A DNA stretch of 58,389 bases from Candidatus Doudnabacteria bacterium (lineage in GTDB: Bacteria; Patescibacteriota; Doudnabacteria; UBA920): NCBI GenBank assembly GCA_963788395.1, contig CAWBGV010000022.1, positions 1 through 58,389 on the forward strand, in the 5' to 3' direction. Under the pieces are notes generated by a model that searched no databases, had not been told where the DNA came from, and saw nothing but the letters and a program-made list of their open reading frames with translations. A program made the position numbers and the translations under genes. Shown piece after piece: positions 1 to 58,389 of the stretch. Position 1 is the first letter of the stretch. Every line of letters begins with the position of its first letter.

Positions 1-410
1 GGTCATAGATGAGGCCTGGATTTTAATGCAGCACGAAGACAGCGCGCGCGGTTTGTGTTCGGCATGGCCAAACGGGCGCGCAAATATTACTTGGGATTGA
101 CGACTATTACTCAGGATGTGGCGGATTTTATGTCGAGTCCCCTACGGAAAACCCATAGTCACCAACTCATCTATTCAATTACTGCTCAAGCAAAGCCCGG
201 CGGCGATCAATATAATCGCTGAGACGTTCTTTTTGACGGAAGGGGAAAAATATTTGTTGTTTGGAAAGCGAAGTCGGCGAAGGGAACTTTTTTGCCGGGC
301 TCAAGCACGCGGCTATTAAGATTTATGCTTCCTACGTAGAAGATCAAATTATTACAACTGACCCGAAACAGCTTTTGGAGATAGAAGAAAGCCAGCAGCA
401 GTTGAATTAA
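1..410 (+). CDS. VirB4/TraC-like ATPase, C-terminal part (5' end outside window; frameshifted)
   Basis: Manual translation across frames: VIDEAWILMQHEDSAR..GMAKRARKYYLGLTTITQDVADFMSSPYGKPIVTNSSIQLLLKQSPAAI..ITTDPKQLL*. Walker B IDEAW, RKY and TQ motifs are typical of VirB4-like ATPases. Confidence 0.85.
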
Positions 411-521
411 AAAGGCAATTAGCAGGTTATCCAACCATCAATTTTTTCACATCTGTGTCTGCCTTTGGAGGGTACGATGTTGGAAGGTTGGTGGTTGATT
501 TTGTTGAGCCACCCGATTTTT

Positions 522-2748
522 ATGGCTAATGATGTTTTAAAACGAACCTATCCCACGACTACTCCTGGACGGATTCCGGCGCACTTTTTGCCAGTGGAAT
601 TTGGTAAGCCAGTAGCGGCCGGCATTCGTTCGGCGTTTTTTAAAGTGCGTATTCCGATATGGAAGATTCCGGTAGCGGCTTAAATGTAGTCGGGCACTAT
701 GATTCTAAAATTAGCATAACCGGTGAGCACTTAGATGTATACGATAGTGTCGGATTGCGGATTAACGGACAATTATACGCGCCTCAAAAAACCAATTTTT
801 ATGATGGTGCGATCACTTTTTATTAGTAATTACTATGGGTCCTGGCCAATGGCGGCTCGGTGGATGTGGAATTTTTTAGCTTAAATTATCCATCTGCAAA
901 TCGTAAACTATCAATCCATTACCAATCTGCTCAAGAACGCGAAGAGGAGCAAAAGAAAAACAAAGGAGCAAGCGAGGAGGGGGTAAGGGTGAAGGGCAAA
1001 GTAAAGGACCGGAGAAAAATAGTGTTTTTAGTAAATTCCCGCGGGGCGAGCCATAAAGCGCTACCGTGGGTGCTTTGGCCGGTGGCCAGAAAAAAGGAGC
1101 TGCACCTATAAATAAGCCAAGACCAAAATAATACCCGTCCGACGTCCGCCACAACGTCTGCCGAAGATTCCGGCGGCCCTGAACAAATGGAAGAAATTGT
1201 TTCTGGCGGCGGAACACAAATAGACAGGAGCGTTCCCACTACCTTCCAACAATCTGCGGAGTTGGTAGGGGAATATTTAGATAAAAATTCTTCCGCGGTC
1301 GTCAATACTCAAGTTCGCGGCGAGTTGCTTTCGGCTTTTAAATCCGGAAATGTTTCCAGCTTAAGCCAGGAGGCTCGGACGGCATTGCACGGATCGTTAA
1401 GTACCAGTATTAGCACTCAGACTGGACCGGCCGCCGCGCCATTAAAGGCGGCTCTCCGACGATAACTCGCCCAAGCTCCAGTTTCGGTAGATGTAAATGT
1501 TCAGGCACGAACTTCTGGTAATAGTTCCGGACAAGCAGCGGCTACTACTGTAACAGGATCAGGCACGTCCGCCGCTCCCACCTCAAGCGCGCCGCTGACT
1601 AGGCGGCAGAATTTAGAGATTATTGGAGAGCATGTCTATAAAAATTCCGGATTAATCGCAAATGTAAAAGTTCGAGGAGATGTTTTGGAAGCCCTGGGTA
1701 CAGGCAATACTCAGCATTTAAATACTGAAGCCCAGACGGCTTTAAACCAGACTATTAAGATTTTAGCTGACGGTTCACCAAATACGCCGCCAGCTATCGT
1801 TGCCGCCGCTCAGGCAATTGAGTCTTCTCCGATCCAATGAAGAAGCTCCTGGCGTTCAACCGGAGGAAACTCCTTCTGTTACTGAAACCTGTTTCTCCAC
1901 CTTTTACACCACCAGCTTCATCTGCCATTCCTGAGGCACAAGCTATCTCCCAAGTCTGAGGCCGGCCAGCCCCAGGAGGCCCCGGTACCTCCAGAGAGCA
2001 ACAGCCCGATCAACCGCCCCAGCGATCAAGCCTGCCGCCGCTCGGTAGTGTCCCGGAAGCAATTCTGCAAGTTGTGCCAGACGCCGCTAAATATGCGCCT
2101 TTGTTGGCCAAAATTCGGGAAGCTGATTTAGGTGGTCAAAGTCCTATGGGCAAAGGCGATAAGGCTTTTCAACTAGCTAAGGAAGTGGCCACGCTTGCAG
2201 GGCGAGGCGATATTGTAGATGGAATTAGTAAAGCCCAACAGGTCAAAGATCAAATTAGTTCATTAAAAGAGGATGGTAAGCGTGTTACCACTGAAGAAGA
2301 CTTAGAAGCGGGGGGAGGGGGCGAGAGCGTAGGACGATTAGATGTCTCTGGGGAGGCTACGTTGGCGCGGAACTTGCAACGAGTTCAAAAAACATTACGA
2401 GTAGCCGAAGAAGTAGCCAAGCTCACTGGACAGAAAGGTATTACAGTGTTGCTCAGGAATTGCAAGAAGTCGCCGGAGGTAAAAAAAGGAACCCGGACAA
2501 GAAGGTGCGGGTGATAATTTTGTTGGTAATCGTGCGGCAGATAAAATGCGGAATTTGGAAAGCTCTCCCGCGGCACAGAAATTATTGGTGGTGCCGCAAA
2601 AAACCTGTCTAGTTCAGCGGCAGCAGGAATAGGCGGGGCCGCATCTGCCGCTTTATCTGGAGAAAAACCATTAGGGATAGTCCAAAATGGTCTGAGCTGG
2701 TATGTTCTTGATATTGCTATCGGATCTTTAATTACACCTTGGTCACCG
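522..2748 (+). CDS. N-terminal, low-complexity part of a large protein (fragmented by indels and one in-frame TAA); start uncertain
   Basis: ORF fragments 465-683, 860-1111, 1187-1465 and 2074-2514. Reading continues in frame past TAA 1463-1465 (LRR*LAQAPVSVDV) and in frame into 2749 (..ITPWSP-LALIYL). Rich in A/S/T/P/E. Confidence 0.45.
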
Positions 2749-3513
2749 TTGGCGTTAATTTATTTAAATATTCATTATATTGCCTCTGCTTTCGGTAGTA
2801 AATGGTTTCGTAAGCCTACTTTATGGCAGCGTATTACTATATTGGTCGCCGATGTGGTTTATGTTTTTGCTGTACTTTTATCAATCATATTATTAGGAGT
2901 TATAGTGTGTAATAGCTCTATTTCTAGTCGTGTTATAGCCGTCACAACTCAACAGGGAGCTTGGGCTAAATTAACCGGAGCTATTACTGGAAGTAGCGAT
3001 ATCTGTTCACCTTTCACTGCTTTAAATCTCTCAAGTTATATTGGAGGGGGATCGTCCACATCTTTAGCGACACCTTCCGCCCCCGTCGGCGCCGGGGCAT
3101 CCAGTTGTCAGCCGCCGGCCAGCGGGCCGGCTACGATTCAGGCCTTGAGCAGCTCTTGTTTTGGTTCCAATGCCGGCGCGGCAGCCGACGTGGCCATGCA
3201 TGAAAGTGGCGGGATTGCGGCTCAGCCGAGCACGGTGGATATCTGCACGCTCGATGGCAGCGTCGTCTCGTTTGGGTTATTCCAAATTAACATCAGCGCC
3301 AATCCCATTGGTAACCTAAAATGCCCCAGCGCCTTTAACCAAATGTTTACGGCTCAAAATAAAAACTGCAAGGTCACTAATCAGGCGTTGTACCAGCAGT
3401 GCGTGGCCGCAGCCGAAAATCCGGCTGCCAACATAGCGGAAGCCTGTCAGCTGTCCAGCAACGGTACCAACTGGGGGCCCTGGGCGAACACAGCAAAGGC
3501 CTGTGGATTTTAA
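2749..3513 (+). CDS. C-terminal part: two TM helices plus lysozyme-like/lytic transglycosylase (SLT-like) domain
   Basis: Hydrophobic helices, S/A/P linker, then VAMHESGG (catalytic Glu), SFGLFQIN and NWGPW motifs typical of SLT/lysozyme-fold enzymes. Confidence 0.75.
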   Translation: MALIYLNIHYIASAFGSKWFRKPTLWQRITILVADVVYVFAVLLSIILLGVIVCNSSISSRVIAVTTQQGAWAKLTGAITGSSDICSPFTALNLSSYIGGGSSTSLATPSAPVGAGASSCQPPASGPATIQALSSSCFGSNAGAAADVAMHESGGIAAQPSTVDICTLDGSVVSFGLFQINISANPIGNLKCPSAFNQMFTAQNKNCKVTNQALYQQCVAAAENPAANIAEACQLSSNGTNWGPWANTAKACGF

Positions 3514-3537
3514 AATTTCTAATTAATCTTTACCTGT

Positions 3538-4002
3538 ATGAAATCACATAAATTCCTAATAATCACCGTTATCACCCTCCTGCTCCTGTTTAGTCTCTAT
3601 TTTGTGTTCCGGCAAATTTCCGCGCCGGGCGGGGGACAGACGGCGAGCTCGACGCCGCAGATAAGTATCCCCACGGCCAACGGCCAAATTCAGATATCCG
3701 ATATTACCCAGCATCCGGTCGAGCAGGTCACAGATACCGTAGTTTTTGCGCGTACTAACCAGTACGAAATTGCTTATTTTCCCAATGAGCAGTCGTTTAC
3801 CATAACCATTTCGGCCGAACCGGTCGAGCAAGCTCGCCAAGCGGCAGAACAGGCCTTTTTAGATAAGCTCCAGATTACCGAAGGCCAGGCCTGCCAGCTG
3901 AATGTGACTTTAGCGGTTTTAGGAGGGATAGATGAAAATTTAGCCGGCAAAAACTACGGTCTGAGTTTTTGCTCAAATGGCATCTCTTTTCCGCAAGAGT
4001 AA
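3538..4002 (+). CDS. hypothetical membrane-anchored protein
   Basis: 154-aa ORF with N-terminal hydrophobic anchor, operonic position, terminal Cys pair. Confidence 0.75.
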   Translation: MKSHKFLIITVITLLLLFSLYFVFRQISAPGGGQTASSTPQISIPTANGQIQISDITQHPVEQVTDTVVFARTNQYEIAYFPNEQSFTITISAEPVEQARQAAEQAFLDKLQITEGQACQLNVTLAVLGGIDENLAGKNYGLSFCSNGISFPQE

Positions 4003-4074
4003 GGTCGTCGTATTAAACTTGAACTGATTTTGTGCTATAATAACTACGCAATTAATTTTTGATAAAAACAAAAA

Positions 4075-5205
4075 ATGAACAAAAAAGCCATTGCAATATT
4101 AGGAGCGATTTTTCTTTTGATCGTCGGCACTTTAGGATTTTTAATATACGCCAAATACCATAAATCAGGTACTCCGGCGGCGGTTACGACTACAGCCAGT
4201 TCTACCACCGTAGCCATTAGCCCTACTCCGGCGCCCACCCCCACGGGGCCTCCCTTTGTCCAGCTGACCCAGACCCAGGTAGTTTCGCCGGTGCTGTTTT
4301 ATAACGGCGGCTCGATGACGTATTTTGATAACAGCGGCAATCTTTACCAGGCCGATATCAACACCAGTACGCCGCTGCAGCTGGTAAATGTAAAAAGTAT
4401 AGATATTACTCCTAAAAGCGGGATCACTAAAATATATTGGCCGCCCCAAGGCAATAGCTACTTTATTGCCGAATCTAAAACCAGCACCTCTACCGTATGG
4501 AGTACGTTCAATAATAGCACGGGAGTCTATACCGGCCTGCCGCCCCAAGTAATTTCTTTTGATTGGGCGCCGAGCGGCACCCAAATCTATTTTGTCTGGC
4601 TCCAAAACGGCCAAGCCACGCTGAACATTGCCAATCCCGACACTACGAATTACAAGGAGATTACCAATTTAGACGATACCGATGACAGTATTCATGTTTC
4701 TCCCGACGGTAAAAACATTTTGTTTTATCATAGCCAAAACAGCGGCGACACCAATAATATAAATATGGTCGACGTTGGCGGCACTAAATGGCAGACTGTG
4801 GTCAGTACCGGCTACAACTACGGCGTGCTCTGGAGTCCGGACAGTCAAAAGTTCTTGTTCGCCAAAAAAGATTTGGCTACGGGGAATTATCAGTTGTGGG
4901 TTTATAATTTTAGCACCGGAGCAGTTCAAAATTTGGGTTTTTATACCACGGTAGATAAAGCCGTTTGGGGTAACGATAGTCAAACCGTTTACGCTGCTGT
5001 GCCGGTCACTGGGGTTCCGGGCGAAGGACTAACTACCGACACCTTCTATAAAATCAACATTAATGATTTTAGCAAAGAAACCTACCAACCCTCTTCCAGC
5101 CAAAATATAGACGGCCAGGATTTGTTCTTAAGTACCGACGGCACTAAACTATTTTTCCAAAACGCCCAGGATGGGTATTTGTACTACGTAGATGTGAGTA
5201 ACTAG
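4075..5205 (+). CDS. membrane-anchored TolB/WD40-like beta-propeller protein
   Basis: N-terminal TM, T/P linker, repeated WAPSG/VSPDG/WSPDS/WGNDS/LSTDG blade motifs. Confidence 0.85.
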   Translation: MNKKAIAILGAIFLLIVGTLGFLIYAKYHKSGTPAAVTTTASSTTVAISPTPAPTPTGPPFVQLTQTQVVSPVLFYNGGSMTYFDNSGNLYQADINTSTPLQLVNVKSIDITPKSGITKIYWPPQGNSYFIAESKTSTSTVWSTFNNSTGVYTGLPPQVISFDWAPSGTQIYFVWLQNGQATLNIANPDTTNYKEITNLDDTDDSIHVSPDGKNILFYHSQNSGDTNNINMVDVGGTKWQTVVSTGYNYGVLWSPDSQKFLFAKKDLATGNYQLWVYNFSTGAVQNLGFYTTVDKAVWGNDSQTVYAAVPVTGVPGEGLTTDTFYKININDFSKETYQPSSSQNIDGQDLFLSTDGTKLFFQNAQDGYLYYVDVSN

Positions 5206-5238
5206 AAATAGGTCCTATAGGACCTATAGGACCTATTT
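5206..5238. repeat. CCTATAGG short palindromic tandem repeat at gene junction
   Basis: AAATAGGTCCTATAGGACCTATAGGACCTATTT; related copies at ~29343-29377 and ~43701-43718. Confidence 0.75.
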
Positions 5239-5239
5239 T

Positions 5240-6577
5240 ATGGCTAAGAATCAAACCATTTTTGTTTGTTCCAATTGCGGACACCAGACCCCTCGCTGGC
5301 AGGGGAAGTGTTCGAATTGCGGGGAGTGGAATACGCTGGTGGAGCAAAAAGTTGTGGCTTCGCCGGGGAAGCGGGGAGCGGGAGTAGCTACGGCCGCTCA
5401 ACCGGTGGCGTTGGGCGGGGTCGACGCGGCCGAACGGCAACGATTTGCTACCGGTATTGGTGAGTTTGATGATGTTATTGGCGGCGGGATTGTGCCGGGA
5501 AGCTTAGTTTTGCTCGGCGGCGATCCGGGAATCGGAAAATCTACGCTGGCTTTGCAGCTGTCTATGCGTTTGGCTGACGGCGAGGTTTTGTATGTTTCGG
5601 GCGAGGAATCGGTCCATCAAATTAAATATCGCGCCAATCGGATTAACCCAAAACACAATCTCCAGGTGCTGGCCGAGACAGATCTAGAGTCGATTTTAGC
5701 CACGGCAGAGGCCCAACAACCCAAGTTGGTCATAATAGATTCTGTCCAGACTATGTACGCTGAGCAAGCCAGCGGCCTGGCCGGCGGAGTGGCGCAGGTG
5801 ACGTATTCTGTTCAGCGGATAATGCGTTTGGCTAAACAGCTCCATGTTTCTTTTATTATCATCGGCCATGTAACTAAAGAAGGGTATTTAGCTGGCCCAA
5901 AAACCCTGGAACACATGGTGGATACGGTTTTATATTTGGAAGGGGAGCGTTTTGCCAGCTTCCGGATATTACGCTGTGTCAAAAACCGGTTTGGAACTAC
6001 CAACGAGGTGGGGGTGTTTGAAATGCAAGGCCAGGGCCTGATTGAGGTCAAAAATCCGTCGCAATTATTTTTGGGGGAGGACGCCATAAAAGCCAGCGGG
6101 AATGTGATAACTTCCGTGGTAGAGGGCAGCCGCGCGTTGCTTTTGGAGATTCAGGCTTTAACATCTGTAACCAACTTTGGCTATCCCAAACGCACTACTG
6201 CCGGTTTTGATGCCAACCGCCTCCAACTTTTAACCGCGATTATTTCCAAGCGCGCCGGCATAAATTTAAGCAATCAGGATATTTATATTAACGTCGTCGG
6301 CGGTATAAAAATTACCGAACCCAGCGCGGATCTGGCGGTAGCTCTGGCCATTGTCTCCAGCATGAAAGATATAGTTTTGGACGGTACGGTGGTAATTGGC
6401 GAGCTTGGTCTGTCCGGTGAGGTCCGCTACGTACCTCATTTAGAAAAAAGAATCAAAGAAGCCCAAAAGTTAGGCTTTAAAAGAATAATTTGCCCGGCGA
6501 CAAAACTAACTACAAAATTTGCCGGAGCAGAGATTGTAGCAGTAAAGACACTGGCGCAGGCAATTTTGAGCATATAA
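5240..6577 (+). CDS. radA: DNA repair protein RadA/Sms
   Basis: CSNCG..CSNCG zinc finger, GDPGIGKS Walker A, KNRFG motif, Lon-like C-terminus. Confidence 0.97.
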   Translation: MAKNQTIFVCSNCGHQTPRWQGKCSNCGEWNTLVEQKVVASPGKRGAGVATAAQPVALGGVDAAERQRFATGIGEFDDVIGGGIVPGSLVLLGGDPGIGKSTLALQLSMRLADGEVLYVSGEESVHQIKYRANRINPKHNLQVLAETDLESILATAEAQQPKLVIIDSVQTMYAEQASGLAGGVAQVTYSVQRIMRLAKQLHVSFIIIGHVTKEGYLAGPKTLEHMVDTVLYLEGERFASFRILRCVKNRFGTTNEVGVFEMQGQGLIEVKNPSQLFLGEDAIKASGNVITSVVEGSRALLLEIQALTSVTNFGYPKRTTAGFDANRLQLLTAIISKRAGINLSNQDIYINVVGGIKITEPSADLAVALAIVSSMKDIVLDGTVVIGELGLSGEVRYVPHLEKRIKEAQKLGFKRIICPATKLTTKFAGAEIVAVKTLAQAILSI

Positions 6578-6774
6578 AAAGGAGCCGATCAGATTGTGGT
6601 TTCTGGGTTTCCTATCCCCAAATTCCAAAATCCAATCGACCCCACTCGACTACCGGGAAAATATTCTCCCATAAACATCGTCACCGGTAGAACTTGGAGT
6701 AATCTTAAGCTGAGATTATAGGTCTTTGGCTGTTAGGGAAACAACCTCGGCTCGGCGTGGGAGTACCGAAAATC

Positions 6775-7002
6775 TCACTTAAAACAACTCACAAAGTCAA
6801 CAAATTGGGCAGCTTGACTAGCTGGAATCACTGTCACATCGGACTGGCGAAAGCGCCAGAAACGAAGTTGGTTATTCTCATTGACTGGGCGGCCGGAAAT
6901 TCGGCCGTCTTCGCCGATTTCAGTTACTCTTGCAGGAACTCTGCTCGGCATAAAATAAACAATGGAACCTTTCGTAATTTCTTGCTCTACTTTTTTTCCC
7001 AT
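6775..7002 (-). CDS. small hypothetical protein
   Basis: 75-aa ORF with AT-rich upstream region; no recognised motif. Confidence 0.45.
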   Translation of the reverse strand: MGKKVEQEITKGSIVYFMPSRVPARVTEIGEDGRISGRPVNENNQLRFWRFRQSDVTVIPASQAAQFVDFVSCFK

Positions 7003-7112
7003 TTCTACTTTCTACCTCTGTGTTTTTTCTATACTTCTCAATCAAGACCCCTGTATTTCCCCCGTTTATATTTAAACGCATATTAGCACAGATAGAGCTA
7101 TTTGTCTACAAT

Positions 7113-7145
7113 AAAAAAAGCCGCAGGGAGTTCAGTTCCTGCGGC
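7113..7145 (-). terminator. rho-independent terminator
   Basis: GCCGCAGG(A/G)A hairpin followed by a 7-nt U tract on the minus strand. Confidence 0.7.
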
Positions 7146-7270
7146 CCGCTTTGAAGCTAGGTGTCGACCGACGACCTACGCTTTAAGCGAAAGCGTGATG
7201 GGGGAGGTTAAACTCATTCGTGGTGCTACTGAAAATCCGCCGAGCAGGGCGAAAAGAACCGCGAATGCTT

Positions 7271-7729
7271 TTAGGCCGGATGTATGTTCGTAATGGGTTC
7301 TCCTTCAAATAAATCAACGAACAACGTAGGCTGATGAAAAATATATTCATCAGCGAATTCCTCCATAGATGGAGAATCATTTGCCGCACTTCGTGCGACT
7401 CTGAGGAATTCCATTCGGGGTCGACGTGGGTGATCCCGATGTTTGAGTTGCTCCTCGACGAAATCGTCGAGAAAAAATTCTGCAGTTTCTTCAGAGTCGC
7501 ACTCTCCAGGTTTCCGCCGCCCTTGCTCCTCAAGGCTCGTACACAACTTCCGGGCACGAGCAGTTTGGGTAAATGCCTTCCACGCTTTTCCCGCGATCTC
7601 GTTGGGAACCTCGTCCGGGTAATGCATTGCGTAAAGAAGAAGGGATTCGGCGAACAATTCTGGGTTCGCCAACACGAAACCTCGGGCTTCTTGATCGCCC
7701 ATATAGCTCCTCATCATCGCTAAAGTCAT
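7271..7729 (-). CDS. hypothetical acidic protein
   Basis: ORF 7271-7807; likely start MTLAMM at 7729; no recognised motif. Confidence 0.55.
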   Translation of the reverse strand: MTLAMMRSYMGDQEARGFVLANPELFAESLLLYAMHYPDEVPNEIAGKAWKAFTQTARARKLCTSLEEQGRRKPGECDSEETAEFFLDDFVEEQLKHRDHPRRPRMEFLRVARSAANDSPSMEEFADEYIFHQPTLFVDLFEGEPITNIHPA

Positions 7730-7863
7730 ATATTTCCACCTTGTGATTAAATTTAGAAGAACAAAGAATATACAGCATCCTTTGTTTTCTTGCTCAAAGA
7801 ATACCATAATTTGGCGATTCTGTAAAGTTTGTAAATTTAGAATTAAGTGCTTATTTAAAGCAA

Positions 7864-9915
7864 TTATTCAAAATGAACCACTTTTCCTTCAATTTTTGCG
7901 GCTAAAGATGGATATTGTTTTAAACTTGGGTCTTTTTTTAGGATTTTTAAAGCCTCTTCCCGGGCTGGTTGAATTAGCGAAATGTAGGATGGATTAAAGT
8001 ATTTAAAGTTCCAGCCGGACTGCTGGGCGCCGTAAAGCTCGCCAAAGCCGCGCTGTTTCAGGTCGAGCTCGGCCAGGGCAAAACCATCTTGGGTTTTAGT
8101 AAAGGCGGTGAGCCGTTCTAAAACTTCTGGGTTTTGATTTTCGGAAAACAACAAACAATAGCTCTGGTATTCAGCCCGTCCGACCCGGCCGCGGAATTGG
8201 TGGAGCTGGGCCAAGCCGAAGCGCTCGGCGCCTTCTATAAGCATCACGCTGGCATTGGGGACATCTACCCCAACTTCTACCACAGACGTCGAAACTAAAA
8301 TTTGGATAGTGTTGGCTAGAAAATCGGCCATAACTTGTTCTTTGTCCTTGCCCTTCATTTTGCCGTGCAGTAACCCAATTTTAAAATGCGGAAAAATTTT
8401 CTGCAAAGCTTCAAATTCGGCTTTGGCCGATTTGACCTCTAGCAGTTCGCTTTCTTCAATTAGCGGAGTTACCACAAATATTTGACGACCTTCGCTCACC
8501 TGCTTTTTTATAAATTCATAAGCCGCGACTCGGCCATTTTTTTGCACAAAGCGCGTAATAATTGGCTTGCGGCCGGCCGGTTTGGATTTAATTTGACTAA
8601 TGTCGAGTTCTCCATAATATGCTAATTGCAGCGTCCTGGGTATAGGAGTTGCAGTTAAAGAGAGAAGATGAGGAACCTTCCCTTTGTTTTTAATAAGCTT
8701 GGCGCGCTGTTCTACTCCAAAACGATGTTGCTCATCTACAATTGTTAAGGCCAGGTTTTTAAAGCTGACCCTTTCAGCCAGGAGCGCGTGCGTGCCGATA
8801 AATATTCCCGGCATGCCCTCGGCAATTAATTTTTGCAGCTTGTTTTTTTTAATTTCTTCCCCATTCAAACAAGCATAATTATTAGTCAATAACCCATGGC
8901 CCAGCAAGTCGCGGCCGCGATTTTTAGGTACCACGTTTATAAAAGTTTGGTAGTGCTGGTTGGCTAAGATTTCAGTCGGGGCTAAAAAAGCGACTTGCAA
9001 ATTTTGAGCGGCTGTTTCCAGCGCCGCGGTCAGCGCGACTAAGGTTTTGCCGCTGCCAACGTCTCCTTCTACCAATCTATTCATCGGCGTCGATTTTTCC
9101 AGATCCTGAAGAATATCCCAAGCGGCTCTTTTTTGTCCGGGGGTCAATGGAAAGGGTAAACTGGCCAGAAAGTCTTTAACAAGGTCCTGGTTAAAGGGGA
9201 TTTGATAGCTCTGCCTTCGTGCCAGCTCCAATTTATATTTTTGCGCCAATAGTTGGTTTAAAAAAATTTCCTCAAAGGCTAAACGTTTTTTGGCCAGTTC
9301 TGCTTCTTCATGGGTGGCCGGGAAGTGGCTGCTGCGGACCGTTTGTTCCAGAGTAGGTAAGTGCTGATTTTTGATAATTTCTAAGGGGAAGTCATCAGAC
9401 AGTTCTTTTGACAGCTCTAAAATACTGGCTATTAAGTTACGGAATGTTCTGCGGTAAATCTTTTCCGTCAGATGGTACATGGGAACGAGCCGCGCCGTGT
9501 GGACGGAAAAATTGGAGACCTCTTCGTAGATAGGATTGGCTAGTTGTAATTTGAGATTGTAGTATTCCGGGGTTCCCGATAAGAAAATTTCTTGGCCTTT
9601 GCGCAGTGTCTTTGCCAAATACGGCTGATTAAACCAAATCACTTTCATCGATCCGGTCTCGTCCGAAACTACAGCTTCGGCCATGGAAAGATGTGAACGA
9701 AAAGATGTCCGGCTGGAAATATCTAAAATTTTGACCCGCAAGCTGCAGCGCTCGCCGGCCACAGCTTGTGTAATCGTAGTCAGCTTACTAAAGTCAAGAT
9801 AGCGATAGGGAAAATATAAAAGCAAATCTCGGAGGGTAAATATTCCGAGTTTTTTTAAAGCCGCGGCGAGCGGCTTGGTCTTTGAGAGTTCGGTAATTGA
9901 AGAGTTTATATCCAT
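7864..9915 (-). CDS. recG: ATP-dependent DNA helicase RecG
   Basis: GDVGSGKT, DEQHRFGV, TATPIPRT, QLHQFRGRVGR and TRG motif (DLKQRGFGE). Start taken at MDINS. Confidence 0.97.
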   Translation of the reverse strand: MDINSSITELSKTKPLAAALKKLGIFTLRDLLLYFPYRYLDFSKLTTITQAVAGERCSLRVKILDISSRTSFRSHLSMAEAVVSDETGSMKVIWFNQPYLAKTLRKGQEIFLSGTPEYYNLKLQLANPIYEEVSNFSVHTARLVPMYHLTEKIYRRTFRNLIASILELSKELSDDFPLEIIKNQHLPTLEQTVRSSHFPATHEEAELAKKRLAFEEIFLNQLLAQKYKLELARRQSYQIPFNQDLVKDFLASLPFPLTPGQKRAAWDILQDLEKSTPMNRLVEGDVGSGKTLVALTAALETAAQNLQVAFLAPTEILANQHYQTFINVVPKNRGRDLLGHGLLTNNYACLNGEEIKKNKLQKLIAEGMPGIFIGTHALLAERVSFKNLALTIVDEQHRFGVEQRAKLIKNKGKVPHLLSLTATPIPRTLQLAYYGELDISQIKSKPAGRKPIITRFVQKNGRVAAYEFIKKQVSEGRQIFVVTPLIEESELLEVKSAKAEFEALQKIFPHFKIGLLHGKMKGKDKEQVMADFLANTIQILVSTSVVEVGVDVPNASVMLIEGAERFGLAQLHQFRGRVGRAEYQSYCLLFSENQNPEVLERLTAFTKTQDGFALAELDLKQRGFGELYGAQQSGWNFKYFNPSYISLIQPAREEALKILKKDPSLKQYPSLAAKIEGKVVHFE

Positions 9916-9949
9916 GCCTTTTTGATAGTTTGGCACATCCTGTATTTTC

Positions 9950-10024
9950 TGGTGTCTCCAAGAGGAGTTGAACCTCTATCACAGCCTTCGGAGGGCCGTA
10001 CTCTATCCATTGAGCTATGGAGAC
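9950..10024 (-). tRNA. tRNA-Arg (anticodon CCG)
   Basis: Cloverleaf GTCTCCA..TGGAGAC-ACCA, anticodon arm CGGCC-CT CCG AA-GGCTG, T-loop GGTTCAACTCC. Confidence 0.95.
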
Positions 10025-10079
10025 ATGAGAAAACGCGGGCTGCGCTCCCGCCTGCTCGGCGGGCCGCCGAAAAGGCGGT

Positions 10080-10101
10080 TATCCAGTTGAGCTATGAGGA
10101 C
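10080..10101 (-). pseudogene. 5' fragment of a tRNA-Arg-like gene
   Basis: GTCCTCATAGCTCAACTGGATA = acceptor 5' strand plus D-arm start; followed by GC hairpins rather than a tRNA body. Confidence 0.65.
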
Positions 10102-10120
10102 AGCAAAAGCCGGCAGACAA

Positions 10121-10591
10121 CTAAAATTTAAGCCGGTGGCTGATCCTTTGAGCAAACGTTTCCTGGGTGCTATGGTGTTCGGGTAAGTACGGTAACAAAT
10201 ACTCCCGGACATCTTCCGGGTCTTGGCCGGCTAATTCTAAAATGAGCATGTTGTTCATGTAGGTAGTGGTTTCTATATTCAATGTGCGGTGATGGTCGTT
10301 ATGGACAATCCAAAAGTGTTTGATTTGTTTAAACGGGTAAAAAATAGTCCCATACCAAATGCCGCGGTGGGTTAATTCAATCGTGACCATAGCCGGGCGA
10401 TGAAAAGAAAAAAGGATGATAAAAATTCCCAAAATCCCCGTCGTGATTGCCGCGAACAGATCACTTTGCAGAACGAAAAATGCTATTATTAAAATAATAA
10501 TGGCAATTACCGTTACATACCAGCCAATATTTTTATGATAGTATTGGAATTCAGGCGCCTGCCAGGTTATAGTTTTGTGGACCGTGGGCAT
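10121..10591 (-). CDS. membrane protein with bacterial PH-like C-terminal domain (DUF5673-like, common in CPR)
   Basis: W..PEF..Y.K..GWY start, two TM helices, Y.F..IKHFW motif. Confidence 0.75.
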   Translation of the reverse strand: MPTVHKTITWQAPEFQYYHKNIGWYVTVIAIIILIIAFFVLQSDLFAAITTGILGIFIILFSFHRPAMVTIELTHRGIWYGTIFYPFKQIKHFWIVHNDHHRTLNIETTTYMNNMLILELAGQDPEDVREYLLPYLPEHHSTQETFAQRISHRLKF

Positions 10592-10622
10592 AAAAATAAG
10601 TTAGCTAAATATCCCAATACAC

Positions 10623-10916
10623 AAATTTTCCCTAAAGGAAAATTGGCAAACCAACTGCTAGTAATAACTAAGCTGTTCCTTGCGGGGCCCCCGATCCGCC
10701 CGAGACGGATTGGGGAAAGGGGCAACAATCCGAACGTAATGGAGTCGCGTCCGACGCGGACGGAATGGAGTGAGGATTGATTATTTCCTTTTCAGGGCCC
10801 CCAATTTTCCATCCCTAGAAAAAAATCATAGGGAAAATTGGGGAAAGGGGCAACAATCCGAACGTAATGGAGTCGCGTCCGACGCGGACGGAATGGAGTG
10901 AGGATTGATTGACCCG
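10623..10916 (-). repeat. modular palindromic element directly 3' of tRNA-Ser(TGA), containing a perfect 74-bp direct repeat (10709-10782, 10837-10910)
   Basis: Direct comparison of the sequence; homologous to 22238-22403. Confidence 0.9.
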
Positions 10917-11009
<93 letters not shown>

Positions 11010-11101
11010 AGGATCATTTGCGGTTTTTCCGCCTCCGCTGCTAAAAAATTAAATGATAGCTACGGCGGATCCGCCTATAAGTTATTTTATTTTGAGGCGG
11101 A

Positions 11102-11137
11102 CAAGACCAGCGCACTAGACCACTATGCGACCTCTCC
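11102..11137 (-). pseudogene. 5' half remnant of a tRNA-Ser gene
   Basis: GGAGAGGTCGCATAGTGGTCTAGTGCGCTGGTCTTG closely matches the 5' half of tRNA-Ser(GCT) at 22494 and stops inside the anticodon loop. Confidence 0.75.
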
Positions 11138-11206
11138 AAAAACCTTGTCAGTTTTTCCGCCTCCGCTCACTTTGATTTTAAAAGAGGGTCCCGCCCTATA
11201 GAATTT

Positions 11207-11235
11207 ATTATACCATTTCTTTTTAAAATATACAA
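11207..11235 (-). promoter_or_regulatory. sigma70-type promoter for the tRNA-Ser locus
   Basis: TTGTAT-17 nt-TATAAT on the minus strand upstream of the tRNA fragment and tRNA. Confidence 0.6.
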
Positions 11236-11266
11236 AAACGACCCCGCTCTAGAAAGGGTCGTTTTT
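11234..11266. terminator. bidirectional-type hairpin terminator downstream of the sigma/DUF5667 operon
   Basis: AAAAACGACCC...GGGTCGTTTTT. Confidence 0.6.
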
Positions 11267-11373
11267 GAATTGTTACATTCCGCCTTGACTGATTTTTGTT
11301 TCATCTTAACCGACTGTGGCGGATCCGTTACCTTACTGGCAACGGACAGGAATAATATCCTGAGTTTAGGTTG

Positions 11374-11466
11374 TTCACGGATCACGGATACCAAAGATTG
11401 CACGGATAGGGTACAGTCTATCTGGTTTATCCAATCCGTGTATCCGTGTAATCCGTGATCCGTGAA
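11374..11466. repeat. CACGGAT/ATCCGTG heptamer repeats arranged as an inverted array
   Basis: TTCACGGATCACGGAT..CACGGAT ... ATCCGTGTATCCGTGTAATCCGTGATCCGTGAA. Confidence 0.8.
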
Positions 11467-11484
11467 TAACCTAGTCTCAAAATA

Positions 11485-12732
11485 CTAAGGTACAAATTGT
11501 GGCGCGGGGTTTTCAAAAATTACTGACCCGACCGGTTGCGGTTGGTCGTCATTGGGCGGCGTCGCGCTGGCATTATCCGGAGTTTGCGAGGCTTCTCCGG
11601 CATTTGGATTAATAGTTTGCGTTTGGATACCACTCGCCGTGGATACTGGCGACGGGGCGGGCGAAATAGTTACCGGCGTTGCGGTGGAACTGCTGGCGCT
11701 TGTAGCCGTAGGAATATTACTGAGCGAAGGGTAAATACTGACCTGTAAGGCCATTAAAACATTGTTTTGCAGAGCTCCAACTACCGTGGCCTGTTCGCCA
11801 ACCAGAGAGCTTAAGTCGGGCGGGGTGGTGGTGTCTTCATTTAGAACAGAAGTATTAGCCGAAAGGAAAAATTGAGTTTTCTCTATGGTCAGAGAATTTT
11901 GATTAGCCTGAGTAATAGTGCCGGAGACTGTCACCGAATTGGGGTTTTGCGTTAAGTTGGTCAAGTTTTCGTCCCTATCGATAGTCGCCACTTCCATAAT
12001 CCTTTCAATTTCATTAACTTGAGTGGCCGTACTCTGAGCGCTGGCCAGAGCCGTTTGGGTAGCGGGGCTGGATGAGCCGCTCTGGGTTTTAACCTGCGCT
12101 GCCAAAACCTGTTGCTGTTGGGTCAGGCTTTGTAAAGAAGCCAGCAGCGGGGGATTATTGCCCTGTAATGAGTTGGTTGATGCGGCATCTTTGACCACGC
12201 TGACAGCGGCCGCGGTTTGGTCGGAGACCTCATTGACTGCGGCGGCGACCTGCGCGGGGTTTGTATCCGGACTGTTAATGACTTGCTCAGCCTCGTTTAA
12301 CCGCTCCTGGGCAATTGCTAATTGCAAATTGGCCCGGGCAGCCGGATTTGTCGTTAAAGCGACTTGAATTTTTTGCGCCTCTTTCTTTAAGGAAAATAAA
12401 ACTTGTCCCGGTAAAGAGACTGACGCGGCATAGGCTGTTCCGGCCAGACCGGCTATGAGCAACATTAAGGCTACGCTAATGTTCAAAGCGCGGGAAAAAT
12501 GCAGCCAGGTAAACCACATTCCGGTTCTGATTTTAGCCGCCGCGTATTTGCGCTGCATCAGAGGACGCGGCACCGGGTTGGTGGGGATGGAAGCTATTTG
12601 GGAACTGATGGTTAAAAGACCCCGCAATTCTGCTTCATGGCCGGGCCATTGCGAAACTATCTGGTCAATACTGTGGCCAGCTTTTAATTGCGCGAGTGCC
12701 TGATCGAAAATGTCTTCGAGTTGACGTACCAT
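11485..12732 (-). CDS. DUF5667-type membrane protein, putative anti-sigma factor
   Basis: Short helical N-terminal domain, one TM helix, SLPG..LF.LK..(E/Q) signature, long S/T/P/Q tail; directly downstream of an ECF sigma. Confidence 0.75.
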   Translation of the reverse strand: MVRQLEDIFDQALAQLKAGHSIDQIVSQWPGHEAELRGLLTISSQIASIPTNPVPRPLMQRKYAAAKIRTGMWFTWLHFSRALNISVALMLLIAGLAGTAYAASVSLPGQVLFSLKKEAQKIQVALTTNPAARANLQLAIAQERLNEAEQVINSPDTNPAQVAAAVNEVSDQTAAAVSVVKDAASTNSLQGNNPPLLASLQSLTQQQQVLAAQVKTQSGSSSPATQTALASAQSTATQVNEIERIMEVATIDRDENLTNLTQNPNSVTVSGTITQANQNSLTIEKTQFFLSANTSVLNEDTTTPPDLSSLVGEQATVVGALQNNVLMALQVSIYPSLSNIPTATSASSSTATPVTISPAPSPVSTASGIQTQTINPNAGEASQTPDNASATPPNDDQPQPVGSVIFENPAPQFVP

Positions 12733-12769
12733 GTTGAGATTATCTACGAAATTATTTTTTACTACGATG

Positions 12770-13357
12770 CTAAATTGTATTGCCTTTAATTAACTCTTGC
12801 AGTTTTTGAATGGCTCGGTGCTGGATTACGCGAATGGCGCCTTCGGTTTTGTCGAGGATCGCCGCAATTTCCGGATTATCTAGATTTTCCAAAAATTTGA
12901 GTTTAATCACCAATTGCTGTTCGTCAGTCAGTTGTTTGAGGTATTTAAGAAATATTTTTTGCTGCTCCTGAAGACTTAAGACATCTATAATATTGCTTTC
13001 GTACTCCAGAGTGTTTTCAACCTCATCTAAGGCGATGATCATCTTTTTCTCACGGTAGTAGTCTATTACCGTATTTCGCGCAATTTGGTAAAGCCAGCCT
13101 TCAAACGAGCTGTTGTTGGATACTGAACTAATCTTGGCAAAAGCTTTTACAAAAACGTCTTCGGTTAAATCTTCCGCCACTTCTTTGTGGCCGACACGAT
13201 AGAAAATGAACCGGTAGATTTTCTTAAAATACCAATCATACAGCTCAGCCAGCGAGTCCTGCTGGCCGGCCTTGGCCTTGGTAATCAAAGATTCTAAAAT
13301 ATCCTTGAATTCCGAAGGATTTTGCGAACTAAAAGTATAGACGGGATTTATTTCCAT
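12770..13357 (-). CDS. ECF RNA polymerase sigma factor
   Basis: Region 2 (AEDLTEDVFVKAF, WLYQIARN) and region 4 (EIAAILDKTEGAIRVIQHRA). Confidence 0.95.
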   Translation of the reverse strand: MEINPVYTFSSQNPSEFKDILESLITKAKAGQQDSLAELYDWYFKKIYRFIFYRVGHKEVAEDLTEDVFVKAFAKISSVSNNSSFEGWLYQIARNTVIDYYREKKMIIALDEVENTLEYESNIIDVLSLQEQQKIFLKYLKQLTDEQQLVIKLKFLENLDNPEIAAILDKTEGAIRVIQHRAIQKLQELIKGNTI

Positions 13358-13725
13358 TTGTTACAAATTACAACAGTTTTTAGGTTAAAAGTCCAGTTGG
13401 TAGGGTTTCAATCGCTCTAAATGTATTTTATCATAGTTCCGGCTCAAAACAGATTTGGCATGGTGTCAATCCTATTACAAGCGTTTGCGGGTGTTTATAA
13501 CGCAGGCGAGCTGCCCTTGTTTATACCAAATAAGATAAATTGTTGACTAAAACTCTCGACGGCGGACTCAGAAATTGCTATACTCTCCATACCTAAATCT
13601 TAAACCACGCGAAAATTTTGGGAAATCAAAATAAAAACCCTCAAAATTTTGGGAAATTTATTTTTTTGTCCGTCAATAGACGGGAGATTTTTAGCGTGCC
13701 GTACATTTTATTCTAAGCAGAAAAA

Positions 13726-15701
13726 ATGTTTAAATCTCAAAAAAAGAAATTTGCAATTTTTGTAAATCAAAAAACAGCTGTCCCCGCCACAGTGGGGATG
13801 AAGACGCCGGCATTCTCGTTCTCTTACATCAAAGGACGTCCAACTTTGATGAAAGGATTGTTGGCTTTGGTTATGGTTGGACTAAGCTTTGCTCCCTTTG
13901 GGCTGTTGCAAAAGACAGTATTTAAGGAAACTCCGACCATCTCGATAGTCAGCGCTTCGGGAGACAGCGATGTAGATGTCTGGTGGCCGACTGACGGCGC
14001 CGTAGTTTCCGGCACCCAGCCGTTTAAGGCTATGCTTACTGACCTGTCCATTGACCAATACACCATGTACTGGCAGGTGGATGGCGGCCAATTAAATTTG
14101 ATGCCTGATAACTTTACGAACTCTCCCCACAAGGAAGCTTCGGTAGATTTAAGCGGTTGGACCTGGCATGGCAGCGGGCCATATACCATTGGATTTGTAG
14201 CCAAAGATACGAGCGGCCAAACCATCGCTCAAAAAACTTTGGTCATTAATATCAATTCCGGGACTTCGTCTTCAAGCCAACAACCAGCCCCGGCAGCCGC
14301 TTCGGCTTCACCGGCGGTGGCCTTGATCTCTGATGTTACCACAACGGCCACGGCTCAGCCTGCGGTTGCAGAGAGCGGGTCTGAAACAGCTACCAACGCG
14401 GCCAGTCAACCTACTCCTACGCCCACGCCATTGGGGAATAGTAAGCTGGATGTCTGGTGGCCGACTGACGGCGCCGTAGTTTCCGGCACCCAGCCTTTTA
14501 AAGTGGTACTGGAAAATGCGGACGTAAACGATTATACCGCGTTTTGGCAGGTGGATAATGGTGATATCAATAGCATGCCAACGAATACCACAGATAGTCC
14601 GCACAAAGAGGCTTCGGTGGGAGTATCTAAATGGAATTGGAACGGAAGCGGAGTATACCGTTACATTCATTGCCCGGAACAGCATGGGCATAGAAGTTGG
14701 AGTCAGTTCCGTTAAAATTTATGTGCAAAGTTCCGGAGGGGATTCCCAGACCGTAACACCTGCGGCTGCGAGCGTTTCGGCTGCGCCAAATGTTTCGGCA
14801 GTCCCGGCCGCCGCCCAAAGCAATTCTGGCGATATGTTTGCTGGGCCGCGCTGTATGTTAATCCCAATTCTGCCGCTGCGCAGCAAGTTAATACTTGGGC
14901 TGCCAGCGATCCCAGCGACGCGGAGCTGATGAAAAAAGTTGCCGAAGGCGCCGAAACTGAATGGTTTGGAGATTGGAACAGCGACGTCCAATCCGACGCC
15001 AATAACACTGTTACCACTATTAACGATCAAGGCGACTTGCCCGTGCTTGTAGCTTACAATTTACCTGACCGCGATTGCGGAGGATATTCATCGGGCGGGG
15101 CTAATTCTCCGGATGAATATGATCTTGGATTCGTCAGTTGGCCGCGGGTATTGGTCACCGGAAAGCCGTGGTAATTTTAGAACCCGACGGAATAGCGCTG
15201 ACCGATTGTTTATCATCTTCAGACTTGCAGACTCGGTACGGGTTACTGAAAGACGCGGTCTCAGTGTTTAAGGCCAATGGGCAGGCGGTTTATATTGACG
15301 CCGGCCATCCTGATTGGATAGATGCTTCCGATATGGCCAATCGCTTAGAGCAAGCCGGGATAAGCCAGGCTGATGGTTTTGCCTTGAACATTTCTAACTT
15401 TTATACGACCCAGGATAATATTAGTTATGGGCAGGCGATATCGAGTTTGGTCGGCGGAAAACATTTTGTCATCGATACCGGCCGGAATGGAAATGGCCCG
15501 GCGCCTGATGATGCCTGGTGCAACCCTTCCGGACGGGCATTAGGCCAATTACCCACAGTCAACACCGGTAATCCTTTGGTTGACGCTTACTTGTGGGTCA
15601 AAGGTCCCGGCGGCAGCGACGGCACCTGCAACGGCGGCCCCAGCGCCGGCACCTTCTGGGCCTCGTACGCCCTGAGCTTAGCCCGCGGCGCGAGCTGGTG
15701 A
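13726..15701 (+). CDS. membrane-anchored glycoside hydrolase family 6 (endoglucanase/cellulase) with two Ig-like repeats; frameshifted
   Basis: Fragments 13726-14715, 14558-14929, 14929-15174 and 15138-15701. GH6 motifs YNLPDRDC, LEPD, YIDAGH, NISNF, VIDTGRNG, WCNP, WVKGPGGSDG. Confidence 0.9.
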
Positions 15702-15704
15702 ACG

Positions 15705-15905
15705 GGGAAGTAAGTAGTGGGTAGGCTACGGAAAATTATACTAACTGTACTAATTATTCTCCGCCAAAGGCGAATCTGCCTCTGGCATGATAAGTACCCT
15801 AAATAATGTCCAAAACCCAATTTGGGAATTTCTAAATTAGACATTTGTGCTTATTTAGAATAATTTATCCCCCGCCTACCAATTACTCACTACCAACTAC
15901 CCCCC
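15705..15905. repeat. intergenic low-complexity inverted repeat with embedded CCGCC/GGCG palindrome between convergent genes
   Basis: AAGTAAGTAGTGGGTAGG ... CCTACCAATTACTCACTACC; CCGCCAAAGGCGAATCTGCCTCTGGCA inside. Confidence 0.55.
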
Positions 15906-15907
15906 GC

Positions 15908-16732
15908 CTACCTATACCCCTTCCTCTCCCAAAGCCAATAATATCCAAACAACTCTCTAAAGGCATTGGCGATTACCGCTATTTTTGCTCCGGTTTGTTT
16001 GCCGGTTTTGCGGGGAAAGTGATGGACGCCGATTTCGGCAATTTTAAAACCGTTTTTTTGGGCTTTGACCAGCAACTCGGTAGAAATCAGGGCTCCGCTG
16101 CTTTGCAGCGTAAAATGCTCAAACAATTCGCGGCGGACTATTTTAAACGCGCAATCAATATCGCGGACGTTTTTTAGTCCAAATAAATTTTTGACCAGCG
16201 TTCCCCAGGCCCAGGCGTTGAATTTGCGGAAGAGCGGATCAGCGCGTTGAATGCGGTAGCCGGCAATAATATCAAAGTGGGGCATCAGTGGCAACAGCCG
16301 CTGGATTTCGGTCACGTCGAACTGGCCGTCGCTGTCGGTAAAAAATATCCAATCCAGAGTAGCAGCCTGGAAACCGGTATTGACTGCGGCCCCATACCCC
16401 AGGTTTTTGGAATGGTTAATCAGCTTGAGTCGGGGATTATCGCGCCGCAGCTCAGCCACGATTGTGGCCGTAGCGTCAGTACTGCCATCATTCACCACTA
16501 TAATTTCGTAACTGCCGGCCACGCGTTCTAGCACCTCGGTTAAACGATAGATTACTTCGGGCAAATTGGTTCCCTCATTGTAGGCCGGTAAAAAGGCCGA
16601 GATATTTGGCCGATACCCGCTGGGAAACGGATAGCTTGCGCTGGCAGTTTGGCGTCCGGAAAATATATCTGGATTAAATGCTAATTCAGAATTTTCGGAA
16701 AAAGTCAGGTATGATTTTTTGGGGTCTAGCAT
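15908..16732 (-). CDS. GT2 polyprenyl-phosphate glycosyltransferase (DPM1/GtrB/ArnC-like)
   Basis: LPAYNE, VNDGSTD, NLGYGAAV, FTDSDGQ and DIDCAFK motifs. Confidence 0.9.
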   Translation of the reverse strand: MLDPKKSYLTFSENSELAFNPDIFSGRQTASASYPFPSGYRPNISAFLPAYNEGTNLPEVIYRLTEVLERVAGSYEIIVVNDGSTDATATIVAELRRDNPRLKLINHSKNLGYGAAVNTGFQAATLDWIFFTDSDGQFDVTEIQRLLPLMPHFDIIAGYRIQRADPLFRKFNAWAWGTLVKNLFGLKNVRDIDCAFKIVRRELFEHFTLQSSGALISTELLVKAQKNGFKIAEIGVHHFPRKTGKQTGAKIAVIANAFRELFGYYWLWERKGYR

Positions 16733-16782
16733 AAGGTCCTTTCCATTAGTTAGGGGGAGGGATTTCCTAATCCCTCTTTTTT

Positions 16783-18326
16783 CTAATATCTCAATTTATA
16801 TTCATAGACATTCAAATCATCGGAAAAATTTTGGGAAGCTAGAAGCTGAAAATGATCGTCAAAATATTGTTTTATATCTTGCTCATACCCTTGGTTATAA
16901 CTGAGAATGATGTAGGCATTTTGATAGCTGCTCTCCAGGGAATTGGCTTCACTAACTAAACCTTGTTCGGTAAAAGGCGGCAGGGACCGGTTGGCCAGTT
17001 GGTCCCACTCCGGCGCGGTAATTAGCAGGGCCGGTTAGTTTATAGTAGTATTCAATGGGGTAGATAGTGAATGGCGCAGACACTACTATGGCGTCTTGCG
17101 CTGTCGCGTGAGCGTTAAGATAATCAGTAGCCCCTTCATAATTTTCTTTAATCGGGCTGCTGGCGCTGACCCCTTGATACCAAAGCGTGGCAACCATGCC
17201 GGCTACAAATAAGACTTTTAATGTCGTGGCTAACTGAGGCGGGTAGGTCGAGAAGATCCAGGTAATAAATAAATAGAGCGCGGGGATAGTAAAAATGAGA
17301 TAGCGGGTCACAGTAGAGCGGCCGCCAGGTCACGCTCACCACAAAGGCCAGAAGAATCGGCAGGAACGCGGCCAGAAAAAAATAAACTGTATCCGGTGAT
17401 ATTTTTCGGGTTTTGCTTAAGGTTAAGAATCCCAGCAGGACGGAAAGCGGCCACAGCGACACAATAATGGTGTTGAGGTGGTCATTTTGGAAACCAAAAA
17501 AGAATTCGGAAAAGCTGTTAAATAAATCTACGGTTGAAGGCCTGTCCAAGGCCGGCGAACTGCCGCCATTAATGCCGCTTAAGTGAGGGCCCTGAACTTT
17601 AAAGACCAGCCAGACCCAGGGGGCAAAGGCAATCGCCAGGACTACGGCCAGCGTGGTGAGTTTTAAAAACGTGCCTTTGGGGAACAAATCAGAACGTAAA
17701 AAAAAGAAAATCGCCTGAGTCAGTAAGACGAAGAAAAAGAAATAATGAGTGTAAATGCCAACCAGCGAACTCAGGCTGTAGCCGACCCAGGCTCCCGGCG
17801 TCCGTTTTTTATAGAGCGACAAAAAGTAATATTGGTTGACTACGGCCACCAAGGTCATTAAGCTGTACATCTTAATCTCATTGCCGTACCAATTTAAGAA
17901 GGGTGATACCGCTACCAGGATAGCCGCGAACAGGCCGGCTGGCCGGCCATAGGCCAGTTTGCCCAAAGCGTACATGGCCGGAATAGTGGCTAAGAAAAAT
18001 ATCAGCGACATGATCCGGGCCGAGGCTACGCCGTTGCCAAACTCCCACTGCCAAAAGTGGAGCATGGTGTTATAGAGTGGAACATGGACGTCGTCCGCCA
18101 CAATCTGCAGGGCCCGGACAAAACCCGGGCTGCTTTGCCACAGGCTCTGGGCTTCATCCAACCGCAGGCTTTGGTGGGAAAATAAAAATACGGAAGCCAA
18201 AACAACCCCCAGCATTAAGCCGCCTAAAATTAAAATTGTCGAAAGAGCAGTACTTTTACTTTTTGCGCGCGCCTTCGGCTCAGTAAAATTTATCGGTTGG
18301 GGAAGCGCGGCTGTCGTTGTTGCCAT
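16783..18326 (-). CDS. GT-C fold integral membrane glycosyltransferase (GT39/ArnT/PMT-like); frameshifted
   Basis: LRLDEAQS, DVHVPLY, many TM helices, E.KMYSL. Fragments 17148-18326 and 16952-17311; manual continuation ends ..YEYKLRY* at 16783. Confidence 0.85.
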
Positions 18327-18388
18327 AGTCTAAGGGTTAGGATAAAAGGGGTATGGGGCTGTGAGTCAGCTGATTAGCTGCATAGCTC

Positions 18389-19971
18389 TCATTGCAGTGT
18401 TTGACGTGATGCGGCGCGCGTCATGACAGGGTAATTGGCCGGAATTAAGTCGGCTTCCGGTAATTGCTGGGTTTTGGCGGCTGCTGTTTCCGGCCTGGCT
18501 CCCATGGGCGAGGCGGCTATAATAAAGGGATAAAATATTGCAGCGTTAAAGAGAGCCCAAGAAAGGTTGGCAATAACCGCAGCGCTGACTCCCTCGCGTA
18601 AAACAGCTACTCCCACGCCGACCACCAGCAGCACAAAGTACAGCATATGAGGAGTAACCAAGTATAAAAAATTTCCGCTTAATTGCTGCTTGGAAGTCAC
18701 ATTAAAAGTACTTTTTTTGCCGGTCAGCACAGCCCAGAGTGCCTGAATCTGTAAAGAAAAAGATCCCATAGAAAACGACAGCGCGCGGAAGGTGTACGAA
18801 GCGTTGCTGGACAGCCAGAGGGTCACGATATTCATAAAAATATAAGGTAAGAACACCGCGGCCAGGGCCATTGTTGAAACGTTCACCGGAACTTTCCCCG
18901 TGAAGAAAAAGATAATCGGCAGAAGCGCGTTCATCAGCACAATCAAGCCGGAAAAGTAGTAACTGGAAGAAGCCAGATATTGAATTCTCTGAGCCAGGGT
19001 CAAGCCTTTTTGGAAAAAAGGATTATATTTAAACATTACTTCCAAGCTGCCGCGGGCCCAGCGGAATTGTTGTTTGTAATAGGAACTGAAATCTTCCGGC
19101 GCCAAGCCTTCGGCTAAAACTTCGGGCACGTAGACCGACTTCCAACCTTTTTTATGGATGAACAGAGAAGTTAAAAAATCTTCGGCGATATTGGTTTCAC
19201 ACATCCCCCCGACGTCTGCCAGAGCCTGGCGGTTGAGCACCATATTGGTGCCGCACATGAAGGTGGCGTTTAATCTATTTTTTCCTTTACAAATAGCGCC
19301 AAAAAATAATTCCTGCTGTTCCCAAGCGCCGCCGGTGATTTCGTTATACCTAAAATTTTTATAATATTGTGGGGATTGCACAAAAGCCATGCGGCGATCG
19401 GTAAAGTATGGAACGGTTTTTTAAAAAGTCCGGATGAGGCGCCTGGTCCGCATCAAATATCGCCACCAGCGGGCTGTGGGTCAGGGCGAGGGCGTGATTA
19501 ATATTGCCGGCTTTGGCTCCCTGGTTGGTGGTGCGGGTAATGCAGCCTATGCCCAGTTGCCGGGCAAATTCCTGAATTTCTTGCCAGTTATCTTTTTTTG
19601 CGGCATACCCGTCGTTTAATAAATAAATGCGGGGCTTGGGGATAATTCATGTGCAAGGCAGCCAAAGCAGTTTGCCTGACAATTTCGACCGGCTCTCCGG
19701 CCACGGTAATAAACACGTCCACCACCGGCCGCAGAAGCGGATCAACGGGAAACGTCGAATTGGTGTTCCAAATTGTGTACAAGTATCCCAAGACCTGCCA
19801 AAGGTGAAAAACTTCCCCGGCCATCAATAAATAGAAGAGCGGCGCGTAGCCTTTTGGGAACCAAAAGGCCAACAGGAAAAAATAAACAATCGCCATAATG
19901 GCAGTCGTGGCTAAAAAGCGTTTGGCAATATTTGTTTGAAGAAAATCGGTTTGGGGATCGGAGATGTCCAT
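18389..19971 (-). CDS. cellulose synthase catalytic subunit-like GT2 (BcsA/CslA-like), no PilZ domain; frameshifted
   Basis: DVFIT.AGEP, KAGNIN, FDAD, FVQSPQ, AED, QQFRWARG (QxxRW) and C-terminal TM helices. About 525 aa in total. Confidence 0.9.
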
Positions 19972-20012
19972 AATTTAAAATCTAAATTGCAAATTGAAAA
20001 ATATTAGTTTTT

Positions 20013-21263
20013 TTAATCTTCATTTAAGAATGAAGTCGGAGACGAACTGGGGGAGATTGACGGTGTTGGCTGGTACAAATTCGGCAGTTGATTGTTATAG
20101 AGCGCCATTCCGAACCAAGCCCAGTTGTCGTCGTAGTAACTCATTGCCTGTTTCCATGATTCTGTATCCGGGCTAAACAATGTTTCCAGTTTATTTTTAT
20201 AAACGTTGGCGGCCTGGCTGGAGTCGGCATCAATAAAGTATCCGATCGTGCCGCCATACATGGCCGGCGCTTCCAGATCAGAAACAACGCTGCCATCATG
20301 GCCATAGGTCACGTCTAATTTTTGGTTAGCTTGCCACTGCTGGCCCAAAAAACCCATATCATCCAATAATTGAAGATCTTGTGAATCATGATTCCAGGCG
20401 TAGTCGAGGGCCAGACGGAAGGGAACGCGGAGAGCGTCGTATCCAAAATCGGTGGTGGTGGAAGCGTTGGATGAATTAGGGGCTTCCAACTGCCCGGTTT
20501 GGCGGTCGAGAGCCACCCAATCCGGCGGGATATTAGCGCTGGTAGTTTTATCGAGCGGGTAGGCCATGCTTTGCTGAATAATACTGTAGGAGCTTTGCAC
20601 CAGCGCGTTCCAGTCGTGGGCGGAGTCAACTTGGGCGAAAATTCGGTAACTGTAGGGAGCTAAATAGGAGGGGTCGATTAAAACCGTTGTCGATGAATTT
20701 TTTTCCAGATTATCGGCCACCAAATAGGGGACGTTGTTGACGGCCACAACTTCGTCAGCCCAAATATCACTTATAATATTTTTGGCCGCCGCCGCGTAAC
20801 TGGGGTCTTGCCAGCGGCTGGAGGCAAACAACAAAGCCAGGGCGATATCGCTATCGGCATCGGCCGCGGAATTTTGGCCGTTTTGGTCGGTTAAAATACC
20901 GGTAGTGCCATCGCTCCGGGTGCCATAGAGCCAGGCGAATAAGTGGTCGTTGGTATGCTGGAGATTGGCCTGAGTCCAGCTCCAGGTTTTATCGAACGTC
21001 GGCTTATCATTTTCCCAGACGGCCCGCAGCATGGTATAGCTCTGGCCTTCTGAGGTGGTAATATTGTTGCTCTGTTTGTCTATGGTTCGGCCGGTAGTGG
21101 CATCCCAGTAGACGTTTTTGTACACGCCCCACAGCGCCTGGAGCATAAATGGGGGAGAAAATATTACGGGTTGCTCGCTCTTTTTGCTGTTGCGATAGGC
21201 TACTGAGGCAAAAATTACAATGGCCAACAAAATCAGAAAAGCGCCAAATATTTTTATTTTCAT
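20013..21263 (-). CDS. glycoside hydrolase family 8 endoglucanase (BcsZ-like), N-terminally anchored
   Basis: TTSEGQSY, AADADSDIA, DPSYLAP and YDALRVPFR motifs. Confidence 0.92.
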   Translation of the reverse strand: MKIKIFGAFLILLAIVIFASVAYRNSKKSEQPVIFSPPFMLQALWGVYKNVYWDATTGRTIDKQSNNITTSEGQSYTMLRAVWENDKPTFDKTWSWTQANLQHTNDHLFAWLYGTRSDGTTGILTDQNGQNSAADADSDIALALLFASSRWQDPSYAAAAKNIISDIWADEVVAVNNVPYLVADNLEKNSSTTVLIDPSYLAPYSYRIFAQVDSAHDWNALVQSSYSIIQQSMAYPLDKTTSANIPPDWVALDRQTGQLEAPNSSNASTTTDFGYDALRVPFRLALDYAWNHDSQDLQLLDDMGFLGQQWQANQKLDVTYGHDGSVVSDLEAPAMYGGTIGYFIDADSSQAANVYKNKLETLFSPDTESWKQAMSYYDDNWAWFGMALYNNQLPNLYQPTPSISPSSSPTSFLNED

Positions 21264-21277
21264 GAACGCTTTGGCGG

Positions 21278-22074
21278 TTAATTTTCAAATGAGTATGCTC
21301 TCGATTCGGAAGTGGTACGGTTTTTGCGCAAGAGGTTTTTTACCCGCTTGTAGTTGTAGAGAAGCAGGCCGCTGAGGAGCAAAAGGAAAGCCAAAAGATT
21401 AAGCTCCAGCGTAGCGAGAGGGCTCAAAAAATTGTTTACGTAGGGGGAATAAGTCAGGAGCGGTTCCCATAAGCTCAAGAGCGGTACAAAAACATTTTGT
21501 GTTGCGGCCGAGACGACTGTTTGGGTAACAGTTTTGGGCAGGGAAAAATTAAAGGCCAGTTGGGCGTTTTTAGGAGTGGTCCGGGCGGGAGTGATGGGCA
21601 CGGAAGGGACAGATTCCACGGTGGGGCCGGAGTCGGCATGGGTGGGTCTGCGGCTACAACAGAAGTATTAGGGTCACTGAGCAAGCTTTGGGTGGTAATG
21701 ATTTGGGGCATGCTTAATCCGGTCGGAGTGGGCGTAGGGTTTACTGCGGCTTGAGCCGTAGAATCCGGTGTTTGGTCTTGGGAAGTCTGGGTAGCTCCCG
21801 AATCTGAACCCGCGGGCTGGCTGGCTCCGGTGATAGTTAGGGTGGTAGATGTAGCTGGCAGCGTAGTTAATTGAGCCGGCACGGCGCTGATATCGGCGAC
21901 TGTAATGGCATTTTTCTCGGTTTGAGCGGCGCTATAATTGTGCGAGCTTTTTTTAGGTTGCTCATACTTTGGGTTCTTGGTTTTGGCCAAGACTGGGGAG
22001 CTCATACAAAAAAGCGCCAGGCATATTCCGGTTACAATAATCTGAGAAAATCTTTTGTATTTAAGAGTACGCAT
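21278..22074 (-). CDS. hypothetical secreted/membrane protein with S/T/P/Q-rich region and C-terminal TM; probably one frameshifted gene
   Basis: Fragments 21475-22074 (signal-peptide-like start) and 21278-21619 (TM then basic tail). Confidence 0.55.
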
Positions 22075-22100
22075 AGATTTTTAAAGGCAAGGAACCTGAA

Positions 22101-22130
22101 ACCATACTGTTCATGCTAATTGACGTCAAT
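22101..22130 (-). promoter_or_regulatory. sigma70 promoter of the cellulose-synthase-like operon with a 12-bp palindrome over the -35 box
   Basis: TTGACG-17 nt-TATGGT; ATTGACGTCAAT perfect palindrome at 22119-22130. Confidence 0.55.
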
Positions 22131-22169
22131 AAATCACCCTACTTACAACTTTTGCCCGTTTCTAAGCAT

Positions 22170-22206
22170 AAAAAAACCCGCTTGCGGACGAGCCGCAAGC
22201 GGGTTT
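22170..22206 (-). terminator. strong rho-independent terminator downstream of tRNA-Ser(GCT) and its 3' element
   Basis: AAACCCGCTTGCGG-loop-CCGCAAGCGGGTTT, U7 on the minus strand. Confidence 0.85.
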
Positions 22207-22237
22207 GTTACAAAGAATATTTATAATCTATTTCCCC

Positions 22238-22403
22238 AAATTTTCCCAGAGGGAAAATTCGTAAACCAAGTACTAGTAATAACTAAGTTGTTGCCAATTG
22301 GGGTCCCCGAGCCGCCCGAGGCGGATTAGGGAAAGGGGCAACAATCCGAACGAAGCGGAGTCCGCCCGAGGCGGATGAAGCGCAGTGAGGATTGATTGAC
22401 CCG
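22238..22403 (-). repeat. second copy of the tRNA-Ser 3'-associated palindromic element
   Basis: Aligns end to end with 10623-10782 and shares the GACCCG junction at the CCA end. Confidence 0.9.
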
Positions 22404-22494
22404 TGGCGGAGAGGGGGGATTCGAACCCCCGAAAGCTTTTGACAGCTTTACCGGTTTAGCAAACCAGCGCACTAGGCCTCTATGCGACCTCTCC
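22404..22494 (-). tRNA. tRNA-Ser (anticodon GCT)
   Basis: GGAGAGG acceptor, CTGGT-TT GCT AA-ACCGG, long variable arm, GGTTCGAATCC, G-CCA. Confidence 0.95.
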
Positions 22495-22598
22495 AGATGA
22501 AACTTTATGAACTTCCTTACTATTTTATCGAAAATAAGGGATTTGGTCAATGAGCGGTTAATTGTTTATAATATACTAAGTGTAAATAATCCATCCTT

Positions 22599-22968
22599 AT
22601 GTGGAATGCAGATAAAAATTTATCAGAAGAAGAACGCGAGGTTATGCGCGAGTATGAATATCTTTACTTCATGTACAACCCTGGCTTTCGGGCAATGTGG
22701 CGGGATAATTTTAAAGAATACTTTAACGGAACATTTGACGAGAGATATTGGGAGCAGAGGGAGTGAGAACATGAGAAAGAAGTACTTCATCAAATCGAAT
22801 ATAACATGCGGAGTGACCCTGAATATGCGAGCCGAATGGCGGAAATGCCAATTATAGAGGAAACGTTATTGGGTGACCCGAATGAATCATATATTGCTGG
22901 AAGCCGTTGGTTTGAACGGGAACAGATGTTAAAAGAAATTGAAAATAAAGGTAGAAGCAGAATCGTTT
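22599..22968 (+). CDS. hypothetical acidic protein (frameshifted; end uncertain)
   Basis: Manual translation MWNADKNLSEEEREVMREYEYLYF.. continuing in another frame ..HQIEYNMRSDPEYASRMAEMP.. Confidence 0.4.
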
Positions 22969-23268
22969 GATACCGCCAATAATTTTCGATGAAGGACCGA
23001 TCGCATTGGGTTTATCTTGTCCCTTGCTTCATTACAACGTTGTTTGGAGTCCTTGCGCCGACTTCAAGAAAAACCCAGGCTATACACGTGCAGCCTTTTA
23101 TTGATCAAGCGCTTCTTATTCAAACTGCTCTTATTGAAAATTTAGAGGCCATTAATAGTCAATTCCCAACCCGAGTCTTCCTATATTTGAAATAATAAAT
23201 TATTTCAGAATATTTTTTTCTCCCAAACTTTCACAATTGTGAAAGTTTGGGAGAAAAAGCACATCGTA

Positions 23269-23946
23269 TTAAAAGACGTCCCGGCTTTTCATGTAGGCCG
23301 TGGCCTTTTTTTCGTCTGCAATATCTAAGCGGCAGGCTTCAATAAGTGTCACAAACTTGGATATCCCGAATTTTTCAGTAAGTATTTGGATTTCTATTCT
23401 GGGGTCGAATGGAAATAACCACACGGTACGCTGCAAGTGGTAAAAGTTCAGTTTTTTAAGTTTGTTACGGAACAGGTCTGCGCTTGTGCGATAATCATGG
23501 GTGGGGATATCGGCCACAATTACCCACCATTTATGGTCCCATGATTTAGAGTGCTTGATAAATCTGATGTCATTTTTAAGAGCACTTAATTTATTTTTCC
23601 CGGCGGAGGTGAGGTGAATTTTCCAATCGGTGCCATCTTTGTGAAATTTGATAAGACCTGTGTCTTTCAAATAATAAAAAGTTCGGGTGGTTTTTTCTTT
23701 TATAGCTTTTGGATCCAATCGTTTATACTTTGGCTTTTTTAGAAGGAACTCCTGAACTGCAAGCAATACATTAGGAGCAACTACTGTTAAAGTGACAATA
23801 CCAGCCACAGCAATAGTAGCAAGTGCCACTTCCGAGATTCGCGTTAAACATGCTACTTGCTCCGAAGATAAAGTAAAAGAATTCTGGGGTTCGGGTATCG
23901 TGGCACGAATATTCAATGTTTTATTTTTTTTGGATACAGTACGCAT
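23269..23946 (-). CDS. PaaX-like transcriptional regulator with C-terminal Cas2-like ferredoxin domain (CPR-type)
   Basis: wHTH-like segment (..LTSAGK) then WDHKWWVIVADIP..R..FRNKLKKLNFYHLQRTVWLFPFD. Confidence 0.8.
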   Translation of the reverse strand: MRTVSKKNKTLNIRATIPEPQNSFTLSSEQVACLTRISEVALATIAVAGIVTLTVVAPNVLLAVQEFLLKKPKYKRLDPKAIKEKTTRTFYYLKDTGLIKFHKDGTDWKIHLTSAGKNKLSALKNDIRFIKHSKSWDHKWWVIVADIPTHDYRTSADLFRNKLKKLNFYHLQRTVWLFPFDPRIEIQILTEKFGISKFVTLIEACRLDIADEKKATAYMKSRDVF

Positions 23947-24044
23947 ATATGTATACTCATTTCCTAAACATTACATTTGTAAAAGATTGGGAAAGCAAAA
24001 GTGAAATAAGACGCTGTGGGGTGAAAGTGTGGGGGCCGAAACAA

Positions 24045-24836
24045 CTAATCTTTTGCAATCGCCAAGCACCAGACTTGCTTTGCTCCGTTGCGTTTTAATA
24101 CTTTTGCTGCGGCGGTCAGGGTGCTGCCGGTGGTGGTGACATCGTCGACGAGGATGATGTTGTTGCTTTTAATAAGGTTGGGCGACACTGGTCTGTGCGG
24201 CTGATTAAACAAAAGCCGGCGCCAGAGCGGTGCAACGCCGTGGGCTGCGGTAAAAGCATCTTGGACATTTAAAATCCGCTGGGCGCGTTTTAAATCTTTT
24301 TGGGGTTTGGTGAATTTTTTTCTGCTCAGGGCGTGGACTACCGGCAAGCCCAGCTCTTTGCTTATACTTTGACAGATAATCTCAGTTTGATTAAAACCGC
24401 GTTTGCGCTGTTTGCGCGGGTGGAGGGGTAGAGGCACGAGGATAAAGCTTTTGTCGACAAGCGGGGGATGAATGATTAAATGCCGGGCGGCCATTTGTCC
24501 AAGTGCGGTAAAGATACCCGGCAGATTGCGGTACTTGCCCCCAATAATTGCTTGCCTGACCGGCTCATGGTGGTAATTCAAAATGCACACCAGCCTATCT
24601 ACTCCAAAGGGATGGCGGCAGCCGGGGTGAGTCAAGCCCGCAATCGCTGGTTTTTGACAGATCATGCAATATTGCGCCTCTGCTCGCTCGAGTCTCGCGG
24701 CACAATCAGCGCAGATAAACTCTCCTTCGCTTTCGCAAAAGATGCAGATGATAGGAAATAAGATGTCTAGTACGTACCGCCCAGCGTCTAAAGCCAGCGG
24801 TTTAATAAAATTTCGATAAATGTCCGATAAAAACAT
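24045..24836 (-). CDS. comF: competence protein ComF (double zinc ribbon plus PRTase domain)
   Basis: CIFC..CADC..CMIC zinc ribbon, RGFNQ, LVDDVTTTGST. Confidence 0.93.
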   Translation of the reverse strand: MFLSDIYRNFIKPLALDAGRYVLDILFPIICIFCESEGEFICADCAARLERAEAQYCMICQKPAIAGLTHPGCRHPFGVDRLVCILNYHHEPVRQAIIGGKYRNLPGIFTALGQMAARHLIIHPPLVDKSFILVPLPLHPRKQRKRGFNQTEIICQSISKELGLPVVHALSRKKFTKPQKDLKRAQRILNVQDAFTAAHGVAPLWRRLLFNQPHRPVSPNLIKSNNIILVDDVTTTGSTLTAAAKVLKRNGAKQVWCLAIAKD

Positions 24837-24905
24837 TAAAGATAGTTTAATAGCTAAACTATCCTATCATATCGGGCCTCAAGAAAATTTAAATTTTATC
24901 TCAAC

Positions 24906-24936
24906 AAAAAAACAGGCCACTCGGGCCTGTTTTTTT
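24906..24936. terminator. bidirectional terminator downstream of clpC
   Basis: A7-CAGGCC-ACTCG-GGCCTG-T7. Confidence 0.8.
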
Positions 24937-24943
24937 GGAGTTT

Positions 24944-27493
24944 TTAAGCCGTGACCAGCTGTCGTTCAGCTTTTACGACTGTGAACATGATCTTATCTTT
25001 TTTAACATCCGCCGTGACCAGTGAGCCTTCCTTGGCCGCGCCGGAGATAATCTTTTCAGCCAGTGGATCTTCCAGCAAGTTCTGAATATTCTTGCGGATA
25101 AACCGCGCGCCCTGGTTGGGGTCAAAGCTTTTATCGGAAATAAAATCTAGGACTTTAGGCGTCACTTTCAGCTGGACTTGCTGTTTCAGCAGCCGTTGCT
25201 GCAGCTCCAGAATTTGCAATTGAGTAATTTTTTTCAGCTCCTGCATGCCGAGCGGGCGGTAGACCACGATTTTGTCTATGCGGTTTAAAAATTCCGGACG
25301 GAATTGGTGCTTTAAGGTTTCCATGACACCTTCTTTAATTTTTTCGTATTCCTGCTCCAGTTTTTTAGTTTGGTCGATTTCTGCGTCACGTTCGGCAAAA
25401 CCAATTTTAGCCGCTTGATTAGTCAATTCCTGCATCCCCAGATTGGAGGTCATAATAATAATCGTATTGCGGAAGTTAACGCGCTTGCCGGACGCGTCGG
25501 TCAGCTGTCCGTCTTCCAGGATTTGGAGCAAAATATTAAAGACGTCGGGGTTAGCCTTCTCAATTTCATCGAACAGAATTACAGCGTACGGCTTGCGGCG
25601 AACCGCTTCGGTCAGCCGGCCGCCTTCTTCGTAGCCAACGTATCCGGCCGGAGCACCGATTAAACGGGAAACATTGTGCCGCTCCATAAACTCGGACATG
25701 TCAACCCGGATTAAAGCATCTTCGTCTTCAAAGACTTCCGAAGCCAGAATTTTTGCCGTTTCTGTTTTACCCACTCCGGTCGGACCGAGGAAAATGAACG
25801 AGCCCAGCGGGCGGCGCGGATCGGTAATTCCGGCCCGGCTGCGGCGAATGGATTTGGCGACTTCTTCCACCGCTTCATTTTGCCCAATGATTTTGGCCTT
25901 TAAGGTCTTTTCTAAATTAACCAAACGGCCGATTTCCGTTTTGGCCAGTTTGGCCAAAGGAATTTTGGTCATCATTGAAACGGTGTGGGCGATATCTTCC
26001 GAACCGATAATATGAGTCGGAGTTTGGCTCTCGACCTGCAAACCTTTACTGAGTTCGTTTTTCTGGCGCATCAATTTTTCTTCCTGTGCCCGCAAATGCA
26101 GGGCGGTCGTAAAATCTTGGGCCAACACCGCCTTGGTTTTTTCTTCTTCCAGCGCGCTTAAATCGTTTTCGATTTTTTTGGTAGTCCGGAGTAATTTACT
26201 GTTGGAATTAATGCTGCGCAGGAAAGCCGCAGTTTCATCTATTAAATCTACCGCTTTGTCGGGCAAGAAACGGTCCTGAATATAGCGGGAAGAAAGTTCA
26301 ACCGCGGATTTTATGGCTTCGTCGGTAATCGTAACGTTATGATGTTTCTCGTAGTTGGGTTTAATACCTTTTAAAATTTCGATAGCTTCTTCCTGCGAAG
26401 GTTCATCGACTAAAATTGGCTGGAAGCGTCGTTCTAAAGCGGCATCGGTTTCGATATGCTTTTTATATTCCGAAAGCGTAGTCGCGCCAATCGCCCGCAG
26501 TTCGCCCCGGGCCAGGGCAGGTTTTAAAATATTAGCCGCGTCCAAAGAACCGGTGGTAGCACCAGCGCCGACCATGGTGTGCAACTCATCTATAAACAGA
26601 ATAATATTTTTGTTATCTTTGACTTCTTCGATAATTTGTTTTAAGCGGTTTTCAAATTCACCGCGGAACATGGAGCCGGCTACAATCAAAGCTAAATCCA
26701 GGCTTAAGATGCGTTTGTCGAGCAGGGAGTCGGGGACTTCGCGTTTGGAAATTGCCAAAGCCAAACCTTCGACAATGGCAGTTTTCCCCACTCCCGCTTC
26801 GCCAATTAAGATGGGATTGTTTTTAGTGCGGCGGTTTAAAATACTAATTAAGCGTTCTATTTCATGTTTACGGCCAATGACCGGGTCAACCAAGCCATCT
26901 TTGGCCTTTTTGGTGATATCGGTAGTAAAGTATTCCAGTAAGCTTTGCTTTTTACCGTCCATGCGCTGGGCGCCAGGCGGCAGGTTTTCCATTTGCGGCT
27001 GGCCGGCTCCGGCGGGGGAGTCGGGCATTTCCGGGAACTTAGAGATATTTTCAAAGACCGAAATTAAATTTTGCTCAAGTTCGTAGGTATCAATCCCCAA
27101 TTTAGCCAAAATTACTTTGGCTTTGTTTTGGCCACTAGCCAATAATCCGTAGAGAAAATGTTCAGTACCAATGAATTGGTAACCGTATTGGCTGGCAACA
27201 ATGGCGGATTTTTCAATAACCGACTTGAGATTCTCCGAAAGAACCGGTTTCCAGTTAGTAATTTTGTTATTAGCGTTCACTAAAATTAGCTCCTGTTTAA
27301 CAATTTCCGGAGTAAGTTTGGTTTTAGTTAGAATTTCGGCCGCAAACGAGCTTTTTTCCGATATTACCCCATAGAGTAAGTGTTCGGTTCCAATATGGTC
27401 ATGATGAAGCTCTTCAGAGACCAATTGGGCCATAATTAAGGCATTCTTTGCCCTAGACGATAATCGCTCCAGAATATAAGTAAAGTTAGTCAT
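24944..27493 (-). CDS. clpC: ATP-dependent Clp protease ATP-binding subunit ClpC
   Basis: Clp-N repeats, two AAA+ modules (GEAGVGKT, GPTGVGKT), short middle domain. Confidence 0.93.
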   Translation of the reverse strand: MTNFTYILERLSSRAKNALIMAQLVSEELHHDHIGTEHLLYGVISEKSSFAAEILTKTKLTPEIVKQELILVNANNKITNWKPVLSENLKSVIEKSAIVASQYGYQFIGTEHFLYGLLASGQNKAKVILAKLGIDTYELEQNLISVFENISKFPEMPDSPAGAGQPQMENLPPGAQRMDGKKQSLLEYFTTDITKKAKDGLVDPVIGRKHEIERLISILNRRTKNNPILIGEAGVGKTAIVEGLALAISKREVPDSLLDKRILSLDLALIVAGSMFRGEFENRLKQIIEEVKDNKNIILFIDELHTMVGAGATTGSLDAANILKPALARGELRAIGATTLSEYKKHIETDAALERRFQPILVDEPSQEEAIEILKGIKPNYEKHHNVTITDEAIKSAVELSSRYIQDRFLPDKAVDLIDETAAFLRSINSNSKLLRTTKKIENDLSALEEEKTKAVLAQDFTTALHLRAQEEKLMRQKNELSKGLQVESQTPTHIIGSEDIAHTVSMMTKIPLAKLAKTEIGRLVNLEKTLKAKIIGQNEAVEEVAKSIRRSRAGITDPRRPLGSFIFLGPTGVGKTETAKILASEVFEDEDALIRVDMSEFMERHNVSRLIGAPAGYVGYEEGGRLTEAVRRKPYAVILFDEIEKANPDVFNILLQILEDGQLTDASGKRVNFRNTIIIMTSNLGMQELTNQAAKIGFAERDAEIDQTKKLEQEYEKIKEGVMETLKHQFRPEFLNRIDKIVVYRPLGMQELKKITQLQILELQQRLLKQQVQLKVTPKVLDFISDKSFDPNQGARFIRKNIQNLLEDPLAEKIISGAAKEGSLVTADVKKDKIMFTVVKAERQLVTA

Positions 27494-27637
27494 AAGGTCC
27501 TTTGGTTCAAATCAACGAAGGTTTGGCTTTCGCAGTTTTGATGTTTAAGTTTTTTAAAGTCCCGCGTTCATCCATTGTAAGTGACGTCAGGCGTACAAAT
27601 TGCTTAATTTGTACTATAATTATACCATAATATGCTA

Positions 27638-27665
27638 AGTATAGCAGGATTAGCAGTCGTGTCAA
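27638..27665 (-). promoter_or_regulatory. sigma70 promoter of clpC
   Basis: TTGACA-16 nt-TATACT with an extended TGn element. Confidence 0.75.
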
Positions 27666-27676
27666 GAGAGTGCTAA
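27650..27676. promoter_or_regulatory. CIRCE operator (HrcA binding site)
   Basis: TTAGCAGTC-N9-GAGTGCTAA, one mismatch to the TTAGCACTC-N9-GAGTGCTAA consensus, upstream of a heat-shock gene. Confidence 0.92.
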
Positions 27677-27684
27677 AAGATTGC

Positions 27685-27744
27685 TCGAATCTACGAATAA
27701 CTGCGAATCTACAAATCTAGTGTACCCCATTCGTAGATTCGATT
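27685..27744 (+). repeat. 60-bp GAATCTAC-based palindromic repeat, copy 1
   Basis: 58/60 identical to the reverse complement of 33945-34004. Confidence 0.9.
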
Positions 27745-27799
27745 TATTTCCGCCATCACCTATAAATTACAATATCATCCCAAAGTTTGTTTCAAATCC

Positions 27800-28327
27800 A
27801 TGCCTTGGAAAAGACCCGAAAAAACTAAAGAACCTGACAACTCTGAGAAGGCTTACGAATATGCCGTGTTTTTACTGTCGTTGCACTTGCGAACGGTGGG
27901 TGAAGTTTTGGATAAAATGTCGAAGCGGGGTTACACTCAAGCCGTGATTGCGCAGGTAATTGACCGATTGAAAGACCAAAAATACCTAGATGATCAGCGT
28001 TACGCCGAAATATTTTTAGAAAATTTAAAACTTTATAAAAGCTTTGGCTATTATGGGATCAAGAAAAAATTTTTAGAAAAGAAGCTGCCGCCAGAAATAG
28101 TCGAAGCGTTATTATCCGAGGGCCTGTCGATATCGGAAGAGTTAAAAATCGCGCGGCGGCTGCTGAAAAAAGAGGGTTATGCTGTTAAAGAACCGTCAAC
28201 AGCAGATAACGAGGTGCAGTATATGACCTACGACGACGCGGACAAAAATAAACAAAAACAAAAAATGGCCCAAAGGCTAAAGTCGCGCGGGTTTCGGAGT
28301 GAGGTAATTTCGAAATTATTATTTTAG
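27800..28327 (+). CDS. recX: regulatory protein RecX
   Basis: RT..E...K..KRGY, YLDDQRYA, G..GIKKKF, ..RLKSRGF. Confidence 0.9.
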   Translation: MPWKRPEKTKEPDNSEKAYEYAVFLLSLHLRTVGEVLDKMSKRGYTQAVIAQVIDRLKDQKYLDDQRYAEIFLENLKLYKSFGYYGIKKKFLEKKLPPEIVEALLSEGLSISEELKIARRLLKKEGYAVKEPSTADNEVQYMTYDDADKNKQKQKMAQRLKSRGFRSEVISKLLF

Positions 28328-28386
28328 ATTTTTTTTGTTTCAGCTTAAAATCAGCGCAGTCTCAGATGCAGTGTCATATCCGCGGT

Positions 28387-29338
28387 TTAGAGATTCATTT
28401 CCCGCAACCTTTTAATGCGGTCCTCAATCGGCGGGTGGGTGTTAAAGAGGCCAGCCAGCCAGCCTCTGGCGCCATGCGGTTTACTGGGATCATCGGAAGT
28501 GGCGTAGGCCCGGTCTTCGTGGAAGGGATTGACTATATACAAGTGGGCGGTGGCATTGTTGGCCTCGGCCAGGGGCGTAGAATTGTTGCTGATTTTTTCC
28601 AGCGCGCTGGCTAAGCCTTCCGGGTAGCGCGTCAGCAGCGCGCCGCTGGCGTCAGCCAGGTATTCGCGCTGGCGGGAGACGGCCAGTTTAATCAGGGTAG
28701 CGATAATTGGGGACAGCAAGGCTAATAGCAATCCGATGGCCAGTAAGATTATGCCGAGACCGCGCCGTTGTTGTTATTGCCGCGGCGTTGGCCTATGCCG
28801 CCAAACAGGCTGGCGCGCAAAAATACATTGGCCAAAAGGGTAACGGTTCCCACCAGCACGACTACCAATGCATGAGCCGGATATCATAATTCCCAATATG
28901 AGAAAGTTCGTGGGCGGTGACGCCTTCTAATTCAGTTTTGTCCAGTCTTTGCAAAATACCGGAGGTATAACAAATGACCGCATGTTTCGGATCGCGGCCG
29001 GTGGCAAAGGCGTTGGGCGCGGGGTCGTTGATGATATAAATTTTTGGCGTGGGAATTCCGGCTGTAATGCAAAGATTTTCTACTATGTTATAAAGTTGGG
29101 GATTATTTTGACGCTCGACCGGTTGGGCTTTTGAGACCGCCAAAGTCACCGAGTCGGCAAAAAAATAGGAAAATAAAGCCCCAAACAAACTAAAGAAAAC
29201 CGCAAAATAGAGAATATCCGGACTTTGAAAGTAGACCGCAAATAAATACCCCAAGAGGCTAATCACGATCAAAAAGCTGAATATTAAAATCCAGCTTTCG
29301 GTTTTGTTTTTTTGAATGTATTGATAGGTTGTGGGCAT
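28387..29338 (-). CDS. htpX: M48 zinc metalloprotease HtpX (frameshifted)
   Basis: PNAFATGR, AHELSH, SRQREYLAD, LASALEKI, THPPIEDRI. Confidence 0.92.
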
Positions 29339-29375
29339 ATTTAAATATAAGTCCTATAGGACCTATGAGCCCTAT

Positions 29376-29920
29376 TTAAAATTGCACTTTTACCGGCTGT
29401 GCCTCCGGCCCGCTTTCGTCTATGCCAAAAGAATTGGCGTTTGGTAAACCCAAACATGCCGGCAAATAAATTGCCTGGGAATTGCTGGATTTTCGTATTG
29501 TAGTCGCGGGCGGTGCTGTTGTAAAAGCGGCGCGCGGCCTGGATTTTATCTTCGGTGTCCGTCAGTTCGCCCTGCAACTGAATAAAGTTTTGGTTGGCCT
29601 TTAAGTCCGGATAGGCTTCGGCACCGCAAACAAGCTTTTTAAGGTACCAGACAATGCGTTTTCTTTGGCCAGCTTATCATCTAAACCCGTGGCTGACATC
29701 GCAGCCGTGCGGGCCTGGGTGACTTTTTCGAATACGCCGGATTCGTGGGCAGCGTAGCCTTTGACTGTTTCTACCAAATTAGGTATTAAATCGTACCGGC
29801 GCTTTAACTGGACGTCGATATCGCTCCAGGCTTCGTCGACCTGGTTTTTGGAACGGACAATGCCATTAAAGGCAATATTACAATAATTGCTAAAATAATT
29901 ACTATATATAACGCAATCAT
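29376..29920 (-). CDS. lemA: LemA family protein (frameshifted)
   Basis: Manual: [69 protein letters not shown]. Confidence 0.9.
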
Positions 29921-30116
29921 AGGATTAAACTTTAATAATTTCGTCTTTAGTATAACACTTTTCTATATTTTCAGCTATTATTTGCAGTATTCCCAGGCTG
30001 GGACACAAACTTAATTCTGCCCGCCTGGAAATAATGGATATTTAGATTCCCGACTATAATACAAAGAATTTTGGGTCTTTATTCCAGCGAGTCAGAAATG
30101 ATTTGATCTGGAGTAT

Positions 30117-31490
30117 TTTCCAGTCAAGAGAATATACTGAAAGTAAACGCCGCACCGTGAGTTGTTAAGGATTAATGGTGTTTAATGGTTTTCCAGATTT
30201 CTCTCTTAGCCTCGTTCATCTGTTTGGCAAATTCGTTGTCTGAAAGCGCGAGGGAAATATCGTCCAGCTCTTTTTGCGTCCGTCCTGGGGCAAGATATTG
30301 TGTCCAGTTTTCCAATGTTTTTAATTTTTCATAAGGCGTGAGGTAAATTTCGTATTTTTTCTTCTGCTTGCCTTGGTTATCGGTGTATGTGGTAGGGTAG
30401 GCGCACTGTCGATGGAAATTCAGGTAGGTATTAAAGTGGCTTGTATACCATTGGTTAATAGCCGGAGCAAACTTTTTAGGAATGTAGCTGTAACCATTCC
30501 ACTTGCGGATAATCTTGTTCTTGGTTTCGGCCAGCCCGTTGTCGTTGCTATGTCTGCTTCTGGATTTGGTTTGTTTGACTATTAAGCGTTCCAGCAAGTC
30601 CGCTACCTGATAGTTAATGTATTCGCTGCTATTGTCGGAATGGAAGTTTAAAATTTTAAAGGGAAATTCGGTTAAGGCTTTCTCCAGGGCCGGTATTAAA
30701 AAGTATTCGCTGATACCCTCCACGCAAACTACGATTTCCCATTGGGTGACTTCATCAACCAGGTTAATATGGTATACGCCTTTCTGCTTGTCCAAATCCC
30801 CCTGATGCACGGAATCTACCCGTAAATAGCCTGGTTTGCCGTAGGGCTGGGGTTTCCTGCGTTCCCCGATGGGAACCGTAACGGGATCGTTTTTAGTGTA
30901 AGTCAAAGCTTTACCGATATACCTGTCAGTACCACGCAGATTGTAAATGTGGCCTAAAGAAATATTTTGCAGGCGGACAAACTTTTCATCCTTAAACAAA
31001 TTAAACATCCGCTTAAAAATGTTTTGTAAAGCCTGCCCAGTCGGCCGTCTGTGGAGATTGTCGGTTTCAGCCAAAGTTTCAATGTCGGCTTCGGTGTAAA
31101 CTTTGGTAAAAATATTCCTTTTGCCCCAATCGGAAGACACGGTTAATTTTAATTGTCCCTTATCACGCTTCCTGCCCAACAGTTTTTAATCTGAATCTTG
31201 GAATAGCCGGTAATCTTCGCCAGGTAGTTAATGGTAATTCCTTTTTCCTTTTTTCCCAGCTTAAAGTATGTAATCTGGTTAGTTTGTTTGGCTATCCAGT
31301 CATAGACCTCCTGTTTACCCTGGGCCTGGAGCTGTAAGTGGCTGCTGCCCTTTAAAAAATCCTCCATTTGATTTATGCTAACTGCACATGAGTCGTTCAT
31401 GGTGATGGTCATAACTCACAGTGTAGCGACTCGTGTTTTTAATGCCCAGCCTGTTCTATGTCCGAATTTCAGTATCTTTCCCATTGGAAA
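30117..31490 (-). mobile_element. insertion sequence, DDE/integrase-core type (unclassified, ISNCY-like)
   Basis: Imperfect terminal inverted repeats 30117-30142 and 31467-31490 (TTTCCA..ATACTGAAA) plus inner inverted motif CACYGTGAGTT; no clear target-site duplication. Confidence 0.75.
30172..31412 (-). CDS. transposase, integrase core (rve) domain; frameshift near 31170
   Basis: RVDSVHQGD, HSDN(S)SEYIN and NDNGLAETKN DDE motifs. Confidence 0.9.
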
Positions 31491-31598
31491 CAGGGAGAGC
31501 CCTCAGTATCCTTTTGTATTGTAAAATACTATCGGTATTTTTTTGATCCTATTTATGGTATAATTAAAGCAAACAGGTCATCAGCTGAAACAAAAACA

Positions 31599-33944
31599 AT
31601 GAACTATTTGGAAAACCTGCGCAACGCGGTTAATGCCTATGTAGACGCAAAGGAGCGGCGGAAGTTGGAATACAAGGTCAGGAATATTGTAACTGAGCGG
31701 AAGGAATTGGAGCACTGGACCGATACAGAGCTGCAGCTGGCCACGCAAGCGTTCCGGCAAGACTTACAAAAAGGCAAGCGCCTGGACACGTTGACTGTCC
31801 CGGCTTTTGCGGTAGTCAACGAAGTAGCGCGCCGGCTGCTCGGACAGTCGCCATACGAGGTCCAGATCTTAGGCGGCTTGGTTATTCATAGTGGTAAAGT
31901 GGCCGAAATGAAAGCGGGCGAAGGTAAAACCTTAACCGAAACCATGCCGGTTTATTTAAACGCGCTGGCCGGTTACGGAGTGCACTTAATTACAACCAAC
32001 GACTATTTAGCCGAACGCGATGCCAAGTGGATGGGGAAGCTGTACAATTTTTTGGGTTTGACGGTCGGGTACGTGACCTCGACCATGAAAAATGAGGAGC
32101 GCCGCAAAGCCTATGCCTGCGATATTACTTACGTGACCAACCAAGAAATTGGCTTCGACTTTTTGCGGGATAACTTAGTTTATTCCCGGAGCGACCGAGT
32201 CTTGCGGCCTGAGCACCCGCTGTTTTTTGGCATTGTTGATGAAATTGACAGCATCCTCATAGATGAATCGCGCACCCCGCTGATTATTGCCGAGCCGACC
32301 AAAGACGAACGTAATTTGTATGATCAGTTTACCGAAGTCGCTTCGCTGCTTGAGGAAAATAAAGATTACACTGTTGATTACAAAAATAAATACGTGGCCA
32401 TGACCAACGAAGGGTTGGATCGGGTGGAGCAAATCCTGGGCGCGCCGCTCTTTTCCAAAGACAACCCGATGTACGTATTTTACTTAGACGTCTGTTTAAA
32501 AGCCAAAGTTGTTTTTGAACGCGACCGGGATTATATTATTACCAAAGGCGGCGTAGAAATTGTAGATGAATTTACCGGCCGGGTCTTGCCGGGCCGGCGA
32601 TTTACCGACGGCGTCCACCAGGCAATTGAGGCCAAGGAAAAGGTTAAAGTTAAAGGTTCGGACCGGACCGCGGCTACGATCACTTTCCAGAATTTTTTCC
32701 CCATCTACGAAAAACTTTCCGGCATGAGCGGTACGGTTATGGACGCCCGTAAAGAATTTAATGAAGTCTATAATTTAGACGTCATTCAAATTCCGACCAA
32801 CAAACCCGTAATTCGTGTAGACCATAACGATTTGTTTTTCAAAACCCAAAAAGGCAAATTTGAGGGAATGGTCAAGAAAATTCACCAGATAACCAAACAA
32901 GGGCAGCCCTTATTGATTGGAGCGCGCAATGTTGAAATTGCTCACACGATCGCCGAAATTTTAGAAAAAGAAAATCTGCCGTTCCAATTGTTGACCGCTT
33001 CCGATAACCGGGCCGAAGCCGAAAAGATCGCTAAAGCCGGCCAGGAAGGCTTAATTACAGTCGCAACCAACATGGCCGGCCGGGGGACCGATATCTTGCT
33101 CGGCCAAGGCGTGGAGGACTTGGGGGGCCTGTTTGTACTGGGCACCGAACGGCACGAATCGCGGCGGATTGACGGCCAGCTTATTGGCCGGGCCGGCCGG
33201 CAGGGAGAGCCGGGAGAATCTCAGTTTCTGATCTCGATGGAAGACGAAATTATTCAGTTGTTTGCCAGCGAGAAAATAATCGATGTCATGGAAGAGTACG
33301 ATATTCCCGAAGATGAGTATATTTCCGGTAAAGGCTTGGATGAGGCTTTTAAGCGGGCCCAGGATTTTATCGAGAGTAAAAATTATGACAGCCGCATTTA
33401 TTTGTATAAATACGATCGCGTAGTTAATTATCAGCGCGACCAGTTGTATAAATTGCGCGACCGCTTGCTGGGCAACGAACCGGCGTTCCGGCAATTTTTG
33501 CAGGATACGACTGGCGAGGTGGTGCGGTCGATTTTTGAACTTAAAGATTCCAATATCATCAAGAGTGAATTAAAGACTATCTTCAATATTGATGTGACCG
33601 AAAAAGAAATGGCCGAAGTGCTCCGGGCAAAAAATCCGGAGTACCACCAAGAGGTTGTCAGACACTTTATAGATTACCTCACCAAAGCCGAGCAGCCCTT
33701 GGTGCAGCGACCGGAAATCTACGATGCTGCTCAGAAGCTGATTTTAGAAATAATTGATAATAATTGGGGAACGCATTTGGAATTAATGGATATTTTAAAA
33801 GAAGAGGCCAACTTGTTTTCTTACGCTTCGGTAGACCCGCTTATAGATTTTATCAAAGACGGTAATGAGCTGTTTCAACACATGGGCACCGAAATTCAGC
33901 GGCAATTTTTGAAGGCGATATTTTTCTATATAAGCCAACAATAG
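31599..33944 (+). CDS. secA: preprotein translocase SecA paralog (short, lacks C-terminal zinc-binding domain)
   Basis: EMKAGEGKT, DEIDSILIDESRTPLII, ATNMAGRGTDI, ESRRIDGQLIGRAGRQG. Start at MNYLEN (781 aa). Confidence 0.9.
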   Translation: MNYLENLRNAVNAYVDAKERRKLEYKVRNIVTERKELEHWTDTELQLATQAFRQDLQKGKRLDTLTVPAFAVVNEVARRLLGQSPYEVQILGGLVIHSGKVAEMKAGEGKTLTETMPVYLNALAGYGVHLITTNDYLAERDAKWMGKLYNFLGLTVGYVTSTMKNEERRKAYACDITYVTNQEIGFDFLRDNLVYSRSDRVLRPEHPLFFGIVDEIDSILIDESRTPLIIAEPTKDERNLYDQFTEVASLLEENKDYTVDYKNKYVAMTNEGLDRVEQILGAPLFSKDNPMYVFYLDVCLKAKVVFERDRDYIITKGGVEIVDEFTGRVLPGRRFTDGVHQAIEAKEKVKVKGSDRTAATITFQNFFPIYEKLSGMSGTVMDARKEFNEVYNLDVIQIPTNKPVIRVDHNDLFFKTQKGKFEGMVKKIHQITKQGQPLLIGARNVEIAHTIAEILEKENLPFQLLTASDNRAEAEKIAKAGQEGLITVATNMAGRGTDILLGQGVEDLGGLFVLGTERHESRRIDGQLIGRAGRQGEPGESQFLISMEDEIIQLFASEKIIDVMEEYDIPEDEYISGKGLDEAFKRAQDFIESKNYDSRIYLYKYDRVVNYQRDQLYKLRDRLLGNEPAFRQFLQDTTGEVVRSIFELKDSNIIKSELKTIFNIDVTEKEMAEVLRAKNPEYHQEVVRHFIDYLTKAEQPLVQRPEIYDAAQKLILEIIDNNWGTHLELMDILKEEANLFSYASVDPLIDFIKDGNELFQHMGTEIQRQFLKAIFFYISQQ

Positions 33945-34004
33945 AATTGAATCTACGAATGGGGTAGACTAGATTTGTAGATTCGCAGTTATTCGTAGAT
34001 TCGA
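33945..34004 (-). repeat. 60-bp GAATCTAC-based palindromic repeat, copy 2 (inverted)
   Basis: Reverse complement of 27685-27744 with 2 mismatches. Confidence 0.9.
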
Positions 34005-34047
34005 TTCTATTGTTTGCTTCTCCTTGCGTTTCTGCTATAATTCCCTC

Positions 34048-34329
34048 ATGCTTACGCGTGAGGAAGTTGTTAAAATTGCGCAATTGGCGCGGATTGCCTT
34101 GACCGCCGACGAAGTCGAAAAGTTCCAAAAAGAACTTTCGGCTGTTTTGGAATATGTTGACGAGTTAAAAAAAGTTGACACCGAAGGTTTAGAAGAAGTT
34201 ACTCAGGTTACGGGGCTGATTAACGTCCAGCGCGACGATAAACCTCTCGTTGCCACCAACCGTGAATTGATACTTTCTCAGGCCCCGGAAATTAAAGACG
34301 GGTTTTACAAGGTGAAAGCCATTTTATAA
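34048..34329 (+). CDS. gatC: Asp/Glu-tRNA amidotransferase subunit C
   Basis: MLTREEVVKIAQLARI..QRDD..APEIKDGFYKVKAIL; first gene of gatCAB. Confidence 0.93.
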   Translation: MLTREEVVKIAQLARIALTADEVEKFQKELSAVLEYVDELKKVDTEGLEEVTQVTGLINVQRDDKPLVATNRELILSQAPEIKDGFYKVKAIL

Positions 34330-34352
34330 CTTTCAGTTAAGGAAAGTCGAGT

Positions 34353-35833
34353 ATGGAATTAAAGTATTTGGAATTAACTGAACTTCGCGAGCTGCTGGAC
34401 GGCAAGAAAATTTCGTCAGTCGAACTGGCGGAGGATATTTTATCGCGCATTGGGGAGCAAGACCAAAAGTATAATAGCTATTTGACCGTGACCACAGACG
34501 CGGCGCTGGCCCGGCGCGGGAGGCCGATGCTATGATCAGCACTCCCGGCGAGAATGCTTTTTTGTGCGGCATCCCTTACGCGGCCAAAGATTTGTTTTGC
34601 ACCCAAGGTATCCGGACTACTGCATCGAGCAAGATTTTAGATCATTACTTGCCGCCGTACGATTCGACGGTTATTTCTAAGCTTAAGGAACAAAAATCGG
34701 TTTTGCTGGGCAAAACCAATTTGGACGAATTTGCGCACGGTTCATCTACGGAAACTTCGGCGTACGGGCCCTCCCACAATCCGTGGGATGTTACCAGAAT
34801 TCCCGGAGGTTCTTCCGGCGGTTGGACCGCCGCGGTCGGTGCCGGCTTGGCCCCGTGGGCTTTAGCCACGGAAACCGGTGGCAGTATTCGCCAGCCGGCA
34901 TCGCTGTGCGGGCTCAGCGGCTGGAAGCCTACGTATGGCCGCGTGAGTCGCTATGGCGTTATTTCGATGGCTTCCTCTCTGGACAGTATGGGCGCGGTGG
35001 CGCACTCGGTAAAAGACTTAGCCCACGTGGCCGAAATCATGTCTGGCCGTGACCTAAAAGATGCTACTACCGGCCATGGCGAAGTACCGCCTTATGTTCA
35101 ACATCTATCTGCCAGCGTCAAAGGTTTAAGAATTGGCATTCCAAAAGAATATTTTATAGAAGGGTTGCAGGATGGTATTCGACAAGGCGTGATGGATGCA
35201 GTACGGGAGTTGGAAAAAGCCGGAGCTATTATTACTGAGGTCAGTTTGCCCAATACTAAATTTGGATCGTTAGTCTACGCTATTGTCTGCCCGAGCGAAG
35301 TTAGTTCTAATTTAATGCGCTATGACGGGATTCGCTATGGCCACTCTACCAAAAATGCCAACAATCTTTTAGAAGTTTACGAAAAATCCCGCGCCGAAGG
35401 TTTTGGCAACGAAGCCAAAAGGAGAATATTGACCGGCACCTACGTTTTGTCCGCCGGCTATTACGACGCTTACTACAAAAAAGCGCAAAAGGTGCGCGGG
35501 CTGATTATCCGCGAATTCGAAGACGTCTTTAAACAAGTCGACGTCTTAATTTGCCCGTCCACGCCCAGCGTTGCTCCCAAAATCGGCAAAGCCAAAGAAG
35601 ATCCGCTGTTTGGTTACATTTCCGACCAGCTCAACATTCCTTCCTCGCTCGCTGGCCTTCCTGCCGTATCTATTCCCTGCGGATTCATCAAGCCGGAAGA
35701 CGGCGAAGCTACCGTAGATATGCCGGTCGGTATGCAGATTATCGGCAAGCAGTGGGATGAACAGACGGTATTTAATGCGGGTTACGCGTTTCAGCAATTG
35801 ACAGATTGGCACAAGAAGCACCCGGTGGAATAA
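34353..35833 (+). CDS. gatA: Asp/Glu-tRNA amidotransferase subunit A (frameshift near 34520)
   Basis: GKTNLDEFAHGSS, PGGSSGG, ETGGSIRQPA, YDGIRYG, AGYYDAYY. Confidence 0.95.
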
Positions 35834-35930
35834 ATCTCAAAACACAAAAAGTCAAAAGCTCAAATAAATTCCAAAAATTCAAAGATAAAACAATGGGTTT
35901 AAAATAACATTCTGAACTTAATAAAAGAAC
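35834..35930. repeat. left A-rich short-period flank of the four-helix-bundle cassette
   Basis: ..CAAATAAATTCCAAAAATTCAAA..; imperfect inverted partner at 36293-36371. Confidence 0.6.
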
Positions 35931-35933
35931 GTG

Positions 35934-36292
35934 ATGCCTGATGAAAAGAAAAAACCTTATGATCTTGAAGAACGGACGTACCAATTTGCTTTAGATGTGG
36001 CTTTATATGTAAGAAGCTTCCAAAAACTATAATGAATATAGAGTGCATTAAGCAAGTTATCAGATCTTCGGGCTCGCCGGGAAGTAATTATATTGAGGCG
36101 AATGAGTCATTGGGGAAGAAAGATTTTCAGATGAAGATTAGAATATTGTCGAAAGGAATCAAAAGAGAGTGCTTACTGGTTGCGGCTGTTGGTCAATACA
36201 AAACGATGCAAATGTTTAAAGCGGAAGGTGTCAGTTTAATGAACAAAGCGGTTGAGTTAAAAAAGATGTTTTCCTCGATACTGAATAAGTAA
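35934..36292 (+). CDS. four helix bundle protein (23S rRNA-IVP / TIGR02436-like); several indels
   Basis: MPDEKKKPYDLEERTYQFALDV..QVIRSSGSPGSNYIEANESLGKKDF..; the KESKESAYWLRLL motif is present in an alternate frame. Confidence 0.88.
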
Positions 36293-36371
36293 TTTGTTAT
36301 TGACAATCCCGTCATTAATTGATAATTGTTGATTTATTTGGGATTTGTATATTGAGCATTGATATTGTATT
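36293..36371. repeat. right T-rich short-period flank of the four-helix-bundle cassette
   Basis: ..TTGATTTATTTGGGATTTGTATATTGAGCATTG.. Confidence 0.6.
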
Positions 36372-37881
36372 ATGAAAGTATTTCCGATTTCAACCGAATA
36401 CCAGCCTGTGATTGGCTTTGAAATCCACGTCGAGCTTGCTACAAAGAGCAAAATGTTTTCTTCGGCGGTGAATAATCCGGACGAGAAGGTGCCGAACACG
36501 AATATTGACGAAGTCGTGACGGCCCAGCCCGGGACTTTGCCGGTGGCCAATAAAGAAGCTATTCGTTTGGCGGCTTTGGTGGGGTTGGCTTTGAATTGCG
36601 AGATAGATGAGTTTTCCAAGTTTGACCGCAAGCATTATTTTTATCCCGACCTGCCCAAAGGCTATCAAATTTCCCAATACGACCAACCGATATCTAAAAA
36701 CGGTTTTCTCGATGTCAATATTGGCGGAAAAATAAAGCGCATCGGCATTACCCGGGCTCACTTCAGAAGAAGATGCCGGCAAAAATGTCCATCCTGAAGG
36801 TTTACCGTATTCGTTGGTTGATTATAATCGTGCCGGTTGCGCACTCCTAGAAATTGTAACTGAGCCGGATATTGAAAGCGGCGAAGAAGCGCGGTTATTT
36901 TTGCAGGAGTTGCGTAACATTATCCGCTACTTAGGCGCTTCGGATTGCGATATGGAAAAGGGGACTATGCGCTGCGAACCGAATATTTCGGTGCGCAAGC
37001 CCGGCGAGACTTCGCTGCCAAAATATAAAGTCGAAGTCAAAAACATCAATTCTTTTAAATTCGCGGAGTCGGCCATTAATTACGAATTGGCCCGGCAGAC
37101 GGAAATCCTTAAAGAAGATAAAATTCCAAAACAGGTGACTATGGGCTGGAATGAAAAGTTGGGAGAGACCGTAGAGCAGCGGTCTAAGGAAGAAGCCAAC
37201 GATTACCGCTATTTTCCGGAACCGGATTTACCGATTTTGCAGTTCAGTCAAGAATATTTAGACAAGCTTAGTTCTGAGTTACCGGAATTGCCGGCGCAAA
37301 AACGGGTGCGGTTTAAAGATGAATTTGGTTTGCCGGATGCCGACGTGGAAAATTTATTGAACTGGAAAGAATTGGCCTATTATTTTGAAGATGTGGTCAG
37401 TGAACTGCAGGAATGGGAAGAGCAAGACCCGTTACGTACGGTTAAAAGCGGGGCATTAATTAAGCCCGCGGCCAACTGGTGCTTGCAAGATTTTTCGGCG
37501 CTGCTCAACGCACAGGGGATAAACCCTATGGACAGCCACGTCACGCCGGAAAACATGGCGGAGTTGATTACGTTAGTCTACGAAAGCAAAATTTCCGGCA
37601 GCGCCGCCAAGCAGGTTTTTAAAGTTATGTTTGAAAAAGGCGGCGAGCCGCTTTCGATTGTGCAAGATTTAGGTCTGGCGCAGACTTCCGACGAAGGCGC
37701 AATTTTAGAAGCTATTAATAAGGTGATAGCGTCTAATCATAAAGCGGTGGAAGATTTTAGGAGCGGCCACGAAAAATCGTTTGGCTTCTTAGTCGGACAA
37801 GCGATGCGGGAACTCAAAGGTAAAGGCAATCCGCAAGTGATTAATAAGTTATTGAGGGATAAGCTGATGAAAAGCAAATAA
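36372..37881 (+). CDS. gatB: Asp/Glu-tRNA amidotransferase subunit B (+1 frameshift near 36763)
   Basis: [48 protein letters not shown]. Confidence 0.96.
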
Positions 37882-37926
37882 AAAAAAGAACGCCGTCGAT
37901 TCCAAAATATGGAACCGCGGCGTTTT
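37881..37926. terminator. hairpin terminator between convergent gatB and PEP-CTERM genes
   Basis: AACGCCG..TTCCA-AAATA-TGGAA..CGGCGTT flanked by A/T tracts. Confidence 0.6.
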
Positions 37927-37930
37927 GTAG

Positions 37931-38521
37931 TTAGACGAGAGGCCGACGAACAAAAGCGAGCCCCGCAAACCCTATTATCAATAAAATTGGGGTCGACGGT
38001 TCTGGGACTTGTGGGTTTTCGACCGTCACTGTAATGGGGTCGAATTCCGCCGGCTGGCCTGTTCCCTCGAGGGTGGAATAGTCTTGGCTTGTGACCAGGC
38101 TGTGGGAGACGGCCTGAAAGGTTAGTGACTGGCCGACGTCCAACGCATACAATGCGAGCACTGGACCGAGTGTGGGGCCGTTATGGAAGCCCCCCGTGGA
38201 ACTAATGTAGGTCCCAGCTGGCCCACTGACCAACTCGAGGTCTGGCTCGAACGGGTTACTGGGATCGGCCGGGAATTCACCTAACCCATAGTGCGGGTCA
38301 GATGGGTTATCCGGGAAAATAGCGTAATCCCCAATGACCAACCATCCCCAGGTTTGGCCCGGAACATAGGTTCCGTCCGCGTTCGTGTTCACAATGTTGT
38401 ACGTGTACAAAAACGTACCGTCATTTTGCGAAACCACGGTCGCAGTAGCGGTAAGCGGCGAGGCCTGCACAGTTAATGTCACTGTGAGGAAAAACAGCAC
38501 AACAGTTATATTCAAACGCAC
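37931..38521 (-). CDS. PEP-CTERM protein-sorting domain protein
   Basis: Signal peptide, then C-terminal VPEPST + hydrophobic helix + RR. Confidence 0.92.
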   Translation of the reverse strand: MRLNITVVLFFLTVTLTVQASPLTATATVVSQNDGTFLYTYNIVNTNADGTYVPGQTWGWLVIGDYAIFPDNPSDPHYGLGEFPADPSNPFEPDLELVSGPAGTYISSTGGFHNGPTLGPVLALYALDVGQSLTFQAVSHSLVTSQDYSTLEGTGQPAEFDPITVTVENPQVPEPSTPILLIIGFAGLAFVRRPLV

Positions 38522-38706
38522 GTGTGCACTCCTTAAATTTGTACTTCAAAAACTTTGGCTTAAGTCTAACATAAAAAGGCAAGTGCGTCAAGTATATAAG
38601 TCTTGTACAATGGAACATGATATCTCCTTACAAACAAAAAAAGGAACCTTGCAAAAAAACTGCAAGGTTCCAAGAGTCTTAGAGCTTCCCAAAAGAGCCA
38701 AGGATC

Positions 38707-39378
38707 TTAAGTGTCCAAGAACTCTTCCTCGCGGACAGCGGGGAAACGATAGCCGCCACGCCAGCCACCGGCCAGCCGACGGAGGTCGAACTTGCGCTTC
38801 CTGTCCCAGCGGTTGAGCACCGGTGCACACTGGTTGCCGTAGCCATCGAGGCAGACCGAATCCTCATCCAGTAGAACGAGCGGGTTTCCTACCTGCCGTT
38901 GGGCAAAGGTCTTGCCGATACCAGTGCCGTCGTCCACGTCGCCAGGTCGGTCGCCATTCGCCCTTATCCGCTGCCGCATTTTTTCAGTGGAGCCAGGGCC
39001 GGAATAAAGCACGATATGCCGACGCACCTTGCGTTTCAGTTTGGACTTGCCCGCCGTTATATTCCGATGGACGCCGCCCTTGAAATCGCAAGCCGTGATT
39101 CGATCCGGAAACGAAACGGCCGGGTCGAGTTCAATCCACCCCAAGTCTTCAACTTCTTCCTTGAGCGTGGATTCGGGCTGTTCTTCGACAGCTTCCACTT
39201 CTTCCGGCTTCGGGGGCCGAGCAGCGATTGAAAGCGCGGCAATCTCTGGAGCTAAACTCTCCAGCCGAGCCACGTCATCATCATCACCACCGGTAGCGAG
39301 TATGGCATCAATAACCGCATTTACAATCACGGTCATCTTTCCCCACCCACGTCGAAAATCACTCTTTTTTTGAGCCAT
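38707..39378 (-). CDS. hypothetical protein
   Basis: 223-aa ORF, acidic linker, C-terminal W....F.L......W.G.YRF.AVR motif. Confidence 0.7.
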   Translation of the reverse strand: MAQKKSDFRRGWGKMTVIVNAVIDAILATGGDDDDVARLESLAPEIAALSIAARPPKPEEVEAVEEQPESTLKEEVEDLGWIELDPAVSFPDRITACDFKGGVHRNITAGKSKLKRKVRRHIVLYSGPGSTEKMRQRIRANGDRPGDVDDGTGIGKTFAQRQVGNPLVLLDEDSVCLDGYGNQCAPVLNRWDRKRKFDLRRLAGGWRGGYRFPAVREEEFLDT

Positions 39379-39643
39379 AAATCCTCCTCGGTCTACTTTC
39401 TGCTTTTTTAGGAGCCTAAAGCCTACCGATGTTTTTCGGTTGTCATACGTGATACGTCACGCGCGGACAGGCCTCAACAATTGAGACGAGCAGTTTAACT
39501 ACAAAAAAACAGCTTTTGTAACCAAACTGCCCATATCAAAATTTAACTTTTAATTATACCTGATTTTCTTACTCCTGTCAAGCTGTATGTCGCAAATAAA
39601 AAAAACCGACTTGCCGCAGATGCGACTAATCGGTTATTTGTGG

Positions 39644-39832
39644 TTAGGTTCTTTTATGGTCAGGTTTTTCAGGAGCGACCAAAGGGCCATAATCTATACC
39701 ATAGGTAGCTGTTTCTTCGACGTTCGGCTCAATAGTTCGTAACGCAGGTGCAAGAGGTTTGATTTCGCGAATGCGAGGGGTCGCATTAGCCGCGCCGTAG
39801 CCTAGTTGTTCCAAAGTCTTTAAGTTTTTCAT
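39644..39832 (-). CDS. small hypothetical protein (possibly extends to 40009 through one TAG)
   Basis: 62-aa ORF; in frame with an SD-preceded ATG at 40009. Confidence 0.4.
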   Translation of the reverse strand: MKNLKTLEQLGYGAANATPRIREIKPLAPALRTIEPNVEETATYGIDYGPLVAPEKPDHKRT

Positions 39833-40035
39833 GCCAAAAAAGAGTCCTTTACTCGCTCTGGCGTTGCAATCGCAAGGCCGCCTTGGTCTTCTCGAGGCTC
39901 CCTGGGTAGGTTTACTGTCCCGGATAGTAACTGTGACTTGCTCAGCTGCCGTGCTTGCAGCCTCCTGGCTGGCAGCCAGAATCTATTTCAATTCGTTGGA
40001 ATTTGGCATTACGCCTCCTTACCAGGAAGTATAGC

Positions 40036-40995
40036 CTATTCCAAAAACTTTACAACCAACTCGGTTGCTTTTTTGCCATCAGGCATCCAGTGGATTTCGG
40101 CGTTGCGTTTCCACCAGGTCAGTTGCCGTTTAGCGTAATGTTTGATTGCAAACGAGAGCTGCTGCAGCATTTGCTTCTCGCTCAATTTTTTTTGCAAGAA
40201 CAGCGCCAGATATTTATATTCTAACCCAAAAGCTTCCAGCCGCTTCCATGACAGTCCCTGGCGATGCAGTCTGCGGACCTCATCAATCATGCCGCTTTTT
40301 ATTCTTTGACTAAGGCGCAGGTCAATTTTTTTATAGAGCGCATCTTGGGGCGGCTGAATCCCCAGCCACAAAACATCATAGCCAGGCTGCGTTTTCATTT
40401 TTGGAAGCGGCCGGCCGGTGGTCAAAACTATTTCCAGAGACCGGATTAAGCGCCGCTTATTGTGCCAGTCAATCACCGCCGCGCGGTCAGGGTCGAGTTG
40501 CTTCAACTTTTCATACAGCTGTTCAATGTCCAATTTTTCTAATTTTCTGCGCAGCGCAGGATTGGCTTTAACTTCGGGGATACTTTGATTATAAATAACC
40601 GCGTCTATCCACAAACCCGTGCCGCCGCAAAGAATAGGCAGTTTGCCGCGGCCGACTATCTCGCTGATAGCCTTTTGTGCCGCCTTTTGGAACAAGGCCA
40701 CGGAATATTGTTTTTTTGGATCAACAAAATCGATACAATGATGCGCCACGCCCCGATAATAAAAATAACCCAAGCGACCCGAAAAATCGCGGCCGCGATT
40801 TTTTTGGCCCACAGGTTTTTTCCACTGGCCGGGGATTTTGCCGGTGCCTAAATTCAGGCCGCGATAGACCTGCCGGCTGTCGCAGGAAATAATCTCGCCG
40901 TTATATTTTTTGGCTAAAGCAACGGCCAACTCGGATTTGCCCGAAGCCGTGGGTCCGACTATAGCAATAACTTTGGGAGTTTCGTCGGAGCTCAT
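40036..40995 (-). CDS. miaA: tRNA dimethylallyltransferase MiaA
   Basis: GPTASGKS, IISCDSRQVY, GGTGLW, RRLIRSLE, YAKRQLTWW. Confidence 0.96.
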   Translation of the reverse strand: MSSDETPKVIAIVGPTASGKSELAVALAKKYNGEIISCDSRQVYRGLNLGTGKIPGQWKKPVGQKNRGRDFSGRLGYFYYRGVAHHCIDFVDPKKQYSVALFQKAAQKAISEIVGRGKLPILCGGTGLWIDAVIYNQSIPEVKANPALRRKLEKLDIEQLYEKLKQLDPDRAAVIDWHNKRRLIRSLEIVLTTGRPLPKMKTQPGYDVLWLGIQPPQDALYKKIDLRLSQRIKSGMIDEVRRLHRQGLSWKRLEAFGLEYKYLALFLQKKLSEKQMLQQLSFAIKHYAKRQLTWWKRNAEIHWMPDGKKATELVVKFLE

Positions 40996-41135
40996 GGTTT
41001 TTTTACAATAAGTTTGCGTCCGGCAAATTTGCCGCCGCGCAACAGGGCTTTGCCGTGCATGGGCATACGCGGCCTTTTTTTGAGTTCACGTTTTTTGGCT
41101 TTGGTCGGGAATTCCCCAATAATATGCTTCTTCAT
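40992..41135 (-). CDS. 47-aa basic small protein, ATGA-coupled to miaA (below ORF-track cutoff)
   Basis: Manual translation MKKHIIGEFPTKAKKRELKKRPRMPMHGKALLRGGKFAGRKLIVKKP*; the stop overlaps the miaA start. Confidence 0.65.
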   Translation of the reverse strand: MKKHIIGEFPTKAKKRELKKRPRMPMHGKALLRGGKFAGRKLIVKKP

Positions 41136-41194
41136 TCGTTGATTCGTATCTTAGGCTCCTATATAATTATAGTATACCATTAAACCAAAAATCT

Positions 41195-41725
41195 ATGAGT
41201 AAAAAATTTGCGATTGTTATTATCATTCTTATCATTATTATCGGCCTGATATTCTTTTATTACCATAAACAGGCTAACGCCCCTGCTCCGAACGAGCCTG
41301 CCGGAAAGTCTGCTGCTGCGGTTATGGTTACTCTGGCCGCGCCCACTCCAACTCCCGCGACCAGCACTGCGGCGGTCAGTCTAACCCCAACCATAAGCAA
41401 TACTACTCATTACAGCAGCGGCAATGAAGGCGAAGACGCCGGTCCCAACATTCAAGTCGTAGAAATGGATTACAGTAATTCCACCTTCAGCCCGGCCACC
41501 TTACAAATCAACAAAGGGGATTACGTATTTTTTCGCAACAAAGGCAGCGGGACGTTTTTACCCGCGCTGGCTCAGGCGCCCGCCGGCGTAACTTTCAACC
41601 CAAATCAAGCTACTGACCAGCCCGGCGGAGAATACAAGTTCGAATTTAATCAAGCGGGCGTTTATAAGGTTATAAACGGTCTTGAGCCGTCGGGAGCCGT
41701 TGGCACTGTAGTTGTGAGCCAATAA
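41195..41725 (+). CDS. membrane-anchored cupredoxin-like protein
   Basis: TM, P/T linker, FSPATLQINKGDYVFFRN..F.F...GVY..; no canonical Cu ligands. Confidence 0.75.
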   Translation: MSKKFAIVIIILIIIIGLIFFYYHKQANAPAPNEPAGKSAAAVMVTLAAPTPTPATSTAAVSLTPTISNTTHYSSGNEGEDAGPNIQVVEMDYSNSTFSPATLQINKGDYVFFRNKGSGTFLPALAQAPAGVTFNPNQATDQPGGEYKFEFNQAGVYKVINGLEPSGAVGTVVVSQ

Positions 41726-41792
41726 AGCGCCGGGACGGGTATAATACCCAAATTGTTTTGCCGCAATGCGAAATTCTTAGTATAATAAAGAC

Positions 41793-42629
41793 ATGGATAT
41801 TTCCTGGAAGACTTATGGCCACGCGGCAGTAAAAAATATTCTGGCCAAGCAACTAGCGGCTGGCCAGTTAGCGCACGCTTATTTATTCTTGGGTCCTTCG
41901 GGAATAGGAAAAAGCCTGTTGGCTCGCGAATTAGCTCAAAGGATTCTGCAAACTGCTGATTTGCAGCATCATCTGGATTTTTTGCCTCTCAGCGGCGAGG
42001 GGGAAATTACGATGGAAACTGTCCAGGATTTTATGGCCCAGGTGCGCTTTAAGCCGCTGCGCGCTTCGCACCGTGTCGCGTTTATGGATCGGGCGCACCG
42101 GCTGAATACCCAAAGCAGTAACGCGCTGCTGAAGACTTTGGAAGAACCGAGTCCGGCTACTATCCTGATACTGAGTGCCGACCAGCCGTTGTTGCCGACT
42201 ATTATGTCGCGCTGCCAAGTTTTACACTTCAGTAAATTTTCGGTCAATCAATTACGAAGTTTTGCGGCCGAGCAGAACCTTTCCGTTTCGGAGGATCTTT
42301 TGGCTCTGAGCCGGGGTTCGCCGGGCCGGCTGCTTGGCCTCGCGCAGGATTCGGCAGTGGCGCGGGTAGAGCAGGACCAGTTGCAAAACTATCGGCAACT
42401 AAAGCAAACCAGCCGGGCCGGCCGCTTACTGGCCATTGCCGGGTTGGCCGAACAGGAACCGGAAGATTTACGCGAATTGTTTCAGAACTGGCAAGCCTAC
42501 GAAGCTCTGCAGCTGCGCGGCCAGCCGCGAGGCTATCTGTGTCTCCAGGCGCTGGCTCAGGCGCTGCAGGATTTGCAAACCAATAAAAACAAAAAATTAA
42601 TTCTGCAAGGTCTTTTGTTACGTATTTAA
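41793..42629 (+). CDS. holB: DNA polymerase III subunit delta'
   Basis: HAYLFLGPSGIGKS, NALLKTLEEP, LPTIMSRC. Confidence 0.9.
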   Translation: MDISWKTYGHAAVKNILAKQLAAGQLAHAYLFLGPSGIGKSLLARELAQRILQTADLQHHLDFLPLSGEGEITMETVQDFMAQVRFKPLRASHRVAFMDRAHRLNTQSSNALLKTLEEPSPATILILSADQPLLPTIMSRCQVLHFSKFSVNQLRSFAAEQNLSVSEDLLALSRGSPGRLLGLAQDSAVARVEQDQLQNYRQLKQTSRAGRLLAIAGLAEQEPEDLRELFQNWQAYEALQLRGQPRGYLCLQALAQALQDLQTNKNKKLILQGLLLRI

Positions 42630-42641
42630 CCTTCATGACCC

Positions 42642-43700
42642 ATGAAAAAAACAATTCTGGTTTTGGCAACCGTCCTGCTCTCGGCTTCCTGCAGTCTTTC
42701 CCAAGCTGCCGTGTATGGAGGTATTGCCAAAAGCGTCAATGGAGGTGTGGATTGGCAGTTTAGTAACGCCTTAATTAATCCGCCGAATAGCAGCTTAAAT
42801 GTGCTCAATGTTTCCAAACTGGCATTTGATCCATCTAATAACCAAACGGTCTTTGCGGCCGGTTATAACGGCGGTTTGTATAAGTCTACTGATTCTGCGG
42901 CGCATTGGGGTCAAATCCTGTCGAACATTTTAGTCTATGACTTTGCGGTTGATCCGGCCAATTCCAATATTATTTACGCGGCCGGCTTCTATAATTCGCA
43001 GGGGAAAGTGGTAAAGACCACCGACGGCGGCGCAACCTGGCAGGATGTCTATAACGAAGCCAGCGCTAACAATCTGGTGCGATCTATTGCTATAAATCCG
43101 GCCAACGTTAATCAGTTGGTGATTGGGACAGCTTTGGGAACTATTGTGGAAAGTTCCGACGCCGGCACCACCTGGCAGCTGCTGAAAGATTTTAATAACC
43201 AAGTCAACCGCGTGTTATGGCAGAGTGGCAATATATACGTGCTGTTGGCTAATCAGGGTTTGCAAATGAGCAGCGATGGCGGCGCAACCTTCCAAAATAT
43301 TGCCCAAGCGATTACCCGAGGTACTTATATAAGTGATGTGTTTAATACCAACAAGACCACCGTGGCAACATTTCATCAGGTCTATGTAGATTTAATCGAC
43401 CCAAATTTAATCTATCTGACGACTTCCGGCGGCGTGGTCAAAACCGTTGACGGCGGCAAAACCTGGACGTTTGTAACTTTACCGGTTAAACCGGGCGCCA
43501 GCGACCCGCACGCGATTGCGATTTCCAACGAGAGCAGTAATATAGTTGTGACCTCGGTGGACGCTACGGTATATCGCAGTACAAACGGGGGTTCTAGCTG
43601 GCAAACCCAAAAGGTTGCCACAAATGGATATATCAACTATATTTTAATAGACCCGCAGCTGCCCCAAATTATGTACGCGGGAGTTTTTAACCAGCAATAG
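42642..43700 (+). CDS. lipoprotein with BNR/Asp-box repeats (YCF48/VPS10-like beta-propeller)
   Basis: Lipobox LSASC; repeated S/T-x-D-G-G-x-T-W motifs. Confidence 0.85.
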   Translation: MKKTILVLATVLLSASCSLSQAAVYGGIAKSVNGGVDWQFSNALINPPNSSLNVLNVSKLAFDPSNNQTVFAAGYNGGLYKSTDSAAHWGQILSNILVYDFAVDPANSNIIYAAGFYNSQGKVVKTTDGGATWQDVYNEASANNLVRSIAINPANVNQLVIGTALGTIVESSDAGTTWQLLKDFNNQVNRVLWQSGNIYVLLANQGLQMSSDGGATFQNIAQAITRGTYISDVFNTNKTTVATFHQVYVDLIDPNLIYLTTSGGVVKTVDGGKTWTFVTLPVKPGASDPHAIAISNESSNIVVTSVDATVYRSTNGGSSWQTQKVATNGYINYILIDPQLPQIMYAGVFNQQ

Positions 43701-43730
43701 CTCCCATAGGACCTATTGGATATATATTCT

Positions 43731-44288
43731 ATGATTGACCAAATTATCAATTCTCACAAAGAAGATTTTGCTAAAGTGATGGATCACTTTAAGTTTGAAC
43801 TTGGCAGTGTGCGAACCGGGCGCGCCAACCCCGCTCTGCTGGCGACGGTTCAAGTGGAATCGTATGGCGCGAAAATGCCGCTGGAGCACGTAGCTTCGGT
43901 CACCGTCAGTGACGCTAAAACTTTGACGATTAGCCCTTGGGACAAAGGCCAGTTGCAGGCTATTGAAAAGGGGATTCAAATGGCTAACCTGGGTTTTAAT
44001 CCTTCCAACGACGGGAATGTTATCCGTATCACTTTACCCGCACTGAACGAGGAGCGCCGCAAAGAAATGGTTAAGTTGTTGGGCCAAATTGCTGAGAAAG
44101 CTAAAATTGGCATCAGAAATGTCCGCGAAGATGTTATAAAGGAAATGAAGCGGGCGGAAGGCGACGGAAAAATTTCGAAAGATGATTTAACCCACGGGCA
44201 ACGGAAGTTGCAGGAATCTATAGATAAATATAATGAGGAGATTAAGGGCATGGCGGATGCTAAGGAAAAAGACGTAATGACGGTATAA
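43731..44288 (+). CDS. frr: ribosome recycling factor
   Basis: RTGRANP, YGAKMPL, NPSNDG, LNEERRKE, IRNVRED. Confidence 0.97.
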   Translation: MIDQIINSHKEDFAKVMDHFKFELGSVRTGRANPALLATVQVESYGAKMPLEHVASVTVSDAKTLTISPWDKGQLQAIEKGIQMANLGFNPSNDGNVIRITLPALNEERRKEMVKLLGQIAEKAKIGIRNVREDVIKEMKRAEGDGKISKDDLTHGQRKLQESIDKYNEEIKGMADAKEKDVMTV

Positions 44289-44440
44289 AATATCAAATCC
44301 CAAAAAAACAAGCACCAAATAAATTTCAAATAACAATAATCAAGGCAGGTTTGATATTTTACTTTTTTTGAAAATTGCGATTTATTTGATGTTTTGAATT
44401 TTGTTTACTGTGATTTTAAACTGTATTTTTAAGAATCAAA
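44289..44440. repeat. A-rich/T-rich imperfect inverted intergenic element resembling the four-helix-bundle flanks without a gene
   Basis: CAAATAAATTTCAAA ... GATTTATTTGATGTTTTG. Confidence 0.65.
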
Positions 44441-45575
44441 ATGTTCATAACTATTATCACATTTATAATCCTCCTCGCCGTCCTCGTCTTCGTTCATGAA
44501 TTCGGGCATTTTTGGGTGGGCAAGCGGGCGGGAATGAAAATTGAAGAATTTGGATTTGGTTTTCCGCCGCGCATTGCCGGCATTCAAAAAATCAACGCTA
44601 AATGGAAATGGGTCTGGGGGAATAAAAATCCGGCGGCTGATGGCGGGACGACTGATCCAAATAGCACGCTCTACTCCATTAACTGGATTCCTCTGGGCGG
44701 CTTTGTCCGCATCGTCGGCGAAAACAATGAGCACGAGAACGACCCCCGCAGTTTTATCAACCAGCCGTTTTGGGCGCGGTTTTGGACCTTGGTGGCGGGA
44801 GTATTAATGAACGTGCTGTTGGCGTTTATCTTAATCACCGTCGGTTTTGTGATTGGTTCACCCACGGCCGTAGATAGTCTGAGCAGTGTGCCCGCGCAGG
44901 CCCGTTTTACCGATCCGCATTTGATGGTCTTGGAAGTAGTGCCGGACCAGCCGGCGGCCAAAGCCGGAGTTGAGGAAAACGATACCATAGTTTCGATTGA
45001 CGGCCGCCAGTTTACCAACAGTGACGATGCCAGCAATTATATCCGTTCAAATGCCGGCAAGCAGTTTAATTTTGTTTTGGACCGCGGTGGTCAAGATTTA
45101 GATGTCAAAGTTAATTCGTTGGCCAACCCGGGTCCGCCAGGGCCCCACCGGCATTGGCTTGGCCCTTTTGGGAAATCTTTCGTTTCCCTGGTACTCGGCA
45201 ATTTGGGAAGGCCTAAAAACAACCGGCTATCAGTTAGAGGGAATTTTTGTGGGGCTGTGGCAATTATTCACTACGCGTCAGGGGATCGAGAGTATTAGCG
45301 GTCCGGTAAAAATCGCGCAATTAACGGGCCAGGTGGAACGCTTAGGCTTTAATTATTTATTGGAGTTTGCAGCGGTTATTTCTTTGAATCTAGCGGTACT
45401 GAATATTTTACCCTTCCCGGCGCTCGACGGCGGCCGCATCCTGTTCTTGTTGATTGAGAAAATCCGCCGCAAACGCAATAATCAGAACGTAGAGCAATGG
45501 TTTAACACCGTTGGATTTGTGCTCTTACTGTTGTTGATGGTGGTCGTGACAATTAAAGATATTTTTTATAGATAG
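44441..45575 (+). CDS. rseP: RIP metalloprotease RseP (M50, PDZ); frameshift near 45130
   Basis: VHEFGH, PLGGFV, AGVLMN, PDZ domain, NILPFPALDGGR. Confidence 0.93.
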
Positions 45576-45578
45576 CCT

Positions 45579-46823
45579 ATGAAGCAATTAAATTATTTTT
45601 TAAAGACCAGTAAAACCAAACCCGCGGAAGATGTTTCGATTAATGCACTTTTGCTGGAGCAGGCCGGTTTTGTCCAAAAAGTTATGGCTGGCGTGTATTC
45701 GTATTTACCTTTGGGCTGGCGCGTGCTTTCTAAAATCGAAGCCATCGTGCGTGAAGAAATGAATAACGCCGGGGGCCAGGAAGTGTTTATGCCCTCACTG
45801 CAACCCAAAGAAAATTGGGTCACCACCGGCCGCTGGAGCGGTTTAGATATTTTGTTTAAATTAAAATCTCAGCATGGCTACGAATACGCGCTCGGCCCGA
45901 CGCACGAAGAAATCGTCACGCCTTTGGCGTTGTCGGTAATCAGCTCCTATAAAGATCTGCCGATTGCCGTCTACCAACTCCAAACTAAATTCCGCGATGA
46001 AGCCCGGGCCAAGTCCGGCCTATTGCGCGGCCGCGAATTTCGCATGAAAGATCTGTACAGTTTTCATGCGACTTCCGAGGATTTAGCCAAGTACTATGAG
46101 ACCGTTATGGTCCCGGCCTATCAAAATACTTTCAAGCGTTTGGGTCTTGACGCGATTTATACCGAAGCCTCCGGTGGCACCTTCAGCAAATTTTCTCACG
46201 AATTCCAGGTTGAAATTGAAAATGGCGAAGACACTATTTACATTTGTAAAAAATGCGGCTTGGCCAAAAATAAAGAAATCTTTGAACCTAACATGACTTG
46301 TACTCAGTGCGGCGGTTCTGAATTCAGAGAAGCTAAAGCCTCGGAAGTCGGTAATATTTTTAAGCTGGAAACAAAATATTCTGCCGCTTTTAACCTTAAT
46401 TACACTGACCAAGAAGGCAAACAACAGCCAGTAATTATGGGGTGTTACGGAATCGGCACGACCCGGCTGATGGGTGTGATTGTTGAAAAATTTCATGATG
46501 ATAAAGGCATTATCTGGCCTCAAGCGGTTGCCCCTTTTCAGGTGCATCTTTTAGCCTTAAATATCGAAAAATCAGAAATTAGACAGGCGGCTGAAGGAGT
46601 TTACAATGATTTGCTTGCGGCGGGCGTGGAAGTCCTGTATGATGACAGAGAAGCCAGCGCCGGCGCCAAATTTGCCGACAGTGACTTAATCGGCATCCCG
46701 TTTCGGTTGGTCATCTCGGGAAAAACACTGGAGCAGGGGAGCGTGGAAGTTAAGAAAAGAAGCGAGACAGAATCAAAACTAGTTAAGGCGGACGAATTAG
46801 CCAGTTACTTAAAACAAAATTAA
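45579..46823 (+). CDS. proS: prolyl-tRNA synthetase (short form)
   Basis: GPTHEE, KFRDEARAKSGLLRGREF, GCYGIGTTR, anticodon-binding domain. Confidence 0.97.
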   Translation: MKQLNYFLKTSKTKPAEDVSINALLLEQAGFVQKVMAGVYSYLPLGWRVLSKIEAIVREEMNNAGGQEVFMPSLQPKENWVTTGRWSGLDILFKLKSQHGYEYALGPTHEEIVTPLALSVISSYKDLPIAVYQLQTKFRDEARAKSGLLRGREFRMKDLYSFHATSEDLAKYYETVMVPAYQNTFKRLGLDAIYTEASGGTFSKFSHEFQVEIENGEDTIYICKKCGLAKNKEIFEPNMTCTQCGGSEFREAKASEVGNIFKLETKYSAAFNLNYTDQEGKQQPVIMGCYGIGTTRLMGVIVEKFHDDKGIIWPQAVAPFQVHLLALNIEKSEIRQAAEGVYNDLLAAGVEVLYDDREASAGAKFADSDLIGIPFRLVISGKTLEQGSVEVKKRSETESKLVKADELASYLKQN

Positions 46824-46985
46824 TTTCAAATTTCAAAAAATATAAATCGACACTGCTTGCTGTGATTCCTCCTCGCAATGACAGAGGTAAATGCCGGTCG
46901 TATATATGTCAAACCAATTCCAACCAGCCAATTCCTAAGTTTTGACATCATTTGAAATTTGGAATTGGTTGTTTGGAATTTTTTC
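46824..46985. repeat. intergenic imperfect inverted repeat (TTTCAAA/TTTGAAA) with a CTCGCAATGAC REP-like motif
   Basis: AATTTCAAATTTCAAA ... CCAATTCC ... TTTGAAATTTGGAATTGG. Confidence 0.6.
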
Positions 46986-48038
46986 ATGTTTCGACAACGT
47001 CTATCGCAGATTTTCCAAAGACATTGGTATAGATTTAGGTACCGCCAACACCCTTGTGTACGTTAAAGGCAAGGGGATTGTTATTAATGAACCGTCGGTC
47101 GTGGCGGTTAACCAGCGGACCAAGCAAATTTTAGCTATCGGCAACGAAGCCCGGCGCATGGTCGGGCGCACGCCGCCCCACATCGTCGCCACCCGTCCCT
47201 TGGTGGACGGCGTCATTTCGGATTTTGAAGTTACCGAACAAATGCTGCGTTATTTTATAGACAAAGTCCACGTCCAAACCTATACCTTTCTTCGCCGACC
47301 GCGCGTAGTTATTGGCATTCCCTCCGGAGTCACCGAAGTCGAAAAGCGCGCCGTTCAGGACGCGGCGATGAACGCCGGCGCCAGCCAGGCTTACTTAATC
47401 GAGGAGCCTATGGCGGCCGCTATTGGCGCTCGCTTGACGTCCAAGATGCTGCCGGATCGATGATTGTAGATATTGGCGGCGGCACCGCGGAGATCGCCGT
47501 CATTTCTTTGGGCGGCATAGTTGTTTCCCGGAGCATCCGCGTAGCCGGCGATGAGATGAACGAAAATATTATCCAGTACGCCAGAGAAAATTTTAATTTA
47601 TTAATCGGCGAGCGCACGGCTGAAGACGTTAAAATCCGCGTTGGCAGCGCCTTTGCCTTAGAAGAACCCCTCTACGCCCAAATGCGCGGCCGCGATTTAG
47701 TCACCGGCTTACCTAAAGAAGTCACCATTTCCGACACCCAAGTCCGGGAAGCTTTAATGCATAGCCTCAGGATCATCGTCAACAATATTAAAAATGTGGT
47801 GGAAGAAATCCCTCCCGAAATAATTTCCGATATTATGCACCGCGGGATTGTATTGGCCGGCGGCGGAGCTTTGTTGCGCAATTTAGATAAGCTCGTTCAC
47901 CAATCAACCCAAATGCCAATCATGATCGCCGAAGACCCCTTAACCTGCGTGGTTCGCGGTACCGGCGTAGTCGTGGAAGATTTAGAGATGCTAAAAGAAG
48001 TATTGGTCCTTACAGAGTTTGGAAGAATTCCCAGATAA
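46986..48038 (+). CDS. mreB: rod shape-determining actin-like protein MreB (two single-base indels)
   Basis: [41 protein letters not shown]. Confidence 0.97.
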
Positions 48039-48085
48039 TATAGTACGAATAATACGAATTCGATTCGCGCCATTCGTATTATATT
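48039..48085. repeat. TACGAAT/ATTCGTA short palindromic repeat
   Basis: TACGAATAATACGAATTCGATTCGCGCCATTCGTA; same motif family as the 27685/33945 repeats. Confidence 0.7.
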
Positions 48086-48881
48086 ATGCGCTTTATCTAT
48101 ACTAAAACGTTTGCAGCACTGGCGGCCGCGATAGTCATTGTGGCGCTTTTGGCAATTTTACAAATTAAAGGTTTGTTGTCGCCGGTGCGCACCGCTTTTT
48201 CGGAAGTACCGCGACCGGCCATATCTTTTGTCAGAAGTTTAAGCACTCCAGTGGTTGGTTTTTTTCCACTATTTACCGCCTGCATCAGATTACGCAGGAA
48301 AACGCGGTTTTAAGCACTCAAATTTTACAGCTTCAGCAGCAGTTAGCCGATTTTAATCAGTCGGAAACTGAAAACGAGGCCTTGCGCAATGAACTGGGGT
48401 TTGTGACCTCGAGCCAGCTTAATTTACAGCCCTGTTCAGTCCTGGCCGAAAATCCGGAAAATGTCAGTGACACGCTGGTCTTAGATTGCGGCACTTCCCA
48501 AGGCGTTGCCGTGGGGCAGGCGCTCATCTCGCAAGGATATTTAGTCGGAAAAATCATCAGCGTTCCGGCGGCAGCAGTACCGCGCTTTTGATTACCGATT
48601 CTAATTTTTTAGCCGACGCGCTGATTAGCCAAACTTCGGCCACCGGCATTATTCGCGGTTCGTTCGGCAGCGGCCTGATTCTGGATCGTTTGTCCCAGGA
48701 CGACGAAGTTCAAAAAGGCTGGCTGGTCGTGACGGCCGGAATTAACCAGCAAATTCCCAAGAACATTCTGATTGGCCAAGTCGGCGATATTATCTCCAAC
48801 CCCAACAGTTTATTCAAACAAGCCACGGTCATTAGTCCAATCGATTTTTCCAATTTGCAATTCACTTTTGTGGTTAAATGA
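48086..48881 (+). CDS. mreC: rod shape-determining protein MreC (frameshifted)
   Basis: TM, ENEALRNEL coiled coil, LDCGTSQGV, LVGKI, VVTAG, IGQV, FKQATV. Confidence 0.9.
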
Positions 48882-49410
48882 AATATCTTATTTACACCAT
48901 CGCTATTATTTTACTCGTGGCCGTAAATTACGGATTGTTTCCGCTGCTGCGGATCGGGGGCGCCATACCCAACTTGTTGTTCTTGTTCGTTGTCCTGTAT
49001 GCGCTCCAGCGGAATAACGAGCACGTGATTTTTATCGCCCTGGTTTCGGGTCTGTTCGTGGATTTTTACAATGGCCTGCTGGTTGGTGGTTACACCCTGG
49101 CGTTTGTCTTGCTGGGCTACATTCTGTATCAATTTATTCACGAAGTTGCCGTTTATGAACTGGATTGGAAGTACACATTTTTAATTGTAGCCTTAAGTTT
49201 TTTGGCCAGCAAATTGTGGCGGTACTTTATAACCTGCTGGCGCTGCGCTTGGGCTGGGTGGGGTGGGGCTTGGAGTTCGACCTGGTGCGCCGCCATTTTT
49301 TTGCGGAGCTGGTTTATAACCTGATTCTCTTATATCCGGTGTCGCTCGTCGTCCGGGGGCTGGATGCCTTCAATAATAATCTGGAGCGGCGCAAGAGTTA
49401 TGTACCGTAA
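48878..49410 (+). CDS. mreD: rod shape-determining protein MreD (frameshifted)
   Basis: Polytopic membrane protein, IPNLLFL, GLFVDF; position between mreC and mrdA. Confidence 0.88.
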
Positions 49411-49424
49411 CCTCAGGAGTTATT

Positions 49425-51382
49425 ATGAAAAATCCTTTCGAGGTCTATACTTCGTATACAGATAAAAAACATAAACGCGGCTTGGAGTGGGAAGAGTCGG
49501 CTTTGGATAGCCAAAGCTACGTGGAAGGGTTTGCCGGCGATGATCGCGAGCACCGCCAACCCCTGGTCTTGTGGCTGGTGCTGGCCGTGTGTTTTGTGGC
49601 GCTCACCGCTAAAATTTTTAATTTACAGATAGTTAACGGCGCTTCATTCCGGGCCTTATCTGACAATAACCGCATCCGCAGTATTACGGTCTTGGCGCCC
49701 CGCGGGCTGATTTTGGACCGCAACAGCCAAGTCTTAGTCCAAAATACCGCCAGTTATAATTTAGTCGCCGTGCCTCTGGATTTACCTAAGAGCGGCCTGG
49801 ACGCCGAACTGACCGAATTAGCGGCGGACTTTTCCTTAGACAAAAATAGTTTAGCTGCTCAGTTACAAACGCTTGATCGCTCTTCGTTCCAGCCGGTCGT
49901 GCTGCAGCAGGGCTTAACCCAGCAGCAAAGTATTCTCTTTGAAACGAAAGCCGGAGATTTTGCCGGTTTTGATATTCAAAGCGTGCCGATTGGGCGGTAT
50001 CCTGACCCGCAGGCGTTTTCCAACATCCTCGGCTATACCGGTTTAGTTTCGCCGGGGGATTTAGCCGGTTTAGATGCCAGCAAATACGATCCCAATGATT
50101 TTATCGGGAAAGCCGGTATTGAAGAGCAGTACGAGCAGTACCTCCACGGCCAAAATGGCGCCAACGAAGTTGAAGTGGATGCCTCCGGTCACCTGCTCAG
50201 TACTATCGGTCAAGACGAACCGACGCCCGGCGACCAGTTGGTCTTGAATATTGATCAGGGTCTGCAGGATCGGCTGTATCACGATTTAGCCGATAATAAT
50301 CCTAATCGTAAAGCCGCGGCGGTCGCGATTGATCCCCGCAACGGGCAAGTATTGGCCCTCGTGAGCATACCGGGCTATGACGATAACATGTTCGCTCAGG
50401 GAATCACCCAGCAGCAGTACAATACATTGTTAAATGATCCGCGTCTGCCGCTGTTTGACCGGGCCATTGCCGGCACCTATCCTCCGGGCTCGACTTCTAA
50501 ACTCATGACTGCCACGGCCGGCTTGCAGGACGGGGTGATTACGCCGGAAACTTTGGTAGACGATACCGGAGACCTGATTGTGCCGAATCAATTCGGCGGC
50601 CCCAGCTATCAATTTCATGGCTGGAAACCGGGCGGTTTAGGCGAAATGAATGTCCGCAGCGCTATTGCTTTAAGCAGTGATATTTTTTTCTATGAGGTGG
50701 CGGGCGGTTCGCCGAATGGATCCATGCCGGGCTTGGGTCCGGATCGTTTGGCCGCTTACTTCCGTAAATTCGGCCTGGGCAAACCGCTGGGGATTGACCT
50801 GCCGGGAGAAGCTTCCGGTTTAGTGCCGGGCCAGGGCCTGGAAGATGCAGTACTACAACAACGACCCGCTGCTGGGGAAATGGTATTTGGGCGACACCTA
50901 CCACATGGGGATTGGCCAGGGCGATTTGTTGGTCACTCCGCTGCAGGTGGCTGAATGGACGGCAATAGTCGCCAACGGCGGCACCGGATATGTGCCGGAA
51001 ATCGCCAATCGGGTAATTGATCCCGGCGGATGAAACGGTGTTCCAAATCCAGCCCAAAGTCTTGGTTTCGAATATCGCTTCTTCCCAAAATATTCAAATC
51101 GTTCAGCAGGGGATGCGCCAGACAGTCACGGCCGGAACTGCTACGCCGCTTAAAAGTTTGCCTATCACTTCCGCCGGCAAAACTGGTACTTCACAATTTG
51201 ACGGCAGTGATCCCACTAAAACACACGCCTGGTTTACTGCCTATGCCCCTTACGAAGATCCTCGAATAGTAAGTACAGTGTTGGTGGAAGCCGGTGGAGA
51301 AGGTAATGTGATTTCAGAACCGGTGGTTAAAGACGCTTTGGCCTGGTGGGCCAAAAATCGTTATGACAAAGGAGAAGAATAG
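49425..51382 (+). CDS. mrdA: penicillin-binding protein 2 (two frameshifts)
   Basis: APRGLILDR, GKAGIE, YPPGSTSK (SxxK), SSDIFFY, GIGQG, GKTGTSQ, HAWF. Confidence 0.95.
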
Positions 51383-51489
51383 AGGCTTTAACTTTAACTA
51401 TAACAATAATGTTTTTTATCTGATATACTGTATATAAGCCTTGTTTTAGTTATTGTGATAATTATTGTTATAGTTCCTCCCTGTCCCTA

Positions 51490-51655
51490 TAGGCGCTCAA
51501 ATCATCGATGGCCGAAAAATCGCCGGAGATATATTCCCGAAAAGGTCAAAAGCCAGGTAGCACAATTAGACTTCCAACCTTTGTTTTGTGACGTACTGGT
51601 AGGGGATAACCCGTAGCAGCCCAGTCTGTTCGGATGAAAGAAAATTGGGCTCACG
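51490..51655 (+). pseudogene. folD: N-terminal ~55 codons of FolD, cut at the junction
   Basis: QIIDGRKIAG..KVKSQVAQLDFQPLFCDVLVGDNP..SVRMKE.. is the FolD N-terminus; no continuation after ~51655. Confidence 0.75.
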
Positions 51656-52715
51656 CATCCCTGATAATCGGGCGTTCTCCACAATTCGCCAGCCTCGGCA
51701 ATCTCCATCAACCGCTGGGTCTGATTCTTGGCTTCCTTCTTGTTGTTGACGACGGGTGCGGCACCCTTGGCAGCAATGTCCTTTGCGAGTTGTTCCACGG
51801 CTGGCGAAACGCCCAAGAATAAAACTCATCTCGATCCAAAGCCTTGGCGATCACCTGACCTCGGTAGTCATCCCAATCCCATTTGTCCCGATACAGCCCC
51901 GACTGCCGAAACATTTCATCCAGCAGGTCTTCATTGGAGCCGACGTAGAAGGCCAGCATCGACGCCAGGGCAAGGTCGGCTTCACTTTGGCTGTTGTAAT
52001 CACCCTCCCAATCGCCCTTCCAGAGCTTGGTGAACTTGCCGCCATTTCTCGCTGCCATCGCCCTTTCAAGGATGGTTTCCATCGAGGGCGAAGCGGATTG
52101 TGGGGGCTGAGCTTGCGGCTTGCGGTCTTCTTCCTCACCGAATACCTGCTCGTACAGCCGCTCCAATTCAACCTGCCGTGGCTCTATGGTCGTCGGCGTT
52201 CCGTCCAAATGCCAGCCGGTAACGGTCAAATATCTTGGGCTGTTGCAGTCGTAGATTTCGATGTCGCCCTTGCGGCGATTGCTCCCCTTGGGTTGTGGCT
52301 GCCCTTTGCAGAAAATTCGGATGCCAGTTCCACTCGGAGAAATCTCCGTGTAGCTGCCCAGCAGGTCGATGATCTTCGTTGCCCATTCAGCGATTTCACC
52401 CGTTCCAGCATCTCGGCAGCCGTCAAGATCAACGCCGATCAGGTCATCCCGAAGGATGAATCCCAAACCGTGGCTGCCGCCGTCGTCAACAAAATCTTGG
52501 TAGAACGTGCAAGCCGTGCCAAAATCTGCCCAGGTAGTCGGCTCCGTCGTGCTGGCATTCGTGCCGGTCATTGGGCAGATGGGGATTTTCGTGAACGGCT
52601 TCTTCGGTGGCTTGCCGTTGGTCTGTTCAACTTTCTTCAACAGCCAGCATACCCACTGGTTGCGTGTCTTCAATTCGTTCGGAATACAATCATAACGTGG
52701 TCGTAGTACATTCAT
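51656..52715 (-). CDS. NrS-1-type primase-polymerase with helix-bundle domain, C-terminally truncated
   Basis: IPNELK.RNQWVCW, GVDLDGC, YTEISPSGTGIRIF, EIYD..RYLTVTG, SQSEADLAL..LAFY, MFRQSGLYRDKW. Continues after a frameshift (..QRLMEIAEAGELWRTPD) up to the junction. Confidence 0.85.
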
Positions 52716-52866
52716 TTGTCCCTCGATTGTTAGTCTTGATGGTCAATGGCGTCCTGCCTCAGTCCCTGGTATTACCGGGCTGGGAACCACCCTGCAACCA
52801 GCAAGGTGGCCCCGCCCAGACAACCGAGGGACTAACTCGTTGTTTCTTATCCTGGCAGCAGCCTCA

Positions 52867-53073
52867 TCAGAGTATCTCCCAAGCGGCAATGTTTTCCTCG
52901 GCAAGGGTATCCAGCGATGCGTCCGGGTTTCTTTGGGCCAGTCGTCGCAACGTAGAGATGTTGTCAGCATCCTGCCACAGAATCATACCGCCAGCTTTCC
53001 TCGATTTGTCCAACTTGCGTAAGGCCGCCTTGCAGGCCGCCCATGTCGGTTCTTCTCTCATTTCAGTTTTCAT
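52867..53073 (-). CDS. small hypothetical protein
   Basis: 68-aa ORF overlapping the stop of the HTH gene. Confidence 0.55.
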   Translation of the reverse strand: MKTEMREEPTWAACKAALRKLDKSRKAGGMILWQDADNISTLRRLAQRNPDASLDTLAEENIAAWEIL

Positions 53074-53302
53074 GATTATTCTCCGTCTTGTCTAAAATAG
53101 TTTCCTGTCCTGGCAGCAGCCCCTGGTCGGCAAACCAATGCCGCAGAGCATCGAGTTTCTTCTCCGACCAAAGTGGGCTGTGCTGCCCAATCGGCTGGCA
53201 TTCGTAGGGCAGATTGCCTTCCCGCAGGTGCCAGTATAATTTGCGGTAGGTCACGCCAAGTGCCGTAGCCGCTTGATTCATCGTGTAGTAATTTGTTGCC
53301 AT
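53063..53302 (-). CDS. small helix-turn-helix DNA-binding protein (excisionase/MerR-like)
   Basis: YYTMNQAATALGVTYRKLYWHLREG HTH pattern, upstream of a replication gene. Confidence 0.75.
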   Translation of the reverse strand: MATNYYTMNQAATALGVTYRKLYWHLREGNLPYECQPIGQHSPLWSEKKLDALRHWFADQGLLPGQETILDKTENNHEN

Positions 53303-53379
53303 ACATTAGATAGAGTAATTCCCCGAAAAAAATCTCGGACAATCCGCAATTATTTTCGGGGGTGAATATACATCTCCTA

Positions 53380-53700
53380 CTACGTGTCCAACGAATCTTC
53401 CCACGTCGAGCCCAAGACCCAGGACAATGCGGATAGTTTGCCACTCAACAGACCCCATTCAAAGTCGTCCCAGCCGAGGTTCTTCTTGCCGTACTTCTTC
53501 TCAATCCGACGTGCGGCTTTGTTCGCCCTGGCAAGGGTCGGCTTTTTGTCTTTGGTCAACGTTTCCTCTCCAGTCTTGATCCGGTGCAGCCAGTTTTGGT
53601 GCCGGTTCCACCACACCTTGTCGTGGAGTTCCCGATAGGCTTCAAAAATGTCGTTTTCATTGCGGCAAGACTCGATCTGCGATTCATCAGTATTCTTCAT
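53380..53700 (-). CDS. hypothetical protein resembling the C-terminal helical domain of PIN-like (DUF4935-type) proteins
   Basis: [46 protein letters not shown]; start at MKNTDE. Family resemblance from memory. Confidence 0.6.
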
Positions 53701-54417
53701 AATTTGTTTCCTTTTTGTTGAATTACGCACTAACAGAGTAACGACCGAGGAAATTGTCCAACCAAACGATGGCGGGACATCACCACGGTCGAGTCCCAGC
53801 CGACCGCTCCGTGCGGCCACCGAGGTTGGGCCAGAAAGGCCAGACGCTTGCGGCTTCGTGCCGCCCGCCAGTTAGAAAGTTGAGATAGTTATGAAGTTGT
53901 TATCGTTGTGATTAAAATATACCAAAAAATAGAGACAATTGCAAGACGAAAAAACATTTTGTGCGGCGGTTTTCACGAGTGTAGTATACCGCCGTCCACT
54001 TTCGTGAATTATTGCGAAACGGTTCTACATTTTTTATTTTTGCTTTCGTCGGCGGCTGCTGAGCTATTTCCTGGTCTTGAGCGTGATATTGCTTTGCGGT
54101 CGGCGGTGGCGGTGGGTGTGCTTGTCTAGAGCCGGGGAAAAGGTAGCCAAAGTATTTTGCTACCTTTTGGGACGGGCGAAGAGCCGCTCGGAAGCAACGT
54201 CAGGCGACGGACATCACACCAGGATCAGCGGCGTGCGGACGGAAATGGCATCAACTGGCGAAGGGCAACAACTCGCTGCAAACGAGGATTTTGCAACCAG
54301 TTGGCTGGGCAACTGGTCAATTGACAAGTTCGCCTCGGCGGAAAGGTTCACTCTGAACCTTTTGCCGCCAGCTATGCCACCATCCGACAGATTCATCCGA
54401 TGGCGGCACTCGGCGGC

Positions 54418-55672
54418 TCATTCCTTCCAGAACACCACGTTGTATTCGTCGTTCGCCACGCCACCGAAGCCTTTGCCGAGCAGCGTATTGCCTCCGCCTC
54501 TGTCCACTCGCACAGAGGCGGTCATGGCGGCTGCCGTGGCGACAATCGTCTCAGGCTTCACGATCCAGACGCCCCACTGCCACGAGTTGTCATAGACCTT
54601 GACCTTGCCCCCTTCCAGATTGACGACCACGCTGTGCGTCATATTGGGACTGAAGCGGACGGCATCGGTGGCGGCATCGACCGAACGCACATGCTGCCAG
54701 GGCTTGCCGCCTCCCATTGCTGCGGCATAAGGCGTCCAGATGATGACCGGCCCTTTTTCCAGCCGAGCAAGGAGTTTCTTGACCAGCTTCGCCTTCTCAC
54801 CCTGCTCGTATCGAACGATCATTTCCCTACCCTGCGGCGTCAGGATCGCCTTCGGTTTCAACGAGAATCGTTCAGCCTTCAAGTCAGTTACGGGATGCCC
54901 ATTCCATTGGATTGTTCCGGCTTGGGCCATGTAGCTGGTCCACGGAGCCCAGCCGTAGTATCCTCCCAGCCCGGATTTCTCCAGAGCCGCAACGAAGACC
55001 CGTTTCTCGAAGGAATCCCGCTGATCGTTCCAGCCCTCAACGCCGTAGTAGTGGTCGAGAACGGTGGCGAATGCGTTGTAGGAGCACTGACTCGAACCGC
55101 CCCTCCCAGAACAAGGCGTGCTCGGCCTTGGGGCTTGAGAAGCGAACCTCCACAGGGCCGCCGAAAGCAACCTCCACCTCGGCTTCATACAGCCAGTAAT
55201 GGGTCCGTAATTTCCCGGCCCGCCACTCAACCGTGTTGTCGCCCTTCTGGAGCTTGTCGCCCAATGACCAGCGGTTCTCGCAACGCTTCCCCTGGCCGAC
55301 GTTCCACTCTTCGACCAGCGGTTTGCCATTGATGATGATGGAAACCGGGGAGACGCATTTTCCTTCGTTATCGGCACTGGCAAGATGTTCGACGTTCAGA
55401 AAAGCCGCTTTGGGAACTTCGGGAAGATTGAACTTCATCGCAAAGCGGCTCTTCTCGCCGGTGGTCAGGCGAAGATGAGGATGCCTGTCAAAAGCGATGG
55501 AGCAGTCGCACGCCGTGGTGGAAAACTCAATGTTGGCCTTTGGAGGGTATTGCGTAAAGTCGCACTGGAAGACAACGACCGGGTGGCCATCCCAGTCAAA
55601 ATGGTTGGGCTGTTTATCGACATCCCCCTGAGCCGCAGCCATCGCGAGCAGCAAGATCATCGGAAAGTGCAT
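54418..55672 (-). CDS. secreted protein: beta-sandwich domain plus papain-like (C39-like) cysteine peptidase; frameshift near 55100
   Basis: Signal peptide MHFPMILLLAMAAAQ; QCSYNAFATVL (Cys), THSVVV (His), VYDNSW (Asp). Confidence 0.6.
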
Positions 55673-55774
55673 GCGGTCTAGCCGTGGGAAGAGGAATTGG
55701 CGTAGAATTCTGGGTGTGCAAGATGACTTACGTATTCGGCGGGCAATGGAGAAACGAGCCGACAGCAATCTTCT

Positions 55775-56861
55775 CTACGCTCGTCTCTGCTCGAACATCT
55801 TCAGTGCCACGGCGTACTCGTTCGAGAGATCGAAGCTGGCAGCACATTCCGGGGCGATTCGCTTGAAGCCCACGTACATGATGCTCACCATTTGCAGCCC
55901 GCTGAACTTGCCGGGCATCGACCGAAGCTGATACTGTTGAACAGGATCGTTGATCTCGAACCCCTTCGTGCCGAGCATACCGATCTCGAACGTGATCCTT
56001 TGCACTTCTTCGTCGGACAGAGTCGCAAAATGTTCCAAGGCCGAAAGGCAGTACATCACGGCGTCAGGGCGACCCGTTGTACCGCCCTTCATCATGAAGC
56101 CGACACGGGCGAGGGCTGACAACTGTTGTTTTGCCAGCTTGGCCATGTCATTGAACTCGTCAATGGCCACCACCTGCCGGTAAGCCGTGTCGGCATCTTC
56201 GAGCCGCTCGGCAACCCGATACGCCTCACCCAATCCGAAAAACGCTTGCTGGTCTTTGGGATTCAGTTGGGTCGCCCGCAGAAGGCAGGAGATGGCACGG
56301 TCAACTTCCCTCAAGGCAAGCAGGCAGCCGCCGAGGTTGCGTTGTGCCCAAGGATTGTTCGGTTCGGCGGAAGCCGCCTCCTCCAATATCTTCACCGCTT
56401 CCTGGTTGTTGCCTTCCTTGGCATAGGTGACTCCCAAGGCAACACGGGAATCGACGTGGCGGGGATGAAACCGAATCGACTCGTTCAGTATCGCCTTGGC
56501 TTCATCCAGCCGACCGAAGTTGCTGTAGGCCAACCCCAGGTTGTAGAGAAGCCGAAGATCATTGGGGTGTCTTTCCCGCAGAAGCTCCAGCATCACGATG
56601 GCAGGGATCATTTCCCCGCTTTCCAGTTTTATCACCGCCGCTTCAATCGGGTCTTTCACGGACGGCGGCGGTGTCCATTCCACAAGAATGGAATCTTCGG
56701 ACACCACGATGCGTGCGTCACCCTGGAAGCCCGCAAACTGTTTCTTGCAGAAAGTGGTGGACGGCTGCGGCAAAGTCCTTCGATCCCTTGGCGGGAGAGC
56801 CAGACGGCAGCAGCGAAGCATCGAAGGTTTGCAGCGGGATGTTGAAGTTGTATTCGGCCAT
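55775..56861 (-). CDS. tetratricopeptide-repeat protein with a conserved C-terminal domain (frameshift near 56750)
   Basis: About four TPRs (LYNLG.AY, RVALG.TY, QRNLGGCL, FFGLG.AY); true start probably MAEYNFNIP at 56861. Confidence 0.85.
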
Positions 56862-56870
56862 GAAGGAATC

Positions 56871-57650
56871 CTATGCGTGCTGCGGGCCTGGATAAGGCAC
56901 CCAAACATACCCGTTGGTCAACTTCAATTCCGCTCCCCACGCATCAATCAACGCTTTGTCCGTCCTGCCTGAATCCGGCAGATCATGGAGGATCTTCAGC
57001 AGCTTCTCACCAGCCGCCGCATAGCCACTGGCCTTGTAGGGCAACGCCAGTTCGGGCTGGCTCCACTTCTCGGCCCAGAACTGAGCGAAGGCCGCATTGA
57101 TTGCCATTGTGGCATCGAAGACTTGCGGAGGACACACACTGCGGAACTTCTCGCCGGTTGAGCCGCTGTTCTCTTGGAGTTGGGGCTGAATGGCAGCCCG
57201 CTGCATTTCCAAGAGTTCGGGATGTTCGTTGAAAATCCAGTTGTCGAGTCGCAGCCCGAGCGGAATGGAACGCAAGTGGGTCATAATTCCGTTGAGCAGT
57301 TGCTCGCACATGGCGAAGATGGCAGCGTCGTTCAGCCGCTTGAAGCTGGGCATACGTTCGAGCATCTTGCGAAACTGATAGCGTCCTTTTTCCCCCACGC
57401 CGAAGAAGAATCGCTCTTCGGGCGGGTTCTCGAAGAACCGCTGGATCATACCGCAGTAGTAGACAATATAATAATCGACGGCAGCCGGGGCCTTCGGGTG
57501 GATGCGAACAATATGGCCGGGGCGATCTGAAGTCGCCATCAGGACGCCCGACATCATCGTGAGGCTGGCATCGACCGTCACGACGACTTGGCAGCCGGTC
57601 GCCTGCTCCGTCTCGGCCATCAGCTTTCGAGTTGTGCCTCGCAGTTCCAC
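56871..57650 (-). CDS. hypothetical protein, operonic partner of the TPR gene
   Basis: 259-aa ORF ending 9 nt before the TPR start; globular composition. Confidence 0.8.
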   Translation of the reverse strand: MELRGTTRKLMAETEQATGCQVVVTVDASLTMMSGVLMATSDRPGHIVRIHPKAPAAVDYYIVYYCGMIQRFFENPPEERFFFGVGEKGRYQFRKMLERMPSFKRLNDAAIFAMCEQLLNGIMTHLRSIPLGLRLDNWIFNEHPELLEMQRAAIQPQLQENSGSTGEKFRSVCPPQVFDATMAINAAFAQFWAEKWSQPELALPYKASGYAAAGEKLLKILHDLPDSGRTDKALIDAWGAELKLTNGYVWVPYPGPQHA

Positions 57651-57814
57651 TTCATGCTCCGGTGCTGGGGATCGACCAGCGAATCAGAAACCCCCATTTT
57701 ACCGTTTCGGAGAAAACCTACAAGCGACCGTTCTCTGACGGGCTGGGGCAGGTTGGCGTTGTGGTTGCGTGTCTCAAAAGGCCCAGGATATATCCCGCCC
57801 AATGTACAGGAAAA

Positions 57815-58389
57815 CTATCGTGCGGCGACGGTGGCTTTCCGTTTTTCCACGGTTTGCCTTTCCGAATCCATCGCAGTGGCGAGCCTGTTCAGGAAAACGT
57901 GATCGCCGGTCTGCTGTGCGAATTCGTAGGCGAGTTCTTTGATGCCCCGAATTTCCTGCTTTATTAAATAAGCACTTGGCGTGCCAAAGTCGGCCTTTCC
58001 CACCAAGTCTTTGGAATCCTCGCCAGTCAACCGTGCGTCAAGGATCGCCGCCGCCAGCTTCCCCAGCCTTTGGGCAACGAGGCTGCGAAACTGGTCAATC
58101 AAGTCTGAATAGGGCTGCCGCCCCGCATACTGGGCTGCCATGACGCTAGGATCGGCGGCGACCATCCATCGTCGTCGGTTCCGGGTCTTCTCTTGGGCGT
58201 TCCTGATGCCGTTCCAAACGCTTCGGCGGAAACGGTTCTGAAGAGGGCCGTGCCTTTGCGGTTCCCACCCTCGGAACAGCCGACCTGGGGAGACGAGCAA
58301 TTTGACGACAAGCTGGTGGAAGTGCTCCTGAACGTCGTCATCCTTGAATCCCGAGCGTTGAAGCGATCTTACGACATAATTTGCCCAGT
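57815..58389 (-). CDS. ECF-sigma-like protein, partial (5' end outside window)
   Basis: Frame open to window edge: ..DDDVQEHFHQLVVKLL..RFRRSVWNGIRN (region 2-like) and AAILDARLTGEDSKDL (region 4-like). Confidence 0.5.
   Translation of the reverse strand, partial: WANYVVRSLQRSGFKDDDVQEHFHQLVVKLLVSPGRLFRGWEPQRHGPLQNRFRRSVWNGIRNAQEKTRNRRRWMVAADPSVMAAQYAGRQPYSDLIDQFRSLVAQRLGKLAAAILDARLTGEDSKDLVGKADFGTPSAYLIKQEIRGIKELAYEFAQQTGDHVFLNRLATAMDSERQTVEKRKATVAAR

Follow-up and report, generated by a model that had tools for sequence, protein, structure and literature searches.

A candidate Patescibacteria cassette for a decorated, cellulose-like surface polymer pairs a PilZ-less BcsA-like synthase with an ArnT-like GT-C glycosyltransferase

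What does a BcsA-like synthase make in a tiny Patescibacteria genome, and with which membrane partner would it work, when PilZ, BcsB and BcsC are missing from its cassette? The question is raised by a six-gene cluster at positions 13726-22074 of a 58,389-nucleotide stretch of Candidatus Doudnabacteria DNA (GCA_963788395.1, CAWBGV010000022.1), here termed the window. The reading proposed here, held with about even confidence, is that the cassette directs the synthase-dependent production of a cellulose-like surface polymer and that its GT-C glycosyltransferase decorates the chain. These tiny-genome Patescibacteria would thus hold a stripped-down cellulose-synthase set in which the synthase is paired with a second membrane sugar-transferase, the two being fused in some relatives. 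The features of the locus are the following.

11485-12732, minus strand: DUF5667/DUF5666 single-TM protein (context, divergent from the GH6 gene)
12770-13357, minus strand: ECF-type sigma factor (context, divergent from the GH6 gene)
13726-15701, plus strand: GH6 endoglucanase-type hydrolase (PF01341, E 3.7e-42; ~655 aa read through)
15908-16732, minus strand: polyprenyl-phosphate glycosyltransferase-type GT2, ArnC/DPM1/GtrB-like (PF00535, E 4e-30; 274 aa; intact)
18326 to ~16783, minus strand: ArnT-like GT-C glycosyltransferase (PF13231, PMT_2; ~510 aa read through)
19971-18389, minus strand: BcsA-like processive GT2 synthase, PilZ-less (TIGR03030 CelA, R. sphaeroides BcsA; ~526 aa read through)
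21263-20013, minus strand: GH8 endoglucanase, BcsZ-like (PF01270, E 5e-40; intact)
22074-21278, minus strand: small secreted Ser/Thr/Pro-rich protein (N-terminal signal or TM segment, C-terminal TM helix; ~264 aa read through)
22129-22101: promoter-like site just upstream of the first cluster gene
22174-22206, minus strand: strong terminator-like hairpin after tRNA-Ser(GCT)

All six genes listed in the initial annotation were confirmed at these coordinates and strands, with the plus-strand GH6 gene converging on the five minus-strand genes. The promoter and terminator sites are weak evidence, since the site counts here are no higher than the shuffled expectation. The sigma factor and DUF5667/DUF5666 genes occupy the same position in at least four related loci (L001, L003, L006 and L009). 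Each ORF in the cluster is assigned to a family other than BcsB, BcsC or BcsG, in agreement with the earlier description, and the cluster genes include no ORF for a GlxA-type radical copper oxidase. The proposal of a monoderm-type BcsA-like system devoid of PilZ and BcsB in a CPR genome is supported.

In all, 8 frameshifts disrupt four of the six genes: three in the GH6 gene (near 14653, 14848 and 15124), two in the GT-C gene (near 17312 and 17020), two in the synthase gene (near 19629 and 19418) and one in the small protein gene (near 21619). The neighbouring gene at 22599-23085 is also broken. The only LeuRS and DnaK matches of the genome, together with the TypA and CTP synthase genes, display from 2 to 5 or more frameshifts each. 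Since the only LeuRS and DnaK matches and the CTP synthase gene are broken in the same way, the cluster frameshifts are most likely assembly errors rather than decay, and the genes of the organism are most likely intact. It is very improbable that the cassette is a decaying pseudogene cluster in this genome, with real frameshifts and nothing made, although 8 frameshifts in 8.3 kb are a higher density than other sampled parts of the genome show, several of the sites are not at homopolymers and intact ORFs longer than 1000 aa occur elsewhere in the genome. The cassette is also accessory, being found in 7 of 61 genomes of the family and lost from most members, including the same-genus genome G403. 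Against decay, frameshifts are likewise clustered in the LeuRS, DnaK, CTP synthase and TypA genes, the cluster fragments show neither in-frame stops nor deletions and are colinear with intact orthologues, and the assembly also holds chimeric contigs.

The synthase displays a gating-loop FNVTSK and the motifs NDG, DAD, (A)ED and QQFRW, which align to BcsA D180, D246/D248, E342/D343 and Q379-W383. The first motif is Asn-Asp-Gly and not Asp-Asp-Gly, and its N125 is invariant in a 22-sequence synthase alignment, as are D126, D179/D181, E270/D271, Q307, Q308, R310 and W311. The profile scores lie well below the cut-offs (299 bits vs 699 for TIGR03030 CelA and 230 vs 992 for NF008558), and R. sphaeroides BcsA scores 204 bits against the synthase. 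That alignment covers BcsA residues 54-584 only and thus the synthase stops at the start of the PilZ domain. The PilZ family PF07238 matches neither the synthase fragments nor ~2000 relatives of 500-550 aa, so the absence of PilZ is not a truncation artefact; the intact orthologues likewise lack the domain, as had been anticipated for the window synthase. The synthase tree places BcsA proteins with PilZ outside the CPR clade and the window synthase as sister to P0001. The N-terminal half of a modelled orthologous synthase-GT-C fusion superposes on E. coli BcsA with an rmsd of 3.2 Å over ~510 columns. A BcsA-like TM channel fold and gating loop are found, the fold being that of the orthologous fusion and not of the broken window gene. 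Thus, the synthase groups with processive BcsA both by sequence and by fold, in line with the first assignment.

The claim that the system is c-di-GMP-independent was overstated. Two GGDEF proteins are encoded in the genome, on contigs of normal composition, so regulation in trans may occur. The only solid PilZ match lies in the foreign-looking half (GC 0.58) of a chimeric contig. Streptomyces CslA, invoked earlier as a PilZ-less precedent, does not serve as one: in contrast to the cassette synthase it retains PilZ elements, and c-di-GMP stimulates CslA-GlxA (PMC11022532).

The GH8 and GH6 neighbours and the closest relatives of the synthase suggest that its product would be a β-1,4-glucan made from UDP-glucose. 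The GH8 protein carries an N-terminal membrane anchor or signal and its best NCBIfam model is BcsZ (NF008305, 136 bits, below the cut-off of 299). Its best PDB matches include 1WZZ and 3QXF, the glucanases CMCax and BcsZ (E. coli) of cellulose operons. Of the 81 related loci, 78 encode a GH8, and the GH8, synthase and GT-C genes cluster together in 78 of 81. The GH6 protein comprises an N-terminal anchor or signal (one hydrophobic segment), Ser/Thr/Pro linkers, a catalytic domain and two copies of a ~100-aa module (13963-14268 and 14437-14740) that is confined to GH6 and GH113-like hydrolases. In the PDB its closest relative is M. tuberculosis Cel6 (1UOZ), with the endo-1,4-β-D-glucanase E-2 (1TML) next, and the GH6 catalytic domain is found in 31 of the 41 loci with full flanks. 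The small protein, which has no Pfam or NCBIfam match, ends in a conserved Y..LSPxxT motif followed by a TM helix and a basic tail. In at least 26 distinct related loci the gene immediately upstream of GH8 encodes a protein built in the same way, and the C-terminal motif aligns across these loci. The label minimal given to the cluster counted too few parts: this conserved tail-anchored protein also belongs to the unit, many relatives include a GtrA flippase domain and some a GH113-like hydrolase.

The β-mannanase-type GH113 and GH26 genes and the GDP-mannose-type genes beside some cassettes indicate that the backbone may not be pure glucan. GH113-like hydrolases sharing the GH6 binding module are encoded near the cassette in 13 of 81 loci. 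At L091 a GH113-like gene directly follows a fusion gene, beside GDP-mannose-type nucleotide-sugar genes, and at L092 a GH26 gene abuts the distant fusion. These observations, together with the TIGR03030 score below cut-off, favour a polymer that is not cellulose but a different β-1,4-linked glycan, for example a mixed-linkage glucan or a chain resembling glucomannan or mannan, with the architecture of the cassette unchanged. Such a product is rather unlikely, as the closest relatives of the synthase in sequence and fold are true cellulose synthases, most loci hold GH6 in addition to the widespread BcsZ-type GH8, and the closest characterised relatives of the GH6 protein are β-1,4-glucanases, GH6 enzymes being known to cleave β-1,4 bonds (PMC9040799).

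The GT-C protein displays a Leu-Asp-Glu motif in its first outside loop and a C-terminal α/β domain. L55, D56 and E57, positioned right after TM1, are invariant across 40 GT-C orthologues. The PMT_2 score is only 37 bits, and tblastn with the L001 and L003 orthologues gives window matches spread over three frames. The model of an orthologue (pLDDT 89.9) has ArnT (5EZM) as its best fold match with a TM score of 0.54, Pmt4 and Pmt1/2 being among the matches below it. The expectation that both the GT2 and the GT-C genes would be linked to the synthase in other genomes held for the GT-C gene, which adjoins the synthase gene in 81 of 81 related loci. It held only in part for the GT2 gene, which has a linked copy in 29 of the 81 loci and, among loci with full flanks, one within 10 kb in about half (19/41). 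In the family, represented by 61 genomes, all 6 other synthase-bearing genomes have a strong GT-C orthologue, which adjoins the synthase wherever coordinates were compared; one further orthologue sits in a truncated ORF. Within its own family the dedicated GT-C is essentially confined to synthase-bearing genomes. Nearly all of the 61 also encode a distant, housekeeping GT-C paralogue.

At least nine protein clusters combine the synthase and the GT-C in a single chain of ~1000 aa, as in the 995-aa ORF of locus L055. The set consists of 8 full-length clusters, with 42-100% identity, and 1 distant fusion, and the fusion-bearing contigs reach 1.17 Mb. The catalytic residues of both halves are invariant and the fusions fall at three or more separate positions in the synthase tree; synthase-GtrA fusions also exist among relatives. 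The model of the orthologous fusion reaches a pLDDT of 91.8, with only a 5-residue linker uncertain, and a pTM of 0.86, which is a prediction from an alignment where most rows are without paired co-evolution. No description of a synthase and GT-C pairing or fusion was found in the literature. Sugar decoration of the glucan, which these fusions strengthen, can reasonably be inferred, and the strict co-occurrence and recurrent fusion suggest that the acceptor of the GT-C may be the polysaccharide made by the synthase.

The same pairing could be read structurally. In each characterised bacterial system the synthase depends on a second, non-homologous partner that supports it through a TM anchor (PMC11022532), and BcsB (PF03170) has no match in the whole genome, the assembly being 77% complete. 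The GT-C might then be the obligatory second membrane partner of the synthase, a counterpart of BcsB, CcsB or GlxA and not a decorator, which stabilises the channel or transfers or anchors the chain end to lipid, wall or the small protein. The GT2 would be only loosely connected, in agreement with its presence near about half of the loci as opposed to the GT-C in all of them, and the fusions and the high pTM are equally consistent with a structural role. This is nevertheless unlikely: the Leu-Asp-Glu loop and many other residues are invariant in the 40 orthologues and all fusions, which argues for an active transferase, and GT2-GtrA as well as synthase-GtrA fusions tie a lipid-linked sugar supply to the cassette.

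The GT2 protein has no predicted TM segment and the window copy has no GtrA domain. Its NCBIfam matches are ArnC, PgfS, AglJ, dolichyl-P-hexose transferase and PpgS, all below their cut-offs, the best being the ArnC/DPM1-type family. Two scanned GT2 relatives from related loci (375-378 aa) are fusions of GT2 with GtrA (PF04138), and GtrA matches are found elsewhere in the same genome (C31 and C35). The scarcity of the GT2 donor synthase near the cassette, the absence of a flippase gene from the window and the patchy distribution of the cassette in its family weigh against the reading of a decorated glucan.

Ser/Thr/Pro-rich stretches occur in all three secreted proteins of the cluster (GH6, GH8 and the small protein), and the Pfam family of the GT-C also glycosylates proteins and lipids, both of which count against glucan decoration. 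The GT2 and GT-C could thus constitute a protein O-glycosylation system of the Ppm1/Pmt or PgfS/PgfM type, not acting on the glucan and targeting the Ser/Thr/Pro-rich linkers of GH6, GH8 and the small surface protein. The PMT_2 match of the GT-C, PgfS among the GT2 matches and the Pmt folds among the GT-C matches are consistent with such a system. It is nonetheless quite improbable, because the dedicated GT-C occurs only with the synthase while nearly all family genomes hold the separate housekeeping paralogue, its best fold match is ArnT and not PMT, and protein targets would give little reason for the repeated fusion to the synthase. A general protein-glycosylating GT-C (Ppm1/Pmt, GT39) independent of the synthase is not what was found.

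In the decorated-glucan reading the synthase would polymerise and translocate a β-1,4-glucan from nucleotide sugar, with the GT-C docked to it in the membrane. The cluster GT2 would make a lipid-linked donor that a GtrA-type domain, GT2-fused in relatives and encoded elsewhere in this genome, would flip across the membrane, and the GT-C would move the sugar from this polyprenyl-phosphate donor onto the emerging chain at the outer face. The anchored GH8 and GH6 may trim or release the polymer or open its path through the wall, in some relatives possibly with the help of a GH113-like enzyme. For the small tail-anchored Ser/Thr-rich protein, a role as a tether of the polymer or as a stand-in for the BcsB transmembrane anchor is conceivable. 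The roles in release and remodelling first ascribed to the hydrolases, and the use of the polymer in host attachment, are speculation.

Three-component systems (GtrA/GtrB/GtrX O-antigen glucosylation, GacI/J/L, CsbB/YfhO and the GT136 systems) combine a polyprenyl-phosphate GT2, a flippase and a GT-C, the last of which adds side-chain sugars to a nascent or completed polysaccharide outside the membrane (PMC11127046). Similarly, a GT2, a GtrA domain (in relatives) and a GT-C all occur in or near the cassette, which holds a GT2 of the polyprenyl-phosphate type and a modelled GT-C fold with a predicted outer-face acidic loop. In contrast, the known acceptors of these systems are Wzy- or ABC-dependent or wall polymers and not products of a BcsA-type synthase, and no GT-C-polymerase fusion was found described for them in the literature. 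The clostridial CcsA-CcsB-CcsZ acetylated-cellulose operon is also of Gram-positive type and comprises a synthase, a second partner, a glucanase and extracellular modifying enzymes (PMC7710045; PMC8892547). Unlike the cassette, it has a functional BcsB homologue and acyltransferases, and no GT-C. CcsZ belongs to another GH family than the cassette hydrolases.

The monoderm Streptomyces CslA-GlxA-CslZ system (with LpmP) shares a synthase that needs a non-homologous membrane-anchored partner and a membrane-associated GH6 encoded beside it, CslZ, to which the cluster GH6 corresponds. CslZ cleaves both CMC and peptidoglycan and aids passage of the glycan through the wall (PMC9040799, PMC11022532). 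The partner in the cassette is a GT-C instead of a copper radical oxidase, no LPMO is present and a GH8 is encoded additionally. Like the cassette, the proteobacterial Bcs cellulose secretion systems (BcsA-BcsB-BcsZ-BcsC, types I-III) contain a processive GT2 that has the BcsA fold, a TM channel and both the QxxRW and the FxVTxK motif, and they encode a BcsZ-type GH8 glucanase beside this synthase. The cassette differs in the absence of PilZ, BcsB, BcsC and an outer membrane and in the shorter N-terminal region of its synthase. In E. coli, the modifying enzyme BcsG binds to BcsA (PMC11379886; PDB 9FMV, 9B8V) and, from this docked position, acts on the growing chain outside the membrane to give phosphoethanolamine-cellulose. 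BcsG is the best mechanistic analogue of the GT-C, although it is a pEtN transferase whereas the partner in the cassette is a glycosyltransferase that in some relatives is covalently joined to the synthase.

ORFs together with Pfam and NCBIfam matches define the gene families and their order across 13726-22074, and the gene set, order and strands reported in the initial annotation are confirmed. The cluster comprises the following genes:

13726-15701, plus strand, converging on the minus-strand genes: GH6 hydrolase with an N-terminal hydrophobic segment, two ~100-aa modules and Ser/Thr/Pro linkers
15908-16732, minus strand: ArnC/DPM1-like GT2, following the GT-C
16783-18326, minus strand: PMT_2-type GT-C, following the synthase
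18389-19971, minus strand: cellulose-synthase-like GT2 (the synthase)
20013-21263, minus strand: GH8 hydrolase, between the small protein and the synthase
21278-22074, minus strand: small Ser/Thr/Pro-rich protein with a signal peptide and a C-terminal TM helix

Upstream of the first cluster gene a strong hairpin terminator follows tRNA-Ser(GCT) and is accompanied by a promoter-like site, in scans whose promoter and terminator counts are at chance level overall. The plus-strand segment 22599-23085 holds a broken homologue of a 250-aa protein, read in two frames and inverted, with tRNA-Ser(GCT) between it and the cluster; in the related locus L003 the gene for the 250-aa protein lies two genes upstream of GH8, on the synthase strand. 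Next to GH6, an ECF sigma factor and a DUF5667 protein form a pair that at least four related loci retain (L001, L003, L006 and L009).

The genome bin, of which the window is contig C22, comprises 1.29 Mb in 41 contigs and is 77% complete and 4% contaminated. Its ClpB shares 72-86% identity with ClpB from most members of its GTDB family, and the titles of the related loci read Paceibacteria, Parcubacteria or Patescibacteria, which shows the earlier label of a CPR-like genome to be correct. Compared with intact orthologues the cluster carries eight frameshifts (three in GH6, two in the GT-C, two in the synthase and one in the small protein), some located in homopolymers (T5A6, for example) and several outside them. 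Neither in-frame stops nor deletions were found in the cluster fragments, and the cluster region did not stand out in ORF-length statistics computed over 8-kb windows. As a proxy check on the frameshifts, 1542 ORFs from related loci were compared with the whole genome (tblastn) and colinear matches changing frame were sought, which identified the following genes:

C25:48272-51590: LeuRS, the only match in the genome, with at least five frame changes
C24:11273-13051: DnaK, the only match in the genome, with three frame changes
C25:14540-16366: TypA/BipA, with three frame changes
C39:2096-3723: CTP synthase, with two frame changes

Essential genes with one detectable copy cannot be pseudogenes, and the assembly thus contains clustered indel errors; therefore reading-frame arguments in this genome need care. 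The frameshifts of the cluster are very probably assembly errors too, and the alternative, in which they are real and the gene cassette is decaying in this genome, is improbable. Because of these errors the window is a poor example of the cassette. Composition also changes abruptly within contigs, with a GC content of 0.33 over the first 12 kb of contig C23 and 0.58 over its last 9 kb, and a rise to 0.53-0.57 over positions 52000-58389 of the window, suggesting chimeric joins or contaminant pieces.

With both of its frameshifts read through, the synthase spans about 526 aa and scores 204 bits with R. sphaeroides BcsA, 193 bits with E. coli BcsA and about 55 bits with plant CesA, while the NCBIfam model TIGR03030 (CelA) matches at 299 bits compared with 68 bits for PgaC. 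Its NDG, DAD, AED and QQFRW motifs and the gating-loop FNVTSK align with the catalytic residues of BcsA. The alignment covers BcsA residues 54-584 only, its end coinciding with the start of PilZ. More than 2000 relatives, 500-550 aa long and 57-67% identical, were retrieved from 5.8 billion proteins, and PF07238 is absent from all of them; the few named ones come from Patescibacteria groups. In the tree, PilZ-bearing homologues are placed outside a well-supported clade of PilZ-less synthases, and the window synthase is sister to that of L001, from a genome of the same family. Thus, the absence of PilZ is a family trait and not an artefact. The c-di-GMP independence initially proposed is plausible but no more than that: the synthase lacks PilZ and the sole solid PilZ match of the genome looks foreign, but two GGDEF proteins are encoded, both on contigs of normal composition. 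This match was rejected as a trans-acting c-di-GMP receptor because it sits in the compositionally foreign, high-GC half of the chimeric contig C23, where an EF-P-like gene is also found. Streptomyces CslA displays PilZ elements and is stimulated by c-di-GMP (PMC11022532), in conflict with its earlier description as PilZ-less.

The conservation of the cassette (a BcsA-like synthase, an ArnT-like GT-C and a BcsZ-like GH8, often with GH6, GT2 and the small protein) was followed in a scan of species representatives, where 483 genomes contain a relative; the best 80 loci of these were fetched and, together with L001-L003, give 81 distinct loci. Neighbours were classified against reference proteins, single-linkage clustering of ORFs having merged families via shared modules, and GH6 and GH113-like proteins were counted with queries limited to the catalytic domains since both carry a shared module. 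All 81 loci contain the GT-C, which immediately follows the synthase or else lies between it and GH8. GH8 is found in 78 of the 81, several of the shortest loci being whole short contigs, and the GH6 catalytic domain in 50 (31 of the 41 loci with full flanks). The orthologous GT2 occurs in 29 of 81 loci (19 of the 41 with full flanks) and a GH113-like hydrolase in 13 of 81. Neighbouring GT2s are often about 375 aa long, and two of that size that were scanned contain a fused GtrA flippase domain. Upstream of GH8 a small gene recurs in at least 26 distinct loci, encoding a protein built of a signal peptide, a low-complexity Ser/Thr-rich region and a C-terminal arrangement of Y..LSPxxT, TM helix and basic tail. 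Of 401 genomes drawn evenly from the phylum about 8 have strong orthologues, as do 7 of the 61 family genomes, and a genome of the same genus has none; thus the cassette is accessory and patchy, though widespread.

Three independent lines, namely phylogenetic profile, gene fusion and structure prediction, tie the GT-C to the synthase. Among the 61 family genomes, the seven with strong synthase orthologues are also those with strong GT-C orthologues, which adjoin the synthase wherever coordinates were compared; one extra GT-C is a truncated ORF in a family genome without a synthase match. A different, distant GT-C paralogue is present in nearly every one of these genomes. In L055 the two enzymes form a single 995-aa protein. 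Eight clusters of full-length synthase-GT-C fusions (42-100% identity) and a further, distant fusion came from a database search, the longest of their contigs reaching 1.17 Mb. Both halves are correctly aligned in the alignment of nine fusions (A5), the catalytic residues are invariant in both, and the synthase tree puts the fusions in three or more separate positions. The fusion model (pLDDT 91.8, pTM 0.86) has its uncertainty confined to a five-residue linker, suggesting that the two membrane domains are packed in a defined manner, and E. coli BcsA can be superposed on its N-terminal half at 3.2 A. The fusion would be topologically sensible, as the cytoplasmic C-terminus of the synthase would meet a cytoplasmic GT-C N-terminus. 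Modelled alone (pLDDT 89.9), the GT-C finds its best fold match in ArnT, a match given by fold comparison only, with no match in a profile search against PDB sequences. The Leu-Asp-Glu loop after TM1 is invariant, and the GT-C is thus probably an active transferase. An alternative role for the GT-C is that of a structural or anchoring partner, similar to BcsB or GlxA (PMC11022532). P0129 (665 aa) and P0158 (1293 aa), two homologous proteins, carry a BcsA-like synthase fused to a GtrA/DPMS TM domain (PF04138) and represent a second fusion type tying the synthase to the handling of lipid-linked sugars.

The best-supported reading of the cluster is a beta-1,4-glucan synthase system with the GT-C modifying the chain as it emerges. 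The synthase-dependent system would make the glucan, the GT-C would transfer to it a sugar from a polyprenyl-phosphate donor, and the GT2 together with a GtrA-type flippase would supply this lipid-linked donor. The earlier interpretation, a beta-glucan with lipid-linked decoration, is partly supported, c-di-GMP independence and the statement on CslA being among the exceptions. The same three kinds of enzyme (GT2, GtrA-type flippase and GT-C) make up three-component glycosylation systems (PMC11127046), and the proposed role of the GT-C has an analogue in E. coli BcsG, which, docked on BcsA, modifies the nascent chain (PMC11379886; PDB 9FMV, 9B8V). Two genes at a contig edge (C31:2-1067), for a second GT2 and for a small GtrA-like membrane protein, have homologues that flank the cassette as a pair in L030, L037, L042, L043 and L068, and this GtrA-like protein is a candidate flippase for the system of this genome. 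Alternatively, the GT2 and GT-C may glycosylate the Ser/Thr-rich proteins of the cluster.

Of the hydrolases, GH8 resembles BcsZ and CMCax, and GH6 is closest to M. tuberculosis Cel6, followed by endo-1,4-beta-D-glucanase E-2 (1TML). By analogy with Streptomyces CslZ (PMC9040799), GH6 could also open the wall. A secreted GH113-like hydrolase is encoded, with frameshifts, at C8:6150-7980 (PF22612, E 2e-38) and ends in a ~100-aa 'DVWWPT...YWQVD...HKEA' module, the same that is duplicated in the cluster GH6; the module has no Pfam match and in the examined loci is confined to GH6 and GH113-like proteins. Beside the natural synthase-GT-C fusion of L091, the segment 1372-15495 contains a GH113 gene, a second GH8, a further GT2 and nucleotide-sugar genes of GDP-mannose type, and in L092 (5650-9635) a GH26 gene adjoins the distant fusion. 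These neighbours hint that the polymer may contain mannose and, with the module that GH113-like genes share with GH6, lend some weight to the alternative that the backbone is not pure glucan. A broader proposal, which we hold tentatively and consider somewhat more likely wrong than right, is that the synthase and GT-C constitute an obligate two-enzyme machine (a single polypeptide in several lineages) coupling polymerisation and translocation to immediate glycosylation at the outer face. The product would be a branched beta-1,4-glycan, possibly glucomannan-like, the small protein would serve as a tether or in the anchoring role of BcsB, and the whole would be a synthase-dependent system of a new class, which in the sampled genomes centres on Patescibacteria.

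A BcsB-type partner and, in most cases, c-di-GMP are regarded as requirements of bacterial cellulose systems. The pairing or fusion of a synthase with a GT-C dependent on lipid-linked sugar would add a new type of partner. The modifications of bacterial cellulose known to us are acetyl and phosphoethanolamine groups, and we know of no branched (glycosylated) beta-1,4-glycan of the proposed kind from bacteria; the product may be a new, glycosylated kind of cellulose-like polymer. Neither 8.4 million full texts nor the main review of Bcs systems, from 2021, yielded a description of the cassette, and literature searches for such a cassette in CPR, Patescibacteria or Parcubacteria, or for BcsA with a GT-C, gave nothing relevant. 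The means of attachment of ultra-small episymbiotic bacteria are poorly known, and the cassette suggests a dedicated surface structure, for which cells whose genome is about 1 Mb retain six or seven genes. Natural fusions in a single chain lend themselves directly to cryo-EM and heterologous expression. A separate observation concerns the related locus L026 (2195-7832), where LeuRS is seemingly split in two ORFs (1046 and 383 aa) and displays an insertion of several NUDIX-domain matches, with the catalytic N-terminal part on one side and the editing domain on the other.

Follow-up and report, generated by a model that had tools for sequence, protein, structure and literature searches.

The spacer between gatA and gatB in the window (the whole 58,389-nt stretch of Candidatus Doudnabacteria DNA that was analysed) is occupied by what we take, with moderate confidence in the explanation as a whole, to be a decaying copy of a hairpin cassette of the intervening-sequence (IVS) type. 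Such a cassette would be a heritable, site-hopping unit in which a four-helix-bundle gene (PF05635/TIGR02436, Avd-like) lies between two inverted arrays of short words with a period of 7 or 9 nt. The copy and its neighbours are arranged as follows:

34532-35833, + strand: gatA (amidase), upstream neighbour; Pfam Amidase, E 3.7e-128
35834-35933, + strand: left arm region, A-rich, its words about 8-9 nt long (TCAAAA / CAAATAAAT / TCCAAAAAT)
35934-36292, + strand: four-helix-bundle gene (PF05635 / TIGR02436, type 2, 2RLD-like), in a three-frame reading
36293-36371, + strand: right arm region, T-rich complement of the left arm (TTGATTTATTTGGGATTTG...)
36372-37881, + strand: gatB, downstream neighbour; GatB_N plus GatB_Yqey over two ORFs

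That a small four-helix-bundle gene lies between gatA and gatB had been proposed in a preliminary description of this DNA, and the family assignment stands: the read-through of the gene scores 45.6 bits against TIGR02436, above the cut-off of 24, and 30.9 bits against PF05635, slightly below the cut-off of 33.8. The open reading frame is broken; at least three frameshifts are required to read it, and the intact ORF of about 115-130 aa expected for PF05635 / TIGR02436 is not present. Its nearest counterpart is the unbroken gene that a relative (G028) carries at this junction, with 51% identity as against 36-37% for same-type copies on contigs C9 and C18 of its own genome. Some of the three frameshifts may have come from the assembly, in which gatB, rseP and mreB each have one split as well; gatB, for instance, is interrupted by one frameshift near 36765-36813 in the present assembly and is one open frame of about 470-580 aa in nearly all of 60 relatives. 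Since these three splits fall in about 9.6 kb of conserved genes, some 0.1 frameshifts would be expected in the 359 nt concerned, and the gatA-gatB gene is probably a real pseudogene. Judged from its sequence, the copy in this window is dying.

The gatA TAA stop directly abuts the left arm and the right arm stops 5 nt ahead of the gatB ATG. In this copy the words have degenerated and recur about every 8-9 nt. The A-rich and T-rich flank words originally quoted were located at 35861-35875 and 36333-36347, and the complementarity claimed for the flanks was borne out: the duplex of 35834-35933 with 36293-36371 is calculated at -35.2 kcal/mol, whereas dinucleotide-shuffled sequence gives -21.2 +/- 3.7 (z -3.8), with 1 of 500 shuffles equally good. 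The best-paired stretch of the left arm is at about 35843-35885, and there is an inverted repeat (87%) between 35855-35869 and 36332-36346. When all 538 nt of the spacer are folded together, the result does not stand out from shuffles (z -0.15), but the arm pairing is nonetheless visible in the MFE fold. An Rfam scan of the window found no rRNA, and the insert does not lie within a 23S or 16S helix.

The same design recurs widely. About 100 related tiny-genome bacteria made up the comparison set, and 64 cassettes were sampled from this genome plus the same bacterial family, as a first set of 37 (30 family loci, 5 copies here and 2 gatA-gatB cassettes of relatives) and a second of 27 type-2 cassettes. 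A profile search gave six PF05635 hits in the present genome. Four other cassettes here (on C31, C35, C18 and C9) each lie between housekeeping genes and inside a locus-specific inverted array; the arm duplex z lies between -7.4 and -8.4 at three of these loci and is -2.0 at the one on C31. The C31 and C9 copies score above the PF05635 cut-off (125 and 38 bits), and match in sequence PDB 2GSC (E 1.6e-18) and 2RLD (E 5.9e-7) respectively, both of which we take to be four-helix-bundle subunits of this family that form a pentamer. Of the sampled cassettes 57/64 are enclosed by strong inverted arrays whose words are 7 or 9 nt long, arms with z > 4 being found in 31/37 of the first set and 26/27 of type 2; the period is 7 in 27/35 cassettes of the first set, and either 7 (12/27) or 9 in type 2. 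Cassettes span the interval from upstream stop codon to downstream start codon, in junctions that otherwise measure 0-30 nt, and the gene shares the orientation of its co-directional flanking genes (upstream neighbour co-directional in at least 29/34, downstream in 29/31). It could be argued that all this is chance or artefact, a matter of low-complexity AT-rich spacers, and of an assembly whose errors yielded a spurious ORF, for which the assembly frameshifts in gatB, rseP and mreB might be cited, as might a spacer at 44289-44440 (listed below) that is no better than shuffles. That reading, however, is already contradicted by the HMM matches to PF05635 / TIGR02436, by the flank z of -3.8, and by the recurrence of the design in 57 of 64 cassettes, most of which come from other, high-quality genomes; we regard it as extremely improbable.

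A way in which such inserts might be tolerated is suggested by the rRNA IVSs that carry the same gene family. The cassette would be co-transcribed with its host operon, and its arms would pair in the transcript to give a stem of 20-45 bp, which by this analogy would be cut by RNase III, or would at least draw the flanking cistrons together; either event would make the insert tolerable within essential operons. It is plausible by this analogy that the gene is looped out of the mRNA by an RNA stem, and an rnc (RNase III) gene is present at C30:52807-53199. The protein may be a nucleic-acid-binding factor for the element's own spread or maintenance, and the gene-less hairpins described below would be non-autonomous, MITE-like descendants of the cassette. 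In one parallel, the 23S IVS of Coxiella burnetii (helix 45), a 28-bp terminal inverted-repeat stem and tandem heptamers upstream of a decaying S23p ORF are found, and RNase III cleaves at the first repeat; ORF-bearing 23S rRNA IVSs are also known elsewhere (Leptospira, Brucella, Xanthomonas-type S23p) (PMC4990558). The cassettes share with these the protein family in the loop, the terminal inverted repeats forming a long stem that encloses the ORF, its frequent decay, and the lack of a transposase. Tandem heptamers immediately upstream of the ORF are a partial resemblance, seen in many cassettes but not evidently in the copy of this window. The cassettes differ in their hosts, which are junctions of protein-coding operons, gatA-gatB being one of many, and not rRNA helices. 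They differ further in that whole word arrays make up the arms, and in number, since a 1-Mb genome may carry as many as 14 of them alongside many gene-less copies. Excision by RNase III, which is proven in rRNA IVSs, would apply to the cassettes by analogy.

When cassettes from different sites are compared, the more alike their proteins, the more 6-mers their arms have in common (rho 0.32 and 0.25), the arm Jaccard value being 0.15 for pairs at least 70% identical and 0.02-0.05 for distant pairs, and CTAATT words go with C9-like proteins at several different sites. Arm words thus track protein lineage across sites, from which it follows that the gene and its arms are passed on together. Such covariation would also be expected if the protein reads the words, as it might in an element acting at the DNA level, whose arms would be hairpins or cruciforms, or binding-site arrays for the four-helix-bundle pentamer, with recombination or transposition carried out by host enzymes and any RNA stem incidental. 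The mismatches in the 64 arm pairs are in keeping with this: transversions predominate, and the transition mismatches show no sense-strand G-U bias (38 vs 42), A-C and G-U being about equal in the two sets (20:25 and 18:17), which is not the usual outcome of selection for an RNA stem on the sense strand. However, we know of no nuclease or recombinase domain in PF05635, and gene-bearing cassettes are nearly always co-oriented with both neighbours, something that a purely DNA element does not need, although a need for expression could explain it. Related rRNA IVSs, moreover, have been shown to be processed as RNA (PMC4990558). On this evidence a DNA-level element seems possible but rather unlikely.

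The inherited, site-hopping cassette is also supported by the alleles found in relatives. At gatA-gatB and frr-rseP some genomes have the full cassette, others a hairpin of the same arm words with no gene in it, a single array, or an empty junction; at frr-rseP, for example, G002 and G015 carry the full cassette, while the hairpins of G008 and G010 are gene-less. At the third junction suggested for comparison, proS-mreB, the four-helix-bundle gene was found in none of the relatives sampled. Two short alleles are collinear with both ends of a full cassette, namely that of G017 with G035, which keeps remnants of the ORF start and the ORF end, and that of G008 with G002, which keeps a remnant of the ORF start. 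Since arms and ORF ends are kept, gene-less alleles arose by internal deletion of the ORF, a derivation that these alignments show for the relatives' alleles and not for the window's own hairpins. Taken with the multi-copy hairpins, which in this genome occur in both orientations, these alleles bear out the original suggestion of a mobile element with gene-less derivatives. Two findings had been put forward as speaking against that suggestion, flanks no better than shuffled DNA and a gene stably inherited at one site; in the event the flanks outdid shuffled sequence, and presence and absence of the element varied extensively between genomes. Arrays or hairpins were seen at 2/18 junctions in genomes with no copy of the gene and at 26/48 in genomes with at least two copies (p 0.0018), or in 2/10 as against 18/23 when counted per genome, these being raw counts over three junctions that ignore phylogeny and general genome streamlining.

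The window has further spacers and hairpins (no strand is assigned to them):

44289-44440: frr-rseP spacer, 152 nt, with A-rich words and then T-rich words
46916-46980: proS-mreB hairpin, TTCCAA / TTTCAAAT words and then T6, inside spacer 46824-46985
33932-34019: gene-less hairpin at the secA-gatC junction, GAATCTACGAAT words; fold z -7.8
27685-27744: second copy of the preceding hairpin, in opposite orientation; fold z -4.3
11367-11473: gene-less hairpin, CACGGAT heptamer words; fold z -12.6
15700-15930: nested hairpins between convergent genes (from ORF context); fold z -5.8
48035-48087: gene-less hairpin after mreB, ATACGAAT words; fold z -4.8

The first spacer and that of proS-mreB had been named as empty cassettes, and they are the weakest examples. 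At 44289-44440 the switch from A-rich to T-rich words is real but complementarity is not, both the fold (z 0.02) and the duplex of the two halves (z +0.34) being at shuffled level. The insert is missing in G001, of the same genus, where frr ends within the inferred start codon of rseP (ATGA); it is a possible, and indeed probable, decayed gene-less relic. The two halves of 46824-46985 likewise fail as a flank pair (duplex z about 0), but they contain the strong local hairpin at 46916-46980 (fold z -4.6 and -5.4), with an AT-rich stem about 29 bp long. This may be a domesticated or a native terminator-like hairpin, the latter because most relatives have an A-word/T-word hairpin at proS-mreB, often with a T-run. 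Together with the lack of a gene there and the T6 after the stem, this invites the more general view that the hairpins are native to the host (terminator-like, processing or mRNA-stabilising structures of AT-rich genomes), that the gene is a passenger in their loops, and that the “empty cassettes” never were cassettes; the position of 15 of the genome's roughly 72 hairpins between convergent genes would fit as well. It is hard to reconcile with arm words that move with protein lineage between sites, with the ORF ends kept in short alleles, or with the rarity of hairpins and arrays at three junctions in gene-free genomes. Most stems, furthermore, have no T-run (among window arrays T6 follows 46916-46980 only), and a consensus scan for intrinsic (rho-independent) terminators, which have a T-run after a GC-rich stem of 5-20 bp, flagged none of the arrays. 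We therefore think native hairpins an improbable explanation of the whole.

The remaining five arrays (11374, 15705, 27685, 33945 and 48039) proved to be real hairpins, as the preliminary description had it, with fold z from -4.3 to -12.6. The stem of 33932-34019, which fills the secA-gatC junction, incorporates the TAG stop of secA and reaches to within 4 nt of the start of gatC, and in 48035-48087 the mreB stop region pairs with bases immediately ahead of the next ATG. The hairpin at 27685-27744, which separates a clpC-like gene (-) from a divergent recX-like one (+), is a copy of that at 33945 in reverse complement (97% over 60 nt, blastn), and a third copy is at C31:74280; blastn likewise found further copies of the 11367-11473 family on C8, C20 and C29. 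Within 15700-15930 an inner gene-less unit of CTAATT / CCCTAAATAATGTC type, with the words of the C9 cassette, sits inside an outer stem of GTAAGTAG type, and 20-53 nt are shared with C9:8187, C31:29616, C19:3384 and C30:72032. The nesting suggests insertion into a pre-existing hairpin and, like the copying of one hairpin in both orientations, with one copy in a divergent promoter region, it favours an element acting at the DNA level. That gene-less copies occur in both orientations, and between divergent or convergent genes, also goes against the RNA-stem view.

MITEs and REP/REPIN elements are mobilised in trans, for example by RAYT/IS200-IS605 Y1 transposases. The hairpins resemble them in being short, intergenic, hairpin-forming inverted repeats, multi-copy in both orientations, and descended from, or reliant on, a partner that carries a gene and with which they co-occur at the genome level; the 27685/33945/C31 and 11374 families consist, as in MITEs, of several near-identical copies with terminal inverted repeats. 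Unlike them, they have as partner a sole gene (PF05635) that is no known transposase, their arms are made of tandem words and vary between lineages, and no target-site duplication was seen when the empty frr-rseP site of G001 was compared with the filled site here.

No transposase, integrase or reverse transcriptase (RT) gene was found in or beside any cassette, in line with what had been noted for the window. The genome's RT genes (RVT_1 hits) are on contigs C27 and C28 only, where none of the six PF05635 loci lies, and a diversity-generating retroelement was accordingly rejected. The accessory protein of those retroelements, Avd (bAvd, PDB 4DWL; PF22296; NF033474), is of a homologous four-helix-bundle fold family (PMC10053308), but scores fall far under the Avd cut-offs (the C31 copy gives a weak 24.7 bits for bAvd and 17.8 for DivGenRetAVD), and unlike Avd systems no cassette has an RT, template repeat or variable repeat beside it. 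Intergenic heptamer repeats are a further relation: TAACTGA direct repeats are known in Beggiatoaceae, cyanobacteria and Bacteroidetes (PMC4679880), and of such repeats it has been written “tandem heptamer repeats most abundant ... no clear clue” (PMC6344855). Here too period-7 arrays are directed toward the downstream start codon and overlap the upstream stop, with stops in all three frames (left arms of 25/36 first-set cassettes vs 7/36 antisense). Those repeats, however, are direct and have neither partner gene nor complementary second arm, whereas the cassette arrays are inverted pairs around a PF05635 gene, or remnants of such pairs.

A gene-in-hairpin design for which all earlier descriptions concern ribosomal RNA genes is thus found here at protein-coding gene junctions, as a cassette that comes and goes at those junctions and leaves gene-less hairpins behind.

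The genome from which this window comes (1.29 Mb in 41 contigs, 77% complete) carries on this contig (C22) compact, co-directional housekeeping genes, which fit a place in the Patescibacteria/CPR, and the names given to them in the preliminary description, namely secA, gatC, gatA, gatB, frr, rseP, proS and mreB, are upheld by Pfam. Three of these genes appear in the assembly as two ORFs apiece, with one frameshift in each case:

gatB, frameshift at 36765-36813
rseP, frameshift at about 45100-45300
mreB, frameshift at about 47460

Such splits may be either assembly indel errors or true genomic lesions; gatB is a single open frame in nearly all of 60 relatives and, the relatives' genes being intact, assembly indels are probably the cause, which limits pseudogene calls in this genome.

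The spacer between gatA and gatB (35834-36371, 538 nt) contains a match to PF05635, and the gene concerned belongs to the type-2 (2RLD-like) lineage of four-helix-bundle genes. At least three frame changes are needed to read it, and the resulting three-frame read-through scores 45.6 bits against TIGR02436 (cut-off 24) and 30.9 bits against PF05635 (cut-off 33.8). Counting one frameshift for each of the three split genes, over about 9.6 kb of conserved genes, about 0.1 would be expected in the 359 nt of this copy; the excess suggests, from sequence, that the gene is truly decaying. Its closest relative is an intact type-2 gene at the same junction in another genome of the family (51% identity), while identity to the type-2 copies on contigs C9 and C18 of its own genome is 36-37%. 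The complementarity originally claimed for its two flanks does exceed what composition alone would give, in that the predicted duplex has an energy of -35.2 kcal/mol, while dinucleotide-shuffled versions of the two flanks give -21.2 +/- 3.7 and 1 in 500 of them does as well. Folding of the entire spacer gave no signal (z -0.15), but such an energy is dominated by the loop, for which reason flank was tested against flank instead.

The original observation is confirmed in part: the copy in the window is a decaying one, and the two sites named alongside it as “empty cassettes” are poor examples. That between frr and rseP (44289-44440) does not behave as a complementary pair (duplex z +0.34, fold z 0.02), while in that between proS and mreB (46824-46985) the ends do not pair, although a strong hairpin is present at 46916-46980, followed by T6. 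All five further arrays noticed at the outset prove to be strong hairpins (z -4.3 to -12.6). One of these, at 33932-34019, matches another, at 27685-27744, in reverse complement (97% over 60 nt); contig C31 has a third copy, and the CACGGAT hairpin at 11367 has kin on three other contigs. A consensus terminator scan requires GC-rich stems and small loops, and is therefore blind to these long AT-rich stems.

Elsewhere in the genome there are four more copies of PF05635 (on C31, C35, C18 and C9), each lying between two co-directional housekeeping genes and within a long inverted repeat whose short tandem words differ by locus, an arrangement referred to here as a cassette with two arms; for three of the four the duplex z is -7.4 to -8.4. 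The genes on C31 and C9 are intact, that on C35 has one in-frame TAA and that on C18 has three frameshifts. A sixth, PF05635-like gene (C2:11836-11994; 195 aa, Avd-like, 23.6 bits) is built unlike the cassette genes, having an N-terminal extension rich in Arg, Gly and Asn, and neither flanking inverted arrays nor an adjoining reverse transcriptase (RT) gene was found there. A genome-wide census of inverted repeats with short loops and arms of 20 nt or more yielded about 90, of which about 72 remain outside the tRNA-end and GGTCGC repeat families known from this genome. Many of these 72 form recurring families of 7-9-nt words, some of them held in common with a cassette:

CACGGAT, hairpin family
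AATAGCGA, hairpin family
TACGAA, hairpin family
AAAGTT, hairpin family
GAGGGG, hairpin family; with TAGATAG, in common with the C35 cassette
CTAATT, hairpin family; in common with the C9 cassette
TTTCAAAT, hairpin family; in common with the C18 cassette

Mirror repeats were tried as a control for the census and dropped (178 mirror as against 253 inverted), since low-complexity words inflate mirror matches. Along a single run of co-directional genes at C36:5900-16400 (10.5 kb) there are eight short-period hairpins, or roughly one per 1-2 kb, with differing words (CATGAAG, GAGGGG, TACGAA, TTTCAAAT and AATAGCGA). A separate inverted repeat at C35:1443-2496 (254 nt, 96% identical, loop of 546 nt) does not consist of short words, exceeds every cassette arm in length by a wide margin, and probably represents another class of element.

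Of 95 genomes of the bacterial family, 63 have PF05635; the copy number ranges from 0 to 14 in genomes of roughly 1 Mb, and the cassettes of the family number roughly 400 in all. One genus, g20, is almost without it, with a single match in 4 of 26 genomes as against 5-14 copies in its sister genera, and so offers a natural contrast for what the cassettes cost or provide. The design of the cassettes was examined in a first set of 37, made up of the 30 best-scoring loci, the five copies of the present genome and the gatA-gatB cassettes of two relatives. Arms with an alignment z above 4 were found in 31 of these 37, and the dominant period was 7 nt in 27 of 35; among 27 relatives of the C9 protein, taken as a type-2 set, 26 had such arms, with a period of 7 or 9. 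The gene upstream runs in the same direction in 29 or more of 34 cassettes, the gene downstream in 29 of 31, and the left arm spans the 5-170 nt from the upstream stop to the cassette ATG. Stops in all three frames occur in the left arm of the first set in 25 of 36 cases in the sense direction versus 7 of 36 in the antisense (shuffles 37%), with the right arm mirrored; the type-2 cassettes, whose arms show no such polarity (11 versus 11), nevertheless rule out inward three-frame stops as a general rule.

The comparison of junctions between genomes that the preliminary description proposed shows presence and absence, with full, gene-less and empty alleles at both gatA-gatB (27 relatives) and frr-rseP (29 relatives). 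Full and short alleles were compared by local alignment of each end, global MAFFT alignment having misplaced the gaps. At gatA-gatB a gap of 8-55 nt was found in 11 of the 27, several of these gaps consisting of one short-period array. G035 has a full cassette of type 1 at this junction, and G017, of the same genus, has a 137-nt allele that retains the same arm words together with the first 23 and last roughly 33 nt of the ORF; in G072 a type-2 cassette lies immediately upstream of gatB. Other genomes have small membrane ORFs here, a GIY-YIG gene in an inverted repeat, or a 1.4-kb insert. At frr-rseP, G002 and G015 have full type-2 cassettes with CTAATT/GACCTAA words, while G008 and G010 have gene-less hairpins with the same words, a remnant of the start codon being kept in G008; gene-less hairpins with other words occur in six genomes and single arrays in four. 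The junction is essentially spacerless in 12 of the 29, including G001 of the window's own genus, in which the stop codon of frr overlaps the start inferred for rseP. Given this, and the cassettes and relics found at the junction elsewhere, the 152-nt spacer seen here is inserted sequence when set against the sister species, and has by now degenerated too far for complementarity to show. The situation at proS-mreB is different: most relatives have a hairpin of A-words and T-words, often followed by a T-run, no four-helix-bundle gene was found in any sampled relative, and the hairpin is position-conserved and terminator-like.

Some further observations concern the same junctions. Single, non-inverted 7-nt arrays occur at loci L018, L022, L024, L031, L033 and L036 (gatA-gatB) and L078, L080 and L082 (frr-rseP), with the downstream start codon in the register of the array, as in GTAAGAT TTAGGAT TTAAGAT GTAAGAT CTATGGA; these may be one-armed relics of cassettes, or may have grown by slippage from the start region. 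The GIY-YIG nuclease gene (94 aa, Pfam E 4.3e-16), present at gatA-gatB in G015 (L023) and G033 (L029), has an inverted repeat of its own (GTCATTCCGA...GGAATCTCA / TGAGATCC...GGATGAC), to which window positions 46850-46905 (minus strand, mid proS-mreB spacer, GTGATTCCTCCTCGCAATGACAGAGG) and C19:345-420 are similar by eye, so that a second type of small-gene-in-hairpin cassette may share these junctions. The 1.4-kb insert in G029 (L034) contains a small ORF that by eye is MazF/PemK-like, a small membrane ORF present twice and a second copy of the gatB 5' end, and has the look of an insertion within gatB accompanied by a target duplication.

The arm words follow the protein rather than the site. 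CTAATT-type arms accompany proteins at least 65% identical to that of C9 even where the flanking genes differ, while more distant type-2 proteins have arm words TTTCCAAT, TTTCAAAT or TTCTAAT. When the comparison is limited to cassettes with no tblastx hit between their flanks, the arms become more alike in 6-mers as the proteins become more identical (type 2, rho 0.32; type 1, rho 0.25; cassette pairs are non-independent, so that p-values are no more than indicative), and arm Jaccard similarity is 0.15 for pairs at least 70% identical versus 0.02-0.05 for distant pairs. This argues against the arms being pre-existing host hairpins, and copying of the words from the local insertion site was likewise dropped in favour of co-inheritance with the gene. 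Hairpins also go with gene copy number. When the gatA-gatB, frr-rseP and proS-mreB junctions were scored automatically for arrays or inverted repeats, 2 of 18 were positive in genomes free of PF05635 versus 26 of 48 in those with at least two copies (Fisher p 0.0018, ignoring kinship and streamlining). With kinship again ignored, this corresponds to 2 of 10 versus 18 of 23 genomes (Spearman rho 0.56) and to a median junction length of 14 versus 158 nt. Gene and arms constitute a unit that lies in sense orientation in operon junctions, changes site, loses the gene through deletion of its interior and is outlived by hairpins in multiple copies. In these respects the mobile system originally proposed, with its gene-less derivatives, is supported in part.

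As to mechanism, we infer that the arms would pair in the operon transcript to form a stem of 20-45 bp, the base of which would set the upstream stop beside the downstream start, an arrangement visible at 33932-34019 and 48035-48087. By analogy with the 23S intervening sequence (IVS) of Coxiella, such a stem may be a substrate for RNase III, and an rnc gene is present in this genome. The Coxiella IVS has the same gene family, a 28-bp terminal stem and heptamers before the ORF; RNase III cuts it at the first repeat, and its ORF is decaying (PMC4990558). A comparison of G-U with A-C arm mismatches, as a sign of selection on the sense-strand RNA, revealed no bias (38 transitions of sense G-U type versus 42 of antisense type), but is low in power as transversions prevail, probably an effect of variant words pairing in a shifted register. 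Taken with the occurrence of hairpin copies in both orientations and in divergent as well as convergent spacers, this symmetry speaks against a view based on RNA only.

The cassette protein is homologous to pentameric four-helix bundles of solved structure (2GSC, from Xanthomonas campestris XCC0516, and 2RLD, from a gene of Bacteroides thetaiotaomicron). In diversity-generating retroelements (DGRs), Avd aids self-primed cDNA synthesis. The cassette protein is a homologue of DGR Avd (PMC10053308), and no RT was found linked to the cassettes, the RT genes of this genome being unlinked. One might speculate, though we consider it improbable, that PF05635 is a word-specific trans-acting factor of a transposase-less class of hairpin elements, in which arm words of 7 or 9 nt would be specific to the protein lineage that reads them, and the protein would act in trans on gene-less hairpins. 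The route of spread might then be RNA, an RNase III-excised stem-loop possibly being copied to DNA by an unlinked RT with the Avd-like protein as its cofactor. If true, this would also account for a large part of the so far puzzling surplus of tandem heptamers between prokaryotic genes.

The closest described system is the ORF-bearing rRNA IVS, from which the present cassettes differ in host context, in copy number and in the abundance of gene-less derivatives. Earlier work describes heptamer arrays that face start codons and contain stops in every frame, but with no partner gene (PMC4679880), and tandem heptamers are reported to be commoner between genes than any other periodic repeat, with “no clear clue” as to function (PMC6344855). 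In the open literature, subscription journals apart, no description was found of PF05635 genes within inverted arrays outside rRNA. The cassette family is real, dynamic and, as far as can be told, undescribed in that setting.

PF05635/TIGR02436 is a very common family with solved structures, for which we know of no function. It is here, and in the relatives, the cargo of a recognisable unit, a gene with inverted word arrays, that enters essential operons in genomes with almost no spare DNA, and this orphan family thereby gains a testable function, in arm binding and in RNase III cutting of the stem. This connects the classical rRNA IVSs with cassettes that stand by themselves in operons of protein-coding genes, and suggests that both had the same origin. 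For annotation, it follows that cassette ancestry should be checked before such spacers are labelled as terminators or small RNAs, and a concrete origin is offered for the short-period intergenic arrays and hairpins that abound in these genomes and are left unexplained in the literature (PMC6344855).
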